DNA from: a bacterium
GTDB taxonomy: Bacteria > Eisenbacteria > RBG-16-71-46
Assembly (NCBI GenBank): GCA_046076045.1
Contig: JBJTRI010000083.1
Span: 1 to 61,742, forward strand
Reading direction: 5' to 3'
DNA: 61,742 bases
The notes under the pieces are model-generated. The model was not told where the DNA came from and ran no database searches. It worked only from the letters and a program-made list of their open reading frames with translations. The position numbers and the translations under genes were made by a program. Positions 1-61,742 of the stretch are shown here, one piece after another (positions within the stretch are counted from its first letter, which is position 1; each line of letters opens with the position of its first letter).

Positions 1-378
1 GCCGTGCCCCGCTCGTACCGCGAGGCCTCGCTCGGGCTCGGGGCGAGCGCGTGGCAGACCGCCTGGCACGTCTCGCTGCCCGCGGCCTCGGCCGGCGTGG
101 CCGCCGGCGTGCTGCTGGGGCTCGCGCGCGCGGTCGGGGAGACCATGATCGTGCTCATGGCCTCGGGCAACGCGGCCATCCACTCGGCCGACCCGTTCGA
201 CTCGGTGCGCACCCTGTCCGCCAGCATCGCGGCCGAATTGGCCGAGGTCGTCGTGGGCAGCCCGCACTACTCGACCCTGTTCTTCCTCGGGGCCCTGCTC
301 TTCACCGTGACGTTCCTCATCAACGTGGCGGCGGGTGCGTTCGTGGAGCGGCTGCGCAAGCGGCTGGCGGGCTCATGA
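1..378 (+). CDS. pstC: Phosphate ABC transporter permease PstC (5' truncated by window edge)
   Basis: EAA-like loop REASLGLGA and ARAVGETMIVLMASGN motif; first gene of a pstCAB-phoU run; ATGA overlap with next gene. Confidence 0.93.
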   Translation, partial: AVPRSYREASLGLGASAWQTAWHVSLPAASAGVAAGVLLGLARAVGETMIVLMASGNAAIHSADPFDSVRTLSASIAAELAEVVVGSPHYSTLFFLGALLFTVTFLINVAAGAFVERLRKRLAGS

Positions 379-1334
379 GCGCGATCGACCCGGCGCGCCC
401 CGTGGCCACGACCGCGCCGTGGGCGGCGCGCGGCCGTCGCTTCGACCTCGCGGGGGCGTCGTTCACCGCGCTCTCGGGGTTCGCGGCCCTGCTCATCGTG
501 CTCATGGTCGCCGTCATCCTGGGCGACATCGCATGGAACGGCTGGAGCACCGTGACGTGGGAGTTCCTCGCCGGGAAGCCGCGCAACGGCATGACCGAGG
601 GCGGCATCTTCCCGGCCCTCTACGGCACCGTGCTGCTCGTCGTGCTCATGGTGATCGCGCTGGTGCCGTTCGGCGTCGGCGCGGCGGTGTGGCTGCACCT
701 TTACGCCAACCAGGACGCGTGGTTCACGCGCGCGGTGCGGTTCGCGGTCCACAACCTGGCGGGCGTGCCGAGCATCGTGTACGGCCTGTTCGGTCTCGGG
801 TTCTTCATCCAGTTCATCGGCCGCGAGATGGATCGCGCCATGGGACTCGACGTGGTGTGGGGGCAGCCCGCGCTCATCTGGGCCTCCCTCACGTTGGCCC
901 TGCTCAACCTGCCGGTCGTCATCGTCACCACCGAGGAGGCCCTGCGCACCGTGGCGCGCGACCAGCGCGAGGCCTCGCTCGCGCTCGGTGCGACGCGTTG
1001 GCAGACGGTGCGGCACGTGCTCCTGCCCCAGGCCATGCCGGGTATCCTCACCGGCGCCATCCTCGCGGTCGCCCGCGGGGCTGGCGAGGTCGCGCCCATC
1101 CTGTTCACCGGCGCCGCGTACTTCCTGCCGTTCCTGCCCATGCTGCCCACCGACCAGTTCATGGAGCTGGGCTACCACATCTTCGTGCTCGCGACGCAGT
1201 CCCCCGACGTGGACGCCACGCGACCGCTGTTGTACGGCACCGTGCTGGTGCTGCTGCTCCTGACGTTCCTGTTGAACCTGACCGCCATCCTGCTGCGCGC
1301 CCGGCTGCGCGCCCGCTTGATGGGGAGAGGCTGA
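375..1334 (+). CDS. pstA: Phosphate ABC transporter permease PstA
   Basis: [47 protein letters not shown] motifs; start placed at ATG 375 overlapping the pstC stop. Confidence 0.95.
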
Positions 1335-1335
1335 C

Positions 1336-2172
1336 GTGACCGTGGACACCCCTTCGACCCCCGTGCCGACCGCGCGGCCGATCGTGCCGCAGCGCGAATC
1401 GTCCGCGGGCCCGGCCGCGCCGGTGCGGCTCGCCGCGCGCGACTTCCACCTCCACTACGGGACGCACCACGCCCTCAAGGGCGTGTCGCTCGACATCCCC
1501 AGCGGCAGCGTGACCGCGATCATCGGGCCGTCGGGTTGCGGCAAGAGCACGCTGTTGCGCTCGTTCAACCGCATGAACGACCTCATCCCCGGCGTGACCA
1601 CGCGGGGCACGATGTCGGTGTCCGGGGTGGAGGTGTCCGCGCCCACCACCGACGTGGTCGAGTTGCGCCGCCGCGTCGGCATGGTGTTCCAGCGGCCGAA
1701 CCCGTTCCCCAAGAGCATCCTCGAGAACGTCGCGTTCGGGCTGCGCATGCTCGGCATGAAGGACCGCAACGAGATCGAGGAGCGCGTCGAGCGGAGCCTC
1801 AAGCGCGCCGCGCTGTGGGACGAGGTGAAGGACCGGCTCGACCGCTCGGCGCTCCAACTCTCGGGTGGCCAGCAGCAGCGCCTGTGCATCGCGCGCTGCC
1901 TCGCGGTGGACCCCGAGGTCATCCTCATGGACGAGCCCGCCTCGGCACTCGACCCGACCGCGACCGCGCGCATCGAGGAGCTCGTGCTCGAGCTCAAGGG
2001 CCGCTACACCATCGTCGTCGTCACCCACAACATGCAGCAGGCCGCCCGCATCTCCGACCTCACCGCCTTCATGCTGCAGGGCGAACTCGTCGAGTTCGAC
2101 GGCACGCGCAAGGTGTTCACGAGCCCCGGGCAGAAGCTGACCGAGGACTACATCACGGGCCGATTCGGCTGA
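1336..2172 (+). CDS. pstB: Phosphate ABC transporter ATP-binding protein PstB
   Basis: Walker [45 protein letters not shown]-terminal EDYITGRFG. Confidence 0.97.
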
Positions 2173-2218
2173 GCCGAGGCCCCTTCGGCGCGCTTCGTGG
2201 CGCGCGGGGAACCCCACC

Positions 2219-2902
2219 ATGCACCGTCACTTCGACGAGCAAATCGCGAACCTCAACGAGCAGCTGCTCCTCATGAGCGGCCGCTCCGAGAGCATCGTCC
2301 GCAAGGCCGTCGAGGCGCTCATGCGCCGCGACCCGGCTCTGGCCGACGAGGTGTTCGTGGACGACAAGGTCATCGATCGCATGGAGATCGACATCGAGGA
2401 GTCGTGCATCCAGCTCCTCGCGCTCCAGCAGCCGCTCGCTCGCGACCTGCGTCTCATCACCTCGGCGCTCAAGATCTCCAACGAGCTCGAGCGCGTGGGC
2501 GACCACGCCGTGAACATCGCGGGCTGCGCCAAAAGGTTGGCCGGCAAGGCCGCGGTGCGGCCCATCGCCGACCTCCCGGCGCTCGCGGAGCGCTCGATCG
2601 GCATGCTGCGTGACGCGCTCGACTCCTTCGTGCGCCGTGACCCCGAGGCGGCGCGTCAGTTGGTGAAGCGCGACGACGAGGTGGACGACCTCAACCGCCA
2701 CATGTTCGCCGAGCTGATGAGCCGCATGATCGCCGACCCCCAGCAGGTCGAGCGCTCCATGACGCTGGTGCTCGTGGGCCGCAACCTCGAACGCATCGGT
2801 GACCTCGCCACGAACATCGCCGAGGAGGTCGTGTTCATCGCCGAGGCACGCATCATCAAGCACCACGCCGACGAGGGCTTGGGCGAGTTCGACCGCACCT
2901 GA
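2219..2902 (+). CDS. phoU: Phosphate signalling complex protein PhoU
   Basis: Two PhoU repeats (ELERVGDHA; NLERIGDLATNIAE), LQQPLARDLR; follows pstB. Confidence 0.96.
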   Translation: MHRHFDEQIANLNEQLLLMSGRSESIVRKAVEALMRRDPALADEVFVDDKVIDRMEIDIEESCIQLLALQQPLARDLRLITSALKISNELERVGDHAVNIAGCAKRLAGKAAVRPIADLPALAERSIGMLRDALDSFVRRDPEAARQLVKRDDEVDDLNRHMFAELMSRMIADPQQVERSMTLVLVGRNLERIGDLATNIAEEVVFIAEARIIKHHADEGLGEFDRT

Positions 2903-2906
2903 GCGG

Positions 2907-4184
2907 TCAGTCGCGCGCGGGCCCCGGCATCACGACGGGGCGCCGCGTGTGACGCACGCGCGGCCACGCCGCGCGCAACCACAGGCCGATCGCCCCGACC
3001 GCCAGCGCGGCCGCCAGCGCGTGGAAGGTGGTGGCGCGTGCCGGGTCGGCGATGGGGCCGAGGGCGCGCACCAGCACCGCGAGCCCGAGTCCCGTGAGCA
3101 CGCGGCGCGACAGCACCACCCGCTCCTCGCTGCGGGCGTGGCCGCCGTGCGACACCACCACGCGCGTCCCGATGGAGAGGGTGAGCAGCGCGTAGCCGCC
3201 CACGAACGCGACGTGCCAGGCCTCGACCCGCCAGGCCGGCACCAGCGCGGCCGTGGTGAAGCCGATGGCCAGCGCGAACCCCGATGCCCGCAGCGCGCGC
3301 GACAGGCGGTCGGGGTCCGCGGGTGCGCGGTGGATCTTCCAGGCGAGCAGCGTGCCGGCGAGCACCGCGATCGCCCGCAGCACGCCGCCCGCGGTCCCGA
3401 GCCCCGCGAACTCCAGGTTGAGCGCGAGCACGAGCAGGGCGGCGATCGAGAGCGCGAACGCGCGCCGTCGCGGACGGTTCCCGGCCCGCGCGACCCCCAC
3501 GATCTCGAGCGGGTCCCGCACGCGCGAGAACGTGGGCACGAGCAGGCCTCCCAGCCCCAGCACGAGCGCCGGCAGCAGCCCCAGCGACACGCAGCGCATG
3601 CCGAGGCGGGCGGCCTGCGGCGGCAGCACGCCGACCTCGGAGAGCGCCTGCACGACCCCGCCCGCGATCCCCAGCGCCATGCCCGTGGCCACGAGCAGGA
3701 ACTCCTCGGGCGGTGCGGCGGCCCCGGGCCGGACGCGACGCAGCACCGCGAGCGCGGGCACGAGCAGGGTGGCGAGGAACGCGAACGCGGCCCCGGGAAC
3801 ACCGAGCACGCGCATCACCACGAACGCGCCGCACGTCCCGGCGGCGGTCAGCACCTCGCGTCGCGAGGCGCGCGGGCCGTGCGTGAACGCGGGCATCGCG
3901 GTGAGCAGGAAGCCCGCCACGAACGCGGCCTCGAAGCCCTGCACCATGAGCGAGGGGTGCGAGAGCCCGGGCCAGCCCGGATGCAGCGCGCGCGGCCACC
4001 ACGGTTGAGCGGCGAACGGCAGCAGCATCCACGGCACCAGCGCCGCGATCGCGGCCACGGCGCCGATGGGGAACAGTACGCGGTAGGCGTCCACGCCCTC
4101 GCCGGGCCCGGCCGGGGCCTGCGGTCGCACCTCGTCTCGTCGCACCAGTTCCATGCGGTCGGCTCCGGGGCCTTCGCCCCTCAC
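2907..4184 (-). CDS. NnrS-family multi-pass membrane protein
   Basis: N-terminal YRVLFPIG, H...M..GF...GFLLTAMPAF, HVAFVGG and TRVVVSHGGH motifs as in NnrS; many TM segments; start is either GTG 4184 (overlapping upstream stop) or ATG 4154. Confidence 0.75.
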   Translation of the reverse strand: MRGEGPGADRMELVRRDEVRPQAPAGPGEGVDAYRVLFPIGAVAAIAALVPWMLLPFAAQPWWPRALHPGWPGLSHPSLMVQGFEAAFVAGFLLTAMPAFTHGPRASRREVLTAAGTCGAFVVMRVLGVPGAAFAFLATLLVPALAVLRRVRPGAAAPPEEFLLVATGMALGIAGGVVQALSEVGVLPPQAARLGMRCVSLGLLPALVLGLGGLLVPTFSRVRDPLEIVGVARAGNRPRRRAFALSIAALLVLALNLEFAGLGTAGGVLRAIAVLAGTLLAWKIHRAPADPDRLSRALRASGFALAIGFTTAALVPAWRVEAWHVAFVGGYALLTLSIGTRVVVSHGGHARSEERVVLSRRVLTGLGLAVLVRALGPIADPARATTFHALAAALAVGAIGLWLRAAWPRVRHTRRPVVMPGPARD

Positions 4185-5292
4185 TCCAGCGTCTTCGAGA
4201 AGCGCCGGGTGGCGAACACGAAGAACGCGACCGCGAACCCCGCGAGCGCGAGCATCTGCGGCCAGAGTTGGAGCAGGCCGTTGCCCTTGAGCACGATGCC
4301 GCGGATGAGTTGCAGGTAGTAGGTGAGCGGCAGCAGCGCGCCCACCGCCTGCGCCGCGGCCGGCATGGCCTCGCGCGGGAACATGAAGCCCGACAACAGC
4401 ACGTTGGGCAACAGGAACAGGAACGCGGTCTGCGTGACCTGCGCCTGGTTGCGGCCGAGCGTGCTGATGAACAGCCCGAGCCCGAGGTTCGCCACGATGA
4501 ACAGGAACGACGCGCCGTAGAGCGCCAGCAGCGGGCCGCGCACGGGGACGTGGAACACGGTCGCGCCCACGACGAGCACGGTCGTCATCTGCACGTAGCC
4601 CACGAGCACGTAGGGCGCGATCTTGCCGATCATGATCTCCCAGCGCGCGAGCGGGGTGACGATGAGTTGCTCGAGGGTGCCGGTCTCGCGCTCGCGCACG
4701 ATGGAGAGCGCGGTGATGATGATGAGGATGTTCGAGAGGATCATGCCGATGATGCCCGGCACGATGAACACCGCGCTGCGGAGCGCGGGGTTGTAGAGCG
4801 GCCGCACGCGCACGTCCACGGGTGGCTGCACGCCGCCCCCGCGGCGCGCGAGTTGTTCGAGGTTGGTGCGCTGGCCCACCAACTGGGCCGCGCCAATGGC
4901 GGCCTGCGAGGCCGTGGGGTCACTGGCGTCCACCAGCACCTGCACGGTGGTGGGCCGGCCGCGCGCGAGGTCGCGGGCGTACGACGGCGGGATGACGATC
5001 GCGGCGCGTGCCCGCCCGGCGTCCACCTCGGCGACGGCGGCGGCGTAGGACCCGACCTGCGGGCCCGCCCGGAAGTTGCCGGTCGCGAGCAGCTTCTCGA
5101 CGAACGCGCGGCTCTGCGCGGTGCGGCTCTCGTCGAGCACCACGGTGGGCAGGTGCCGCACCTCGGTGCGGATCGCGAACCCGAAGATGAGGAGCTGCAT
5201 GACCGGCACGATCAGCATGAGCCGCAGCGTCGCGGGGTCGCGCCGCATCTGCACGAACTCCTTCATCACCATGGTGCGGACGCGTTCGAGGT

Positions 5293-5296
<4 letters not shown>
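4181..5296 (-). CDS. ABC-2 type exporter permease (YbhR/YbhS-like)
   Basis: KEFVQMRRD, LIFGFAI, IVRERETGTLEQLIVTP, LLSGFMFPREAMP; GTG 5296 overlaps the ATPase stop. Confidence 0.92.
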
Positions 5297-6032
<736 letters not shown>

Positions 6033-6036
<4 letters not shown>

Positions 6037-7001
6037 GGTGCGGGGAGGATGCGCACGTCGGCGGGCAGGCCCGCCTTGAGCGAGCCCGCGGAGCGCGCGA
6101 TCGCCAGCTTCACCGCGAACACGAGGTTCGCCTGCTCCTCCTCGGTGAGCGCGGCGCGCGGCGTGTACTCGGCCTCGTGCGCGATGCTCAGGACGCGCGC
6201 CGGGTAGGGCTTGCTCCCCCCGATGGGGGTGACCTCGGCGGCGGCGCCGAGCCGCACCTGCTCCAGGCGCGGGGCGGCCACGTACACGTGCATCCACAGC
6301 GAGTCGGGGTCGCCGAGCGTGAGCACGGGCACCGCGGGCGCGACGAGCTCGCCGGTCTGGTGCGTGACGAGCAGCACCACGCCGTCGCGCGGCGCGGTGA
6401 GCACGAGCTCGCTCGCACGACTGCGCGCCCCGGCCAACTGTGCGAGTGCGGCGGCCGCACCCTGGCGAGCGGCGGTCACCTGCTGGCGCCGGTAGCCCTC
6501 CTCCTGCAACTCGACCTGCTCGCGGGCAGCGGTGGCGCGCGCCTCGGCGGCGTCACGCGCGGTGCGCGCGCGATCGAGGTCGGCCTGCGCGGCGACGCCG
6601 CTGCGCACCAGGGTCTCGGTGCGCTCGAACGACAGGCGCGCGAGCCGCAGTTCCGCGTCGGCGGCGCGCCACTGCTCACGCGCGATCACGAGCTCCGCGG
6701 GGCGCGAGCCCTGCTGCAGGTCGCGCGCCTGCGACTCGGCGCGCTCGGCCTGCGCGGCCTGGGCCGCGACCTCGGCCGCGACCTCGCCGCGGTCGAGCAC
6801 GGCGAGCGTGTCGCCGGCGTGCACGGTGTCGCCTTCGGCGACCGCGAGCCGCACGAGTCGGCCCCCGACCAGCGACGAGACGTCGATCTCGTCCATCTCG
6901 ATCGTGCCGGAGCCGCGCACGCCGGTGTCGCGCGCACAACCTGCCGCGAGAAGCGTGGCGAGGAGTAGGACGCGGACCGCGACCGGCGCGACCCGGGTCA
7001 T
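6033..7001 (-). CDS. HlyD-family periplasmic adaptor (YbhG-like), probable lipoprotein
   Basis: Lipobox LAAGC, SGTIE, lipoyl-like halves (VAEGDTVHAGD; LTAPRDGVV) around a coiled coil, AEYTPR...LVFAVKL. Confidence 0.9.
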
Positions 7002-7002
7002 C

Positions 7003-7848
7003 TCACTGACGGACGTCGGGCAGGAGCAGGTCGATGCGACCCACGAGCGCGGCGCGCAGCGCCGACGGATCCGCGAGTCCGGCCGCACGCACGGCGTCCG
7101 GCGGCGCGGCGCCCTCGAGCGCCGAGGCCGGCACCACCTCGAGTCGTCCCGCCGCGCGCACCACGTAGGCCGCCGTGGCGTCCACCGCGTCGAGCGGCTC
7201 GCGCGTGACCACCGCGAGGTAGCCCGCGGGCAGTCCGGTGACGCGCGCCGCCTGCGTGGCGTCGAGCGGGAACGCGAACGGACGACGCAGGCGCGCGAAG
7301 CGCTCGCGCGCGAGCGCGGCGTCGTGGCCGTAGAGCGAGGGGTCGAGGCTCAACTGGTTCACCACCGACTCGGCGCCGGGACGCACGCCATCACCGGGAT
7401 CGACCGCGCTGTTGAGCACCGGCACACGCAGACGGCCGGGCGCGGCATCGGCGGCCTCGCCGGTCGCGCTGCCCGAGCTCGCGCCGTGCTCGGCGTCGGT
7501 GCGCTCGAAGCCCGAACGCAGACGCTCCCACGCTCCCAGCATGGCCTCGTGATCGGCGCGACCGTTGCGGCCGCGGCTCTTCACGCGCGCCCACGCGCGG
7601 TACACCTGCTCGTACGCGCCGTCACCGAGCGCGTTCGCGATGCGCACCGCGACGTCCTCGCCAGGCACCTTGCGACCGTGTTCGATGTTGAACAGGAACG
7701 AGGTCGCGAGCCCGCCCGCGGCATCCGAGAGCTTCTTGTACGACAGGCCCTGCGAGATGCGCAGCTGACGGATGCGGAGCGCGACCGGATCGTCCGCGAG
7801 AGCGGGCGGTGCGGTCGCCGGGGCCGGAGTGGTGAGGGTGTCGTTCAT
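7003..7848 (-). CDS. XRE-family HTH regulator with a degenerate LexA/CI-like C-terminal domain
   Basis: LRIRQLRISQGLSYKKLS...FLFNIEHGRKVP HTH; C-terminal RVPVL...FAF...GYLAVV...YVVR pattern of S24 domains without GDSM. Confidence 0.75.
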   Translation of the reverse strand: MNDTLTTPAPATAPPALADDPVALRIRQLRISQGLSYKKLSDAAGGLATSFLFNIEHGRKVPGEDVAVRIANALGDGAYEQVYRAWARVKSRGRNGRADHEAMLGAWERLRSGFERTDAEHGASSGSATGEAADAAPGRLRVPVLNSAVDPGDGVRPGAESVVNQLSLDPSLYGHDAALARERFARLRRPFAFPLDATQAARVTGLPAGYLAVVTREPLDAVDATAAYVVRAAGRLEVVPASALEGAAPPDAVRAAGLADPSALRAALVGRIDLLLPDVRQ

Positions 7849-7940
7849 GGACAGCAAGCTAGCGCGTTCTCCCGCGAGGTGCCAATTGTGAATCACCCAC
7901 GGGGGTCCATCGGGTACCACCCATGGCCCGGGGTGCCCGC

Positions 7941-8203
7941 CCGGACCCGGTCGCGCCCGGGTGCCGGAACCGCTCGCGCCCGGGCGCCCGAACCGCCCCG
8001 CCCGCGTCCGCGTTCTGAACTACCCTCACTAGCGACCCGGGGCCCGAACCGTTCCGTTCGCGTCCATATCCCCGAACCGCCCCACCCGCGTCGCCCGAGC
8101 CCGCCCGCCTGCGTCCGTGTCCCGCGCCCGCCCGCCCGCGTCCGAGTCCCGAACCACCCCACCCGCGCCAGGTGTCCCTGCGCCCGCTCACGCGCGTCCG
8201 TGT
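7941..8203. repeat. Degenerate tandem array, ~10 units of 23-29 bp, consensus approx. CCCGAACCGCCCCGCCCGCGTCCGTGT
   Basis: Units start near 7941, 7964, 7987, 8014, 8043, 8071, 8094, 8121, 8148 and 8176; head-to-tail with no unique spacers. Confidence 0.75.
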
Positions 8204-8302
8204 CCCCGGCCCGCCCTCCGGTGGTGGCCGCTTGAGCGCTTGCCGCGCCTGTCCCACAGTCCTGTGGCGGTTCCTGCCACCCGTCCACTCCTCGGAGGTC
8301 CC

Positions 8303-9676
8303 ATGTCGCGCCGCATCCTCCCGCTCCTGCTCCTCGCCGTCGCGCTCGCCGTTCCCGCGGCCGCCGCGCCGCGGGCCGCGTCCCCGACCGCGCCCGCGCT
8401 CACGCCCGAGTCGTGGCCGGTCGAGCGCTACACGCTCGACAACGGCATCACCGTGATCCTGCGTCAGGACCGCACCGTGCCCGCGGTCTGCTTCTGGCAG
8501 TGGTTCAAGGTCGGTTCGCGCAACGAGCGCCAGGGCATCACCGGTCTGTCGCACTTCTTCGAGCACATGATGTTCAACGGTTCGCGCAACGTGCCGCCCA
8601 AGGAGTACGACCGGCGGCTCGAGTCGCGCGGCGCCTACTCGAACGCGTTCACGAGCTACGACATGACCGCGTACTACGAGGAGGGTGGCCCCGACGCGCT
8701 CGACACCATGATGGAGCTCGACTCGGATCGCATGCGCGAGTTGCTCATGGAGCCTGCGATCCTCAAGAGCGAGGTCGAGGTCGTGCGCGAGGAGCGCCGC
8801 TTCCGCACCGACAACTCGGTCTCAGGGCTGCTCGACGAGGCGCTGTACACGACCGCATTCCAGGCCTCGCCCTACGGCTGGCCCGTCGTGGGTTACATGA
8901 AGGACCTCGAGCGCATCACGCGCGACGAGATGCTGGAGTACTTCCGCACCTACTACGCGCCCAACAACTGCATCCTGGTGCTCGTGGGCGACTTCGACGT
9001 CGCGCACGCCAAGGCGCGCATCCAGCACTGGTTCGGCTCGCTGCCCGCGCAGACGCCGCCGCCCGCACCGGTCAACAGCGAACCCGAGCAGAAGGGCGAG
9101 CGTCGCGCCGAGGTGCGGCATCCGGCCGAGAACGTGTCGTTCGCGGTCGGCTACAAGGCACCCGGCGTGAAGAGCGACGACCAGTGGACGCTCGACGTCC
9201 TCTCGCTCGTGCTCGCCGGCGGTGAGTCGTCGCGCCTGCACCAGGCGCTCGTCTACGACCAGCAGATCGCGCTCTCGGCCAACGCCGGCTACCGCGCCGG
9301 GCTCGAGCCGGGTCTGTTCGAGTTCTTCGTCGAGCTCAAGCCGGGCCAGGAGCTGGCCGCGGGCGAGCGCGCGCTGTACGCCGAGATCGAGCGGCTCGCG
9401 AAGGAGGGCCCGAGCGAGCGCGAGCTGCAGAAGGCGCGCAACCAGGCCGAGGCGCAGTTCGTGCAGAACCTCAAGACCAACAACGGCGCCGGTCGCACGC
9501 TCGGCTTCTACGAGCACGTACACGGCGACTACCGCAGGATGTTCGGGGCGATCGAGCGCTACCGCGCCGTGACCGCCGAGGACTGCCGCCGCGTCGCGCG
9601 CGAGGTGTTCGACTCGCAGCGCCGCACGGTCGCGTTCCTGACGCCGCTCGAAGTGGGGAAGGAGGCCCAGCGATGA
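8303..9676 (+). CDS. M16 (pitrilysin-family) zinc peptidase, catalytic subunit, secreted
   Basis: Signal peptide; HFFEH (HXXEH), NAFT, EVEVVREERR; GGAGG RBS before ATG 8303. Confidence 0.92.
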   Translation: MSRRILPLLLLAVALAVPAAAAPRAASPTAPALTPESWPVERYTLDNGITVILRQDRTVPAVCFWQWFKVGSRNERQGITGLSHFFEHMMFNGSRNVPPKEYDRRLESRGAYSNAFTSYDMTAYYEEGGPDALDTMMELDSDRMRELLMEPAILKSEVEVVREERRFRTDNSVSGLLDEALYTTAFQASPYGWPVVGYMKDLERITRDEMLEYFRTYYAPNNCILVLVGDFDVAHAKARIQHWFGSLPAQTPPPAPVNSEPEQKGERRAEVRHPAENVSFAVGYKAPGVKSDDQWTLDVLSLVLAGGESSRLHQALVYDQQIALSANAGYRAGLEPGLFEFFVELKPGQELAAGERALYAEIERLAKEGPSERELQKARNQAEAQFVQNLKTNNGAGRTLGFYEHVHGDYRRMFGAIERYRAVTAEDCRRVAREVFDSQRRTVAFLTPLEVGKEAQR

Positions 9677-11082
9677 TCCGCCGCATCCTGTCGTCCGTCG
9701 TGTCGTGCGGCCTCGCCGTCGCGCTGCTGGCCGCCCCCGCCGCGGGGCAGTCGAGGACGGCCGCGAAGTCCGGGGGCGCGAGCGCGACCGTGCGCGCCAC
9801 GCTGCCCAACGGTCTGCGCGTCGTCATCGTGCCGTCCTCCCGCCTGCCGCTCGTGGACCTGCGCCTCGTGGCCCGCGCCGGTTCGGTGCAGGACCCCAAG
9901 GGCCGTGAGGGCCTCGCCCGCCTGACCGCCGACCTGCTCACGCAGGGCGCGGGGCCTCGTGGTGCGCAGGAGCTCGCCGAGGCCATCGAGTTCGTGGGCG
10001 GCGAGTTGTCCGCCACCGCGGGAGCCGAGCAGCTCACCGTGTCGTGCGAGGTGCTGGCCAAGGACCTGCCGCTCGGCCTCGAGTTGTTCCGCGACGTCGT
10101 CGTGTCGCCGTCGTTCGCGGCCGAGGAGTTCGCGCGCAAGAAGGACGAGACGCTGGGCGCCATCGCCTCGGCCAAGAGCGAGCCCTCGGTGGTCGCCGAG
10201 AACGCGCTGGCGCACTGGTTCTGGGGCGAGGGCAGTCCGCTCGCGCACCCGGCCATCGGTTGGGAGTCCGGGTTGTCGGCCGTCACGCGCGACGACGTGC
10301 TCGACTTCCATCGCCGTTTCGTCACGCCCGAGCGGTCGGTGCTCGTGGTGGTGGGGGCGGTCGAGCCCAGGGCGTTGCTCGTGTCGCTGCGGCGCGCGTT
10401 CGCGGGCTGGAAGCCCGGAGGCCCCGTGCCCGCGGCCGAGCCCTACGGACCGGCCTCGCCCACGCCGGGTCTCTCGATCCGCGTCGTGGACAAGCCCGAG
10501 CAGACCCAGTCGCAGATCCGCATGATCTGCCCGTCGGTGCCGCGCGGGCACCCGGACTGGTACGCGATCCAGGTCGCGAACACCATCCTGGGCGCGGGTT
10601 TCACGTCGCGGCTCGTGAACTCCATCCGCGTCGAGCAGGGCCTCACCTACAACATCAGCTCGCGGTTCCAGACCTATCGCGCGGCCGGGGCGTTCCGCAT
10701 CCAGACGTTCACGCGCAACGAGAAGCTGCGGAAGTGCGTGGACGCGGTGCTCGCCGAGGTCACGAAGCTGGTCGAGGAGGGCCCCACCACGGCCGAGCAC
10801 GACAAGGCGCGCAACTACCTGCGCGGCCAGTTCCCGCTCGGGCTGCAGTCGCCCGACGAGCTGGCGGGCGAGATCGCCGACGTCGAGTTCTTCGGCCTGC
10901 CGCAGGACTTCATCGCCCTTTACCCCGACCGCATCGCGGCGGTGTCGCTCGACGACGTGCGGCGCGTGCTGCGCACCCACTTCTGCACGAAGGACCTGCG
11001 CCTCCTCGTGGTCACGAATGGCGCGCTCGCCGCCAAGGAGCTCGAGGGGCTGGGGCCGATCGAGGTGAAGGCGATCGACTGA
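9673..11082 (+). CDS. M16 peptidase-like non-catalytic partner subunit, secreted
   Basis: LPNGLRV, GS..DP.G.EGLA fold motifs, HXXEH replaced by RLTAD; SRL...IR...GLTY motif; ATGA coupling with the catalytic gene. Confidence 0.88.
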   Translation: MIRRILSSVVSCGLAVALLAAPAAGQSRTAAKSGGASATVRATLPNGLRVVIVPSSRLPLVDLRLVARAGSVQDPKGREGLARLTADLLTQGAGPRGAQELAEAIEFVGGELSATAGAEQLTVSCEVLAKDLPLGLELFRDVVVSPSFAAEEFARKKDETLGAIASAKSEPSVVAENALAHWFWGEGSPLAHPAIGWESGLSAVTRDDVLDFHRRFVTPERSVLVVVGAVEPRALLVSLRRAFAGWKPGGPVPAAEPYGPASPTPGLSIRVVDKPEQTQSQIRMICPSVPRGHPDWYAIQVANTILGAGFTSRLVNSIRVEQGLTYNISSRFQTYRAAGAFRIQTFTRNEKLRKCVDAVLAEVTKLVEEGPTTAEHDKARNYLRGQFPLGLQSPDELAGEIADVEFFGLPQDFIALYPDRIAAVSLDDVRRVLRTHFCTKDLRLLVVTNGALAAKELEGLGPIEVKAID

Positions 11083-11111
11083 CGCCCGCGCACCCGGCTG
11101 GGCTAGGATGG

Positions 11112-11142
11112 GCGGCCCGGACCCCGCGTGGGTCCGGGCCGC
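11112..11142 (+). terminator. GC-rich hairpin after the M16 pair (possible terminator)
   Basis: 13-bp perfect stem GCGGCCCGGACCC/GGGTCCGGGCCGC, 5-nt loop; no U-tract. Confidence 0.5.
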
Positions 11143-11191
11143 ATCGCGTCCCACCCCGAACCGAGCCGGCCGCGCGCCGCACGAGGAGCCC

Positions 11192-12418
11192 GTGAGCGAG
11201 ACCCCGGAGCGCGCCGCGCCCGCCCCCGACCGCATCGCGGGCCTGCCGCGCAACGTGTTCGCGCTGGGGATCACGTCGTTCCTCACCGACGTCTCGAGCG
11301 AGATGCTGGTGCCGGTGATGCCGCTCTTCGTCACCGCCACGCTCGGCGCCTCCATGGCGAGCCTGGGGTTGCTCGAGGGCTTCGCCGAGGCGACCGCGTC
11401 GTTGCTGCGACTCGTCTCGGGCCGCATCGCCGACACGCCCGAACGCCGCAAACCGCTCGTGCTCGCGGGCTACTCGCTCTCGACGCTGTGCAAGCCGCTC
11501 ATGGGTCTGGTGGCGACGTGGCCGGCGCTGCTCGCGCTGCGCTTCGGGGATCGCGTGGGCAAGGCGATGCGCAACCCGCCGCGCGACGCGCTGCTCGCCG
11601 ACTCCGTGCCCGATGCCGAGGTCGGCATGGCGTTCGGCGTGCACCGCGCCATGGACACGTTCGGCGCCGCACTCGGGCCGCTGCTCGCGTGGTGGCTGCT
11701 CGCGCACTGGGAGTCGGCGGGCAGCGAGGCCTACCGCCGCATCTTCCTGGTCTCGGCCGTACCCGCCGTGCTCGCGGTCGTGGCGCTGTGGTTCCTCGTG
11801 CGCCCGCCCGCACCGCGCGCCGTGACCTCGCGTCCGGCCGCCGACCGCACCCCGCTCGGGAGCGGGTTCCGGCGGTTCGTGATCGCCGACGTGCTGTTCC
11901 AGCTCGGCAACTCCAGCATGGCGTTCCTGCTGCTGCGCGCGGGCGGCGTCGGGTTCGGGGTCGGCGAGGTGGCGCTGATCTATCTCGGCTACAACCTGCT
12001 CGCGGCCGCGCTCGCCACGCCGTTCGGCGGGCTCTCCGACCGCATCGGTCGCCGCCCGTTGCTGCTCACCGGCTATGCGCTGTACGCCGTGGCGTACGGG
12101 GTGGCGGCGTTCGTGCCGTCGCGCACGGGCGCGCTGGTCGCGTTCGCGCTGCTCGCGGTGCACATCGCGCTGGTGGACGGGCAGGCGCGCAGCCTCGTCG
12201 CCGACCTCGTGCCCCGCACGCGCCGCGCTGGCGCGTACGGCGCGTACCACGCTGCCGTGGGCTGCGCGCTGCTGCCCGCCAGCGTCATCGCGGGCCTGCT
12301 GTGGCAGCACGTCGGGCCCGCGGCCCCGTTCGCGTTCGGTGCGACCTGCGCGGTGGTCGCCGCGTTCGTGTTCGGTCTGCTGCGCCTCGCGCCCGCAGGG
12401 TCGGAACGCCATGCCTGA
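11192..12418 (+). CDS. MFS transporter
   Basis: SFLTDVSSEM, G.IAD...RRKPL, DRVGKAMRNPPRDALLA, GLSDRIGRR; ~12 TM; GAGGAG RBS before GTG 11192. Confidence 0.9.
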   Translation: MSETPERAAPAPDRIAGLPRNVFALGITSFLTDVSSEMLVPVMPLFVTATLGASMASLGLLEGFAEATASLLRLVSGRIADTPERRKPLVLAGYSLSTLCKPLMGLVATWPALLALRFGDRVGKAMRNPPRDALLADSVPDAEVGMAFGVHRAMDTFGAALGPLLAWWLLAHWESAGSEAYRRIFLVSAVPAVLAVVALWFLVRPPAPRAVTSRPAADRTPLGSGFRRFVIADVLFQLGNSSMAFLLLRAGGVGFGVGEVALIYLGYNLLAAALATPFGGLSDRIGRRPLLLTGYALYAVAYGVAAFVPSRTGALVAFALLAVHIALVDGQARSLVADLVPRTRRAGAYGAYHAAVGCALLPASVIAGLLWQHVGPAAPFAFGATCAVVAAFVFGLLRLAPAGSERHA

Positions 12419-13451
12419 CCCGGTCGGCGAGTTCGAGCGCATCCGCGCCATCGTCGCCGCGCTGCCGGCGGGCGACGGCGTGGTGGTGGGCCCCGGCGAC
12501 GACGCCGCGGTGCTGCGCCCCACGCCGGGCCACGACCTCGTGGTGACCACCGACACGTTCGTCGAGGGGCGTCATCTCCGACGCGAGTTGTGCTCGCCGA
12601 CCGAGGCGGGCTCGCGCTTCGCGGCCGCGAACCTGTCGGACCTCGCGGCCATGGGTGCGCGACCGCGCTGGGCGGTGCTCGCGCTCGTGCTGCCGGCGTC
12701 GTGGACCCCGGCGGCCGCCGCGGCGTTCGAGCATGCGTGCGCGCACGCGCTCGCGGCCGACGGGGCCGCGATCGTGGGCGGCAACCTGTCCTCGGGTGAC
12801 ACGTTCTCGGCCACGCTCACGCTGTTCGGCGAGTGCGCGCGCGACGCGGCGTGGCGGCGTTCGGGTGCGCGGGACGGCGACGTGCTCGCGGTCACGGGTT
12901 CGCCGGGCGGTGCCGGGGCGTTCGTGGCGCTGGCGCTGTGGGGCTCGCCGCCGTCGCGCGAGCACGTGCCCGCTGCGCTCGTCGAGCGCTTCGTGTCGCC
13001 ACCGTCGCGCGTGGCGTTCGCGCAAGCGTTGGCCCCGCTCGGTGCGGTGCGGGCCGCGATCGACGTGAGCGACGGGCTGGTGGCCGACCTCGCGCACCTG
13101 ACCGAGGCCAGTGGCGTGGGCGCAGTGCTCGCCGCGGACGCGCTGCCGGCCGATGACGCGCTGCGCGAGGCGGCCCGCCGGTTGTCGGCGTTCGCGGGCC
13201 AGGAGCGCGGGCCCCTGCCCGCGGGCGAGGCGGGCTTCCTGCGCCACCTCGTGACCGGGCCGAGCGACGACTACGAACTGCTGCTCGCGCTCGACCCGGC
13301 GCGAGTCGAGGAGGTGCGAGCGATCGCCACCGCGCACGGTGTGCCGCTGCACGTCATCGGGCGCCTGGTCGCGGGGAGCGGCGTCGCGCTGGACGGCGGT
13401 CGCGGCCCCGAGCCCCTCGTGGCGCGCGGGTGGGACCACTTCGCGTCCTGA
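12411..13451 (+). CDS. thiL: Thiamine-monophosphate kinase ThiL
   Basis: GEFERI, GPGDDAAV, NLSDLAAMGA, AIDVSDGL, DDYELL, C-terminal GWDHF. Confidence 0.95.
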   Translation: MPDPVGEFERIRAIVAALPAGDGVVVGPGDDAAVLRPTPGHDLVVTTDTFVEGRHLRRELCSPTEAGSRFAAANLSDLAAMGARPRWAVLALVLPASWTPAAAAAFEHACAHALAADGAAIVGGNLSSGDTFSATLTLFGECARDAAWRRSGARDGDVLAVTGSPGGAGAFVALALWGSPPSREHVPAALVERFVSPPSRVAFAQALAPLGAVRAAIDVSDGLVADLAHLTEASGVGAVLAADALPADDALREAARRLSAFAGQERGPLPAGEAGFLRHLVTGPSDDYELLLALDPARVEEVRAIATAHGVPLHVIGRLVAGSGVALDGGRGPEPLVARGWDHFAS

Positions 13452-13544
13452 AGCTGCACGGCGTTCGTTACGCGTGAACCGTCTGCGCCACAAGTCGTTG
13501 TTCGTTGTGACGCGCACCCGGCTTCCACTATCCTCCTACGCACC

Positions 13545-14513
13545 ATGACCCTCTCGACCCCGATCACCCGTCTCGCGAGCGCACTGCTGTCGCTCGTCCT
13601 GTTCGCAGGTTGCTCCGACCTCGGCGCTCCCGTCGCCCCCCGCATCGTGCTGTCCGAGTCCGCGCTCGCGTTCGGGGCCACGGTCGTGGGCGGCTCGGTG
13701 GTGCGCACCCTCTCGGTCTCGAACACCGGTACCGGCAGGCTGCGAGGCGATGCCGCTCTCGAGTCGTGCGACGGGTTCGCCATCACGGCCGGCGGGGGCG
13801 CGTTCGACGTGCCGCCCGGCGGCCGTCACGACATCGAGGTCACCTTCACCGCGCCCGTGATCGGCGACGTGTCGTGCGAGCTCGCACTCGGTGCCGGTCT
13901 GCCGCGCGTGCCGCTCACCGGTACCGGCCTGCAGCAGGCCACCGGTGCGGTGTGCGCGGTGTCGGTGTCGTCACTCGACTTCGGTTCGCTCCCGGTCGGG
14001 ACCAGCCGGCTGCTCGTGTTCCGCGCGCGCAGCGTGGGCACCGCTCCGGTCAACCTCGACGTCCTCTCGAGCTGTCCGTCGTTCGCGGTGTTGAGCGGCG
14101 CCGGGCCGCGCACGCTCGCGCCCGGGGACTCGGTCACGGTGACCGTGGAGTTCCGCCCGACCACGGGTGGCCTGCAGCAGTGCACGATCGCGACCGGTCC
14201 GGGCTGCCCGGTCGTCTCGGTGCTCGGCGTCGGAACCACGGTGTCGTTCGCCACCACCCTGCGGCCCATGCTGCAGGCGCGCGGGTGCACGGGTTGCCAC
14301 GGCTACTCGAGCACGGCGCAGTTGGTGAACGTCCCGAGCGGTGCCGGGGCCCCGCTCATCAAGCCGTTCGATCCGAACGGCTCCGTCCTCTACGCCCGCA
14401 TCGCCAATCTCGGCACGCTCGGTCGCGCCATGCCGCCTGGCACGACCGGACTCAACGCCGCCGAGCGTCAGGCCTGGCGCGACTGGATCCTCGAGGGCGC
14501 GCAGAACAACTGA
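13545..14513 (+). CDS. Lipoprotein with two Ig-like (ASH/choice-of-anchor-D-type) domains and a C-terminal monoheme cytochrome c (planctomycete-cytochrome-like)
   Basis: Lipobox LFAGC; repeats LAFGAT.VG...SNTGTG and LDFGSLPVG...VEFRP; VSF...RPML...CTGCH...P.DP.GS.LY.RI...MPP...W..WI.EGA. Confidence 0.8.
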   Translation: MTLSTPITRLASALLSLVLFAGCSDLGAPVAPRIVLSESALAFGATVVGGSVVRTLSVSNTGTGRLRGDAALESCDGFAITAGGGAFDVPPGGRHDIEVTFTAPVIGDVSCELALGAGLPRVPLTGTGLQQATGAVCAVSVSSLDFGSLPVGTSRLLVFRARSVGTAPVNLDVLSSCPSFAVLSGAGPRTLAPGDSVTVTVEFRPTTGGLQQCTIATGPGCPVVSVLGVGTTVSFATTLRPMLQARGCTGCHGYSSTAQLVNVPSGAGAPLIKPFDPNGSVLYARIANLGTLGRAMPPGTTGLNAAERQAWRDWILEGAQNN

Positions 14514-14596
14514 TCGTCTCGGGTTCGCGGCGTGCGAACCGTCGCTCCCGTCCCGCGGTCGGTCGTGACCGCGCATTCTTCACCGGAGACCGTCCC

Positions 14597-15718
14597 ATGT
14601 CCCGTCCGCTTCCCGTCCGCCTCCTGGCCCCGGCGCTCGTCGTCGCGGTGTCCTGCCTCGTCGTCGCGGTCGCGACCGCAGTGCCGCGCTACTCGGCGCG
14701 CGCCGAGCAGGACTGCAAGCTGTGCCACGTCTCGCCCGGCGGTGGCGGCATGCGCACGGCGTACGCGGTCGAGGAGTTGATCCCGAAGGAGCTGGCGATG
14801 TCGGCGCACCGCCCCGAGGCGTTGGTGGGGCTCGAGACGCGACTCAACAAGGTCGTGCGCGTGGGCGCGGACTTCCGTCAGCAGTTCATGCTCGAGGACG
14901 AGACCGCGCCAGCGGCGGCCGTGCAGGGGTTCTTCCCCATGCAGGGCGACCTGCACCTGTCGTTCCAGCTCGACCCGCGCCACCTGTTGTTCTACCGCCG
15001 CGGCACCACGAGCCTGCAGGAGTTCGGCTGGCAGGGGCAGGTGCTGCCGTATGACGGCCACGTGCGCGCCGGCCGGTTCGTGCCGTCTTACGGCTGGCGC
15101 TTCGACGACCACACCATGTACGTGCGCGACGACCTCGGTTTCGCGCCGCCCGCCAACTCCGATGCCGGCGTCGAGGTGGGCTTCTCGCCCAAGCACGGCG
15201 ACCTGCGCGTGTCGCTGGTCAACGGCAACCGCGGCGGCCTGCTCGACAACGATCGCCGTTTGGTGGTGGCGGCCACGGGCGGCTTCCGGTTCCGCTTCGG
15301 GTCGGCCGCGGCCTACGTGGGCGCGCAGGGTTGGAGCCAGCCGGGCCTGAACGAGGACTTCACCATGGCCGGCGTGCACGGCTCGGTCGCGCTCGGCAAG
15401 TTCACGTGGGTGGGCCAGTACGATCGCACGCGCCGCGACCCGGTGGTGGGTCGCGACCTCGAGACCACGGTGTCGTCGCACGAGTTCAGCGTCGAGCTCG
15501 AGCGCGGCGTGGAACTGCTCGGCACGTTCGACTGGTACGACCCCGACCGCGACCTCGCGAGCGGGTACCGTCAGCGCTGGGGCGCGGGTGCGCAGCTCAT
15601 GCCGCTGCCGTTCATGAGCGTGCGCGCCATGCTGCGCCGCACCGACGTGCATGCGGGTCCCGCGCTCGGCGGACAGGACGGCTCCGAGGCGCTGTTGCAG
15701 CTCCACCTGCTCTACTGA
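14597..15718 (+). CDS. Outer-membrane beta-barrel with an N-terminal monoheme CxxCH (Cyc2-like cytochrome-porin fusion)
   Basis: Signal peptide, then PRYSARAEQDCKLCH; remainder shows amphipathic beta-strand patterning and ends in an aromatic residue (LLQLHLLY). Confidence 0.75.
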   Translation: MSRPLPVRLLAPALVVAVSCLVVAVATAVPRYSARAEQDCKLCHVSPGGGGMRTAYAVEELIPKELAMSAHRPEALVGLETRLNKVVRVGADFRQQFMLEDETAPAAAVQGFFPMQGDLHLSFQLDPRHLLFYRRGTTSLQEFGWQGQVLPYDGHVRAGRFVPSYGWRFDDHTMYVRDDLGFAPPANSDAGVEVGFSPKHGDLRVSLVNGNRGGLLDNDRRLVVAATGGFRFRFGSAAAYVGAQGWSQPGLNEDFTMAGVHGSVALGKFTWVGQYDRTRRDPVVGRDLETTVSSHEFSVELERGVELLGTFDWYDPDRDLASGYRQRWGAGAQLMPLPFMSVRAMLRRTDVHAGPALGGQDGSEALLQLHLLY

Positions 15719-15735
15719 TCGTCCGGGGGTCCGCC

Positions 15736-16329
15736 ATGCGTCCGCTCGCCACGCTCGTCGTCCTGCTCGCCCTCGTCGCGCCGGCGCAGGCCGCGACCTT
15801 CGCCGTGAAGCGCGGCGGCGAGACGCGCGTGGTGTTCGTGTCGAAGGCGCCGACCGAGTCGTTCGAGGGTCGCACCGATCGCATGGACGGCACGCTGGTG
15901 CTCGACCCCGATGCGCTCGGCGACAGCCTCACCGTGCGCCTCGAGGTGGAGATGGCCGGGCTCTCGACCGGCAGCCGTCTGCGCGATCGCCACATGCACG
16001 AGCGTCACCTCGAGACCGCGAAGTACCCCAAGGCGGTGTTCGAGGGCGCGACCGTGTTGTCGCCCGCGGGCGCGAGCCTGGTGCCGGGCCGCACGACCGC
16101 GTTGCGGCTCGCGGGCACGTTCACGCTGCACGGCGTCAGCCGACGACTGGTGTGCGACGCCCAGGCCACGCTCACCCGCGACGCGGCGGGCGAACGCATC
16201 GCGTTCGTGGTCGCGTTCCCGGTGACGCTCGCGGACCACGCCATCTCGCGGCCCGAGATGCTGTTCCTCAAGCTCGCCGAGACGCAGCAGGTGCGCGTCA
16301 GCGCGATCGCTTCGTCGTCGCGCCCTTGA
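15736..16329 (+). CDS. YceI-family periplasmic lipid/polyisoprenoid-binding protein
   Basis: Signal peptide; LSTG..LRDRHM...LETAKYP...F and GTFTLHGVSR motifs. Confidence 0.9.
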   Translation: MRPLATLVVLLALVAPAQAATFAVKRGGETRVVFVSKAPTESFEGRTDRMDGTLVLDPDALGDSLTVRLEVEMAGLSTGSRLRDRHMHERHLETAKYPKAVFEGATVLSPAGASLVPGRTTALRLAGTFTLHGVSRRLVCDAQATLTRDAAGERIAFVVAFPVTLADHAISRPEMLFLKLAETQQVRVSAIASSSRP

Positions 16330-17065
16330 CCGGCGCGGCCGCACGGGCCGCCTTCGGTCGCGTGGAGGGGGCGGCGGTCCGTCGGCTCGCACTCACGACG
16401 ACGCCCACCTTGGAGCGCTGACGCGGGGTCGTCGCACCCTTCTTGGTGGCGCGGGCAGCGACGGTGCGCTTCGCGGTCGCTACGGGAGCGGCAGTTGCCG
16501 ACACGCGCTTCACGAGCTCGCCGATGACGCGGTTGTCGTCGAGTCCGCCGAGCTTGCCGAACCGGCGCTCCGACTCCACGAGCCACGCGCGCCGCGCGGC
16601 ACCGCCCACGGACTCGATCGCCTCGCCCTTGGGTCCGGTGATGCGGTGGCAGGGCGCGACGATGGCGATGGGGTTGTGCGCGAGCGCCTCGGCGATCGCG
16701 GCCGTGTCGCGCGGTCGGCCGAGCGCGCGTGCCAGGTCGGCGAGGGTGCGCGTGGTGCCGTACGGCGTGCGGGCCAGCTCGAGCACGAGTGCGCGCGCGG
16801 CGTCGTCCCCGGGCGGGTCGAGCGGCCAGTCGAGCGCGCGGCGCGTGCCGTGGAACCACTCGGTCAACTGGTCGGCGAGCGGCCGCAGGTCGTGCAGCGA
16901 CATCTCCCACACCGAGCCCGGTGCGGCGGCTGCGTGCGTGGCGATGGTGCGCTTGAGGCTGCGGCGATCCATGTACTCGACGTGCCGCAGACCCTGGTCG
17001 GTCGCAGCGAGGAACAGCAGGCCCAGCGGCGCGGGCGCCGACATGACGTGGTAACGGATGCGCAT
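16298..17065 (-). CDS. O6-methylguanine-DNA methyltransferase family protein (Ogt-like, divergent) with basic C-terminal tail
   Basis: PLGLLFLAATDQGL, PYGTTR, NPIAIVAPCHR; Lys/Arg/Ala-rich tail; overlaps the yceI 3' end by 32 bp. Confidence 0.85.
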   Translation of the reverse strand: MRIRYHVMSAPAPLGLLFLAATDQGLRHVEYMDRRSLKRTIATHAAAAPGSVWEMSLHDLRPLADQLTEWFHGTRRALDWPLDPPGDDAARALVLELARTPYGTTRTLADLARALGRPRDTAAIAEALAHNPIAIVAPCHRITGPKGEAIESVGGAARRAWLVESERRFGKLGGLDDNRVIGELVKRVSATAAPVATAKRTVAARATKKGATTPRQRSKVGVVVSASRRTAAPSTRPKAARAAAPVKGATTKRSR

Positions 17066-17103
17066 GGCGACGAGTCTCGCCCCGACCCTCGCAGGGGTCA
17101 AGG

Positions 17104-17787
17104 TCACCGCGCGGGCGGGCCCCAGCGCGGCCACAGCGCCCCGGTGCGGGACGCGTACGCGGTCCACGCCTCGCCGAAGCGGCCGGCGAGCAGCGTCTCC
17201 TCGCGCCGGATGCGCGCGACCTGCACCGCGAGCATGACCGCCACCCACGGCAGCGCGACCGCGCTCCCGAACGCGACCGCGGTCCCGAGACTGGCGGCGA
17301 TCGCCCCCAGGTAGCCGGGATGACGCACATGCGCGTACCAACCGCGCGTCTCGAGCGTGTGGTCCTGTTGCAGCGCGACGAGCGGCGAGAAGCGTGCGCC
17401 CAACTGCCGCATGGCCGCGACGCGCAGCGAGAGCCCGAGCACCGCCACGCCCACGCCCACCCAGCCCACGACCTGCGGCGCGGGCAGCGACCACGTGCCC
17501 GTGCGCCCACCCCACGCCGCGAGCGCGGGGATGGCGAGCGGCAGCAGGGCGAGTGCGGCCATGGCGAGCGCGTCGGGGCGCGAGTGCTCGACGCGCTGCC
17601 CGCGCACCGGGCGCGTCGCGTTGAGCGCGAGGCCGATGCCGAGCCACAGTGCGAGCAATGCGAGCGCGCGGGGCTCGGCGAGCATGGCGTTCACGCCCCC
17701 GCAACCCCACGCCAGCAGCGCCGCCTCGACGACGGTGGCCAGCGCGGCGCGCAGGGTCGCGATCGCGAAGCGGGGGAGGGCCGACAT
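17104..17787 (-). CDS. Isoprenylcysteine carboxyl methyltransferase (ICMT/Ste14/PEMT)-family membrane protein
   Basis: QLGARFS...H.L.T.GWY..VRHPGY, RI.REE..L...FG.AW..Y..RT. Confidence 0.88.
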   Translation of the reverse strand: MSALPRFAIATLRAALATVVEAALLAWGCGGVNAMLAEPRALALLALWLGIGLALNATRPVRGQRVEHSRPDALAMAALALLPLAIPALAAWGGRTGTWSLPAPQVVGWVGVGVAVLGLSLRVAAMRQLGARFSPLVALQQDHTLETRGWYAHVRHPGYLGAIAASLGTAVAFGSAVALPWVAVMLAVQVARIRREETLLAGRFGEAWTAYASRTGALWPRWGPPAR

Positions 17788-17888
17788 GGGCGCGAGCCTA
17801 GCATGCGGGCCCGCACGTGCGCCGCGCGGGTCCGCTGTCCTATGCTGCGCGGCGTTGGCCCACGTCCCGTCCCGTCCCGGAGGTCGCC

Positions 17889-18482
17889 ATGTTCGACGCG
17901 CTCGGTCCGTTCCACCCGCAGATCGTCCACACGCCCATCGCGCTGCTCATCTTCAGCGCGCTGTTCGCGATCCTCGGTCGCCTGCTCGACCGCGACTGGT
18001 TGCGCAAGACCTCGGTGTTGCTGCTCGCCATCGGTTTCCTCGGGGCGTGGTTCGCGGTGCAGTCGGGGGAGGTCGCCCACCGGGTGCCCGAGCACGACCA
18101 GAACGTGCCCGAGGAGGAGATCGAGGAGCACGAGGAGCTCGGCGAGCGCGCCATGTTCCTGGCAGGTGGCGCACTGGTGGTGATCGGCCTCGCCTCGCGC
18201 CTGTCGGGCACCGCAGCGGTGGCGGTGGGAACGGTGGGCCTGCTGCTGCAGGTCGCGGCCGCCGTGCTGGTCGGGTTCGCGGGTCATGCGGGCGGCGAGC
18301 TGGTGTACGAGTACGGCGCCAACGTGAAGGTGGACGGCGCCTACGTGGTCAATCGCGGTGGCGGTGGGCATGGCGACGAGGGTGGCGCAGCGCCCGACAC
18401 GGTCGCGGCGCACTCGCCCGACGCCGCGCCGACCGATGATCACGGCGGCAAGGGTCGTGGCGGGGATCACGACGGTCACTGA
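17889..18482 (+). CDS. DUF2231-family membrane protein with His/Gly-rich tail
   Basis: HPQIVHTPIAL, about 4 TM, EHEE, GHAGGELVY.YG; GGAGG RBS. Confidence 0.82.
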   Translation: MFDALGPFHPQIVHTPIALLIFSALFAILGRLLDRDWLRKTSVLLLAIGFLGAWFAVQSGEVAHRVPEHDQNVPEEEIEEHEELGERAMFLAGGALVVIGLASRLSGTAAVAVGTVGLLLQVAAAVLVGFAGHAGGELVYEYGANVKVDGAYVVNRGGGGHGDEGGAAPDTVAAHSPDAAPTDDHGGKGRGGDHDGH

Positions 18483-18496
18483 CCCGGCCCTCGACG

Positions 18497-18536
18497 CGAA
18501 CGACCCCGCGGAGCACGTGCTCCGCGGGGTCGTTCG
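18497..18536. terminator. Perfect 40-bp palindrome between convergent genes (bidirectional terminator candidate)
   Basis: CGAACGACCCCGCGGAGCAC|GTGCTCCGCGGGGTCGTTCG, zero spacer. Confidence 0.7.
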
Positions 18537-18548
18537 TCCTTCGTCGCG

Positions 18549-19874
18549 TCAGTCCTCGAACAACAGCGTTCGGCGCGACCAGTCGATCGTCACGCGCTGA
18601 CCGCGCAGCAGACCGGGTCCGAGCAGCGCGTCGCGGCGCACGCCGTGACGCCAGAGCTCGACCGGCTCCATCGCCCCCGACCAGCCCGGCTGCTTGTCGA
18701 ACGCCATCGCCCCGAGCGCGACGGTGGGCACGTTGACCTGCGCCCACGGCCGGCCCTGCAGCCAGGTGCCCGCGCCCTTCACGAGCTTCGAGATGCCGCC
18801 CGGCTTGAGGCCCAGCTCCTCGAACACCACGTCGGGTGCTCCCACGCCGGCCTCGGGTAGTCCGGTCGCGAGCATCATGGCCATGCGGCGGCCGCCGTTG
18901 AGCGAGCCCCACACGGTGAGCTCGTGCTCGCCCCACAACTCGAACGGTACCCGCGTCCCCGTGCGCGCGGCCGCACTCCCGAGCGGCTCCAGCAGGAGTT
19001 CGCGCTTGCGCATGTCGAACGTGACGTCGTGCCCGCGCAGCAACGACAACCCGATCACGCCCACGACCTGCGGGGCCTGCGGGTTCACCTGCAGCGACAA
19101 CTTGCGCAGCGACACCACGCCCGCCGGGACGTCGCTCCAACGCACGCCGCCCAGTTCGAGGCGCGGCGCCATGGCGTTGCGCACCGCGACGCGCGTGCCC
19201 GCCCACGCCGCGAGGCGCTGGCCGGGCAGCGGGCGCACACCGTTCTGCGCGAGCGTGATGGGGTCGAGCAGCAGGCCCGGCGTGCCGGTGTCCACCATCA
19301 TCCACACGAGCGTGCCGTTGAGCCGCACGCGCACGAGCGGCGCGGGCCAGATGCGCTCGAACGCCAGCTTGGCGCGCTCGCCCGTCACCGTGCCGCCGCC
19401 GCCCTGCTCGGCGAGGTGCTCGAGCAGTGGGACGCGGCCCTCGTCGCCCAGGTCGGTCGCGAGCGTCGCCGCCCCGCTCCAGTCGCCGCGCCGCAGGCGG
19501 GTGGCGTACAGGTCGGCACGCGCCTGCTCGGTCTCGCCCGCGAGCACCAACAGGCTCTCGGCGCGCGCGAGGTCGTCGGCCCACAGCGCTAGCTTGCCGA
19601 GCGCGGCGGCGGCGGCGCGATCGCCGGGCGCGAGTGCGGCGGTGCGCTCGAACAGCTTGCGCGCCTCGGGTACGCGGCCCAGTCGCAGCAGCGCGGTGGC
19701 CAGCGTGTCGAGCCGTGCGACGTCGTCGCCGTGGCCCACCGTGTCGCGGGTCGCGTAGCGCAACTGCGCCTGCGCGTCGCGGTAGCTGGCGTCGGGGGCC
19801 AGCCACTCGGCGGCGGCCGGTGCGGCGAGCAGCGTCAGGACGAGTGCGGCGCGGGCCGCGGTCGCGCGGCTCAT
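18549..19874 (-). CDS. Secreted TPR protein with two retropepsin-like (aspartyl protease) domains
   Basis: Signal peptide; TPR-like helices; VRLNG...MMVDTG...GVIGLSLL and second domain LNGG...MMLATG...ALLGPGLL...VTIDW. Confidence 0.8.
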   Translation of the reverse strand: MSRATAARAALVLTLLAAPAAAEWLAPDASYRDAQAQLRYATRDTVGHGDDVARLDTLATALLRLGRVPEARKLFERTAALAPGDRAAAAALGKLALWADDLARAESLLVLAGETEQARADLYATRLRRGDWSGAATLATDLGDEGRVPLLEHLAEQGGGGTVTGERAKLAFERIWPAPLVRVRLNGTLVWMMVDTGTPGLLLDPITLAQNGVRPLPGQRLAAWAGTRVAVRNAMAPRLELGGVRWSDVPAGVVSLRKLSLQVNPQAPQVVGVIGLSLLRGHDVTFDMRKRELLLEPLGSAAARTGTRVPFELWGEHELTVWGSLNGGRRMAMMLATGLPEAGVGAPDVVFEELGLKPGGISKLVKGAGTWLQGRPWAQVNVPTVALGAMAFDKQPGWSGAMEPVELWRHGVRRDALLGPGLLRGQRVTIDWSRRTLLFED

Positions 19875-21058
19875 GACGCGAGCAACCGGCGGGTGGTCTC
19901 GAGCATCACCTCGGCGCCGATGCGCAGGCACTCCTCGTCCACATCGAAGCGCGGATGGTGATGGTCGTGGTGCAGGCCGCGCGCCTCGTTGCGCGAGCCG
20001 ATGGCGATGAACGCCCCCGGCACCTGGTCGAGGATCGCGGAGAAGTCCTCGCCGCCCATGGTGCGCACGTCGGTGCGCAGGCGCTCGGCTCCCACGACCT
20101 GCGTGGCGGCGGCGCGGGCGTGCACGCACACACCGGCGTCGTTCACGGTCGCCATGTTGCCGCGGCGGTAGTCGATCGTGGCGGTGCAGCCCAGCGCGGT
20201 CGCGACGCCGTTCACCACGCGCTCGAACCAGCCCGGCACCGCCGCCCACACCTCGCGGTCGAACATGCGAACGGTGCCGTTCATCCACGCGCTCGCGGGG
20301 ATGATGTTGAACGCGGTCCCGGCGCGCACCTGCGTGACGCTCACCACGAGTTCGCGCAGCGGGTCGGTGTTGCGGCTCACGAGCGACTGCAGCGCGGTGA
20401 TGGCCTGCGCCATCGCGAGCACGGGGTCGGTGCCGGTCTGCGGCATCGCGGCGTGCGCGCCCTTGCCGTGGAACGTGACCTCGAAGCTGTCGGTCGCCGC
20501 CATCCACGGGCCCTCGGTCACCCCCACGGTGCCGAGCGGCAGGTCCTGCCAGACGTGCAGCCCGAGCGCGTAGTCGGCCTTCGCCCACTCGAGCGCGCCG
20601 TCCTGGATCATCGCCACCGCGCCGCCCTCGGGGTGGCCCTGCTCCTCGGACGGCTGGAAGCACAGCACCACGCTGCCCGGCAGGTCCGCGGCCTCCTGCA
20701 CGAGTCGGCGCGCGACGCCGAGCAGGATGCTGGTGTGACAGTCGTGCCCGCACGCGTGCATCTTGCCGGGCGTGGTCGAGCGGTACGGGACGTCGTTGTC
20801 CTCGTGGATGGGGAGCGCGTCCATGTCGGCGCGCAGCAGCACGGTGCGCCCGGGCTTGCCGCCCGTGATGCGCGCCAGCACCCCGGTGCGCCCCACGCCG
20901 GTGCGCGGCTCGAGGCTCAGCGCGCGCAGGCGGTCGGCCACGAGGGCGGCGGTGCGCACCTCCTCGAAGCCCAGCTCGGGGTGCATGTGCAGGTCCCGGC
21001 GGGTCGCGATCAGTTCCTCGACCTGGGCGCCGGTGAAGTGCGGGGTGGCGATGCTCAT
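19871..21058 (-). CDS. M20D-family amidohydrolase
   Basis: RRDLHMHPELGFEE, LRADMDALP, MHACGHD, FQPSEE, GGEDFS, HHPRFDVDE. Confidence 0.95.
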   Translation of the reverse strand: MSIATPHFTGAQVEELIATRRDLHMHPELGFEEVRTAALVADRLRALSLEPRTGVGRTGVLARITGGKPGRTVLLRADMDALPIHEDNDVPYRSTTPGKMHACGHDCHTSILLGVARRLVQEAADLPGSVVLCFQPSEEQGHPEGGAVAMIQDGALEWAKADYALGLHVWQDLPLGTVGVTEGPWMAATDSFEVTFHGKGAHAAMPQTGTDPVLAMAQAITALQSLVSRNTDPLRELVVSVTQVRAGTAFNIIPASAWMNGTVRMFDREVWAAVPGWFERVVNGVATALGCTATIDYRRGNMATVNDAGVCVHARAAATQVVGAERLRTDVRTMGGEDFSAILDQVPGAFIAIGSRNEARGLHHDHHHPRFDVDEECLRIGAEVMLETTRRLLAS

Positions 21059-21155
21059 GCGCGATCTCCGCGGTCGGGGACGGGCGTGGGACACGGGACG
21101 GACGCGCGGCATCTTGCCACCGCACCGGGCGCGGGCCAAGCCGAGAGCGCATGCG

Positions 21156-21190
21156 CGAGGGGCCCGGGAGTCGCGCTCCCGGGCCCCTCG
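21156..21190 (-). terminator. Hairpin downstream of ompA-like gene 1
   Basis: 15-bp perfect stem CGAGGGGCCCGGGAG/CTCCCGGGCCCCTCG, 5-nt loop, 16 bp beyond the stop. Confidence 0.65.
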
Positions 21191-21206
21191 TGTGCGGCGG
21201 TGGGGA

Positions 21207-22655
21207 TCACTTCTGCAGCAGCTTGCGCTGCTCGATCTCCTTCTTGAGGATGTCGCGGTTCATGACCTTGAACTCGACGCGACGGTTCTTGGCCATGTCC
21301 TGCGCGGTGCGGTTGGACGAGACCGGCTTGCTCTCGCCGTAGCCGCGCGTGGTGATCTGGCTCGCGGCGATACCCGGGAAGCGCTCCACGAGGTACGCCT
21401 TCACCGACGCGGCGCGCGCCTCGGACAGCGCCTGGTTCTTGCGGTCCGAACCGCGCGAGTCGGTGTGACCGCCGATCTCGATGCGCAGCTGCGGCCAGCG
21501 GCTCAGGATGACGCCGACCTCGTCGAGCAGCGGGTACGCGTCGGGCAGGATGCGCGCCTTGGCGGACTCGAACCGCACGTCGCGCAGCCGGATCATGCCG
21601 GTGTCGAGCAGCTCGGTCTCGCGCTCGACCGACACGATGGGGCAGCCCCTGTCGTCCACCTTGAGGTTGGCGGGCGTGCCGGGGCACTGGTCGAGGCCGT
21701 CGTAGACGCCGTCGGCATCGGAGTCGCTCGGGCAACCCTTCGCGTCCACCGTGGCGCCCTTGGGCGTGTCGGGGCACGCGTCGAGTCCGTCGAGCACGCC
21801 GTCCGCGTCGGTGTCGGAGGGGCAGCCGCTCGCGCCCACCGTGGCGCCCTTGGGGGTGTCGGCGCACTGGTCGAGTCCGTCGAGCACGCCGTCGCCGTCG
21901 GAGTCGCTCGGGCAGCCCTTGGCGTCCACGGTCGCACCCTTGGGCGTGTCGGGGCACTGGTCGAGGCCGTCGTAGACGCCGTCGGCGTCGGAGTCGCTCG
22001 GGCAGCCGTCGGCGTTCACCGTGGCCCCGGCCGGCGTGGCGGCACAGCGGTCCTTCTTGTCGGGCACGCCGTCGCCGTCGGAGTCCTTGGGCCTGCGGTT
22101 GAAGTCGTAGGTGAGCCCGGCCCAGTACTGCTGGTTGGCCTCGTTGGAGGCGGCGAGGTTGCCGTGCTTGAGGTCGAGCAGGTTGCGGGCCTCGATGCGC
22201 ACCGACATGCGGTCGTTCACCGCCTTGCGCCAACCCACACCGGCCTCGAACGTGCCGACCTGGCGGTCGGTGAAGCGGCCGCTGTGGTAGCGCGTGTAGC
22301 CCACGCCGCCGAGCACGTACACCATGCCGAGCTGGTTGGGCGCCGAGAGCTGGCTCGAGAGCGCGATCGAGATGTTGCCGATCGTGAGGTCGTCGGCGTC
22401 GCTCGCGCGGTCCTCGCGCGTGGACGCGAGGTCGCTGGCACCCTCGAGGCGCCAGTAGTCGCCGATCGCACGGCTCAGGCGGAAGCCGATCGCGGGACCG
22501 TTCTCCATGGTCGCGCGCGGGAACACGATGCGGTCGGAGTAGTGCACCACGCCGCCGAGCACGCCGAACGACCATTCGGGGTTCTCGCTCGCGCGCGCGG
22601 GGAACACGGCCGCGAGGGTGACGAGCAGGGCGACGAAAGAGGGACGGAGTCGCAC
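21207..22655 (-). CDS. OmpA-family outer-membrane protein: beta-barrel + 5 thrombospondin type-3-like Ca-binding repeats + OmpA C-domain
   Basis: AGGAGG RBS before GTG 22655; signal peptide; DxDxDGVxDxxDxC repeats; IGGHTDSRGS, LSEARAASV, GYGESKP, NRRVEF. Confidence 0.92.
   Translation of the reverse strand: MRLRPSFVALLVTLAAVFPARASENPEWSFGVLGGVVHYSDRIVFPRATMENGPAIGFRLSRAIGDYWRLEGASDLASTREDRASDADDLTIGNISIALSSQLSAPNQLGMVYVLGGVGYTRYHSGRFTDRQVGTFEAGVGWRKAVNDRMSVRIEARNLLDLKHGNLAASNEANQQYWAGLTYDFNRRPKDSDGDGVPDKKDRCAATPAGATVNADGCPSDSDADGVYDGLDQCPDTPKGATVDAKGCPSDSDGDGVLDGLDQCADTPKGATVGASGCPSDTDADGVLDGLDACPDTPKGATVDAKGCPSDSDADGVYDGLDQCPGTPANLKVDDRGCPIVSVERETELLDTGMIRLRDVRFESAKARILPDAYPLLDEVGVILSRWPQLRIEIGGHTDSRGSDRKNQALSEARAASVKAYLVERFPGIAASQITTRGYGESKPVSSNRTAQDMAKNRRVEFKVMNRDILKKEIEQRKLLQK
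21636..22085 (-). repeat. Five 90-bp (30-aa) TSP3-like coding repeats in ompA-like gene 1
   Basis: DSDxDGVxDGLDxCxxTPKGATVDAKGCPS consensus x5. Confidence 0.9.
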
Positions 22656-22721
22656 GAATCCACCTCCTGTGGAGCCTCGAACCGGGACCCGCACCATCGT
22701 GGGCGGGCGGAACTCGGCCAC

Positions 22722-22750
22722 AAGGTAAGGGTATCGGCCGCGAGCGACAA
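22722..22750 (-). promoter_or_regulatory. Candidate sigma70 promoter for ompA-like gene 1
   Basis: Minus strand TTGTCG-N17-TACCTT. Confidence 0.5.
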
Positions 22751-22850
22751 GATTCCCGCCCGGAATACACCACTCCAGCGAGGGTGGATTCCCATTCGGG
22801 TGGTCGCGCTGCGCGCCCGTTCCGGCCGCTCGGGCCGGGACCACTTCGGA

Positions 22851-23594
22851 CTAGGCGGTCACCAGCAGGGGGGCGCCGCGCGTGAGGATCATGGTGTGTT
22901 CGTGGTGCGCAGCGAGCGAACCGTCCTGGGTGCGCAGGGTCCAACCGTCATCGTCCTCGAACATCGCCCCGTCGCCTGCCGCGATGATGGGCTCGAGCGT
23001 GAGCACCATGCCCTCGCACAACCACTCGGCCGCCTCGGGGTCGGCCCAGTTGGGGATCATGGGCTCCTCGTGGATGGTGTGCCCGATGCCGTGCCCCTGC
23101 AGTTCGCGCACCACCGAGAACCCGCGCCGCGTCACCTCGTCCTCGACCACCCGCCCCACGTCGAGGGCGCGGCGCCCGTCGCGCATCTCGCGCAGTCCCT
23201 TCTTGAACGCGTTCTCGGCCGCGGCCATGAGCCGCTTGGCCGCCTCCGAGACGCTGCCCACGCCCACCGTGATGCAGGCGTCGGCCATGTAGCCCGCGAG
23301 CTCGGCGGTGACGTCGAGCTTCACGAGGTCGCCCTCGGCCAGCCGACGCTTGTCCGACGGCACGCCGTGCACGATCTCGTCGTTGACCGAGATGCAGGTG
23401 TGCCCGGGGAACTCGTACACGAGTCGCGGCGCCGAGCGCGCACCGGCAGCCTCGAACACGCGTCCCGCGACCGCGTCGAGTTGCGCGGTGGTGACGCCCG
23501 GCGCGACCGCGGCACGCATGGCGGCCAACGCATCGCGCACCACGACGCCTGCGGCGCGGATGCCGTCCCGGTCCTGTGCGGTCTCGACGATCAT
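22851..23594 (-). CDS. map: Type I methionine aminopeptidase
   Basis: CISVNDEIVHGVP, GDLVKLDV...DACIT, GHGIGHTIHEEP, LTLEP, AHHEHT. Confidence 0.95.
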   Translation of the reverse strand: MIVETAQDRDGIRAAGVVVRDALAAMRAAVAPGVTTAQLDAVAGRVFEAAGARSAPRLVYEFPGHTCISVNDEIVHGVPSDKRRLAEGDLVKLDVTAELAGYMADACITVGVGSVSEAAKRLMAAAENAFKKGLREMRDGRRALDVGRVVEDEVTRRGFSVVRELQGHGIGHTIHEEPMIPNWADPEAAEWLCEGMVLTLEPIIAAGDGAMFEDDDGWTLRTQDGSLAAHHEHTMILTRGAPLLVTA

Positions 23595-23700
23595 GCGCGC
23601 AGCCTGCCCGCACCCCGCACCCCGCGCAAGCGTGCAGCCCCGCGCGCCGCGACCATGCCGCGCGTGGAGCACCGCGTGGCGACGGCATCGGACAAGCGAA

Positions 23701-23733
23701 CGCCCCCGGCGGGCATGTGCCTCACCGGGGGCG
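23701..23733 (-). terminator. Hairpin downstream of ompA-like gene 2
   Basis: CGCCCCCGG...CCGGGGGCG inverted repeat about 22 bp beyond the stop. Confidence 0.5.
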
Positions 23734-23755
23734 TCGACGATGCGCGTCGTGCGGC

Positions 23756-25228
23756 TTACGGCTTGGGCGTCTCGCTGCCGGCGCGACGGCGCTCGGCCTC
23801 CTGCTTGAGCACGTCCACGTTCTTCACCACGAACTCGACTCGGCGGTTGCGGGCCCACGACTCCTCGTTGGTGTTGGGCACGACCGGCTTGCTCTTGCCG
23901 TAGCCCTTCGCGGTGAGGTTCGCGGCCGGGATCGCCGTGTACGTGGTGGTGAGGTAGGTGAGCACCGCCTCGGCGCGCGCCTGCGACAGCTTGCGGTTGC
24001 CCTCGGCCGAGCCGCGCGAGTCGGTGTGACCGCCGACCTCCACCTTGAGCTGCGGCCACTTCGTGAGCAGCAGGCCGACCGCGTCGAGCGCCGGACGGCT
24101 CTCGGGCAGGATCTCCGCCTTGCCGGTCTCGAACTTCACGCCCTCGAGTCGGATGAGCCCGGTCTCGAGCAGCTCGGCCTCGCGCTGGGCGACCTCGGTG
24201 GGGCAGCCCTTCTCGTCCACCTTCATGCCCGCGGGCGTGCCCTCGCACTGGTCGAGGCCGTCCCACACGCCGTCACCGTCGCTGTCCTTCGGGCAGCCCT
24301 TCTCGTCCACCGTCGCGCCCTTGGGCGTGTCGGCGCACTGGTCGAGGCCGTCGAGCACGCCGTCGCCGTCGCTGTCGCTCGGGCAACCCTTGGCGTCCAC
24401 CGTCGCGCCCTTGGGCGTGTCGGCGCAGGTGTCGATGCCGTCGAACACGCCATCGCCGTCGGCGTCGCTCGGGCAGCCCTTGGCGTCCACGGTCGCACCC
24501 TTCGGGGTGCCCTCGCAGGCGTCGAGCCCGTCGTAGACGCCGTCGCCGTCGGTGTCGAGCGGGCAGCCGCTCGCGTCCACCTTGGCGCCCTTCGGCGTCG
24601 CCGGGCAGCGGTCCTTCTTGTCGGGCACGCCGTCGGCGTCGGTGTCGCGCGGCGTCGCGCCGAGCGCGAACGCCAGGCCCGCACCCAGCACCACGGTGTG
24701 CATCTTGTCCGAGGGCGCCGCGGTGTTGAAGTTCGTGAACGACACGTCGCGCGCCTCGAGGCGCACGCCGACCGCGTCGTTCAGCCAGAACTTGAGACCG
24801 CCGCCGAACTCGACCGCACCGGTCGAGAGCCCGGGGCCCGACGCGGGCTTGCCCTTGGTCCAGCCGCCACCCACGAACACGTAGGGGTTCGCGCGCCGAC
24901 CGCGCGCCGGCGACAGCACGAGGTTGCCGCTCAGGTGCTGCCAGTCGTAGTCGCGACCGGCGCCACCGTTCTCGGACGTGCCCGAGAGGCCCGCCGCGCC
25001 TTCGAGGCCGATCCACGACCGCGAGTACCAACCGGCGCGCGCACCCACGTTGAGCCCGTCCTTCACCGCCAGGTCGCTGCCGGGGAACCGGAGCTTGGCG
25101 TCGAACAGCGTGGTGCCGCCGAAGGGCGTGAACTCCCAGTGCGATCCGATGGGCTCGGCCACCGCCGCACCCGCCACGACGAGCGCGGCGACGAGCGGGA
25201 GGGCGACCCGGAAGCGGTGACGCAGCAT
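23756..25228 (-). CDS. OmpA-family outer-membrane protein paralog (beta-barrel + 5 TSP3-like repeats + OmpA C-domain)
   Basis: AAGGAG RBS; signal peptide; same architecture as 21207-22655; VGGHTDSRGS, LSQARAEAV, NRRVEF. Confidence 0.92.
   Translation of the reverse strand: MLRHRFRVALPLVAALVVAGAAVAEPIGSHWEFTPFGGTTLFDAKLRFPGSDLAVKDGLNVGARAGWYSRSWIGLEGAAGLSGTSENGGAGRDYDWQHLSGNLVLSPARGRRANPYVFVGGGWTKGKPASGPGLSTGAVEFGGGLKFWLNDAVGVRLEARDVSFTNFNTAAPSDKMHTVVLGAGLAFALGATPRDTDADGVPDKKDRCPATPKGAKVDASGCPLDTDGDGVYDGLDACEGTPKGATVDAKGCPSDADGDGVFDGIDTCADTPKGATVDAKGCPSDSDGDGVLDGLDQCADTPKGATVDEKGCPKDSDGDGVWDGLDQCEGTPAGMKVDEKGCPTEVAQREAELLETGLIRLEGVKFETGKAEILPESRPALDAVGLLLTKWPQLKVEVGGHTDSRGSAEGNRKLSQARAEAVLTYLTTTYTAIPAANLTAKGYGKSKPVVPNTNEESWARNRRVEFVVKNVDVLKQEAERRRAGSETPKP
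24197..24646 (-). repeat. Five 90-bp (30-aa) TSP3-like coding repeats in ompA-like gene 2
   Basis: DxDGDGVxDGLDxCxxTPKGATVDxKGCP consensus x5. Confidence 0.9.
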
Positions 25229-25307
25229 CGTGTTCTCCTTGCACGAACGGGGTCGGGTCCCCGGAGCGGGGCCCGGGGCGCGCCCACCACGGGGCGCGAA
25301 CGGCGCG

Positions 25308-25336
25308 AGCCTACGGGGACGCGGCAGGGGGTGCAA
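25308..25336 (-). promoter_or_regulatory. Candidate sigma70 promoter for ompA-like gene 2
   Basis: Minus strand TTGCAC-N17-TAGGCT. Confidence 0.55.
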
Positions 25337-25366
25337 GGATGGCGGCCGCGCAGCCGCGACCGCGGT

Positions 25367-26035
25367 TCAGGCCCCGGCGGCGAACGCCGCGGCGCGCTCC
25401 ACGAACGCGCGCGCCCGGCTCTCGATCTCGTCGAACCGGCCCGCCCGGGCCAGTGCCGGGTCGGCCATCGTGCCGCCGATCCCGCACGCCAGACAGCCCG
25501 CGGCCCAGAACGGGGTCACGTTGTCGAGGTTCGTGCCGCCCGCCGCCAGCATGGGCACGCGCGGCAGCGGGTCGCGGATGATGCGGATGTAGTCGGGTCC
25601 GCCGGCGACCCCCACCGGGTACACCTTCACGAGGTGCGCGCCCAGCTCCATCGCGCGCAGGATCTCGCTCGTCGTGTACGCGCCCGGGCACCAGAACACG
25701 CCGCGCTCGTGCGCCACCGCCGCCACCGCCTCGCTCGCATTGGGGGCGATGAGGAAGCGCGCCCCGGCGTCCACCGCGGCCTCGGCCTCGGCGCGCGTGA
25801 GCACGGTGCCCGCGCCCACCACCACGCCCGGGTGCGCCTCGTCGGCGAGCCGGCGCATCACCGCCGGCGCGTCGGGGACCGAGTAGGTGACCTCGACCAA
25901 CCGCACCCCGCCGCGGATCACCGCGCGCGCCGCACCGTGGGCGGCCTCGGGGTCGGCGGCGCGGATCACCGACACCAACCGCGAGGCGCGGACCACCTCG
26001 AGGACCTGTGCGGGCGTGAGTGCGGGCGCGGACAT
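25367..26035 (-). CDS. eda: KDPG/KHG aldolase
   Basis: VSVIR, GGVRLVEVT, VGAGTVL, GARFLIAP, PGAYTTSE, VKVYP, LAAGG. Confidence 0.9.
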   Translation of the reverse strand: MSAPALTPAQVLEVVRASRLVSVIRAADPEAAHGAARAVIRGGVRLVEVTYSVPDAPAVMRRLADEAHPGVVVGAGTVLTRAEAEAAVDAGARFLIAPNASEAVAAVAHERGVFWCPGAYTTSEILRAMELGAHLVKVYPVGVAGGPDYIRIIRDPLPRVPMLAAGGTNLDNVTPFWAAGCLACGIGGTMADPALARAGRFDEIESRARAFVERAAAFAAGA

Positions 26036-26120
26036 GGTCCGACGATACGCGGCGACCTCCGGACCCGTCCACCGCCCCACGCGCTGTGGCATGCTCGCGC
26101 TCCCGTCCCTGGAGGTCCTC

Positions 26121-28679
26121 GTGGTCGCGCCTCGCCCGTCCGTCCGCTGGTGGTGGTGGCTGCTCGTGCCCGTGGTGCTGGCGGGCGTGGCGTGGGCCGC
26201 GCTCGCCGTGCTGCTGCCGCCCGCGCGCGTGCGGGCGATCGCCGAGCGCGAGTTGTCGCGGCGCGTGGCGCGCGAGGTGCGGTTCGCGTCGGTTCGCGTG
26301 GGGTTGTTCCCGCCGGTGCGCGTCACGGTGCGTGCGCTCGAGGTGGCCGAGCCCGGCGGGTTCGACGCGGGCTCGCTGTTCGCGTGCGAGGCGGTGCGAC
26401 TCGACCTCGACCCGTGGGCGTTGTGGGCGCGGCGCGTGCGCGTGCAGCGCCTGCACGTGGACTCGCCCACACTGCACGTCGCGGTGCGCGCCGACGGCTC
26501 GAGCAACCTCGACGGGCTCGTGCCCGCCGACACCGCGGTCGCGGCCGGGCCCGCACTCGACCTCGAGGTGCGCGAGTTCCGCGTGCGCGACGGGCGTGTG
26601 CTCGTGGACCACGCCCCGTCGGGCCGCCGCGTGCTGGCCACCGTGGTGACGCGCGCGAGTCTCGAGACGCGTGGCGAGCGTGTGGACACCGAGGGCAGCA
26701 CCGAGGTGACCGGGCTCGCGGTGGGACCGCTCACCGCGCTGCGGCGCGCCGAACTCGACACCTCGCTCGCCGCGCTGCGCTGGGTGCTGGACCATCGCGG
26801 CGCGTGGGACGGCTCGCGTCGGCGGCTGGCACTGGCCACGCTCGCGCTGCGCACCGGCGGCACCGCGATCGGGTGCTCGGGCGTGGTGGACGAGCCGGGG
26901 CCGCGCGCCCGCTTCGACCTGCGCGCGCGCGCCGATGGCGTGGACCTGGCGCAGGTGCTGTCGTGGGTCGCGGTGGCCGACGCCCCGGCGCTGCGGGGTG
27001 TGAGCGGGCGCGGCGCGCTGGCGTGCGACCTCGCGCTGCGCGGGGGGCTCGCGCCGGGTGCGGGCACGCGACTCACCGGCACGCTCGCGGTGCGCGACGG
27101 CGCGCTGCGTTGGCCCGGTGCGCCCACCGAGGTGAGCGGCGTGTCGTTCACCGCCGCGTTCCGGCCCGATTCGCTCGAGGTCGCCGACCTGCGCGCCACG
27201 GTCGCGGGCCAGCCGCTGCGCGCCGAGTTGCTCGCGTGGTCGTTCGCCGCTCCGCGACTCGCGTTCGCGGTGCGCGGCGAGCTCGACCTCGCGGCGGTCG
27301 GGCCGTTGGTCGCGCCCCCCGGTGCGCGCGTGGCCGGGCGGGTCGCGCTCGACGTGCGTGGCCGCGGACCGCTCGCCGACCCCGGCGCGTTCGCACTCGC
27401 GGGCGAGGCCACGTTGCGCGGGGTGAGCGTCGAGGGCGCGGGCACGCCGCGTCCGGTCACCGATGTGAACGGGCGGCTCGCGCTCTCGGCCACGCGCGTC
27501 GAGGTGCGCGACCTGCAGGCGAGCGCGGGGGCGTCGTCGGTGCGACTCGACGCGCGCGTGGACCGCCCGCTCGCACTGCTCGCGGCCCCGGGCGCGATGG
27601 CCCCCGCCGCGGTGTCGTTCGACCTGCGCTCGCCGTCGTTCGAGCCCGCGGCGTGGTTGCCCGCCACCTCGGGTGCGCCCGCACTGCCCAACGCGCGCGG
27701 TACCGGGCGTGTGGCGATCGCGCGGTTGCGTCAGGACCGGCTCGACGTGAGCGACGTGCGCGCCGAGGTGCGACTCGAGCCCGGCGTGTGCGAGGTGACC
27801 TCGTTCGCGTGCGCGGGCTACGGTGGCCGCGTGCGTGGCGAGGCGCGCTTCGACCTGCGCGATGCGGCCCGGCCCGGCTATCGCGTGCGTGCGCGCGTGG
27901 ACGAGGTGCTTGCCGATTCGCTGCTGGGCGCGTGGACGCCGCTCGACGGTCTGGTGCGCGGCACGCTCGGCACGACGCTCGACCTCTCGGGCGAAGGGCT
28001 GTCACGCGCCGACCTCGAGCGCACGCTCACGCTGGTCGGGTTGGCCGCGCTGCGCGAGGGGCGCATCGGGCCGGGGCCCACACTCGACGCGATCGCGTCG
28101 TTCGTGCGCCTGCCGAGCCTGCGGCAACTCGACGTGGCGCGACTCGAGTTGCCGATCCGCATCGAGCACGGACGCGTGACGAGCGACGGGGTGACGTGGT
28201 CGGGCAGCACCGGCGAGTGGCGGTTCGCGGGCGCGGTCGGGTTCGATGGCGTGCTCGACGGTGCGGTCTCGGTGACGCTACCGCCGTCGGCGGTCGCCGC
28301 GGTCGAGGCGCGCTCGGCGCTGGCCGCGGGCGCGCTCACCGACGCGCAGGGCCGCATGTTGATCGACCTGCGCGTGAGCGGGCCCGCGCGTGCACCGCGC
28401 GTGACCTGGGACACCGAGGCGATGCGGGCGCGCCTCGCGGGGCGCGCCGCGCAGGGCATCGCCGAACAGCGTGCGCGGCTCGAGGCCGAGGCGCGTGCGG
28501 CCGCGGCCGCCGCTGCGCAGCGTGCGCTCGGGGGCGCGGGCGACTCGACGGCGGTCCCGGCGGCCCCGTCGGCGGATGCACTGCGCGACACGGTGCGGGC
28601 TGCGGCCCGTGACCTGTGGCGCGGGTTGTTGGGGCGTCCCGCGCGAACCCCGGTCCCGGGCGACAGCACGCGGCGGTGA
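26121..28679 (+). CDS. AsmA-family (repeating beta-groove) envelope protein
   Basis: N-terminal TM, R.V.F..VRVGLFP, VRADGSSNLDGL, long beta-rich body, AsmA_2-like C-terminus (G.VGFDG.LD; IDLRVSG....PRV). Confidence 0.82.
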   Translation: MVAPRPSVRWWWWLLVPVVLAGVAWAALAVLLPPARVRAIAERELSRRVAREVRFASVRVGLFPPVRVTVRALEVAEPGGFDAGSLFACEAVRLDLDPWALWARRVRVQRLHVDSPTLHVAVRADGSSNLDGLVPADTAVAAGPALDLEVREFRVRDGRVLVDHAPSGRRVLATVVTRASLETRGERVDTEGSTEVTGLAVGPLTALRRAELDTSLAALRWVLDHRGAWDGSRRRLALATLALRTGGTAIGCSGVVDEPGPRARFDLRARADGVDLAQVLSWVAVADAPALRGVSGRGALACDLALRGGLAPGAGTRLTGTLAVRDGALRWPGAPTEVSGVSFTAAFRPDSLEVADLRATVAGQPLRAELLAWSFAAPRLAFAVRGELDLAAVGPLVAPPGARVAGRVALDVRGRGPLADPGAFALAGEATLRGVSVEGAGTPRPVTDVNGRLALSATRVEVRDLQASAGASSVRLDARVDRPLALLAAPGAMAPAAVSFDLRSPSFEPAAWLPATSGAPALPNARGTGRVAIARLRQDRLDVSDVRAEVRLEPGVCEVTSFACAGYGGRVRGEARFDLRDAARPGYRVRARVDEVLADSLLGAWTPLDGLVRGTLGTTLDLSGEGLSRADLERTLTLVGLAALREGRIGPGPTLDAIASFVRLPSLRQLDVARLELPIRIEHGRVTSDGVTWSGSTGEWRFAGAVGFDGVLDGAVSVTLPPSAVAAVEARSALAAGALTDAQGRMLIDLRVSGPARAPRVTWDTEAMRARLAGRAAQGIAEQRARLEAEARAAAAAAAQRALGGAGDSTAVPAAPSADALRDTVRAAARDLWRGLLGRPARTPVPGDSTRR

Positions 28680-28689
28680 CGCCGCGCGA

Positions 28690-30738
28690 TCAGGCGTTCG
28701 CGCGCACCTCGTGGTGCAGCGGGTGCTCGATCTCCTCGACCCACGCGCGCAGCAGGTCGGCCGCGCCGCGCACCGACAGCTCCGCGGGCGGGTGCTCGCC
28801 GCGCACGCGCGACCACGAGCGACCGCCGAACGCGTGCGCCGCCCAGTCGTCGAGCGCGGCGTGCACGCGCGCCTCGACCTCGGGCAGGCGACCGTGGGCG
28901 CGCAGCGAGGCGGCCGCCCACACGCCCAGCCACGCCGGGTCGGGCGCGCCGGGGCCGGCGTGCGTGCGCAGTCCGCGCGGGTCCCACAGCTCGCGCGTCA
29001 CCGTGCCGACGAGTCGGATCGCGTGGTCGGGCGCGAGCAGCATGGGCGGCAGCGCGACCGCGTGCAGCTGCTCGGGGGTCACGCCGCGCACCGCGCCGGT
29101 GTGGCCGTACTCGGGGTGCAGGCAGCCCGCGGCCTCGTCCCAGAACCGGTCGCCGTAGGCGCGTTGCAGCTCGCGCGCCCAAGCCAACTGGAACGCGGCG
29201 TTCTCGCGCCGCCCGACGCGCTTGGCGAGCTGCGACAACGCCACGAGGGCGTGGTACCAGAGCGCGTTGAGGTCGGCGCGACAGCGCGCCGCGAGTCCCT
29301 CGCCCGCCCACAGGAAGCCTTCGCGGTCGCAGCGCACGCCGTGCCGCGAGCCTGCGCGCAGGTGCTGCGCGACGCCGTCGATCACGCGCCACGCGCCGTC
29401 GTGCAGGAACGCCCGCGTCTCCTCGGACTCGCCGTCGCGGCGCACGAGCAGGTCCACGGCGCGCACCAACCACAGCGACGACTCCGGGCTCGCGTAGTGC
29501 GGCATGCCCTGCGGGTCGAACCACTCCGGGGCGAGCCCCTCGTCGACGTACGCGAGGTAGCCGCGCAGCACGTCGCGCGCGAGTGCGAACTCGCGAACGG
29601 TGATGAGGGACGCCGCCACGCGCAGCGCGTCGGGTCCGTACTCGATCCCCAGCACGGGGTCGGTGACGATCGCGGTGCGGTCGGCGCGCTCGACCACCGC
29701 GTCGTGCAGCCGCGCGGCGAGGTGGCTCACCACGCGCACGTCGGTGGCGTCGAGTTCGGTGGCCGCCGCCTGCTCGCGCGCCTCGGGTGCGGCGTGCGCC
29801 TGCGCGGCCTGGCGCGCGGTGTGCGAGGCGCCGGTCACCGCGCTGGCGTTGCGGCTCGCGCGCCGGTCGTGCGCGTCGAGGTCGAGCACGCGCACGCAGT
29901 CGGCGAGCGTTCGGGCCGGCGGCGTGCCGAGCCGGTGCTCGCTCGCGAGCGCGCGGAACAGACCCTCCTCGCACGAGGCGACGAGGTGCAGTTCGCGCTG
30001 CTCGGGGCCCAGCGTGGTGCGCACCCAGCCGGGCAGGAACGCGTCCTCGGCGTCCACCGAGGCGGCCGCGTCGGGCGCGGCCGGGTCGAGGTGCTCGTGC
30101 GGGTGCGCCAGACCGCGCTGCCAGGTCCGCGCCGGCATGAACACGCCGCCGTACCAGAGCGTGAGCGGGGCGGCGCCGTCGCGCGTGACGGTGCGCACGC
30201 GGCCGGGCACGGCCTGCACCACGCCGCGGAAGTCGTTCGTCGCGCGCTGCAGCTCGCGCGGGCCGCGGTCCACCAGCAGCGGCGCGACGTGCAGGCGGAC
30301 GGGTGTGCCCTCGAGCCATCGCCAGGTCGCGACGAGCGCAGCGTGCCCCTCGATCATGCGGAACTCGCGCTCGATCCCCCAGCCGTCGCCGCGCCAGCGC
30401 CAGCGCGGCCACGGGTCGTCGTCGAACGACTCGAGCAGCGCGGCCGGGTAGCCGCGTGCGCCCAGCGCCACGGGGCCGTCGCCGCGGGCCGCGGCCGTGA
30501 ACGTCGGGGTGAGCTCGATCGGCGCGCCGCCGTAGGGGACGAGGCGGTCGTCGAACCGCAGCAGGGACACGGCGAGCGGGCCATCGTCGGGGCCGGGGGC
30601 CGCGAGCAGCACGTGGTCGCGGCGCGTGGCCGCGCCCGAGACGGTGCCGCGCGCCAGCGCGCCACGGCGGTCCACGAGCTGCCACGTCCGGGTGCTGCGC
30701 TCGAGCAGGTCCACGAGGACTTCCTGTCCGTCCGCCAT
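28690..30738 (-). CDS. Glycogen-debranching-enzyme-like (amylo-alpha-1,6-glucosidase) protein, strongly degenerate
   Basis: W...D..G..A.GTVSGAATRRDH.LL (GDE_N-like); GLAPEWF, SLWLV, GSRHGVRCD..G, DLNALWYHAL, ELWDPRGLRT (GDE_C-like). Confidence 0.75.
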   Translation of the reverse strand: MADGQEVLVDLLERSTRTWQLVDRRGALARGTVSGAATRRDHVLLAAPGPDDGPLAVSLLRFDDRLVPYGGAPIELTPTFTAAARGDGPVALGARGYPAALLESFDDDPWPRWRWRGDGWGIEREFRMIEGHAALVATWRWLEGTPVRLHVAPLLVDRGPRELQRATNDFRGVVQAVPGRVRTVTRDGAAPLTLWYGGVFMPARTWQRGLAHPHEHLDPAAPDAAASVDAEDAFLPGWVRTTLGPEQRELHLVASCEEGLFRALASEHRLGTPPARTLADCVRVLDLDAHDRRASRNASAVTGASHTARQAAQAHAAPEAREQAAATELDATDVRVVSHLAARLHDAVVERADRTAIVTDPVLGIEYGPDALRVAASLITVREFALARDVLRGYLAYVDEGLAPEWFDPQGMPHYASPESSLWLVRAVDLLVRRDGESEETRAFLHDGAWRVIDGVAQHLRAGSRHGVRCDREGFLWAGEGLAARCRADLNALWYHALVALSQLAKRVGRRENAAFQLAWARELQRAYGDRFWDEAAGCLHPEYGHTGAVRGVTPEQLHAVALPPMLLAPDHAIRLVGTVTRELWDPRGLRTHAGPGAPDPAWLGVWAAASLRAHGRLPEVEARVHAALDDWAAHAFGGRSWSRVRGEHPPAELSVRGAADLLRAWVEEIEHPLHHEVRANA

Positions 30739-30827
30739 TCCGCGAGCATAAGCGGGATTGTGGGTGGGACGCCACACCGGACCCATCGTGGGGGCCTCGC
30801 GATGGGACCGCTCGCGGGACGAGGTTC

Positions 30828-32015
30828 TCAGTCCGGGTTGCCCGGTCGCCGGATCACGGTGGTGAGCGCGACGAGTTCGGCGCCCTCAAGTCGCTTGGCC
30901 GAGAACGCGCGGTCGAGCCACGGCGCGGAGTTCGGCGTCACGCGCAGCAGCACGATGGCGTGGCCGCGGTCGTGCGCCATGGTGACCGCGTCCTTCCACG
31001 CCGCGTCGAGCTTCTTGGCGTCCGCGCTCTCGGCGACGCCGTCGATCGTGAGGTCCGGCAGGTCGTAGGCCGCACCCACGCGCGAGGCGAGCGACTTGCA
31101 GACCGAGCGCGGCACGGGGTTCACGTGCAGGAACGGCAGCCGCGCCTGGCGCAGCTCGCGGTAGACCGCGGTCATGAACTTCTCGTCGCGCGTCGCGAAC
31201 TGGCCCATGAGGTTGGCCACCGCCACCACCGGCGCGGCACGGTCGAGCTCGCGCCGCAGACCCTGCTCGATGCGGCCGTCCGTCATCTCGACCGTGAGCG
31301 TGGCGGGCCCGGGGTTGTTGCGCGGGTAGTTGTCGGGCTCCATCGGCATGTAGAGCACGAGCTCGCGCTTGTGCTCGTGCGCGGCGCGCACCACCGGTTG
31401 CCGCCCGGTCCCGGCGGGTGCGGCCAGCACGGCGAACGTCTCGGAGCGGCGGCAGGCGGCCACGAGCAGCGACTCGTGCTCGGTCGAGGCGAACAGCACG
31501 AGCGCGAGCCGGCCCGGCGGGCGCTCCGCGTCGTCGTCGCGCAGCGCGGCGCGTTCGATCACCACCTCGTGCGTGGGGCGGCCGCGCGCGCCGACCAGCA
31601 GCGTCACGGTGAGCGTGCCCTTGGCGCCCGCGTCCTCGCGGCCCGACAGCACCTCGGCGCCGCCGCTCTCGACGGCGCGCGTCACCTCGTGGTTCACGCG
31701 CAGCGGCGAGGCACCCTCGGGCAGGCGCACGCGCCAGCGCAGCGCGGGGCCCTCGCCCTCGAGCACGGTGGACTCGAGGGTGCCCTTGGCCAGCCCGGCG
31801 TTCTCGAGCCCGCTCTCGATGCGCTTGCCGATCAGGCGCACCGCGTGCGCGCGGTCGCCGACGTGCAGCCAGCGCCACACCGTGACGCGACCGTGATCCG
31901 AGGCGAACCACATCACGCCCTCGCCCACGAGGAACAACCCGAGGACGGAGGCGACCGCGATCCCGATCAGCAGTGCGGACGGGATCGATCTCTTCGAGGA
32001 GCGTCGTTTGACCAT
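30828..32015 (-). CDS. Divergent polysaccharide deacetylase (YibQ-like) family protein, degenerate, N-terminal TM
   Basis: ELVLYMPMEP.NYP..NPGP..L, ANLMG..AT.D..FM, G.AIV; C-terminal ELVALT. Confidence 0.75.
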   Translation of the reverse strand: MVKRRSSKRSIPSALLIGIAVASVLGLFLVGEGVMWFASDHGRVTVWRWLHVGDRAHAVRLIGKRIESGLENAGLAKGTLESTVLEGEGPALRWRVRLPEGASPLRVNHEVTRAVESGGAEVLSGREDAGAKGTLTVTLLVGARGRPTHEVVIERAALRDDDAERPPGRLALVLFASTEHESLLVAACRRSETFAVLAAPAGTGRQPVVRAAHEHKRELVLYMPMEPDNYPRNNPGPATLTVEMTDGRIEQGLRRELDRAAPVVAVANLMGQFATRDEKFMTAVYRELRQARLPFLHVNPVPRSVCKSLASRVGAAYDLPDLTIDGVAESADAKKLDAAWKDAVTMAHDRGHAIVLLRVTPNSAPWLDRAFSAKRLEGAELVALTTVIRRPGNPD

Positions 32016-32602
32016 GAGGGCGGCGCGACGGTAGCCGGAACGGCCGCGGTGGGGAAGCCCGGGGCGCGGGCGGTGGGTGGGTCCGCTGCGACGGCACCGT
32101 CCACGCCTTCGGGCTCTGGTCGCCGTCGGCCCGCCCGAGCGGTGTCCCGGCACGGGACGGTACGGCGCCCGCGATTCCCACGGCACACGGCCCGGTCCGG
32201 TCCGCCACGCCGGAATCGCGCTCTCGACGTGCCGCTATCGCGCCCTGTCGGGTTCGCCAAGTGGGTTCAGGTCGTCGCCGTGGCGGTGTCGCCCGCCGCG
32301 CTCCGCCTGGCCCGCCACGCCGGTTCGGGTTCTCGGGTAGGCCTTGCGGCCCGCCGGCACCCGGTTCGCCCCCTCGAGGTGGCCATGCCGGTCGGCCCTG
32401 CACCAGCCCTCTCCATATAGGTGCCCGTGCGGAACGCACCGCCGCCACCCGCCCCGGCCGCCGGATTTTTGCAGCCGCGTGACACCGCCCGCGTTTCCGG
32501 GTGTCAGGCTCACCTACGCAGGACGATATTGGATGGGGGGCCTCGCCGTCCCCTGTCGCCCCCGCAGCTCGTCACGGTTCACCTACCGGGAGGTCGTTCC
32601 CC

Positions 32603-33457
32603 ATGAAGTCGCTGCGTCTCCCCATGCTCGTGATGGTCGCCCTGATGGCGACGGTGTCCGCGTCCTTCGCCTGTCCGTCGTCCAAGACCGCGACCACCGC
32701 CGACGCGAAGGGTGCGAGTGTCGCGCCGGCCGTGGCCAGCAAGGGTTCGGTGCCCGCGGTGCCCGCGAGCGGCGGCTGCTCGGCCGAGGCGATCCGCGTG
32801 AAGGGTGCGTCGGCGTCGGGCCACGGCTGCTCGGCCGAGATGGCCGCACAGTGCACGCCGGCCATGCGCGAGGCGTGCGCCAAGAACCCCAAGGTGGCGG
32901 CTGCGATGGGCTGCGACCCGAGCGGCAAGGGCACCACGGTGACCGCGGCGGCGCAGGGCTCGAAGGGCTCGGGCGTCAAGGTGGCGGCGGCCTCGTCGGG
33001 TGACCACTGCGGCATGAAGGGCGCGTCGGCGAAGGGTGCCACCGCGGGCGGCAAGGAGTGCTCGGCGCACGCGAACGCCGCGGCGCACGACTGCTCGCCG
33101 TGTGCGGACTGGGTGGGCTGCGAGAAGGACGTGCGCGCGCTCAAGGCCAAGTCGCAGGTCGTCGCGCTCAAGAACGGCGTCATGGTCGTGTACACGGCGG
33201 ATCGCGCTGCGGACGTGCGTTCGCTGCAGTCCGCGGTCGCCAAGCGCCACGAGCGCATGGCTGCGGCGCTCTCGAGCACCGACACCAAGAAGCTGTGCGA
33301 CGATTGCCGGACGATGCGCGGCGCGATGGCGAGCGGTCGTCTCACCCGGGAGATCGTGAACGTGGAGAGCGGCTGCATGACGCTCATCACGTCCGAGGAC
33401 AAGAGCATCGTGCGCATGATCCGCACCATGACGGGCCAGCCGGTCGCGATGCGCTGA
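32603..33457 (+). CDS. Secreted Cys-rich hypothetical protein
   Basis: GGAGG RBS; signal peptide; 14 Cys including two CxxC; Ala/Ser/Lys low-complexity N-half; codon usage matches real genes. Confidence 0.8.
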   Translation: MKSLRLPMLVMVALMATVSASFACPSSKTATTADAKGASVAPAVASKGSVPAVPASGGCSAEAIRVKGASASGHGCSAEMAAQCTPAMREACAKNPKVAAAMGCDPSGKGTTVTAAAQGSKGSGVKVAAASSGDHCGMKGASAKGATAGGKECSAHANAAAHDCSPCADWVGCEKDVRALKAKSQVVALKNGVMVVYTADRAADVRSLQSAVAKRHERMAAALSSTDTKKLCDDCRTMRGAMASGRLTREIVNVESGCMTLITSEDKSIVRMIRTMTGQPVAMR

Positions 33458-33476
33458 GCTCGGCCATGTGTGGTTT

Positions 33477-33515
33477 CGAGGGGCCGCCGCTCACCGCGAC
33501 GGCCCCTCGCTCTTT
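33477..33515 (+). terminator. Rho-independent terminator candidate after the Cys-rich gene
   Basis: Stem CGAGGGGCCG/CGGCCCCTCG followed by CTCTTT. Confidence 0.65.
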
Positions 33516-33568
33516 GCGGCCGCGTCCGGGGCTTGGCGCGCCGCCCCCCACAACCTAGGGTGGTGCCC

Positions 33569-35125
33569 ATGCCGATCCCCCGCCCGTCGTTCCTGCCGCG
33601 CTCCCGCCAGCTCCGGCTCGTCCTGCTCATCCTGGCCGTCGCGCTGCCCGCGCTGGTGCTGGCGGTGACCGGCGTGCTGCTCACCCTGCGCATCGGCCAT
33701 CAGGTCGAGGTCGACGCCCGCCGCTACCACCAGTACGTGGCGGAGCTCGTGGCCGAGGTCTTCGAGCGCGAGCTGGTGGACCAGGTGCGCGACTCCATCG
33801 CCTCGGCCGAGACCGCCGCGCGCGAGACCGGCGACCTCGAGGCCGTGCGCCGCGCGCTCGCGACGCGCGTCCGACTGTACGAGGCTCCGTACGTCATCCC
33901 GTTCGAGGAACTCAACGACGCGGCCGCGCGCCCGGTCGACGGCCGGTTGCTGTTGTACGGCGAGGACCCGAGCGGTCGGCGGCATCACCCGTACGCGGTC
34001 ATGCTGCTCAACGGCCCGGATGGCGTCACGCTCTGTGGCGCCGGGTACTGGTTCAACCCGCGGGCGTTCCTGTCCAGCACCCTCCGCGACGTGGTCGTCG
34101 AGCGCCTGCCGAAGCAGGCCGGCATGTACGGCACGATCAAGCTGTTGCGTGACCTCAGCATCTCGGTGGTGGACGACGATGGCCACGAGTTCGCGCGCAT
34201 GCGCGAGGGCGCGCTGCCCGAGGCGGCGGTCGAGCATCCCATGAAGGGCCCGTTCGAGGGCTATCGCGTGCGCGTCACCTCCACGCCGGGTTCGGCCGTC
34301 GAGGCGGCACGCCGACTGGTGTTCGTCGAGGTCGTGTTCATCGGCGTGCTCACGCTGGTTTTGTTGGGCGCGATCGCGGTGGGGGTGCGCTACATCGCGC
34401 GGCAGGTCGAGGTGCTCAACACCAAGACCAGCTTCGTCTCCAACGTGACGCACGAGCTCAAGACCCCGGTCTCGGTGATCAAGTTGGCGGTCGAGACGCT
34501 CGAGATGAATCGGTTCCGCGACGACCGGGAGCGCGAGAAGTACCTGCGCACAATCACGCGCGAGAGCGACCGTCTGGCCCAACTGGTGGACAACATCCTC
34601 GACTACTCGCGCCTCGAGGCCGGGCAGAAGCAGCTGCACAAGTCGCCGACCGACCTGCGCAACGTGGTGAACTCCGCCATGGACAGCTTCCGGCTGCGTC
34701 TCGACGATGCCGGTTTCAAGACCGAGGTCTGGCTGCCCGAGGCGCTGCCGCCGGTCATGGCCGACGAGCGCGCGCTCACCCACTGCCTGCTCAACCTGCT
34801 CGACAACGCGGTCAAGTACTCGCGCGACCGCCGCGAGGTGCGGGTCTCGGTGGGTTCGCGCGACGGCATGGTGACCCTGTCGGTGGCCGACCGCGGGATC
34901 GGTATCCCGCTGGAGGACCAGGAGCGGGTGTTCGAGAAGTTCGCCCGGGCCGAGACCGGGCTGGTCCACGATGTGAAGGGGGCCGGTCTGGGGCTGTCGC
35001 TTGTCCAGATGCTGGTTCGGGCGCATCATGGGCGCGTCGAACTGGTGAGTACGCCCGGCGAGGGGAGCACGTTCACCATCCTCCTGCCGGTGTGGGACGG
35101 TGGCCAGGGGGTCGTTCCGGCCTGA
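33569..35125 (+). CDS. Membrane sensor histidine kinase (HisKA/HATPase)
   Basis: Two TM around a periplasmic domain; H-box THELKTP, NLLDNAVKYS, DRGIGI, GAGLGL, GEGSTF. Confidence 0.95.
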   Translation: MPIPRPSFLPRSRQLRLVLLILAVALPALVLAVTGVLLTLRIGHQVEVDARRYHQYVAELVAEVFERELVDQVRDSIASAETAARETGDLEAVRRALATRVRLYEAPYVIPFEELNDAAARPVDGRLLLYGEDPSGRRHHPYAVMLLNGPDGVTLCGAGYWFNPRAFLSSTLRDVVVERLPKQAGMYGTIKLLRDLSISVVDDDGHEFARMREGALPEAAVEHPMKGPFEGYRVRVTSTPGSAVEAARRLVFVEVVFIGVLTLVLLGAIAVGVRYIARQVEVLNTKTSFVSNVTHELKTPVSVIKLAVETLEMNRFRDDREREKYLRTITRESDRLAQLVDNILDYSRLEAGQKQLHKSPTDLRNVVNSAMDSFRLRLDDAGFKTEVWLPEALPPVMADERALTHCLLNLLDNAVKYSRDRREVRVSVGSRDGMVTLSVADRGIGIPLEDQERVFEKFARAETGLVHDVKGAGLGLSLVQMLVRAHHGRVELVSTPGEGSTFTILLPVWDGGQGVVPA

Positions 35126-35192
35126 GGCACCGGGGTCGCGGCCGCGTCGAGCGGTCCGCGACGACGAGGGGCGTGAGCCCCGGGAGAGGACC

Positions 35193-35894
35193 ATGGAACG
35201 TAAGAGGATCCTGATCGTGGAGGACGAGCCCGGCCTCCTCGACATGCTCGCGGACAACTTCCGCATGGACGACTACGAGGTGATGACCGCCTCGAACGGC
35301 CAGGAGGGCCTGCGTCTCGCGCTCAAGCAGCGCCCCGACGCGGTGCTGCTCGACGTCATGTTGCCCGAGAAGGACGGGTTCACGGTCCTCAAGGAGCTGC
35401 GTCAGCGCCACAAGGACATCCCCGTGCTCGTCATGACGGCCCGCAACTTCGAGGCCGACGTGCTGAAGGGCTTCGACCTCGGCGCCGACGACTACGTGAC
35501 GAAGCCGTTCAGCCTCAAGGAGATGCTCGCGCGCGTGAAGCGCCTGGTCGCGCGTGGCCCGATCAACATCGGCACGCCGGTCCCGACCGTGTTCTCGTTC
35601 GGCGACGTCGAGGTGCGCTTCGAGGCCCGCGAGGTCCGCAAGGCCGGCCAGTTGGTCGCGCTCTCGTACAAGGAGTTCGAGCTGCTCAAGTACCTCATCG
35701 AGCACCGCGGCCGCACCGCGACGCGCGAGGAGCTGCTCGAGGAGATCTGGGGCGTGGACGAGGAGCTGGGCGTGACCACGCGCACCGTGGACACGCACGT
35801 CTCGAACCTGCGCAGCAAGCTCGGCAAGGGCTTCGAGTCGCCGTTCATCGTGGCGGTCCACAAGGTCGGCTACAAGTTCGTCGAGACGCCGTGA
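35193..35894 (+). CDS. OmpR/PhoB-family response regulator
   Basis: ILIVEDE, LLDVMLP, GADDYVTKPF, RTVDTHVSNLRSKL, VGYKF. Confidence 0.96.
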   Translation: MERKRILIVEDEPGLLDMLADNFRMDDYEVMTASNGQEGLRLALKQRPDAVLLDVMLPEKDGFTVLKELRQRHKDIPVLVMTARNFEADVLKGFDLGADDYVTKPFSLKEMLARVKRLVARGPINIGTPVPTVFSFGDVEVRFEAREVRKAGQLVALSYKEFELLKYLIEHRGRTATREELLEEIWGVDEELGVTTRTVDTHVSNLRSKLGKGFESPFIVAVHKVGYKFVETP

Positions 35895-36283
35895 CCCCTC
35901 GGTCGCGGACGGCCTCCTCTCGCACCCCGCGGGCGCTCGCGCTCGCGGGGTTCGCGTTGGCGCTCGCGCTCGGTTCGTGCGCGGGCGGCGAGGCGCCGCG
36001 CGTGCGCGTGACGAACACCTCGCGCACGGTGCTCGAGGGGGTGTGGGTGGTGGCGGGCGCGGACTCGGTGCGGGTGCCCGTGCTCGCGCCGGGTCGGACC
36101 GCCGACGTGCGCGTGCCGGTGCGCGGCCCGTCGCGCCTGCGGCTCGGCGGGAGCGCCCACGGCCGGGCGCTCGGGGCGCACGAGGCGCTGTACGTCGAGG
36201 GCTCGGGCGGCTACCGCTTCCGCGCGCTGGTGGACTCGAGCGGCGCGGTCACGCTGCGATTCGTGCGGCTCGCGTTGCGCTGA
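35891..36283 (+). CDS. Small hypothetical lipoprotein (beta-sandwich-like)
   Basis: GTGA overlap with the regulator stop; hydrophobic leader with LALGSC; VRVTNTS motif. Confidence 0.6.
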   Translation: MTPRSRTASSRTPRALALAGFALALALGSCAGGEAPRVRVTNTSRTVLEGVWVVAGADSVRVPVLAPGRTADVRVPVRGPSRLRLGGSAHGRALGAHEALYVEGSGGYRFRALVDSSGAVTLRFVRLALR

Positions 36284-36368
36284 GCCCGCCGGGTCCCCGG
36301 CCCCCATTCGAGGGTCCGGGTGTGCGCGCGACCGCTCCGCGACCGGGGTGCGAAGGGTGCGGGGACGA

Positions 36369-37298
36369 TCAGTCGTGCGCGCCGTGGTCGGCGGCCGCAC
36401 GCGCGAGGCGCGCGAATTCGTCGAGCGTGAGCGTCTCGCCGCGGCGGGTGAGCTGGATGCCGGCCTGCGCGCCCACGCGCTCGACGCGCTCGCGCGGCCA
36501 GTCGAGCGCGTTCTCGAGCGTGTTGAGCAGTTGCTTGCGGCGCTGCTGGAACGCCGCGCGGATGATGCGGAACAGCAGTCCCTCGGGGGCCTCGACCGGC
36601 GGGCGCTCGCGCAGGAAGAAGCGCACCAGCATGGAGTCCACGTCGGGCCGCGGCCAGAACGCGCCCGCGCGGATCGTCATGAGCGGGTCCATGAGCGCGT
36701 GGTAGCGCGCGAACAGCGTGAGCGAGCCGTACTCGGGCGTGCCGGGGGCGGCGGCCAGGCGTTCGGCGTACTCCTTCTGCACGAGCAGCACCGCGCTGCG
36801 CACCACGCGGCGGTGCGCGAACAGGTGCTCGAGGATGGGGGTGGTGATGTTGTAGGGGATGTTGCCCACCACCACGATGCGCTCCACGCCGTGCTCGGCG
36901 GCGACCGCGGTGAGGTCGAACTCGAGGAAGTCGCCCTCGACGAGCGTGAAGCGCGGCACGTCGGCCAGTTCCTCGCGCAGGAACCCCGCCAAGCCGGCGT
37001 CCTTCTCGACCGCGACGAGGTGGCGCACGCGGCGCACGAGGCGCAGCGTGAGCGCGCCCGCGCCGGGGCCGATCTCGACCACGACGTCGTCCTCGTGCAG
37101 GTGGGCGTGCTCGACGATGCGTTCGCACAGCTCCTCGCGCACGAGGAAGTTCTGCCCGAAGCGCCGCCGCGGCGACAGCCCGCGCAGCGTGAGCGCGTCC
37201 TTCACGCGCTGCAGCTCGCTGCCGCCGGACTCGCGGGCCGCGCGCTCGCGCACGTACTCGGAGGCGCGTGGTCGGCTCGGGTCGCGGGGCGGGTTCAT
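36369..37298 (-). CDS. rsmA: 16S rRNA m6,2A1518/1519 dimethyltransferase RsmA (KsgA)
   Basis: FGQNFL, VEIGPGAGALT, VGNIPYNIT, LVQKEYAERL, F.PRPDVDS, AFQQRRK, RGETLT. Confidence 0.96.
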   Translation of the reverse strand: MNPPRDPSRPRASEYVRERAARESGGSELQRVKDALTLRGLSPRRRFGQNFLVREELCERIVEHAHLHEDDVVVEIGPGAGALTLRLVRRVRHLVAVEKDAGLAGFLREELADVPRFTLVEGDFLEFDLTAVAAEHGVERIVVVGNIPYNITTPILEHLFAHRRVVRSAVLLVQKEYAERLAAAPGTPEYGSLTLFARYHALMDPLMTIRAGAFWPRPDVDSMLVRFFLRERPPVEAPEGLLFRIIRAAFQQRRKQLLNTLENALDWPRERVERVGAQAGIQLTRRGETLTLDEFARLARAAADHGAHD

Positions 37299-37347
37299 GC
37301 CGCGAGTGTCGGCCAGCGGCGCGGCCGCGGCAAACGCGGCCGCCGGG

Positions 37348-38418
37348 TCACGCGCGGGCGCGGTCCTCGCCGTGGTCGAGCGCCTCGCGGGCCATCTCGC
37401 GCGCATACGGGTCGGGTGAGCGCGCCGCGACCTCGCACAGCGCGTCCACGCCGTCGCCCCCGATCGCGGCGAGCGCGTAGGCCGCATGGCGACGCACCCA
37501 CCACGCGCGGTCGGTGAGCCGGTCGGCGAGCGCGTCCACCGCAGGCGAGGCCCCGAGTCGTCCGAGCGCCTGCGCGGCGATCGCGCGCACCGGCCATTGC
37601 GCATCGGTGAGCGCCATGAGCAGCGCGGGGGTGGACTCGGCCATGCCGAGCCGCCCGAGCGCGCGGGCGGCCGAGACGCGCACCTCGAGGTGCGGGCTCG
37701 ACAGCCGCTGGTCGAACGCGCCGCGCGCCGACCGACAGCGCGTGAGCCCCAGCGCGTCCACGCACGCGCACTCGAGTCGCGTGTCGGCGAGTCCGCGCTG
37801 GAGCGCGATGAGCAGCAGCGAACGGCCCGCGGGCCCGAACGCGCGCAGCATGCCGGAGAGCGCCGGGATGGGGCGGGCGCCGAGGGCCTGCGGATGCTCG
37901 AGCACCCAACGCAGCGCTCGCAGGTCGCGGTGACGCGCGAGCGCGCGCGCGGCCGCGAACGTCACCTGTGGCGGACCGCTCACCAGTGCGCGGCGCAGCG
38001 CCGTGCGCGAGCGCGCGTCGGGCAGCAGGCCGAGTCGCTGGGCCGCGCGTTCGCGCCGCTCGGGCGGTGCGGGCGACAGCAGCACGGTGCGCTCGCGCGC
38101 GAGGTGGGAGCTGCGCGCGAGTTCGCGGGCGAGCTCGCGGCGCTCGCGGGGGCGCAGGTGGGTGGCCATGGTCTCGACCGCGTCCCAGAACGGCTCGTGC
38201 TCGGTGCGGGCGGCGGCGCGGCGCAGGTCGCGCCCGGCGATGCGGCCCGCCAGCCGGGCCCCGAGCAGGCGGAAGAGTTCACCCGTACGCAACCGCCCGG
38301 CCTCGCGCCGGGCGCGGGCGAGCGCGCGCACCACCAGCACGACGAGCGCTATCGTCGCGAGCGGGACCGCGATCGAGAGCGCGAGGACGACCCAGAACGG
38401 GGTTTGGGACACGGCCAT
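37348..38418 (-). CDS. HEAT-repeat protein with N-terminal TM
   Basis: Repeats such as EVRVSAARALGRLG, WPVRAIAAQALGRLG, WWVRRHAAYAL. Confidence 0.85.
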   Translation of the reverse strand: MAVSQTPFWVVLALSIAVPLATIALVVLVVRALARARREAGRLRTGELFRLLGARLAGRIAGRDLRRAAARTEHEPFWDAVETMATHLRPRERRELARELARSSHLARERTVLLSPAPPERRERAAQRLGLLPDARSRTALRRALVSGPPQVTFAAARALARHRDLRALRWVLEHPQALGARPIPALSGMLRAFGPAGRSLLLIALQRGLADTRLECACVDALGLTRCRSARGAFDQRLSSPHLEVRVSAARALGRLGMAESTPALLMALTDAQWPVRAIAAQALGRLGASPAVDALADRLTDRAWWVRRHAAYALAAIGGDGVDALCEVAARSPDPYAREMAREALDHGEDRARA

Positions 38419-38501
38419 ATCCCTCATCATCGTCCGCCCCAGCGCCGACTTGATGGGTGATAACACCCGCCTTCACATGGGGTTCGGACGACGCCTAATC
38501 G

Positions 38502-38531
38502 TTGACATCGCCGCGCACGGCTTCTTACCAT
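38502..38531 (+). promoter_or_regulatory. sigma70-type promoter of the pyrrolyl-PCP operon
   Basis: TTGACA-N18-TACCAT in an AT-richer divergent intergenic region; inverted repeat GGGTG-ATAA-CACCC at 38455-38468 upstream. Confidence 0.65.
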
Positions 38532-38577
38532 CAATGTCCCCTGTCTTCTTTCCGTAGCGCCTCCCGGAGCCATCCCC

Positions 38578-39453
38578 GTGGCCGCCCCCGCTCCCTCCCC
38601 CTCGGCGCCGGCATTCAGCCGTGCCGCCGCTCCCGAGACGCCGTTCCTCCTGGAATCCGATGGATTCCCGGTCTACGCCGTCCTGCACTCCGCCGCCCCC
38701 GGACGCCCCGACGCGCCGGTGGTGGTGCACGTGCACGGGTTGGGTGTCGAGCAGATCACGCTCTACCGCCAGGAGGTGCTGGTCGCCCGTGCGGCCGCCG
38801 CGCGCGGGCTGCCCGCGCTGCGCTGGCATGCGCGCGGTCACGGCGATTCGGCCGGCTCCAGCGCCGACGTGCGATTCGCCACGCTGGTGGCCGACGCCCG
38901 CGCCGCCGCCGACGAGGCCCGCGCCCGCACGGGGGCGCGCCGCGTGATCTGGTTGGGCGTGCGTCTGGGCGCGCTGGTGGCCGCGCACGCGGCCGCGGGG
39001 CGCGACGACACCGCCGGTTTCGTGCTGTGGGAGCCGGTCGCACGGCCCGCCGACTTCTTCCGACTCCAACTGCGCACGCTGCTGTTCTCGCAGGTCGCGG
39101 GCGGGCGCAAGCCCGACGCCACCGTGGACCAGTTGCTCGCGCGGCTCGAGCACGACGGCGAGCTCGACGTGCTCGGCTACACGCTGCACCGCGACACGGT
39201 CGCGAGCTTCGGGGACGCCGCGCTCGCACCCGCACTGGTCGCGGCCGCCGCCCCGGTGCGGATCGCGCAGGTGCAGGGACGCGCCAAGCTGGCGCCGGCC
39301 CACGCGCAACTCGTCGAGGCGCTGGGTGCGAGCGCCGACGTGCGCACCGAGCTGCTGTCCGAGGAACCCGGCTACCAGCTCATGACGAATCCCGCCTGGC
39401 AGTGCGACGCGCTCACGCGCATCACCGTGGAGTGGCTCGATGCCCTGGCGTGA
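38578..39453 (+). CDS. Alpha/beta hydrolase-fold protein, exosortase-A-associated hydrolase-2 type
   Basis: LRWHARGHGDSAG, nucleophile elbow GVRLG (Arg at the Ser position), VLWEPV..P..F...LR, ELDVLGYTL. Confidence 0.78.
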   Translation: MAAPAPSPSAPAFSRAAAPETPFLLESDGFPVYAVLHSAAPGRPDAPVVVHVHGLGVEQITLYRQEVLVARAAAARGLPALRWHARGHGDSAGSSADVRFATLVADARAAADEARARTGARRVIWLGVRLGALVAAHAAAGRDDTAGFVLWEPVARPADFFRLQLRTLLFSQVAGGRKPDATVDQLLARLEHDGELDVLGYTLHRDTVASFGDAALAPALVAAAAPVRIAQVQGRAKLAPAHAQLVEALGASADVRTELLSEEPGYQLMTNPAWQCDALTRITVEWLDALA

Positions 39454-40378
39454 GACCCCCGCGGAACTGGCGCGCGCGCGCGCGGAGCAGCCGGTGGCGT
39501 TGCCGACGCCGCTCGGCACGCTGTTCGGCATCCACACCCCGCCCGATCCCGCGGCCCCGCGCGCGGCGCACGCCGTGGTGCTGTTCACGCGCCCGCGCTC
39601 GCACCGCAACCGCATGTGGGTCGAGGCCGCGCGCCGACTGGCCGTGCGCGGGTTCGGGACCTACCGCTTCGACTACCACGGTGCGGGCGACTCCGAGGGC
39701 GTGACCGCGTTCCTCGACCCCAACCGGCCGTACCGCGACGACACCGACGCCGTGCTGGGCATGCTGCGCGAGCGCTACGGCTACGAGCGCTTCCTCGTGG
39801 TGGGTTCGTGCTTCGACGCACGCACCGCGATGTCGTCGTTCGTCACGAACGGCGAGCGCGTGGACGGACTGGTGTTCTTCGCCGCGCCCGTCATGGAGCT
39901 CGACACGCTGGTGAAGGCGCACGCCGACCGCAAGGACTGGCGCCACCTCGTGCGCGCGCTCGGCAACCCCGAGAACTGGCGCACGCTGGGCGACCCCGAG
40001 CGCTGGCGCTACATGGCCACCGTGGTGGGGCGCGTGGCGCGCGGCGGGGCGCGCAACGGCGCGCGCAACGACACGCCGCTCGCGGACAGCTTCGTGGAGC
40101 ACTTCCGCGCGCTGGTGCGCGCGCGCGCCCGGGCGCTGTTCGTGTACGGCGAGGCCGACGCGGAGTACGCTTCGTTCAAGGTCGCGCTGGAGACGGTGTT
40201 CCCGCGACTGTCGCCCGCCGAGCGCGAGCGGCTCGAAGTCGAGTTGTGGCCGGGCGACGTGCACGGCTTCCTCAACATCCCGCTGCAGCGCCGGGCGCTC
40301 GAACGCACGCTCGACTGGCTGTCGCGCTTCCATCCGCAGGCCCCGGCGGCTCCCGCCCCGGGTGCCGGGGGTTCGTGA
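39440..40378 (+). CDS. Alpha/beta hydrolase-fold protein, exosortase-A-associated hydrolase-1 type (Cys nucleophile)
   Basis: RNRMWVEAARRLA..G..TYRFDYHGAGDSEG, elbow GSCFDA, YGEAD acid region, DVHGF His. Confidence 0.78.
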   Translation: MPWRETPAELARARAEQPVALPTPLGTLFGIHTPPDPAAPRAAHAVVLFTRPRSHRNRMWVEAARRLAVRGFGTYRFDYHGAGDSEGVTAFLDPNRPYRDDTDAVLGMLRERYGYERFLVVGSCFDARTAMSSFVTNGERVDGLVFFAAPVMELDTLVKAHADRKDWRHLVRALGNPENWRTLGDPERWRYMATVVGRVARGGARNGARNDTPLADSFVEHFRALVRARARALFVYGEADAEYASFKVALETVFPRLSPAERERLEVELWPGDVHGFLNIPLQRRALERTLDWLSRFHPQAPAAPAPGAGGS

Positions 40379-40381
40379 TCC

Positions 40382-41527
40382 ATGGACTTCGAACTCACCG
40401 CCGAGCAGCAGGAGTTGCGCGACGCCGTGCGCGCGTTCGCCCGCGAGGAGCTGAACCACGACCTCGAGGCGCGTGACGAGTCCGGCGAGTTCCCGCGCGC
40501 GGAGTGGCGCAAGTGCGCCGAGTTCGGCGTGCTCGGACTGCCCGTGCCGACCGAGTACGGCGGTCAGGCGCAGGACCTCGTCACGACCACCATCGCCATG
40601 GAGGCGCTGGGCTGGGGCTGCCGCGACAACGGTCTCGTGTTCTCGCTCAACGCCCAGATGTGGGCGGTGCAGATGCCGCTCGTGCACTACGGCAGCGAGG
40701 AGCAGAAGCGCGCGTGGCTCCCGCGCCTGGTGAGTGGTGAGCTCGTGGGCGCGCACGCCATCACCGAGCCCAACGCCGGCTCCGACGTGTTCTCGCTCAC
40801 CACGCGCGCCGAGCGTCGCGACGGTGGCTACGTGCTCAACGGGCAGAAGACGTTCGCCACCAACGCCCCGGTCGCCGACCTCGCGCTGGCGTTCGCCTAC
40901 CTGCAGCGCGACGGGCAGAAGCCCGCGCTGACCGCGTTCCTCGTGCCGCGCGACACGCCCGGGGTGACGTTCGGCAAGCCCATCCCCAAGATGGGCCTTC
41001 GCACCTCGCCCATGGGTGAGGTGGTGTTCGAGGACTGCTTCGTGCCCGAAGCGGCACGACTGGGGCCCGAGGGCGCGGGCATGCGCATCTTCAACTCCGC
41101 CATGGAGTGGGAGCGCGCCTGCATCTTCGCCGGCCATCTCGGTGCCATGGAGCGCCTGCTCGACGACTGCATCGCGTACGCGCGCAAGCGCCGCCAGTTC
41201 GGCCAGCCGATCGCCAAGTTCGAGTCGGTGGCCGACTCCATCGCCGACATGAAGGTGGCGATCGAGGCCGGTCGCTGGCTGCTCTACAAGGTGGGTTGGC
41301 TCGCGGGTCGCGGCAAGAACGCGGTGCTCGAGGCTGCCATGGCCAAGCTGTTCGTGAGCGAGATGCACAAGAAAGCCGCGCTCGACGCGCTGCAGTTGCA
41401 CGGCGGTTACGGCTACATGAAGGAGTACCCGATCGAGCGCGAGGTCCGGAACGCGCTCGCGGGCACGCTGTACTCCGGCACCAGCGAGATCCAGCGCCGC
41501 ATCATCGCGCGCTGCCTCGGTCTCTAG
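40382..41527 (+). CDS. Acyl-CoA dehydrogenase family; L-prolyl-PCP dehydrogenase-like (PltE/RedW/CloN3 type)
   Basis: W.KCAEFG..GL.VP.EYGG, EALG.GC.D.GL.FS, TEPNAGSD, MEWERACIFA.HLGAMERLL, RRQFGQPI, LYSGTSEIQR. Confidence 0.88.
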   Translation: MDFELTAEQQELRDAVRAFAREELNHDLEARDESGEFPRAEWRKCAEFGVLGLPVPTEYGGQAQDLVTTTIAMEALGWGCRDNGLVFSLNAQMWAVQMPLVHYGSEEQKRAWLPRLVSGELVGAHAITEPNAGSDVFSLTTRAERRDGGYVLNGQKTFATNAPVADLALAFAYLQRDGQKPALTAFLVPRDTPGVTFGKPIPKMGLRTSPMGEVVFEDCFVPEAARLGPEGAGMRIFNSAMEWERACIFAGHLGAMERLLDDCIAYARKRRQFGQPIAKFESVADSIADMKVAIEAGRWLLYKVGWLAGRGKNAVLEAAMAKLFVSEMHKKAALDALQLHGGYGYMKEYPIEREVRNALAGTLYSGTSEIQRRIIARCLGL

Positions 41528-41537
41528 GGGAACCTCC

Positions 41538-43136
41538 ATGGACCGCCTGCTCCCACGACTCGTCACACAGGCCGCGCAGCGCAATCCCGCTGCGCCGGCG
41601 GTCGTCATGGACGGCGTCACGCTCGACTACGGCACGCTGGAGGCCCGCTCCAACCGCTTCGCGCGCTCGCTCGTGGCGCACGGCGTGCGCCGGGGCGACC
41701 GCGTCGCGCTGTGGCTGCCCAAGTCGCCCGACGCGATCGTGGCGCTTTACGGGATCATGAAGGCCGGTGCGGCCTACGTGCCCGTGGACCCGGCGGCGCC
41801 CGCGCCGCGTCTGGCGTACATCGCCCGCGACTGCGAGGTGGCCGGGCTGGTGACGACGCGCGACCGCGCGGCCGCACTCGACGAGGCGTTCGCGGGCCGG
41901 GCGCCGATGCGCGCGCTGTGGTTCGCCGACCTCGACGACCCGCGCGCTGAGACGCCGCGCGTCGCCGGGCTGCCCGGCGTGCCGTGGGCGGCGCTCGCCT
42001 CCGAAGGCGCGCAGGCGTTCCATTCGCCCGCACTCGAGGACGACCTCGCCTACATCCTGTACACGAGCGGCAGCACGGGCGAGCCCAAGGGCGTCATGTT
42101 GTCGCACCGCAACTGCCGCGTGTTCACCGACTGGGCGGCCGAGAGCTACGCGCTCACGCCCGCCGATCGCGTGGCGAACCAGGCACCGTTCCACTTCGAC
42201 CTCTCGACCTTCGACCTGTACGCCACCGCGTACGCGGGTGCCGCGGTGTACCCGGTGAGTCCGCGCATCGCCTCGTTCCCGTCGGCGGTCGCGATGCGCT
42301 GGGCACAGGACCGCTTGAGTGTGTGGTACTGCACGCCCAGCTCGCTCGTGCTCATGATGACGCGCGGCGGGCTCGAGAAGCACGACCTGTCGGCGCTGCG
42401 CGTGCTGTTGTTCGCGGGCGAGGTGTTCCCGAACAAGTACCTGCGCCAGCTCATGGCGCTGGCGCCGCACGCGCGCTTCGCCAACCTGTACGGGCCCACC
42501 GAGACGAACGTCTGCACGTGGTACGACGTGCCCGAGCCGCCGGCCGACGACGTCGCGCTGCCGATCGGGCGGGCGTGCCCGTTCGACGAGGCGTTGGTGC
42601 TCGACGAGTCGCTGCGGCGCGTGCCGCAGGGCGGCGTGGGTGAGTTGTGGATCCGCGGCGCCTCGGTCATGCAGGGCTACTGGGGCCGCCCCGAGCGTTC
42701 GGCGCTCGTGATCCAGACCGTCGAGGTGGAGCCCGGTCTGCACGACCGCGCCTACCGCACGGGCGACCTCGTGCGCGAGCGCGCCGACGGCAACCTCGAG
42801 TTCCTGGGTCGTCGCGACCATCAGGTGAAGACCCGCGGCTACCGCGTCGAGTTGGGCGAGATCGAGACGCGACTGGCGTCGCACCCGGCCGTGGACGAGG
42901 TCGTGGTGGTGGCGGTGCCCGACGAGGAGGTCACCAACCGCCTGCGCGCGGTCGTGGTCGTGAAGCCCGACGCGGTCGTGGGCGTGGACGAGCTCAAGCA
43001 GCACTGTGCCGCGACGCTGCCGCGTTATATGGTCCCGGAGGCCGTGGAGTTCCGCGGCAGCCTGCCCCGAACGAGCAGCGGCAAGGTGGATCGCCGTGCG
43101 CTCGCCGAAGCCGACCCCACGAAGGAAGCGCGATGA
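41538..43136 (+). CDS. Stand-alone amino acid adenylation enzyme, predicted L-proline-activating (PltF/RedM type)
   Basis: AYILYTSGSTGEPKGV, FHFDLSTFDLY, LFAGEVFP, NLYGPTETNVC, YRTGD, GYRVELGEIE, PRTSSGKVDR; specificity code read by eye as DLFYLALVCK. Confidence 0.88.
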   Translation: MDRLLPRLVTQAAQRNPAAPAVVMDGVTLDYGTLEARSNRFARSLVAHGVRRGDRVALWLPKSPDAIVALYGIMKAGAAYVPVDPAAPAPRLAYIARDCEVAGLVTTRDRAAALDEAFAGRAPMRALWFADLDDPRAETPRVAGLPGVPWAALASEGAQAFHSPALEDDLAYILYTSGSTGEPKGVMLSHRNCRVFTDWAAESYALTPADRVANQAPFHFDLSTFDLYATAYAGAAVYPVSPRIASFPSAVAMRWAQDRLSVWYCTPSSLVLMMTRGGLEKHDLSALRVLLFAGEVFPNKYLRQLMALAPHARFANLYGPTETNVCTWYDVPEPPADDVALPIGRACPFDEALVLDESLRRVPQGGVGELWIRGASVMQGYWGRPERSALVIQTVEVEPGLHDRAYRTGDLVRERADGNLEFLGRRDHQVKTRGYRVELGEIETRLASHPAVDEVVVVAVPDEEVTNRLRAVVVVKPDAVVGVDELKQHCAATLPRYMVPEAVEFRGSLPRTSSGKVDRRALAEADPTKEAR

Positions 43137-43387
43137 ACCTGACCCCGACCGAAGCCACCGTCCGCCAGTTCCTCGTCGAGGACGTGTTCTACGACCAGGA
43201 CCTCAAGGACCTCGGCCCCGACGACTCGCTGCTCGAGAAGGGGCTGCTCGACTCGATGGCCATCCTGAAGACGGTGACCTTCTGCGAGGAGCAGTTCGGC
43301 GTCACGATCCCCGACGAGGACGTGCTGCCCGACCACTTCGAGAGCGTCCGCGCCATCGCGCAGCTCGTGGAGCGCGTGCGCGGCTGA
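43133..43387 (+). CDS. Peptidyl/acyl carrier protein (PltL/RedO-like)
   Basis: 84 aa acidic protein; GLLDSM phosphopantetheine site; FGVTIPDEDVLPDHFES. Confidence 0.9.
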   Translation: MNLTPTEATVRQFLVEDVFYDQDLKDLGPDDSLLEKGLLDSMAILKTVTFCEEQFGVTIPDEDVLPDHFESVRAIAQLVERVRG

Positions 43388-43402
43388 GCTCGCCCCGCCC
43401 GG

Positions 43403-44170
43403 TCAGTGCGCGATCGGCAGCCGGAACAGGTCCTTGGCGTTGCGCCGCGTGATCGTGACCGCCTGCTCGGGCGTCCAGTCGCGCAACGTGCACAGGCGTG
43501 CGATCACCCGGGTGAGCAGCGACGGTTCGTTGCGGCGCAGCGAACGCGGCTCGGGTTCCAGATAGGGCGCGTCGGTCTCGAGCACCAGCATGTCCTCGGG
43601 GGCGTTGCGCACCGCCTCCTCGAGCGCGGCGTGGCCGTAGGTGAGCACGCCACCCAGCCCGAGCTTGAAGCCGAGGGCCCGGGCGCGTTCCACGGTGGCC
43701 GCGTCCTCGTCGAAGCAGTGCAGCACGCCACCGGCCTGCGGGCGCGCCTCCTCGAGGATGGCCAGCGTGCGCGCGAGCTCGCTGCGCTGGTGGATCACCA
43801 CCGGCAGCCCGACCTCGTCGGCCAGCGCCAGTTGCGCGCGGAACCACGCCTCCTGAGCCTCGAGCGGTGCGTAGTCGCGGAACGTGTCGAGCCCGATCTC
43901 GCCGATCGCCACCACGCGCGGGTGCCGCGCGTGCTCGCGCAGGGTGGGCAGGTGCTCGAGCCCCACCTTGCCGGCCGAGTTGGGGTGCACGCCCACCGCG
44001 AGGAACACGTTGGGGTGCTCGGCCGCGAGTGCGAACGCCCGGTCCCAGATGTCGGGCTCGTAGGCGATCTCGACCAGATGGGTCACGCCCACGTGCCGCG
44101 CGCGATCGAGGACCGCGGTGCGGTCCTTGTCGAAGCGCTTGTCGCACAGGTGGACGTGGGTGTCGATCAT
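43403..44170 (-). CDS. tatD: TatD-family nuclease
   Basis: IDTHVHL, GVHP, IGEIGLD, VIHQR, LHCF, LETDAPYL, RNEP. Confidence 0.94.
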   Translation of the reverse strand: MIDTHVHLCDKRFDKDRTAVLDRARHVGVTHLVEIAYEPDIWDRAFALAAEHPNVFLAVGVHPNSAGKVGLEHLPTLREHARHPRVVAIGEIGLDTFRDYAPLEAQEAWFRAQLALADEVGLPVVIHQRSELARTLAILEEARPQAGGVLHCFDEDAATVERARALGFKLGLGGVLTYGHAALEEAVRNAPEDMLVLETDAPYLEPEPRSLRRNEPSLLTRVIARLCTLRDWTPEQAVTITRRNAKDLFRLPIAH

Positions 44171-44192
44171 CGCGGAGGGCGCGTGTGCGCGC

Positions 44193-45908
44193 TCAGGCGC
44201 CGGTGACGCTCTTGAGGTCGATGCGCGGGAACAGGATGCGCGTCTCGCCCAGCATGCGGCCGTCGCCGCCGGCGTAGCGCGGCTGTGCGTCGGCGTCGCG
44301 CACCTCGCCCGGCTGGCCGGGTAGCGCGAGCACCTCCCACAACGCCTCGCACTTGGCCGGCATGACCGGCCACGACCACACCGCCACCAGCCGCAGCGTC
44401 TCGAGCAGCGCGTTGAGCACCGTCGCCAACTCCTCGCGCCGGTCGTCGTGCTTGCCGAGCTCCCACGGCTTGGTGCGGTCCACGAACTCGTTGGCCCGTT
44501 CGACCACGTCCCAGACGCGCTCGAGCGCGTCCGAGATGCGGATCTCCTCCCACGCCTTCGGCGACTCGGCGGCGGCGGTGGCCGCGGCGGCCGTCACGGC
44601 CTCGAGCGCGGCGCGCGCCTCGTCCGAGAGCGCAGCGGGGTTCCACGCCGACGGCACCTGGCCCTCGAAGTACTTGTGCACGAGCGTCGTGGTGCGGCTG
44701 GCGAGGTTGCCCAGCTTGTTCGCGAGGTGCGTGTTCACGTGCTCCACGAACTGCTCGAGCGTGAACTCACCGTCGCGGCCGGTGGCGAACGAGTCGAGCA
44801 GGTAGAAGCGCAGCGCGTCGGAGCCGAACGTGCGCGTCATCTCGACCGGGTCCACGAGGTTGCCGAGCGACTTGGAGAGCCGCTCGCCGCGCGCGTAGAT
44901 GAAGCCGTGGATGTAGACCTGACGCGGCAGCGGCACGCCCGCGGCGAGCAACAGGGCCGGCCACAGGATGCAGTGGAAGCGGCTGATGTCCTTGCCGATC
45001 AGGTGGAACGCGTTCGTGTAGTAGGCGTCCTTCGTGCCCGCCCACGCCGCGCCCGGCTTGCCCTGGCCGTCGAGGTCCTTGAACTCGTCCTGGCGCGCGG
45101 CGCCGGGACCGCCGACGTCCTTCTGCTTGGCGAGCCACCACAGCGAGTACTTGCGCTCGGGCCAACCCAGCGCGCTCAGGTAGTTGAGCAGCGCGTCGGC
45201 CCACACGTAGGCGACGTGCCCCTCGCCACCCTCGATGTCCTCGGGCAGCGGGATGCCCCACTCGAGGTTGGGGCGCGAGACGCTCACGTCCTGCAGCCCG
45301 CCCTTGATGACGTTGATCACCTCGGTGCGGCGGTAGTCGGGCCAGATGAAGTCGGGGTGCGCCTCGAGGTGCTTGAGCAGCGCCTCGTCGTACTCCGAGA
45401 GGCGGAAGAAGAAGTTGCTCTCCTTCACCTCCTTGGGCTTCACCTTGTGCTCGGGGCAGCGGCCTTCCTCGTCGAGGTCCTTGTCGGTCTTGAACCCCTC
45501 GCAGCCCTCGCAGTACAGCCCGTCGTACTCCTCCTCGTACAGCACGGGCTCGCCCGTCTTGGGGCTGAGCGCGTCCTTGAGGCGGCGGAACAACTCCTCG
45601 ACCGCGAGGTGGTGGCGCTTGTCCGTCGTGCGGATGAACTGGTCGTAGCGCACGTCGAGCAACTGCCACGCGTCCACGAACGACTTGGCGTTGCGGTCCA
45701 CGTACGCGGCCGGCGTCATGCCCGCGGCGGCCGCGGCGCGCGCGATCTTCTGGCCGTGCTCGTCGGTGCCGGTGAGGAAGAACGTGGCATCGCCCTTCTG
45801 GCGATGACGGCGGGCGATGGCGTCGGCGAGCACCTTCTCGTACGCGTGACCCAGATGGGGCTGGCCGTTCACGTAGTCGATGGCGGTCGTGATGTAGAAG
45901 CGGGGCAC
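44193..45908 (-). CDS. metG: Methionine--tRNA ligase (no C-terminal tRNA-binding domain)
   Basis: FYITTAIDYVNG.PHLGH, FLTGTDEHG.K, CEGC...CPEH knuckle, YVWADAL.NY, IGKDI.RFH, RLSKS, LFPRID. Confidence 0.96.
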   Translation of the reverse strand: MPRFYITTAIDYVNGQPHLGHAYEKVLADAIARRHRQKGDATFFLTGTDEHGQKIARAAAAAGMTPAAYVDRNAKSFVDAWQLLDVRYDQFIRTTDKRHHLAVEELFRRLKDALSPKTGEPVLYEEEYDGLYCEGCEGFKTDKDLDEEGRCPEHKVKPKEVKESNFFFRLSEYDEALLKHLEAHPDFIWPDYRRTEVINVIKGGLQDVSVSRPNLEWGIPLPEDIEGGEGHVAYVWADALLNYLSALGWPERKYSLWWLAKQKDVGGPGAARQDEFKDLDGQGKPGAAWAGTKDAYYTNAFHLIGKDISRFHCILWPALLLAAGVPLPRQVYIHGFIYARGERLSKSLGNLVDPVEMTRTFGSDALRFYLLDSFATGRDGEFTLEQFVEHVNTHLANKLGNLASRTTTLVHKYFEGQVPSAWNPAALSDEARAALEAVTAAAATAAAESPKAWEEIRISDALERVWDVVERANEFVDRTKPWELGKHDDRREELATVLNALLETLRLVAVWSWPVMPAKCEALWEVLALPGQPGEVRDADAQPRYAGGDGRMLGETRILFPRIDLKSVTGA

Positions 45909-46038
45909 ACAGGGCTCCGGTCAGAGGGGACGAGCGACGGCCGCGGAGTATAGCGGAAACGCCCCGGTCCCATGAGTGGTTGTGCCACAATCGTTTGGCG
46001 GGGCGGTTGCGGGGCGGGGGCCGAGCGGTGGCTTGCCC

Positions 46039-46065
46039 TGTGATACTCGTCGCCGCACCGCGTAC
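46039..46065 (+). promoter_or_regulatory. Candidate ECF-type autoregulatory promoter
   Basis: TGTGAT-N16-CGTAC ending 8 nt before the GTG start of the ECF sigma gene. Confidence 0.4.
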
Positions 46066-46073
46066 AACCCTCT

Positions 46074-46622
46074 GTGACGACCTTCGGAGATGCCGTGGCC
46101 GCAACGCCCTGGGGCCTGGACCCCGCCCGCGAGGCCGACTGGGACGCGCTCTACGCCGACCAGTTGCCGCGCGTCTACAACTTCCTGCGCTACCGCGTGG
46201 GCGACGACACGCTCGCCGAGGACCTCACCTCGATCGCCTTCGAGAAGGCGTGGGCGGCGCGCCACCGCTACCGCCGCGACCGCGCCGGGTTCTCGACCTG
46301 GTTGTTCACCATCGCCCGCAACGTGGCGGTGGACCACTGGCGTCGGCGACGCCCGCACGCACCGCTCGAGGCGGCCGCGAACGTGCCCGACCCCGCGGAA
46401 CCGGCGGGGCTCGCGGAGCGTCGCGAGTCGCACGCGCGGTTGGTGGACGCACTCGCCACGCTGCCCGACCGCGACCGCGAACTGATCGCACTCAAGTACG
46501 GCGCCGAACTCACCAACCGCGAGATCGCGCGCCAGACCGGACTCACCGAGAGCCATGTCGGCACCCTGCTGCATCGTGCGGTCGGACGACTGCGCGAGCA
46601 GCTGGGGCCCCAGGAGGACTGA
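46074..46622 (+). CDS. ECF RNA polymerase sigma factor
   Basis: LY...LPRVYNF, AEDLTS..F.KAW, FSTWLFTIARN...DHWR, region 4 LPDRDRELIALKY...REIA. Confidence 0.94.
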   Translation: MTTFGDAVAATPWGLDPAREADWDALYADQLPRVYNFLRYRVGDDTLAEDLTSIAFEKAWAARHRYRRDRAGFSTWLFTIARNVAVDHWRRRRPHAPLEAAANVPDPAEPAGLAERRESHARLVDALATLPDRDRELIALKYGAELTNREIARQTGLTESHVGTLLHRAVGRLREQLGPQED

Positions 46623-46624
46623 CG

Positions 46625-47614
46625 ATGGACGACCGATTCCTGCACGAGCACCGCCGTTCGCCCGATCCCGCGTTCGCCCGTTCGCTGCGCAGCCGACTGG
46701 CGAACATCGAGGACGAGACCCCGGCGCGTGCCAGCCACCTGCGCCCGTGGCTCGCCGCCGCGGCCGCGTTGGTGGTGGGCGGGCTCGCGTTCACCGTGCC
46801 TGCGGTTCGTGTCGCCGCGCAGAGTGCGCTCGATTTGTTCCGCGTGCGGTCGTTCGCCGCCGTCCAGGTGGACGAGGCGCGCATGCGTGAGATCGGTGAC
46901 CTGCAGGACGCCAACCCGGCGGGTGCGTTGATGCCGTTCGAGCGCGACGGCGAGGGCCGCGACCCCGGTGAGCCGGTCGAGTACCCCACGGTGCAGGCGG
47001 CCGCGGCCGCCGCCGACCTGCCGGGCGTGCGCACGCCGAGCGCGCTGCCCGCCGAGCTCCGGCTCGAGCGCACGATGGTGACCGGCGAGGGCGAGTCGCG
47101 ACTGGTCGTGCGCGCGGAGCGGCTCGAGCGCCTGCTCGACGCCCTCGCGCTGAGCGACGTGCACGTGCCTTCGGGGCTGGACGGCCAGCGCATCGAGGTG
47201 CGGGTGCCGCACTCGGTCGTGCAGCACTACGGCAACGGCAAGCGCAAGCTGGTGGTGATCGAGGCGCGTAGCCCCGAGGTGTCGCTGCCGCCGGGACTCG
47301 ATCTACGCGAGATGGGCGAGATCGGTCTGCGCGTGCTCGGGCTCGACGCCGCCGAGGCGCGCCGCACCGCCGCGACCATCGACTGGCGCAGCACGCTGCT
47401 CGTGCCCATGCCCACGAACGCGGCCTCGTTCCGGCGCGTCGAGGTGGGCGGCGGCCGCGGCCTGCTCGTGAGCCTCGCGCCGTCGAAGGACGAGTCCGGC
47501 AACCGCCATCGCGGTGGCACGGTGGTCATGTGGAGCCAGTGGGACCGCGTGCACGTGGTGCGCGGGGACGTGTCCGAGCAGGAGGTCCTCGAGGTCGCGC
47601 TGAGCCTGCGGTGA
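46625..47614 (+). CDS. Putative membrane-anchored anti-sigma factor
   Basis: Directly follows the ECF gene; short N-terminal P.PAFA..LR.RL, one TM, periplasmic domain ending ..EVALSLR. Confidence 0.7.
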   Translation: MDDRFLHEHRRSPDPAFARSLRSRLANIEDETPARASHLRPWLAAAAALVVGGLAFTVPAVRVAAQSALDLFRVRSFAAVQVDEARMREIGDLQDANPAGALMPFERDGEGRDPGEPVEYPTVQAAAAAADLPGVRTPSALPAELRLERTMVTGEGESRLVVRAERLERLLDALALSDVHVPSGLDGQRIEVRVPHSVVQHYGNGKRKLVVIEARSPEVSLPPGLDLREMGEIGLRVLGLDAAEARRTAATIDWRSTLLVPMPTNAASFRRVEVGGGRGLLVSLAPSKDESGNRHRGGTVVMWSQWDRVHVVRGDVSEQEVLEVALSLR

Positions 47615-47666
47615 CGCCCGTCCCGCGGTTCGCAGCCGGGTGCGGTCGCGTGCGAGACTGGCGCGC

Positions 47667-48575
47667 ATGACCGCACCCGCGATCGAGACCGAGCACCTGC
47701 GTCGCCGCTTCGGCGACAAGCTCGCCGTCGCCGACCTCACGCTCTCGGTGGCGCGCGGCGAGGTGTTCGGCTTCCTCGGTCCCAACGGTGCGGGCAAGTC
47801 CACCACGCTCAAGATGCTGCTCGGCCTGCTCGAGCCCTCGGGAGGGCGCGGGCGGCTGCTCGGAGCGCCGATCGGCGATCGTGCCGCGCGCGCCAAGGTG
47901 GGGTTCCTGCCCGAGCACTTCCGGTTCCAGGACTGGCTCACGGGCCGCGAGCTGCTGCACTTCCACGGCCGGCTGTACGGACTCGGCGGTGCGCCGCTCG
48001 AGCGACGCGCCGACGCGCTGCTCGAGCGCATGGACCTGGTGGATGCCGCCGACCGCCCGATCCGCACCTATAGCAAGGGCATGACGCAGCGCATCGGGCT
48101 GGCGCAGGGGCTGCTCAACGACCCCCACGTGGTGTTCCTCGACGAGCCCACCTCGGGGCTCGACCCGCTCGGGCGGCGGCTCGTGCGCGAGGTCATCCAC
48201 GAACTGCGCTCCGGCGGCACCACCGTGTTCCTCAACTCGCACCTGCTCGGCGAGGTCGAGGCGACCTGCGACCGCGTGGTGTTCGTGAAGCAAGGTCGGG
48301 TCGTGCACGAGCTCGCGCTCGCCGAGGCCCCCGAGGTGCTCGAGGTGGAGTTGCGCGTCGAGGGTGCGAGCGAAGGGGTGCTGGCCGCGCACGGCACCGT
48401 GCTGGCGCGCGACGGGGCCCGGGTGCGGATGCGCATCGCCGACGAGGCGGCCCTGCCGCGCCTGACGACCGCGCTCGTGACCGCGGGGGCCCGGCTGTAC
48501 GCGCTCACGCCGCTGCGGCGATCGCTCGAGGGCACGTTCCTCGAGGTCATGGGCGACGACGGGAGGCCCGGATGA
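47667..48575 (+). CDS. ABC transporter ATP-binding protein
   Basis: GPNGAGKST, YSKGMTQRIG, FLDEPTSGLDP, NSHLLGEVE. Confidence 0.93.
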   Translation: MTAPAIETEHLRRRFGDKLAVADLTLSVARGEVFGFLGPNGAGKSTTLKMLLGLLEPSGGRGRLLGAPIGDRAARAKVGFLPEHFRFQDWLTGRELLHFHGRLYGLGGAPLERRADALLERMDLVDAADRPIRTYSKGMTQRIGLAQGLLNDPHVVFLDEPTSGLDPLGRRLVREVIHELRSGGTTVFLNSHLLGEVEATCDRVVFVKQGRVVHELALAEAPEVLEVELRVEGASEGVLAAHGTVLARDGARVRMRIADEAALPRLTTALVTAGARLYALTPLRRSLEGTFLEVMGDDGRPG

Positions 48576-49408
48576 GCGCGTTCGTGACGCTCGTGCACCT
48601 CACGCTCCACGAGGCCATGCGCCGCCGCGTACTCGTGGCCACGCTCATCGGTGCCGCGGCGTTCCTGCTGGTGTTCGGCATCGGGTTCCACTTCGTGGTG
48701 CGCGACGCGGTGCAGGACACGGCCATGACCGCCATCCGCCGCCGCATGGTGCTCAACCTGTTCACGCTGGCCGGGCTCTACGCCACGCACTTCCTCTCGG
48801 TCATGACCGCGGTGCTGCTGCCGGTGGACACGCTCTCGGGCGAGATCGGCAGCGGGGTGCTGCAGACGGTCGCGAGCAAGCCCGTGCGCCGGCGCGACAT
48901 CGTGCTGGGCAAGTGGGCGGCGTACGCCATCGTCGCCGGCGGCTACACGCTCCTGGTGAGCACCGGCGTGCTGCTGGTCGCCCGCCTGCTCGGGGGCTTC
49001 ACGCCCCCGGGGCTTACGACCGGACTGCCGCTCATGGTGTTCGAGAGCGTGCTCCTGGTGACGCTGTCCATCTTCGGGGGGTCGCGGTTCTCCACCGTCA
49101 CGAACGGCATCCTCGCGTTCGCGCTCTACGGGCTGGCGTTCATCGGCGGCTGGGTGGACCAGATCGGCACCATGGGGGACAACGCCGCGGCGCGGAACGT
49201 CGGCACGGTGGTGAGCCTGATCATGCCGAGCGAGGCCATGTGGCAGCGCGCCGCGTACCACATGCAGCCCGCGATCATGCGCGACCTCATGATGTCGCCG
49301 TTCTCGCCCGCGTCGCTGCCGAGCGTCGCCATGGTGGTGTGGGCGGCGGGCTGGGCGCTGCTGTTGCTCGTGCTCGCGGTGCGCGGCCTGCAGCGCCGCG
49401 CCCTGTAG
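48572..49408 (+). CDS. ABC-2 family transporter permease
   Basis: TLHEAMRRR, GEIGSG.LQ.V.SKPVRR.DIVLGKW; about 6 TM; ATGA coupling. Confidence 0.88.
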   Translation: MSAFVTLVHLTLHEAMRRRVLVATLIGAAAFLLVFGIGFHFVVRDAVQDTAMTAIRRRMVLNLFTLAGLYATHFLSVMTAVLLPVDTLSGEIGSGVLQTVASKPVRRRDIVLGKWAAYAIVAGGYTLLVSTGVLLVARLLGGFTPPGLTTGLPLMVFESVLLVTLSIFGGSRFSTVTNGILAFALYGLAFIGGWVDQIGTMGDNAAARNVGTVVSLIMPSEAMWQRAAYHMQPAIMRDLMMSPFSPASLPSVAMVVWAAGWALLLLVLAVRGLQRRAL

Positions 49409-49418
49409 GGATGCGCGC

Positions 49419-50288
49419 TCAGGCGGGCGGCGGCTCGCCCCCGGCGGGCTTGCGCTTGCCGCACGAGCAGTCGCCGCACTTGTGGTACGGCCCCGGCGGC
49501 AACTCGTCGTAGGCGATGCGGTGCTCGGCGCCCTCGTCGTCGCGCACCCACACGACCTCGCCGTACGCCGCGGTGCGCGTCACCACCACCTCGCCCTTGC
49601 CGGTGCGGATGCGCGTGCCGACGGGCGGCAGCTTGGCCGCGCTGTCGCGGTACTGCGCCAGCTCGTACGACAGACAGCACATGAGCCGGCCGCAGGCGCC
49701 CGAGATCTTGGCCGGGTTGAGCGACAGCTCCTGCTCGCGCGCCATCTTGAGCGTGACCGGATGGAAGCTCCGCATCCAGGTGGAGCAGCAGAACGCGCGT
49801 CCGCACGGGCCGCAGCCGTCCACGCGCTTGGCGTGGTCGCGGACCCCGATCTGGCGCAGCTCGATGCGGGTCTGGAACCGGCTCGCGAGGTCCTTCACCA
49901 GTTCGCGGAAGTCCACACGCTGCTCGGCGGTGAAGTAGAAGGTCATGCGGTTGCGGCGCAACGCGACCTCGACCTCGGTGAGCTGCATGTCGAGCTCGCG
50001 GATCTCGAGGCGTTGCTGGCAGTACGCCATCGCCTCGCGCTCCAGCGTGGCGTTGCGCGACTCCTGCGCGAGGTCCTCGGCGTCGGCGCGGCGCAGGATC
50101 TCGCGCGTGACCGGGCCGGGGCGCTTGAGCTGGATGAGCGTCGGGTCCTTGAGCAGCACGGTGCCCAGCGTCTCGCCGTGCTCACCCTGCACCACGACGC
50201 GGTCACGCAGCCGGATGTCGTGGTCGTGCGTGTTGAGGAAGAACTCCCGGCGTGAACCACGCAGGGAGACCTGGACGATCTGCGGCAT
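49419..50288 (-). CDS. ricT: PSP1-domain / RicT (YaaT) family Fe-S protein
   Basis: FYFTAEQRVDFRELVKDLA, RIELRQIGVRD, GPCGR..CCS, KMAREQ.LSLNP.KISGACGRLMCCL.YE. Confidence 0.9.
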   Translation of the reverse strand: MPQIVQVSLRGSRREFFLNTHDHDIRLRDRVVVQGEHGETLGTVLLKDPTLIQLKRPGPVTREILRRADAEDLAQESRNATLEREAMAYCQQRLEIRELDMQLTEVEVALRRNRMTFYFTAEQRVDFRELVKDLASRFQTRIELRQIGVRDHAKRVDGCGPCGRAFCCSTWMRSFHPVTLKMAREQELSLNPAKISGACGRLMCCLSYELAQYRDSAAKLPPVGTRIRTGKGEVVVTRTAAYGEVVWVRDDEGAEHRIAYDELPPGPYHKCGDCSCGKRKPAGGEPPPA

Positions 50289-50461
50289 GCCAGGACCTCG
50301 AAGGCGGAGCGGGTCCGCCGAACGCCGCCCGCGAACGGGCGAACGGGGATGTCTCGGGTGTGTCGGGGGCGCCGGGCACGGGGCACGACGCTATCGGGAA
50401 GGCCCCGCGAGGGGCTCGTACCGGGGAGTCTAGCAGACCGCGCCGCCCGGACCGGGTCGGA

Positions 50462-51679
50462 TCAGAGGTTCCAGCGCGCGGTGGTGTGGGCGGGCCAGCG
50501 GCCCTCACCCATGCGGCTGCCGGCCACACGGGCCAGCGTCGAGAACAGGGTCAGGTCGGCCGAGACGTTGCCCTCGATGCTGCGCAGGGCCTCCTCGATC
50601 ACCATGAGCCGCCGCCGGACCTCGCTGGCCTCGATCGCGGGCGCGAGCGCCCGCAGCTGGGGCAGGCGGTCGCGGTTCACGATGCCCGACTCGTCGCCGC
50701 CGTAGCGCAGGCGCAGCAGGTCGCGCAGCCAGAGCTGGTGGAACTCCATCATGAGCCGGAGTTCGTCGCGCTTGGCCTTGCCGAACGCGGTGTAGGCCTG
50801 CACGCCCTGCCAGAGCGCGGCGGGTTGGCCGTCGAGCACGGACTTGAGCAGCGTGATGGCACGGTCGCGTTGCTCGGCCATGGGCGGCGTGGCGTCGCGC
50901 ATGACGAGCGCACGCCCGAGCGAGCCGTTGGCGAGCGCGGCGAGCAGCGAAGCCTCGGCCTCGGCGACGTGGGCCTGCTCCACGAGCACGCGCCGCACGG
51001 TGTCCTCGGACAACGCGGCGAAGCGCACGCGCTGGCAGCGCGAGCGGATGGTCACGGGCACGCGCGACAGGCGCGACGTGGTGAGCACCCACACGGTCGC
51101 CTCGCCCGGCTCCTCGATGCTCTTGAGGAGCGCCGAGAACTGGTCCTCGCGCATGCGGTCGCAGTCGCGCACCACCACCACCCGGCGCGCGGCGTTGTGC
51201 GGGCGGTAGCCGAGCTGCGCGATGAGCTCGCGCGTCTGACGGATGCGGATGCTCGCGGCGCGCTCGTACTGGAACACGTAGAGCGGATCGCGGCGCATCC
51301 CCTCGAGCGTCTCGGTGAGGTCCTCCTCCTGCTCCTTCTCGTCCCCTTCGAGCGGGAAGACGAACGGCAGGTCGGGGTGCCCGAGTGCGAGCGACATGCG
51401 GCAGCCGCGACAGGTGCCGCAGGCGTCGTCGCCGGTGGTCGCGACCGGTTCGGGCTCGGGCGCGCCGAACAGCGACGCGCCCTCCTCGGAGGATCGACCC
51501 CCGGGCACGCGCTCGCACAGCGCCGCGCGCGCGAACGCCAGCGCGGCCGTGCACTTGCCCACGCCCGGCGGGCCGTGGAACAGGTAGGCGTTGCCGTAGC
51601 GGCCGCGCCCCACGATGCCGCGCAGGAACGCGGACACCTCGGGCTGGCCGAGCAGGCCGGAGAGGTTCACCTCGAGCAT
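50462..51679 (-). CDS. holB: DNA polymerase III subunit delta'
   Basis: AYLFHGPPGVGK, Zn motif C...CGTCRGC, HPD, LLKSIEEP, TIRSRCQ; upstream of ricT. Confidence 0.9.
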   Translation of the reverse strand: MLEVNLSGLLGQPEVSAFLRGIVGRGRYGNAYLFHGPPGVGKCTAALAFARAALCERVPGGRSSEEGASLFGAPEPEPVATTGDDACGTCRGCRMSLALGHPDLPFVFPLEGDEKEQEEDLTETLEGMRRDPLYVFQYERAASIRIRQTRELIAQLGYRPHNAARRVVVVRDCDRMREDQFSALLKSIEEPGEATVWVLTTSRLSRVPVTIRSRCQRVRFAALSEDTVRRVLVEQAHVAEAEASLLAALANGSLGRALVMRDATPPMAEQRDRAITLLKSVLDGQPAALWQGVQAYTAFGKAKRDELRLMMEFHQLWLRDLLRLRYGGDESGIVNRDRLPQLRALAPAIEASEVRRRLMVIEEALRSIEGNVSADLTLFSTLARVAGSRMGEGRWPAHTTARWNL

Positions 51680-51720
51680 GGCGGGAGTCTACGCCATCGC
51701 GCCGCGCCGGGCGCGCTCGG

Positions 51721-52917
51721 TCAGCGCAGCCAGCCGCGCGGGTCGAGCGCGGACGAGCCCTTGCGGACCTCGAAGTGCAGGATGGGCCCCTTGAGCGAGC
51801 CCTCCTCACCCGAGCGTCCGATCACCGCCCCGGCCGCGACCTCGCGTCCGAGCGCCACGCCGACCTCGGAGAGGTGGCTGTAGATGGTGTAGTAGCCGTC
51901 GCCGTGGTTGAGCACCACGAGACCGCCCGCACCCCCGTAGTCGTCGTCGGCCGCGTCCACGCGCCCCTTCGCCACGGCGCGCACCGCGGTGCCGACCGCG
52001 ACCCGGATGTCGATGCCCTCGTTGCGCACCTGCGTACCGAAGCGCGGGTGCGTCTCGATGCCGAACGTGCCCACGACCTCGCCCCGCACGGGCCAGTCGA
52101 GCGCGCCCTGGCCGCGCGCGAAGTCGCCGCTGTACGGCTGCGGGTCGCGCCCCTGACCGCGCGCCTTGTCGGCCTCGGCGCGGCGCTGGCGCTCGAGGCG
52201 CGCGAGCAGGGCCTGCAGCGCGCGCGCGTTGCGCTCGAGCTCGGCGGCCGCGGCCTCGTAATCCTCGCGCCGCGACTGGATCTGGCGCACGTTCGTGGCG
52301 TGCTTCTGGCGCAGCCCGGAGAGCTTGCGGTTCTCCACCGTCACGCTCTTGGCGGTGCGTGAGACGTCCTCGATGTTGCCCTGCAGCTTGCGCTCGTTCT
52401 GCTCGACCAGTGCCTTCTCGGCGCGCACGTTCTCGAGCAGCGAGCGGTCCTGCTGCGCGATCATGGTGAGGTAGTCCCAGCGCACGAGCAGGTCGGCGAA
52501 CGAGCGCGTGCTGAGCAGCACCTCGAGGTCGCGCGTCGGCCCGGTCATGTACATGTGCCGCAGGCGCAGCGCCAGGCGCTTGCGCTGTTGCGACAGCGAC
52601 TCGGTGCTGCGCTGCAGGTTGGCGCGCGTCAGCTCGAGCTGCTGGTCGAGCCGGGCGCGGCGCGTCTGCAGCGAGCGGATGCGGCGGCGCGAGGCCGAGA
52701 GCTGGCGCTCGGTGCGACGCAGCTCGTTGAGCGCGCGCGTCTCCTGGCCCTTGAGCGCGCCGGCCTGCGCGCGCTTCTCCTGCGCCTGACGGCGGATCGC
52801 CTCGAGCTCGCGGCGCTTCTGCGACTCGAGCGTGTCCTGTGCGTGCGGGGCCGCGGGCCACAGGCCCACGGCCAGCAGCGCGACGAGCGCGAGACGCCAG
52901 GGGCGCGACCGGGTCAC
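51721..52917 (-). CDS. envC: EnvC-like murein hydrolase activator (coiled coil + degenerate M23/LytM)
   Basis: Signal peptide, long coiled coil, WPVRG...NEGIDI...YSHL...LHFEVR; follows ftsX with GTGA overlap. Confidence 0.85.
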   Translation of the reverse strand: MTRSRPWRLALVALLAVGLWPAAPHAQDTLESQKRRELEAIRRQAQEKRAQAGALKGQETRALNELRRTERQLSASRRRIRSLQTRRARLDQQLELTRANLQRSTESLSQQRKRLALRLRHMYMTGPTRDLEVLLSTRSFADLLVRWDYLTMIAQQDRSLLENVRAEKALVEQNERKLQGNIEDVSRTAKSVTVENRKLSGLRQKHATNVRQIQSRREDYEAAAAELERNARALQALLARLERQRRAEADKARGQGRDPQPYSGDFARGQGALDWPVRGEVVGTFGIETHPRFGTQVRNEGIDIRVAVGTAVRAVAKGRVDAADDDYGGAGGLVVLNHGDGYYTIYSHLSEVGVALGREVAAGAVIGRSGEEGSLKGPILHFEVRKGSSALDPRGWLR

Positions 52918-53771
52918 GAGCCGATCGTCCTCAGGATGCGGGCGAGCGCGGCCTGCGCGGCCGCCCACGACACCGCCACCGCGGCGACCACGAACCCGAG
53001 CGCCGAGGTCCACGGCAGGAACGACAGGTCGTGCAGGCGCAGCCCCACGGTCTGGCGCAGCGTGAACGCGGCCAGCAGCGCGACCACCGCGGCGATCGCG
53101 GTCTGCAGCATGGCCTCGATCACGTACGGCGTGGCGATGAAGCGGTCGCTGGCGCCCAGCCGCAGCAGGATCTCGACCTGCGAGCGGCGCGCCAGCACCG
53201 TGAGCCGGAGCGTGTTGTAGAGCACCAGCACGATCGCGAACACCACGATGGCGCCGATCGCCCACGTCGCCAACCGCACGCCGCTCGAGAGCTCGTCGAG
53301 CTGGCGCACGTACTCGCCGCCGAAGCGCACCGCGTCGACCTCGTCGAAGCCCTCGATCTGCTCGGCCGACTGCTGCATGGCGGCGTAGCTGAGCAGTTCG
53401 GGCTTGAGCCGGATGTGGTACGAGGCGGGCAGCGGGTTGGTGTCCACGCCCTGCAGCAGCTCGCGGTCCGCGATCTGCTCGGAGAACCGCGCCCACGCCT
53501 CCTTGGGGCTCACGTACGTGGGCTCGCCGAAGTACTGGCGCAACTTGTCCTCGAGCACGGTGCGCTCGGACTCGCGCACGCCGTCCTTCAGGTACACGAT
53601 CATCTCGCGCCGATCGCCGAGCGCGCGCAGGGCCTGCCGCACGTTGTGGTCGAGCACGAGGAACAACCCGCACAGCGTGAGCGCCGCGGTGAGCGAGACC
53701 ACGCTGGTGAGGGCGAGTCCGCGGTGGGCGCGGAACAGCCGCCACGCCTCGTTCCAGTGGAAGGGATGCAT
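52914..53771 (-). CDS. ftsX: Cell division permease FtsX
   Basis: EMIVYLK, YVSPKEA...F, NPLPASY.I, NTLRLTV.ARR..VEI..LLGA...FI..PY..E. Confidence 0.92.
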   Translation of the reverse strand: MHPFHWNEAWRLFRAHRGLALTSVVSLTAALTLCGLFLVLDHNVRQALRALGDRREMIVYLKDGVRESERTVLEDKLRQYFGEPTYVSPKEAWARFSEQIADRELLQGVDTNPLPASYHIRLKPELLSYAAMQQSAEQIEGFDEVDAVRFGGEYVRQLDELSSGVRLATWAIGAIVVFAIVLVLYNTLRLTVLARRSQVEILLRLGASDRFIATPYVIEAMLQTAIAAVVALLAAFTLRQTVGLRLHDLSFLPWTSALGFVVAAVAVSWAAAQAALARILRTIGS

Positions 53772-53772
53772 G

Positions 53773-54780
53773 TCAGGACCCTCCGCCGGGGTTCGTGAAC
53801 AGGTCGGGCTGGCCCGGCTCGTCGGGGCCCTTGGGTGCGGGCGGCGCAGCGACGGCGGGCGGTGCGGTGGCTGAAGGCGATGCGGCGGGTGCGGGCGGTG
53901 CGACGGGCACCGCCGGTGCGGTTGCCGCAGACGATGCCCCAGGCGCAGACGATGTCGCGGGTGCGGGCGGTGCCGTGGGCCCGGACGGTGCCGCGGCCGC
54001 GGACGGTGCGGTTGCCGCGGTCGTGACGACGGCCGTCGCGCTATCCGAGGACGGCGCGGACGGCGATGCGGGATCGCGGCTCGGCGCCGGCGGCATGTAG
54101 GCCTTCGTGTCGGATCCGGCGCCGTTCGTCTCGGTGAGCCGGCCGTCGGCCAGCACCAACCGGCGGCCGCCGATCGCGTCGGCCACCTCAGCGCGCGTGG
54201 TGCCCACCAGCAGGGCGGCACCCTCGCGGTGGATGCGCAGCAGCAGCGCGAGGATCTCCTGCGCACTCTTGGGCTCGAGCGCGCCGGTGGGCTCGTCGGC
54301 CAGGATGAGCGCGGGGCGGTTCACGATCGCGCGCGCGATGGCGCAGCGCTGACGCTCGCCGTACGACAGCTCGGCGGGCAGCAGGTCGCGGTGTGCCTCG
54401 AGCCCGACCTCCTGCAGCGCACGCCGCACCTTGGGCGTGACGTCGGCGTCCTCGAAGTGCCCCGCGATGTGCAGTGCGATCGCCACGTTCTCGAACACCG
54501 TGCGGTCGGCGAGCAGGCGGAAGTCCTCGTACACCACGCCGATCGTGCGGCGCAGCAGCGCGCGGTGCGTGCGACCGAGCCGCCCGCTGCGGAAGCTGCC
54601 CACGGTGACCACGCCCGAGGTGGGCTGCGTCTCGTGCGTGAGCAGGCGCAGCATGGTGGTCTTGCCGGCGGCGCTGTGCCCCAGCACGACGACGCACTCA
54701 CCCTCGTCCATGCGCCACGACACGTCGTCGAGCGCGAGGCGCTCCCCATAGCGCTTCGTCACGTGTTCGAATGAGATCAT
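53773..54780 (-). CDS. ftsE: Cell division ATP-binding protein FtsE with Pro/Ala-rich C-terminal extension
   Basis: MISFEHVTKRY, GHSAAGKT, LRRTIGVVYEDFRLL..RTVFENVA, RAIVNRP..ILADEPTG; immediately upstream of ftsX. Confidence 0.9.
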   Translation of the reverse strand: MISFEHVTKRYGERLALDDVSWRMDEGECVVVLGHSAAGKTTMLRLLTHETQPTSGVVTVGSFRSGRLGRTHRALLRRTIGVVYEDFRLLADRTVFENVAIALHIAGHFEDADVTPKVRRALQEVGLEAHRDLLPAELSYGERQRCAIARAIVNRPALILADEPTGALEPKSAQEILALLLRIHREGAALLVGTTRAEVADAIGGRRLVLADGRLTETNGAGSDTKAYMPPAPSRDPASPSAPSSDSATAVVTTAATAPSAAAAPSGPTAPPAPATSSAPGASSAATAPAVPVAPPAPAASPSATAPPAVAAPPAPKGPDEPGQPDLFTNPGGGS

Positions 54781-54826
54781 CGCGCCTCCTGGCGGCGGTC
54801 CCGCATCCTGCGGTGTCCCCGTTCGA

Positions 54827-56269
54827 CTAGCGGTACTCGATCTGGGCCTTCGCGCGCAGCGTCTTGAGCCACGCCTCGTACTTCTCGCGGAACTGCGCCT
54901 GGGCCACGGCCTCGGGCAGGTCCTCGCGGATCTCGGCGAGCTCGTACTCGCGCTCGGCCTTGCGCTCGGTGACCTTGAAGATGTTGAGCCCCTGCGCGGT
55001 CGGCAGCACGTCGCTGATCCCGCCCGCCTGCAGGTCGGCGAGCCCGTCGCGCAGCGCGGGCTGCAGGCCGCCGAGGCTCACGAAGCCCACATCGCCGTCG
55101 GGGCCGGCTGCACCCTGGTACTGGCTCCAGCGCTTCACGAGCGCGGCGAAGTCGCCGCCCTTCGCGGCCTGCTCGCGCACGGCCTGCGCCAGCTCGACGG
55201 CGCGCTCCACGTCGGCCTCGTTGGGCGTGACGCGGATGAGGATGTGGCGGGCGTGCATCTCGACGACGGGGCGACCCTGCACGTCGAGCGAGTCGCGCCC
55301 CTTGGCGTCGGTGACGGTGTCGCGCTCGATCGGCTGCACGAGGTGCCAGCCGAACGGCGTGCGCACCGGCTGCGACAGGCCGCCGTCGGGCAGCGAGAAC
55401 GCCGCCTCCTCGACCGCGGGCTCCATCTGGCCGCGACGGAAGAACCCGAGGTCGCCGCCCGACTGCGCGCTCGCCGGGTCCTCGGACGCCTCGGCTGCGA
55501 CCTTGGCGAACCTCTCGCCGCCGGTGATGCGGCGCCGCAGCGCCACGATGCGGTCGCGACCCTCCTTGAGGCGCGCCGAATCCGGCGTCGGCACGATCTG
55601 GATGACCTGCAGGCGGAGCTGCGGCGGCACCTTGGGGAAGCGGTCCCGGTGCGAGCTGAACCACGCCTCGGCCTCGGCCTGCGGCACGGGCTTGCGCGGG
55701 AACATGCGCTGCACGAGGCGCTGCATCATCATCTGCTGCTCGAGCTCGCCCTTGTAGCGCTCGCGCAGCCGCGCCTCGGTGGTGTTCTCGCGCCGCAGCT
55801 GCTCCTGGAAGCGCTCCTCACCGCCCAGACGCTCCTTGGCCTCGGCGATCGCGCCGTCGATCTGGCGGTTGAGGTCGGCGGCGGTGACGGTGATCGCCTG
55901 ACGGCGCGCCTCGGCCAGCACGAGCTTGTCGTCGATGAGCTGGTCGAGGATCTGGCGCCGCAGCGTGTCCACGAGCATCGAGTCCGGGCGCATCTGGTTG
56001 CGCTGCACGAACAGGAACAACTGCTCCTCGACGTCACTCGCCAGCACGGGCTCGTCGTTCACCATCGCGGCGATGGCGTCGAGTTCGGCGTCGTCCGCGG
56101 CGGCCGGCGGCGTGGTCGGCGGCGCGGTCCGGGTCGCGGGCGCGGTCGGGGCGGCGGGCTGAGGCTTGGCGGCCGGCTTCGCGCTGCGCTGCGCGGCGAT
56201 CGCCGGGAGCGCCAGGGCGATCAGGGCGACGAGGATGAGGGTCGGGGTACGGCGCAGGGGTCGCGACAA
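54827..56269 (-). CDS. SurA-like periplasmic chaperone / parvulin PPIase
   Basis: GGAGG RBS then TTG 56269; signal peptide; DAIAAMVNDEPVL; two parvulin domains (SEDP.SA..GGDLGF...TPFGWHL; ARHILI...GDVG); W...LR.KA.I. Confidence 0.88.
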   Translation of the reverse strand: MSRPLRRTPTLILVALIALALPAIAAQRSAKPAAKPQPAAPTAPATRTAPPTTPPAAADDAELDAIAAMVNDEPVLASDVEEQLFLFVQRNQMRPDSMLVDTLRRQILDQLIDDKLVLAEARRQAITVTAADLNRQIDGAIAEAKERLGGEERFQEQLRRENTTEARLRERYKGELEQQMMMQRLVQRMFPRKPVPQAEAEAWFSSHRDRFPKVPPQLRLQVIQIVPTPDSARLKEGRDRIVALRRRITGGERFAKVAAEASEDPASAQSGGDLGFFRRGQMEPAVEEAAFSLPDGGLSQPVRTPFGWHLVQPIERDTVTDAKGRDSLDVQGRPVVEMHARHILIRVTPNEADVERAVELAQAVREQAAKGGDFAALVKRWSQYQGAAGPDGDVGFVSLGGLQPALRDGLADLQAGGISDVLPTAQGLNIFKVTERKAEREYELAEIREDLPEAVAQAQFREKYEAWLKTLRAKAQIEYR

Positions 56270-56507
56270 GACGGTCCTCCGTTCGGGTGCGGTCGCTCCG
56301 GGGGAGCCCGAGGCGCCGGAGCGGGAGTCGCCCGCAGTATAGCCGCGACGCGGGTCCCCGCCCACCAAGGTACGCCCCCGACCGCGAGCGATTCCGCGGC
56401 GAGCGGCAAGGTTCACGCCTCCCGGACAGGTGGCGTTCGCCGGCCCGGCACCGCGTCCGTCCACCGGAGCACTCCCTCGCGCTTCCCCGCTGTGCGAAGG
56501 TGTGCGC

Positions 56508-58622
56508 GTGAGCCCCTCGTTCCCGACCCGCCGCGCGCTCGCGACCCTGCTGCTGCTCGCGGGATTCGCGATGGCGCTCCCGCGTTTCCTCACGCACGGT
56601 CCGTATCCCCGCCTCGGCGCGCGGGTCGCGGCCGACGGCGTGGTCGAGGAGATCCTCGGTCCGCCCGCGTCGGGCCTGCTGCGGCCCGGGGACCGGTTGC
56701 TCTCGGTCGGTGGCATCGAGGTGGGGGACCCCGCGGCGCTGGAGCGCCTGGCGCAGGATGGCGGTCCGCGCGGTCCGCTCGAGGTCGTGTACGAGCACGA
56801 CGGGGTCGTGCTCGCCGAGACCCTGCCCCCGACGCAGCTCTCCCCGTGGCAGCGCTTCCGGCTCGCAGCGGCGCCGATCGGGTTGGCGGTCGCGGCCCCC
56901 GTGGTGGCGTTCCTGCTCGCCTGGCGACGGCCCGACCTGGTCACCGCGCGCGTCTTCCTGGTCTACGCCCTGCTCTTCGCGCTCGGGGTGCTGCGCGCGG
57001 TGTTGCCCTACGCACAGGCCGAGCTGTCGCCGTGGTTGAGGTCCCACCTGCTCGTGTACGAGACGCTCGTGATGTTCTACCCGGCGGCGTTCGTGCACTT
57101 CATGATGCTGTTCCCGCACCCGCGCCGGTTCGGTCGCGACGCGGTGCGGCGGGCGTGGAACGTGGGCATCGTCGCCAACTACCTCGTGGCCGCCGTCCTC
57201 ATCGTGGTCGTGCACCTGCCGTGGGGCGTGCCCATCGAGGTGCTCACCCGCGACTGGCCGGCGGTCGCCACCCTGCTCGGCACCGGCGTGCTGCTGCAGC
57301 GCTACCTCACGCGCGGCCCGGAGTGGGCCCCGGACGTGCCCCAGCGCGCCCTCGCAATCGTCGTGGCGATCGCCATGCTCGCCAGCAACCTCGTGTTCGG
57401 TGGCGAGACCACCGATGCGTGGCTCGTGCGCCTGTCCGAGACCGCCCCGGCGCACGTCGTGTTCACGCTGCTGTTCGCGCTCTGGTTGGTGACGCCGTTC
57501 CTGTTGTCGTACCTCATCGCCGACGACCCGATGTTCGACCCGCGGCGCATCATCGTGGGCGGGCTGCCGTACGCGCTGCTCTCGGCGCTGCTCGCGGCCG
57601 TCCACCTCGCGATCGTGCTGGGCGGGCAGCGGCTGTTCGCCGACGTCACCGGCGAGCAGGCGCCCGGGTTCAACCTGCTCGCCGCACTGGTGCTCGCGTT
57701 CGCGTTCGCACCGCTGCGCGACCAGGTGCAGCGACTCCTCGCGCGCCTGTTCGGGCGCGACCTCGAGGCGCTGCGGCGCGCGCTCGACCAGACCGACGAC
57801 CGTCTGCTCTCGGCACTCGACGCCGACGAGGTGCGGGTCGCGGTCGAGCGCGGACTCGAGCAGGGGCTCGGGCGTGCGGTGGCGTTGCGCTGGGAAGGCG
57901 CGGACGGCCCCGCGCTCACCGCGCCCGAGAGGCTCCCGCGCCGCGCGCGCGGTCCGGTGGTGGCGCTGTTGCGGCACGCGGCGGTGCGCGTGGAGAACCT
58001 GCGGCTCTCGGCCGAGCGCGTGGCGGCGACGCGCGCCGAGCTGCGGGCGCTGCAGGCCCAGGTCCAGCCGCACTTCCTGTTCAACGCCCTCAACGCGCTC
58101 GCCTACCTCATCGAGACCGACCCGCGCGCCGCTCAGCGCTTCACGGGACGGCTCGCCGACATGCTGCGGTACACGGTCGAGGCCGGACAGCGGGTCGCGG
58201 TCCCGCTCGCCGACGAGGTGGCGTTCGTGGAGGACTACCTGGGCGTCGCGCGCGAGCGGTACGAGAACGCCATCGAGTTCACGACCGCGATCGAGCCGGG
58301 ACTGGGGACCGCGAGCGTGCCGCCCCTGCTGCTGCAGCCGTTGGTCGAGAACAGCCTCAAGCACGGTCTGCCCAACGGCGATCGCACCCTGCACCTCGAG
58401 TTGGTGGCGCGTCGCGAGCGGGATCGCTTCGTGCTGCGGTTCCGGGACGACGGCGTCCCGCGCGGGTCGGCCGCACCCGGCACGGGTGTGGGGCTCGAGA
58501 ACCTGGAGCAGCGCGTGCGTCACTTCGGAGGGCCCGAGGCCCGCATGACCGCGGCGCGCGACCCCGAGGGAGGCTTCGTGGTGGACATGACATGGCCGGT
58601 GTCGGAGGGGGAACGGGAGTGA
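56508..58622 (+). CDS. LytS-type histidine kinase with N-terminal PDZ-like domain and multi-TM region
   Basis: PASGLLRPGDRLLSVGG (PDZ-like); ELRALQAQVQPHFLFNALN; LLQPLVENSLKHG; GTGVGLENL; start approximate. Confidence 0.88.
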   Translation: MSPSFPTRRALATLLLLAGFAMALPRFLTHGPYPRLGARVAADGVVEEILGPPASGLLRPGDRLLSVGGIEVGDPAALERLAQDGGPRGPLEVVYEHDGVVLAETLPPTQLSPWQRFRLAAAPIGLAVAAPVVAFLLAWRRPDLVTARVFLVYALLFALGVLRAVLPYAQAELSPWLRSHLLVYETLVMFYPAAFVHFMMLFPHPRRFGRDAVRRAWNVGIVANYLVAAVLIVVVHLPWGVPIEVLTRDWPAVATLLGTGVLLQRYLTRGPEWAPDVPQRALAIVVAIAMLASNLVFGGETTDAWLVRLSETAPAHVVFTLLFALWLVTPFLLSYLIADDPMFDPRRIIVGGLPYALLSALLAAVHLAIVLGGQRLFADVTGEQAPGFNLLAALVLAFAFAPLRDQVQRLLARLFGRDLEALRRALDQTDDRLLSALDADEVRVAVERGLEQGLGRAVALRWEGADGPALTAPERLPRRARGPVVALLRHAAVRVENLRLSAERVAATRAELRALQAQVQPHFLFNALNALAYLIETDPRAAQRFTGRLADMLRYTVEAGQRVAVPLADEVAFVEDYLGVARERYENAIEFTTAIEPGLGTASVPPLLLQPLVENSLKHGLPNGDRTLHLELVARRERDRFVLRFRDDGVPRGSAAPGTGVGLENLEQRVRHFGGPEARMTAARDPEGGFVVDMTWPVSEGERE

Positions 58623-58624
58623 CG

Positions 58625-59389
58625 ATGGAGCGCAGGATGCGGGTGTTGATCGCCGACGACGAGCCGCGTGCGCGGCAGTTCCTCGAACGTCTGCTGGTGG
58701 AGCACGCGACGGTCGAGGTGGTGGGTGCGGCCAAGGGTGGGGCCGAGGCGCTCGAGATGGCGCAGCGGCTGCAACCCGATGCGGTGTTCCTCGACATCCA
58801 GATGCCCGACCTCTCGGGGCTCGAGGTCGCGCGCCACCTGCGCGGCGCGAACGCACCGGTGGTGGTGTTCGTCACCGCGCACGACCAGCATGCGGTCGAG
58901 GCGTTCGAGCTCGCCGCCCTCGACTACGTGCTCAAGCCCATCGCCCGTGAACGGTTGGCGGCCACGCTCGAGCGCGTGGCGCGCGAGGTCTCGGCGGGCG
59001 GCGGTTCGCCCGCGCGGGTCACCGAGGTGGCGCGCGAGCTCGCGACCGAACCCGGCGCCGCCGCGCCGCTCCACCGCCTGCCGGTGCGGCATCGTCGCGA
59101 GGTGCGCCTGCTCGACCTCGCGCAGGTGCCCATCGTGTTCTCGCGCGACCGGCTCGTGCTGGCGCGCTCCGAGGGCCACGAGTACCTGGTGGACTACACG
59201 CTGCAGGAGCTCGAGGAGCGTCTGCCCGCGCAGACGTTCGTGCGCGTGCATCGCGCGGCACTGGTGAACCTCGCCTCGATCGAGGGCTACGGCACCGAGG
59301 ACGGCGTGCTCGTGCTGCGGCTCAGCGACGGTACGCGCGTCGAGGTGAGCGAGCGGCGCGCGGCCGAGGTGCGGCGCCGACTGCGCTAG
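58625..59389 (+). CDS. LytTR-family response regulator
   Basis: VLIADDEP, FLDIQMP, FVTAHD..A.EAFE..ALDYVLKP, TLQELE, FVRVHR..LVN, VSERR. Confidence 0.94.
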   Translation: MERRMRVLIADDEPRARQFLERLLVEHATVEVVGAAKGGAEALEMAQRLQPDAVFLDIQMPDLSGLEVARHLRGANAPVVVFVTAHDQHAVEAFELAALDYVLKPIARERLAATLERVAREVSAGGGSPARVTEVARELATEPGAAAPLHRLPVRHRREVRLLDLAQVPIVFSRDRLVLARSEGHEYLVDYTLQELEERLPAQTFVRVHRAALVNLASIEGYGTEDGVLVLRLSDGTRVEVSERRAAEVRRRLR

Positions 59390-59403
59390 GGGCGCCCGAG
59401 ACG

Positions 59404-59440
59404 CGACGGCCGCCGTCCGGGGATCGGACGGCGGCCGTCG
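59404..59440. terminator. Hairpin between convergent genes (bidirectional terminator candidate)
   Basis: 16-bp perfect stem CGACGGCCGCCGTCCG/CGGACGGCGGCCGTCG, 5-nt loop. Confidence 0.7.
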
Positions 59441-59459
59441 TCGCGAGTGGCGGGGTCGT

Positions 59460-61133
59460 TCAGCGCGGGGCGCCGGGGACCGGCAGGGTCTTCATGAGCT
59501 CGCGATTCAGGAGCGGCTGGTAGGCCTGCACGAGCGAGTCCGTGTAGGCCTGGAAGTGCGACTCCTGCGCCAGTTCGGTCGCGCTCCCGAGGAGGTTCGA
59601 GCGCAGGTTCTCGGGCAGGTCCGCGAACGACGGGGCGACCACGTCCTTCTCGATCATCTGCAGGATGCGCCAGCCCGTGCCGTGCGGTTCGGGGCCGGCC
59701 CAGCCGCCGACCGCCAGCGACTGCAGCGTGCCCACCGAGGCGGCCCACTCGGGGTCGGCAGCGGGGTCCACCACCGTGACCTCGCGCACCGTGAGTGCCG
59801 GGTCCACCGCGGCCACGGCCTCGACGAGCGAGCCCGAGGTGCGCGACTGCCCGAGCACGCGCAGCGTGGTCGCGCTGTCGGGCAGGTCGGCCACCGCGAA
59901 GCGCGCACGGCGCACCTGCACGAAGCGGTCGCGGACCTGCTGCCAAACGGCCTCGACCTCCCGCGGCCCCGCGGGCGGCGCGGCCGCGACGATGCCCTGG
60001 TACATGGACTCGAGCAGGAACTGGTCGCGCCGGTTGCGCAGGTCGCGGGCCACCTCGGGCTCCTCGTGCAGGTGCCGGCGGCGCGCCTCGGCCATGAAGA
60101 CGCGCATCATGACCTGCTGCTCGATCCACATCTCGATCGCGACGGTGGAGTTGCCGCGCGGGCGCAGGGTGTTGGTGTCCTCGAAGTCGTCGAGCGCGTC
60201 GCCCAGTGTGTACACCTGGGTCGCGCGGCCGTCGAACCACGTCGCGAGCACCTGCTGGCGGACAGCGGAGTCGGGCTGCCAGGGCTCGCTCGGCTGGATG
60301 GCGCGGAACACGGTCTGCGCGCCCTCGAGCTGCGGCGTGAACGCGTACTCCTGCTTGAGCGTGGCGTAGGCGCGGTCGAACGCCGCGCGCTGCTTGCGCT
60401 GCCGCGCGAGGTCGAACATCGCGGCACGCTGGGCCTCCCACGTGCCCGACTCGCGCGGGGTGCGTTCGGTCACCACCATCACGAACCACCCCTCGCGCCC
60501 CGAGTACGGCCCGCCGACGGTGCCGATCGGCAGCGTGCGCAGTGCGGCGTCGAGCGGGTCCGGGAGCGAGCCCGGCGGGACGGGACCCATGTCGCCGTCG
60601 GGCGGCAGCAGGCCCGAGAGCGCGGCGTCGGCATTGACCTCGAGGAACGCCTGGTTCCACGACGCCCCGGCGCGTTGCTTGGCCTCGAGCCGCTCGATGG
60701 CGCGCTCGGCGCCCTTGCGATCCGAGCGGTAGAGCAGGAGTACGTGGGCATCCTGCTTGCGCGCCTCGTAGAGCGCCAGCGCTTCGGCCTCGGAGACGCG
60801 CTGCGCCTGCGGTGCCATGCGGCCCACCAGACCCTGCACGAGCAGACGGCGCTCGTTCTGCATCTCGCTGTTGCGCACCACCGCCGAGGTGTCGAACCCG
60901 TTGCGATGCGCCAGCTCCAGCATGATCGCGCGCCGCAGCAGGTCGTCGAGCAGTTCGCCCCGCGCGTCGGCCGAGGTCGCGTAGGTGGACTGCGAGCCGG
61001 CCGCGGCCCGCTCGTAGTCGGCCACGGTGACGGTCTGCGACGTGGTCTGGATGAGGACCGGGCTGTCCGAGCTGCACCCGGTGGCGAACAGGGCCAGCAC
61101 CAGCGCGCAGCGGATCGGGGCGGGGATCTTCAC
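59460..61133 (-). CDS. Lipoprotein with degenerate parvulin/PPIase-like (PrsA/SurA-like) domains
   Basis: Lipobox FATGC; GAGGA RBS; ELLDDLLRR.IM..LA, GDMG...LP..LDAAL..L.IG.VGGP...GWFV repeated in weaker form. Confidence 0.72.
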   Translation of the reverse strand: MKIPAPIRCALVLALFATGCSSDSPVLIQTTSQTVTVADYERAAAGSQSTYATSADARGELLDDLLRRAIMLELAHRNGFDTSAVVRNSEMQNERRLLVQGLVGRMAPQAQRVSEAEALALYEARKQDAHVLLLYRSDRKGAERAIERLEAKQRAGASWNQAFLEVNADAALSGLLPPDGDMGPVPPGSLPDPLDAALRTLPIGTVGGPYSGREGWFVMVVTERTPRESGTWEAQRAAMFDLARQRKQRAAFDRAYATLKQEYAFTPQLEGAQTVFRAIQPSEPWQPDSAVRQQVLATWFDGRATQVYTLGDALDDFEDTNTLRPRGNSTVAIEMWIEQQVMMRVFMAEARRRHLHEEPEVARDLRNRRDQFLLESMYQGIVAAAPPAGPREVEAVWQQVRDRFVQVRRARFAVADLPDSATTLRVLGQSRTSGSLVEAVAAVDPALTVREVTVVDPAADPEWAASVGTLQSLAVGGWAGPEPHGTGWRILQMIEKDVVAPSFADLPENLRSNLLGSATELAQESHFQAYTDSLVQAYQPLLNRELMKTLPVPGAPR

Positions 61134-61221
61134 GGGCGTGTTCCTCGTGGGTGGTGGTCGTGCTCCGTTCGGGCGAGGGTATGCGGTGCCCCGGCCGCGC
61201 GGCAAGCAGGCGCGGTGCGGT

Positions 61222-61742
61222 TCAGCGGGCGCGGCGTGTGGCCAGCAGGCGCTCGATCGCGTCGGCCGCGCCCTCGGCACCGGGTTCGTGGCGGACGCGC
61301 TCGGCCACCTCGCGCGCACGCCCCACCACCGCGGGGTCCGCGAGCAGCGCCGCGAGCTCGCGCACGAACGCCGCGGCGCTCACGCGCGAGCGCGGCAGCG
61401 TGCGGCCCACGCCGAGCCGTACCACGCGCATGGCGTTGTCGGGTTGGTCGTGGCTGAACGGCACCACCAGCGTGGGGCGCCCGGCGCGCAGGGCCTGGGC
61501 CGTGGTCCCGATGCCGCCCTGGTGCACCACCGCGCACGCGGGCGGCATGACCTCGGAGTGCGGCGCATACGGCACGCGCACGACGGGGTCGGCGCTCGTC
61601 ACCACGGCGAGGTCGGGCACGCCCGCGACCGGGTTGCGGTCCTCGATCCCGGTGAGCAGCACCGCGCGGCGTCGCAGTGCTCGTGCGGCTGCCGCAGCGT
61701 GGTCGTAGAAGCGACCCGCGGTGAACACCGCCGACGAACCGA
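61222..61742 (-). CDS. Family-1 (UDP-)glycosyltransferase, C-terminal part (5' truncated by window edge)
   Basis: YAPHS.V.P....VVHQGGIGTTAQALRAGRP.LVVPFSHDQPDNA. Confidence 0.88.
   Translation of the reverse strand, partial: GSSAVFTAGRFYDHAAAAARALRRRAVLLTGIEDRNPVAGVPDLAVVTSADPVVRVPYAPHSEVMPPACAVVHQGGIGTTAQALRAGRPTLVVPFSHDQPDNAMRVVRLGVGRTLPRSRVSAAAFVRELAALLADPAVVGRAREVAERVRHEPGAEGAADAIERLLATRRAR

What the first reader, a model, noticed from the sequence alone, without database searches (positions are those of the whole stretch)
38578..43387. Orphan pyrrole-2-carbonyl-PCP cassette coupled to two exosortase-type alpha/beta hydrolases: candidate pyrrolyl-transfer system
Seen: five tightly coupled genes behind a TTGACA-N18-TACCAT promoter. 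They encode a hydrolase-2-like protein (GVRLG), a hydrolase-1-like protein (GSCFD), an acyl-CoA dehydrogenase with MEWERACIFA.HLGAM, a stand-alone A domain whose pocket reads DLFYLALVCK by eye, and a carrier protein. Established: the trio of A domain, prolyl-PCP dehydrogenase and PCP (PltF/E/L, RedM/W/O, CloN4/3/5) makes pyrrolyl-2-carboxyl-S-PCP. That unit is normally handed to a PKS (pyoluteorin, prodiginines) or a FabH-like transferase (aminocoumarins). Exosortase-A-associated hydrolases 1/2 normally sit with an ACP and an acyl-ligase in exopolysaccharide loci. Here the window has no PKS, NRPS condensation domain, FabH or halogenase. Inference: the Cys-nucleophile hydrolase, perhaps with its partner, offloads the pyrrolyl (or pyrrolinyl) group onto a sugar, envelope polymer or small acceptor, or releases free pyrrole-2-carboxylate. 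I do not recognise this combination as a characterised pathway.
Basis: partly seen in the sequence, partly recalled or inferred. Interest (0 to 1): 0.8.

Follow-up and report, generated by a model that had tools for sequence, protein, structure and literature searches.

The report
Proline-to-pyrrole carrier operon, paired hydrolases
An uncultivated freshwater bacterium carries a compact five-gene operon that most likely turns proline into a pyrrole acid on a small carrier protein and hands it on through an unstudied two-protein hydrolase-like device, one half with an active cysteine and one half inactive.

Summary
Five coupled + strand genes sit at 38578-43387 behind the only sigma-70-like site in 6 kb. 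The adenylation enzyme has the pocket code DLFYLALVCK, 9 of 10 identical to PltF. The flavin dehydrogenase is closest to the prolyl-carrier dehydrogenases AnaB, PigA and Bmp3. The carrier is closest to the Bmp1 and PltL carriers. So a proline-oxidising carrier-protein trio is well supported.

The two hydrolases are paralogues and distant relatives of TIGR03100/TIGR03101, below both cut-offs. The genome shows no exosortase. One keeps an almost invariant Cys at the nucleophile elbow (140 of 142 relatives). The other has Arg there (71 of 76). Fused forms exist, and a complex prediction passes its controls (0.91 against 0.01).

Elsewhere the same pair follows, or is fused to, NRPS and PKS carrier domains, or lies in glycan loci. 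It therefore looks like a general off-loading device.

The genome has no condensation domain, PKS or halogenase. The acceptor is unknown: transfer to an envelope or glycan acceptor is my preferred reading, and hydrolysis to free pyrrole-2-carboxylate is the main rival.

The cassette is patchy: 35 of 86 genomes of its own family and 0 of 114 in other Eisenbacteria families. My literature searches found no description of it.

The parts
38502..38531 (+). sigma-70-like promoter site TTGACA-N18-TACCAT, in the 105-nt gap between the divergent HEAT-repeat gene and the first hydrolase gene
   Evidence: 10 of 12 consensus positions, the only site in 38000-44000, shuffles give a mean of 0.0; sequence read
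38578..39453 (+). hyd2-like alpha/beta-fold protein (291 aa) with Arg129 at the nucleophile elbow (GVRLG) and no conserved His; probable non-catalytic partner subunit
   Evidence: TIGR03101 88.3 bits, cut-off 202.75; Hydrolase_4; Arg in 71 of 76 hyd2-type hits; R129 aligns with C124 of hyd1, hhalign probability 99.6; model pLDDT 91.6, R129 directly after strand 123-128
39440..40378 (+). hyd1-like alpha/beta hydrolase (312 aa) with probable triad Cys124 (GSCFD), Asp240 and His275; probable catalytic subunit
   Evidence: TIGR03100 58 bits, cut-off 168.45; Cys in 140 of 142 aligned relatives; C124 invariant; H275 in 90% or more; model pLDDT 88.5; C124, D240 and H275 follow strands 117-123, 231-237 and 265-270
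40382..41527 (+). FAD-dependent acyl-CoA-dehydrogenase-family enzyme (381 aa), predicted prolyl-S-carrier dehydrogenase/oxidase
   Evidence: PigA model 431 bits against cut-off 500; RedW model 417.4 against 650; next family 329.9; AnaB 4irn 403.3 bits; PigA-type 5zw0 309.3; Bmp3 6cxt_B 306; best generic ACAD 295.9
41538..43136 (+). stand-alone adenylation enzyme (532 aa), predicted L-proline-specific, pocket code DLFYLALVCK
   Evidence: TIGR01733 399.6 bits, above cut-off 317.4; PltF 6o6e 351 bits, best single-domain chain; pocket segment: PltF 128.2 bits, DltA 80.3
43133..43387 (+). stand-alone carrier protein (84 aa) with an LDSM phosphopantetheine-attachment motif; its start overlaps the A-domain stop (ATGA)
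   Evidence: PP-binding 29.7 bits, cut-off 20.8; PDB: 2my5 PCP 47.1 bits, Bmp1 carrier 6cxt_A 43, PltL 37.4, PigG 23.1

Best explanation
This is a self-contained, type II NRPS-like operon of a Candidatus Eisenbacteria bacterium. Step 1 (strongly inferred): the stand-alone A domain activates L-proline with ATP and loads it as a thioester on the 84-aa holo-carrier. The genome has two phosphopantetheinyl transferases that could prime the carrier. Step 2 (strongly inferred for the substrate, open for the extent): the flavin dehydrogenase oxidises prolyl-S-carrier. The product is either pyrrolyl-2-carboxyl-S-carrier (four electrons, as PltE/PigA/Bmp3 do) or dehydroprolyl-S-carrier (two electrons, as AnaB, its closest solved relative, does). 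I put this at roughly 60:40 for the pyrrole. Step 3 (inferred): the two paralogous alpha/beta-fold proteins form a heterodimer. Cys124 of hyd1 (with His275 and Asp240) takes the acyl group from the carrier as a thioester acyl-enzyme. hyd2, with Arg129 in place of a nucleophile and no conserved His, serves as a non-catalytic scaffold or as a docking or acceptor-binding subunit. Step 4 (weakest): the acyl group is passed to a nucleophile that the operon does not encode. I favour a hydroxyl or amine on a cell-envelope or glycan component or a small metabolite, rather than simple hydrolysis. The hydrolase pair is a general carrier-protein off-loading module that other lineages couple to other activating enzymes.
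For: Proline trio. The pocket code is DLFYLALVCK against PltF DLLYLALVCK (9 of 10). A second solved Pro ligase (7thn) reads DLFYIAWVCK, and DltA reads DLMTLCTVAK. The code is identical in 21 of 21 complete cassette A domains, including three outside Eisenbacteria. The dehydrogenase is nearest AnaB, PigA and Bmp3 and the PigA/RedW models. The carrier is nearest the Bmp1 and PltL carriers.

Link between hydrolases and trio. Of 80 related loci, 28 hold a dehydrogenase of at least 45% identity, 18 hold all five genes, and 16 are colinear within 4.94 kb or less. The flanking genes differ between Eisenbacteria genera, so the five genes travel as a unit.

Heterodimer. hyd2 and hyd1 are adjacent in 75 of 80 loci. 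Natural fusions of about 600 aa exist. The complex prediction gives ipSAE 0.91 against a best control of 0.01, with partner pLDDT at least 87 and runs agreeing in at least 66% of contacts; that mark was reached by 58 of 80 solved complexes and 2 of 110 mismatched pairs.

Active and inactive halves. Cys is at the elbow in 140 of 142 relatives. Arg is there in 71 of 76 hyd2-type hits. R129 aligns with C124.

Off-loading role. The pair sits at the thioesterase position: a C-A-T-hyd2 fusion followed by hyd1 (L064), C-A-T followed by hyd2 and hyd1 (L071 and L084), and a KR-ACP-hyd2 fusion (L077).

Transfer rather than feeding an assembly line. The genome (96% complete) has 0 condensation domains, no PKS and no halogenase.

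Glycan or envelope leaning. Relatives of the pair lie beside a GT4 glycosyltransferase, HlyD and Wzx (L044), and beside a sulfotransferase and a Wzz-type kinase (L051). A TIGR03100-annotated gene lies in a Burkholderia exopolysaccharide cluster (PMC3584217, passages). One full cassette lies next to an MBOAT-like membrane protein (L045, Atlas lead only).

Precedent. CouN7/CloN7 move pyrrole-2-carboxyl from a carrier to a sugar hydroxyl (passages in PMC8748450 and PMC11218499).

Weak hint of expression. Contigs from four riverine RNA libraries, 95-99% alike, cover parts of all five genes.
Against: No acceptor, glycosyltransferase or membrane transferase is encoded beside the cassette in this genome; the neighbours are housekeeping genes (KsgA, TatD, MetRS). 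No MBOAT and no exosortase were found in the genome. The dehydrogenase misses both curated equivalog cut-offs (431 against 500; 417 against 650), and its best solved relative AnaB is known (recalled) to stop at the pyrroline. In the closest hyd1 subclade, 2 of 14 sequences have Gln where the catalytic His is expected, so the triad is not universal. A Cys nucleophile does not exclude hydrolysis. Neither fold has a close solved relative (best TM 0.55-0.71, identity 21% or less), so the chemistry rests on motif logic. The RNA-library contigs do not prove transcription, because DNA can be present in such libraries. Some close hyd pairs (61% identity, L033 and L034) have no trio within the DNA held.
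Confidence: 0.5

Rival explanations
1. The hydrolase pair is simply a thioesterase. It hydrolyses pyrrolyl-S-carrier (or dehydroprolyl-S-carrier), so the operon makes free pyrrole-2-carboxylate, or a pyrroline carboxylate, as a diffusible small metabolite, much as the Bmp1 thioesterase domain releases a pyrrole acid.
For: No acceptor-related gene is conserved next to the cassette, and its flanks vary between genera. The pair sits where thioesterases sit in the NRPS and PKS loci L064, L071, L084 and L077. The carrier and the dehydrogenase resemble Bmp1(CP) and Bmp3, and in that system (recalled) a thioesterase fused to the carrier releases the product. The genome lacks any downstream assembly line.
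Against: Hydrolytic thioesterases almost always use Ser, whereas here Cys is kept in 140 of 142 relatives. Recalled precedent links Cys in this fold to acyl transfer or strained-ring formation (SyrC, CmaE, obafluorin and sulfazecin thioesterases). A conserved second, inactive subunit with an invariant Arg is hard to explain for plain hydrolysis. Relatives of the pair recur in glycan loci.
Confidence: 0.25
2. The cassette supplies a pyrrolyl or prolyl starter to a synthetase encoded elsewhere, for example the Pls/PosA-like A-T-membrane enzyme on contig C91. The hydrolases would act as shuttling or proofreading enzymes between carriers, as SyrC and CmaE do.
For: The genome has one other carrier-bearing synthetase, a 1351-aa open frame with A, T and Pls/PosA-type terminal domains followed by an Sfp-type transferase. 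Cys-dependent aminoacyl shuttles between carrier domains are known: CmaE from passages in PMC8748450, and SyrC from that paper's reference list, with its Cys chemistry recalled. A second FabH-type gene exists on C48.
Against: The two do not co-occur. Comparing the genome lists, 0 of the 19 hyd1-positive genomes outside the window's genus carry the Pls-like enzyme, and in genus g2 the Pls-like enzyme is in 8 of 16 genomes against hyd1 in 2 of 16, with no shared genome. There is no condensation domain and no PKS in the genome. The two loci are on different contigs.
Confidence: 0.08
3. The trio does not act on proline. The A domain loads another small amino or acyl acid, as DltA or the exosortase-A ligase does, and the dehydrogenase performs an ordinary alpha,beta-desaturation.
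For: The A domain also scores on the exosortase-A ligase model (335.2 bits, cut-off 592.35) and on DltA models (295 bits, cut-off 476). The carrier's best NCBIfam hits are AmcB and an ornithine-lipid ACP, not a pyrrole carrier model. The dehydrogenase misses the curated PigA and RedW cut-offs.
Against: The pocket code matches PltF at 9 of 10 positions and differs from the DltA code at 5 of 10. The pocket segment scores 128 bits on PltF against 80 on DltA. The dehydrogenase scores about 100 bits higher on prolyl-carrier dehydrogenases than on any other family. In L064 a related locus carries an ornithine cyclodeaminase, which makes proline.
Confidence: 0.04

Closest known systems
Thiotemplated pyrrole modules (type II NRPS): PltF/PltL/PltE, PigI/PigG/PigA, RedM/RedO/RedW, Bmp4/Bmp1/Bmp3, CloN4/CloN5/CloN3
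   Same: A stand-alone Pro-type A domain (code 9 of 10 with PltF), a small stand-alone carrier and an ACAD-family dehydrogenase, encoded together.
   Different: No PKS, NRPS condensation domain or halogenase anywhere in the genome. The dehydrogenase is below the curated PigA and RedW cut-offs. The module is coupled to a Cys/Arg hydrolase pair instead of an assembly line.
AnaC/AnaD/AnaB, the anatoxin-a starter module (AnaB = PDB 4irn)
   Same: AnaB is the closest solved relative of the dehydrogenase (403.3 bits over 380 residues, with the same MEWER segment).
   Different: AnaB (recalled) stops at dehydroprolyl-ACP and feeds a PKS. There is no PKS here. Which oxidation state this enzyme reaches is untested.
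Bmp1 (carrier-thioesterase di-domain) of the bromopyrrole pathway
   Same: An alpha/beta-fold enzyme off-loads a carrier-bound pyrrole acid without a PKS (recalled). The Bmp1 carrier domain is among the best solved matches of this carrier (43 bits). 6CXT is confirmed as the Bmp3-Bmp1 pyrrole complex from passages in PMC8857579.
   Different: In Bmp1 the thioesterase is a single domain fused to the carrier, and the pathway needs a halogenase. Here there are two separate paralogous proteins, Cys and Arg at the elbows, and no halogenase.
CouN7/CloN7 acyltransferases of the aminocoumarins
   Same: They transfer pyrrole-2-carboxyl from a carrier protein to a sugar hydroxyl (passages in PMC8748450 and PMC11218499). 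This is the reaction type proposed here.
   Different: The sequence relationship was not tested, because no reference sequence was at hand. CouN7 (recalled) is a single protein with a Ser nucleophile and takes the group from a second carrier, CouN1/CloN1. There is no second carrier in this operon.
Exosortase A system-associated set: hydrolase 1 (TIGR03100), hydrolase 2 (TIGR03101), AMP-forming ligase (TIGR03098), ACP
   Same: These are the only named families that the two hydrolases hit. The layout is the same: two adjacent unlike alpha/beta proteins next to an adenylating enzyme and a carrier.
   Different: All three scores are far below their cut-offs (58 against 168, 88 against 203, 335 against 592). 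The genome shows no exosortase. An extra flavin dehydrogenase is present. None of the 16 further relatives I scanned reached the cut-offs either, and 0 of 5 genomes searched had a match above the TIGR03101 cut-off.
SyrC / CmaE aminoacyltransferases
   Same: Enzymes that shuttle an aminoacyl group from a carrier thioester (CmaE from passages, SyrC from the reference list, PMC8748450). The alpha/beta fold and active-site Cys are recalled.
   Different: They deliver to a second carrier domain and work alone. Here there is no second carrier in the operon, and an obligate inactive partner is present. Sequence relationship not tested.

Membership tests
Thiotemplated proline-to-pyrrole module (PltF/L/E type) | Stand-alone A domain with a proline-type specificity pocket | tested here: met
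   DLFYLALVCK against PltF DLLYLALVCK, read from the alignment. TIGR01733 399.6 bits, above cut-off 317.4. PltF is the best single-domain PDB chain. The code positions rest on recalled GrsA numbering.
Thiotemplated proline-to-pyrrole module (PltF/L/E type) | ACAD-family prolyl-S-carrier dehydrogenase | tested here: inconclusive
   The best families are PigA (431 bits) and RedW (417.4 bits), but both are below their curated cut-offs of 500 and 650. The best solved relatives are AnaB, PigA-type and Bmp3. No phylogeny was made with reference enzymes.
Thiotemplated proline-to-pyrrole module (PltF/L/E type) | Dedicated small carrier protein encoded with them | tested here: met
   An 84-aa PP-binding protein overlapping the A-domain stop. 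PDB matches: Bmp1 carrier E 5e-10, PltL E 2.8e-8.
Thiotemplated proline-to-pyrrole module (PltF/L/E type) | Hands the unit to a PKS or NRPS, or tailors it with a halogenase | tested here: not met
   0 condensation domains, no PKS-type ketosynthase and 0 flavin halogenase in the 96%-complete genome.
Exosortase A-associated hydrolase 1 / hydrolase 2 (TIGR03100 / TIGR03101) | Score at or above the curated cut-off of the model | tested here: not met
   58 against 168.45 and 88.3 against 202.75.
Exosortase A-associated hydrolase 1 / hydrolase 2 (TIGR03100 / TIGR03101) | Genome carries an exosortase (EpsH) system | tested here: not met
   PF09721: 0 matches at E <= 0.01 in the own genome, which is 96% complete, so absence is not proven.
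Exosortase A-associated hydrolase 1 / hydrolase 2 (TIGR03100 / TIGR03101) | The two unlike hydrolases are adjacent and sit with an AMP-forming ligase and a carrier protein | tested here: met
   The hydrolase genes overlap by 14 nt; the A domain and the carrier are in the same operon. The pair is adjacent in 75 of 80 related loci.
Exosortase A-associated hydrolase 1 / hydrolase 2 (TIGR03100 / TIGR03101) | Whether bona fide members share the Cys and Arg elbows | not tested
   No above-cut-off member was recovered: 0 of 5 genomes searched, and none of the 16 relatives scanned.
Dlt-type D-alanylation relay (DltA/DltC/DltB/DltD) | DltA-type pocket and a membrane MBOAT partner | tested here: not met
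   The pocket differs from DltA (3dhv, DLMTLCTVAK) at 5 of 10 positions. There is no MBOAT (PF03062) match in the genome.
SyrC/CmaE and CouN7/CloN7 carrier-dependent acyltransferases | Sequence membership in those enzyme families | not tested
   No reference sequence was available through the tools. The resemblance is in proposed reaction type only (passages).

The most novel reading that the evidence does not exclude
The Cys/Arg pair of paralogous alpha/beta-fold proteins is an undescribed, widespread class of heterodimeric carrier-protein off-loading acyltransferase, with one active and one pseudo-active site. It would be a functional counterpart of thioesterase domains that different lineages plug onto type II NRPS cassettes, NRPS and PKS termini and exosortase-type glycan loci. 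In these Eisenbacteria it would install a proline-derived pyrrole-2-carbonyl (or pyrroline) group on a cell-envelope polymer, a surface decoration not reported in the papers I searched.
Probability: 0.3. Interest if true: 0.8.

Novelty: new variant of a known kind. Interest (0 to 1): 0.6.

Why it matters
The proline-to-pyrrole trio is textbook natural-product chemistry, but here it stands alone in a small 3-Mb genome of an uncultivated phylum with no assembly line to feed. So the pyrrole (or pyrroline) acid itself, or something it is attached to, is the product.

The wider gain concerns the two 'exosortase A-associated hydrolases', which have been catalogued for years with no proposed chemistry. 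This analysis gives them a concrete, testable model:
- They form a heterodimer with one Cys-active and one Arg-bearing inactive subunit.
- They take acyl groups off carrier proteins.
- They occur with Pro-, Asn-like- and Gly-like-coded A domains and at PKS and NRPS termini.

The family is large: 763 cluster representatives at E <= 1e-10. A single biochemical characterisation would therefore annotate many loci, including exopolysaccharide clusters.

Tried and rejected
- Distant-homologue locus search: alignments of 40 and 14 hyd1 relatives were too divergent for the search for related loci. A 5-sequence alignment worked.
- Full-length PDB search of the A domain: the printed alignments were taken up by two-domain LgrA chains. 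I re-queried with the pocket segment only.
- Foldseek of both hydrolase models: only generic lipases and feruloyl esterases came up (TM 0.55-0.71, identity 21% or less), with no informative relative.
- ESM Atlas for hyd1: only unnamed alpha/beta-hydrolase clusters.
- Recovering a bona fide (above cut-off) TIGR03101 member in five genomes holding distant pairs: none found. Whether true exosortase-A hydrolases share the Cys and Arg elbows stays open.
- The L045 downstream membrane protein: I first read it by eye as MBOAT. Pfam, NCBIfam and the PDB sequence search gave nothing. Only the Atlas structure and feature search points to MBOAT/AlgI, so it is a lead, not a finding.
- Plasmid collection search with the dehydrogenase: it gave other orphan trios (Microvirga; Pseudohalocynthiibacter, next to YjbH/YjbF) but no hydrolase pair there.
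- Pls/PosA-like enzyme on C91 as an obligate partner: rejected on co-occurrence.
- RNA: only assembled contigs of RNA libraries could be laid, so uncovered stretches and depth say nothing.
- Literature: searches found no paper describing this trio with a hydrolase pair, or a function for TIGR03100/03101. The library lacks most subscription journals, and no supplements were consulted.
- Dehydrogenase phylogeny against PltE, RedW, CloN3 and AnaB: not made, because reference sequences were not obtainable as usable records.
- Two early look-ups of earlier scan findings by place and by sequence returned nothing, as did one by words.

Full report
WHAT IS THERE

The window is about 72-77% G+C. It belongs to a 3.08-Mb, 188-contig, 96%-complete genome. 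Its closest protein and locus relatives are named Candidatus Eisenbacteria MAGs.

- hyd2-like, 38578-39453
- hyd1-like, 39440-40378
- a dehydrogenase, 40382-41527
- an adenylation enzyme, 41538-43136
- an 84-aa carrier, 43133-43387

The junctions are a 14-nt overlap, gaps of 3 and 10 nt, and an ATGA overlap, so this is one operon. It is the only promoter-like match in 6 kb, where shuffles give a mean of 0.0.

The neighbours are unrelated housekeeping genes:
- upstream: a divergent HEAT-repeat gene, KsgA and a two-component pair
- downstream: convergent TatD, MetRS, an ECF-type sigma factor and an ABC transporter

THE TRIO

Adenylation enzyme. It passes the amino-acid adenylation model (TIGR01733, 399.6 bits against a cut-off of 317.4). 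Among solved single-domain chains it is closest to PltF (351 bits). The LgrA chains rank higher only because their two A domains add up (243.8 + 216.1 bits). Querying with the pocket segment alone puts PltF first (128.2 bits), then a second Pro ligase (7thn, 91.3), then DltA (80.3).

Reading the ten pocket positions from those alignments gives:
- this enzyme: DLFYLALVCK
- PltF: DLLYLALVCK
- 7thn: DLFYIAWVCK
- DltA: DLMTLCTVAK

The positions are anchored on my recalled GrsA-PheA numbering.

Dehydrogenase. It scores 431 bits on the PigA model and 417 on the RedW model, against 330 for the next family, but it stays below both curated cut-offs. In the PDB it is closest to AnaB (403 bits), then PigA-type (309) and Bmp3 (306), with the best generic ACAD at 296.

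Carrier. Its best solved matches include the Bmp1 carrier domain and PltL. 6CXT is the Bmp3-Bmp1 pyrrole complex (PMC8857579, passages).

All three parts point to thiotemplated proline oxidation. Whether the enzyme stops at the pyrroline, as AnaB does (recalled), or goes on to the pyrrole cannot be told from sequence.

THE TWO HYDROLASES

Both are Hydrolase_4-type alpha/beta proteins. Their only named relatives are TIGR03100 and TIGR03101, at 58 and 88 bits against cut-offs of 168 and 203. They are distant cousins of the exosortase-A pair, not members. No exosortase was found in the genome.

A full search of 1.84 billion cluster representatives found 3562 hyd1 relatives at E <= 1e-3 and 763 at E <= 1e-10. 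Of the best 150 plus the query, 9 are fragments without the region. Of the other 142, 140 have Cys at the centre of the G-x-C-x-[G/D] elbow. C124 is invariant in a 40-sequence alignment, and H275 is kept in 90% or more of it. Within the nearest subclade, however, 2 of 14 sequences have Gln at that position. In the AlphaFold model (pLDDT 88.5), C124, D240 and H275 follow strands 5, 7 and 8, the canonical triad positions.

hyd2 is a paralogue of hyd1. Profile-profile comparison gives probability 99.6, and its R129 aligns with C124. Across 80 related loci, 71 of 76 hyd2-type hits have Arg at that position; 2 have His, 1 has Lys, and 2 are shifted by one residue. No His is conserved in hyd2. Its model (pLDDT 91.6) places R129 directly after strand 123-128. 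Neither fold has a close solved relative.

THE PAIR WORKS TOGETHER AND WORKS ON CARRIER PROTEINS

- hyd2 and hyd1 hits are adjacent in 75 of 80 loci.
- Natural fusions of about 600 aa exist among the representatives (P0150 and P0165) and in loci from Myxococcota, Usitatibacter, Rhizobacter and Azospirillum.
- A complex prediction with my own alignments gave ipSAE 0.91 against a best control of 0.01. Partner pLDDT was at least 87 and the runs agreed in at least 66% of contacts. That mark was reached by 58 of 80 solved complexes and 2 of 110 mismatched pairs, and the counts hold only roughly here because my own alignments were used. This supports binding but does not show it.
- The predicted interface is built from the invariant H-G-x-G-D-S-x-G loops of both subunits and from hyd1 residues 276-283, next to His275.

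In other lineages the pair occupies the thioesterase position:
- L064 (Acidimicrobiia): a C-A-T-hyd2 fusion followed by hyd1, an ornithine cyclodeaminase and a 46%-identical dehydrogenase
- L071 and L084: C-A-T modules directly upstream of the pair
- L077: a KR-ACP-hyd2 fusion

The partner A domains there carry other codes, Asn-like DLTKIGEVGK and Gly-like DILQ.G.I.K. The pair is therefore a general off-loading device, not a proline-specific one.

THE CASSETTE AS A UNIT

Of the 80 loci, 28 hold a dehydrogenase of at least 45% identity and 18 hold all five genes. Sixteen are colinear within 4.66-4.94 kb. L043 (Binataceae) has two tandem hydrolase pairs with the trio 5 kb downstream. L045 has the carrier inverted.

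Full cassettes occur outside Eisenbacteria, in L043, L045 and L047. All 21 complete cassette A domains read DLFYLALVCK.

Between Eisenbacteria genera the flanks differ: aspartate-kinase-like, glycogen-synthase-like and GalT-like genes (read by eye from translations) replace HEAT, TatD and MetRS.

Distribution is patchy:
- In the first sample, 24 of 41 genomes had a match, with 21 of 24 in the own family.
- In a phylum-wide sample, 36 of 201 had a match, the own genome included.
- Within that sample the counts were 35 of 86 in the own family, 16 of 17 in the own genus, and 0 of 114 in 17 other families.

WHAT THE GENOME LACKS

- 0 condensation domains.
- One FabF-type ketosynthase beside AcpP, plus four short thiolase-like hits.
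- 0 flavin halogenase.
- 0 MBOAT.
- Only three carrier domains: AcpP, this one, and a 1351-aa Pls/PosA-like A-T-membrane enzyme on C91. The last is followed by an Sfp-type transferase.

The Pls/PosA-like enzyme is not an obligate partner. Comparing the genome lists, none of the 19 hyd1-positive genomes outside the window's genus carries it.

WHERE THE ACYL GROUP GOES

This is the weak step. In favour of transfer:
- The near-universal Cys, which keeps the acyl-enzyme a thioester.
- The conserved inactive partner with an invariant Arg.
- The recurrence of the pair in glycan contexts. L044 has GT4, HlyD and Wzx. L051 has a sulfotransferase and a Wzz-type kinase. A TIGR03100-annotated gene lies in a Burkholderia exopolysaccharide cluster (PMC3584217, passages). 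L045 has an MBOAT-like neighbour, an Atlas lead only.
- The CouN7/CloN7 precedent for moving pyrrole-2-carboxyl from a carrier to a sugar hydroxyl (passages).

In favour of plain hydrolysis:
- Nothing acceptor-related is conserved next to the cassette.
- The Bmp1 thioesterase precedent (recalled).

I put transfer at about twice the odds of hydrolysis.

Contigs from four riverine RNA libraries, 95-99% alike, cover parts of all five genes. This is a weak hint that close relatives transcribe the operon.

EARLIER SCAN NOTES (leads only)

Other windows were reported with the same hydrolase pair next to aminoacyl-carrier cassettes and glycan genes. One noted an inactive half and a cysteine half. One reported the proline-to-pyrrole trio with this pair and a halogenase inside a polysaccharide locus. 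Several reported the trio wired to MBOAT-SGNH or other acyltransferases. My own data agree on the Cys/inactive pairing and on the glycan contexts. I did not re-examine those loci.

COMPARISON AND NOVELTY

The trio is a known kind. The hydrolase pair is a named but unstudied family, of which these proteins are sub-threshold relatives. I did not find the coupling of the two, without any assembly line, in the papers searched. That library lacks most subscription journals.

I file the operon as a new variant of a known kind. It is of moderate to high interest, mainly because it yields a testable mechanism for a large uncharacterised family.

Noticed in passing
own genome, contig C91:4798-8853 and 9195-9392 (held as L099:1326-5354 and about 5317-6234); outside the window: A 1351-aa open frame with an A domain, a carrier domain and a Pls/PosA-type membrane terminal domain (TIGR02353, 359.8 bits, cut-off 423.1), followed by an Sfp-type phosphopantetheinyl transferase. 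It looks like a homopoly(amino acid)-synthetase-like enzyme in a 3-Mb genome. It is present in 28 of 86 genomes of the family but does not co-occur with the cassette outside the window's genus.
   Followed up: partly
L064:552-7693 (Acidimicrobiia MAG): An NRPS module C-A-T fused to a hyd2-like domain (A code DLTKIGEVGK, Asn-like). It is followed by hyd1, an ornithine-cyclodeaminase-family gene and a 46%-identical prolyl-type dehydrogenase. This variant has the hydrolase pair as the terminal domain of an assembly line.
   Followed up: partly
L043:6246-9984 (Candidatus Binataceae MAG): Two tandem hyd2-hyd1 pairs in a row, then a GH42-like gene and an Ig-domain gene, then the dehydrogenase, A domain and carrier about 5 kb downstream.
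   Followed up: partly
L045:6416-8005 and 13036-14928: In one full cassette from an unclassified MAG, a thiolase-C-like gene precedes hyd2. A 631-aa membrane protein lies beside the inverted carrier gene. Pfam, NCBIfam and the PDB sequence search miss it, but the ESM Atlas places it near MBOAT/AlgI.
   Followed up: partly
L107:6721-10898 (Pseudohalocynthiibacter plasmid) and L106:6453-9143 (Microvirga plasmid): Other orphan proline-type sets without the hydrolase pair. One has carrier, dehydrogenase, methyltransferase and A domain next to YjbH/YjbF and a polysaccharide export gene. The other has an A domain and dehydrogenase (53.5% identity) on a megaplasmid.
   Followed up: partly
L033 and L034: hyd2-hyd1 pairs 61% identical to the window's, on contigs labelled Verrucomicrobiia and Methylomirabilota. 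No trio lies in the DNA held (9983 and 18906 bases). Their neighbours include methylmalonyl-CoA mutase and a beta-oxidation-type ACAD. This could be mis-binning, gene transfer, or a pair working with another carrier system.
   Followed up: no
own genome, C48:12621-12890: A second FabH-type (ACP_syn_III_C) gene lies away from the fab operon on C103.
   Followed up: no
window 32501-33693: Two overlapping candidate ORFs on opposite strands (32501-33457 on + and 32572-33693 on -), both with coding-like GC3 and neither with any Pfam match. Which one is real was not settled.
   Followed up: no
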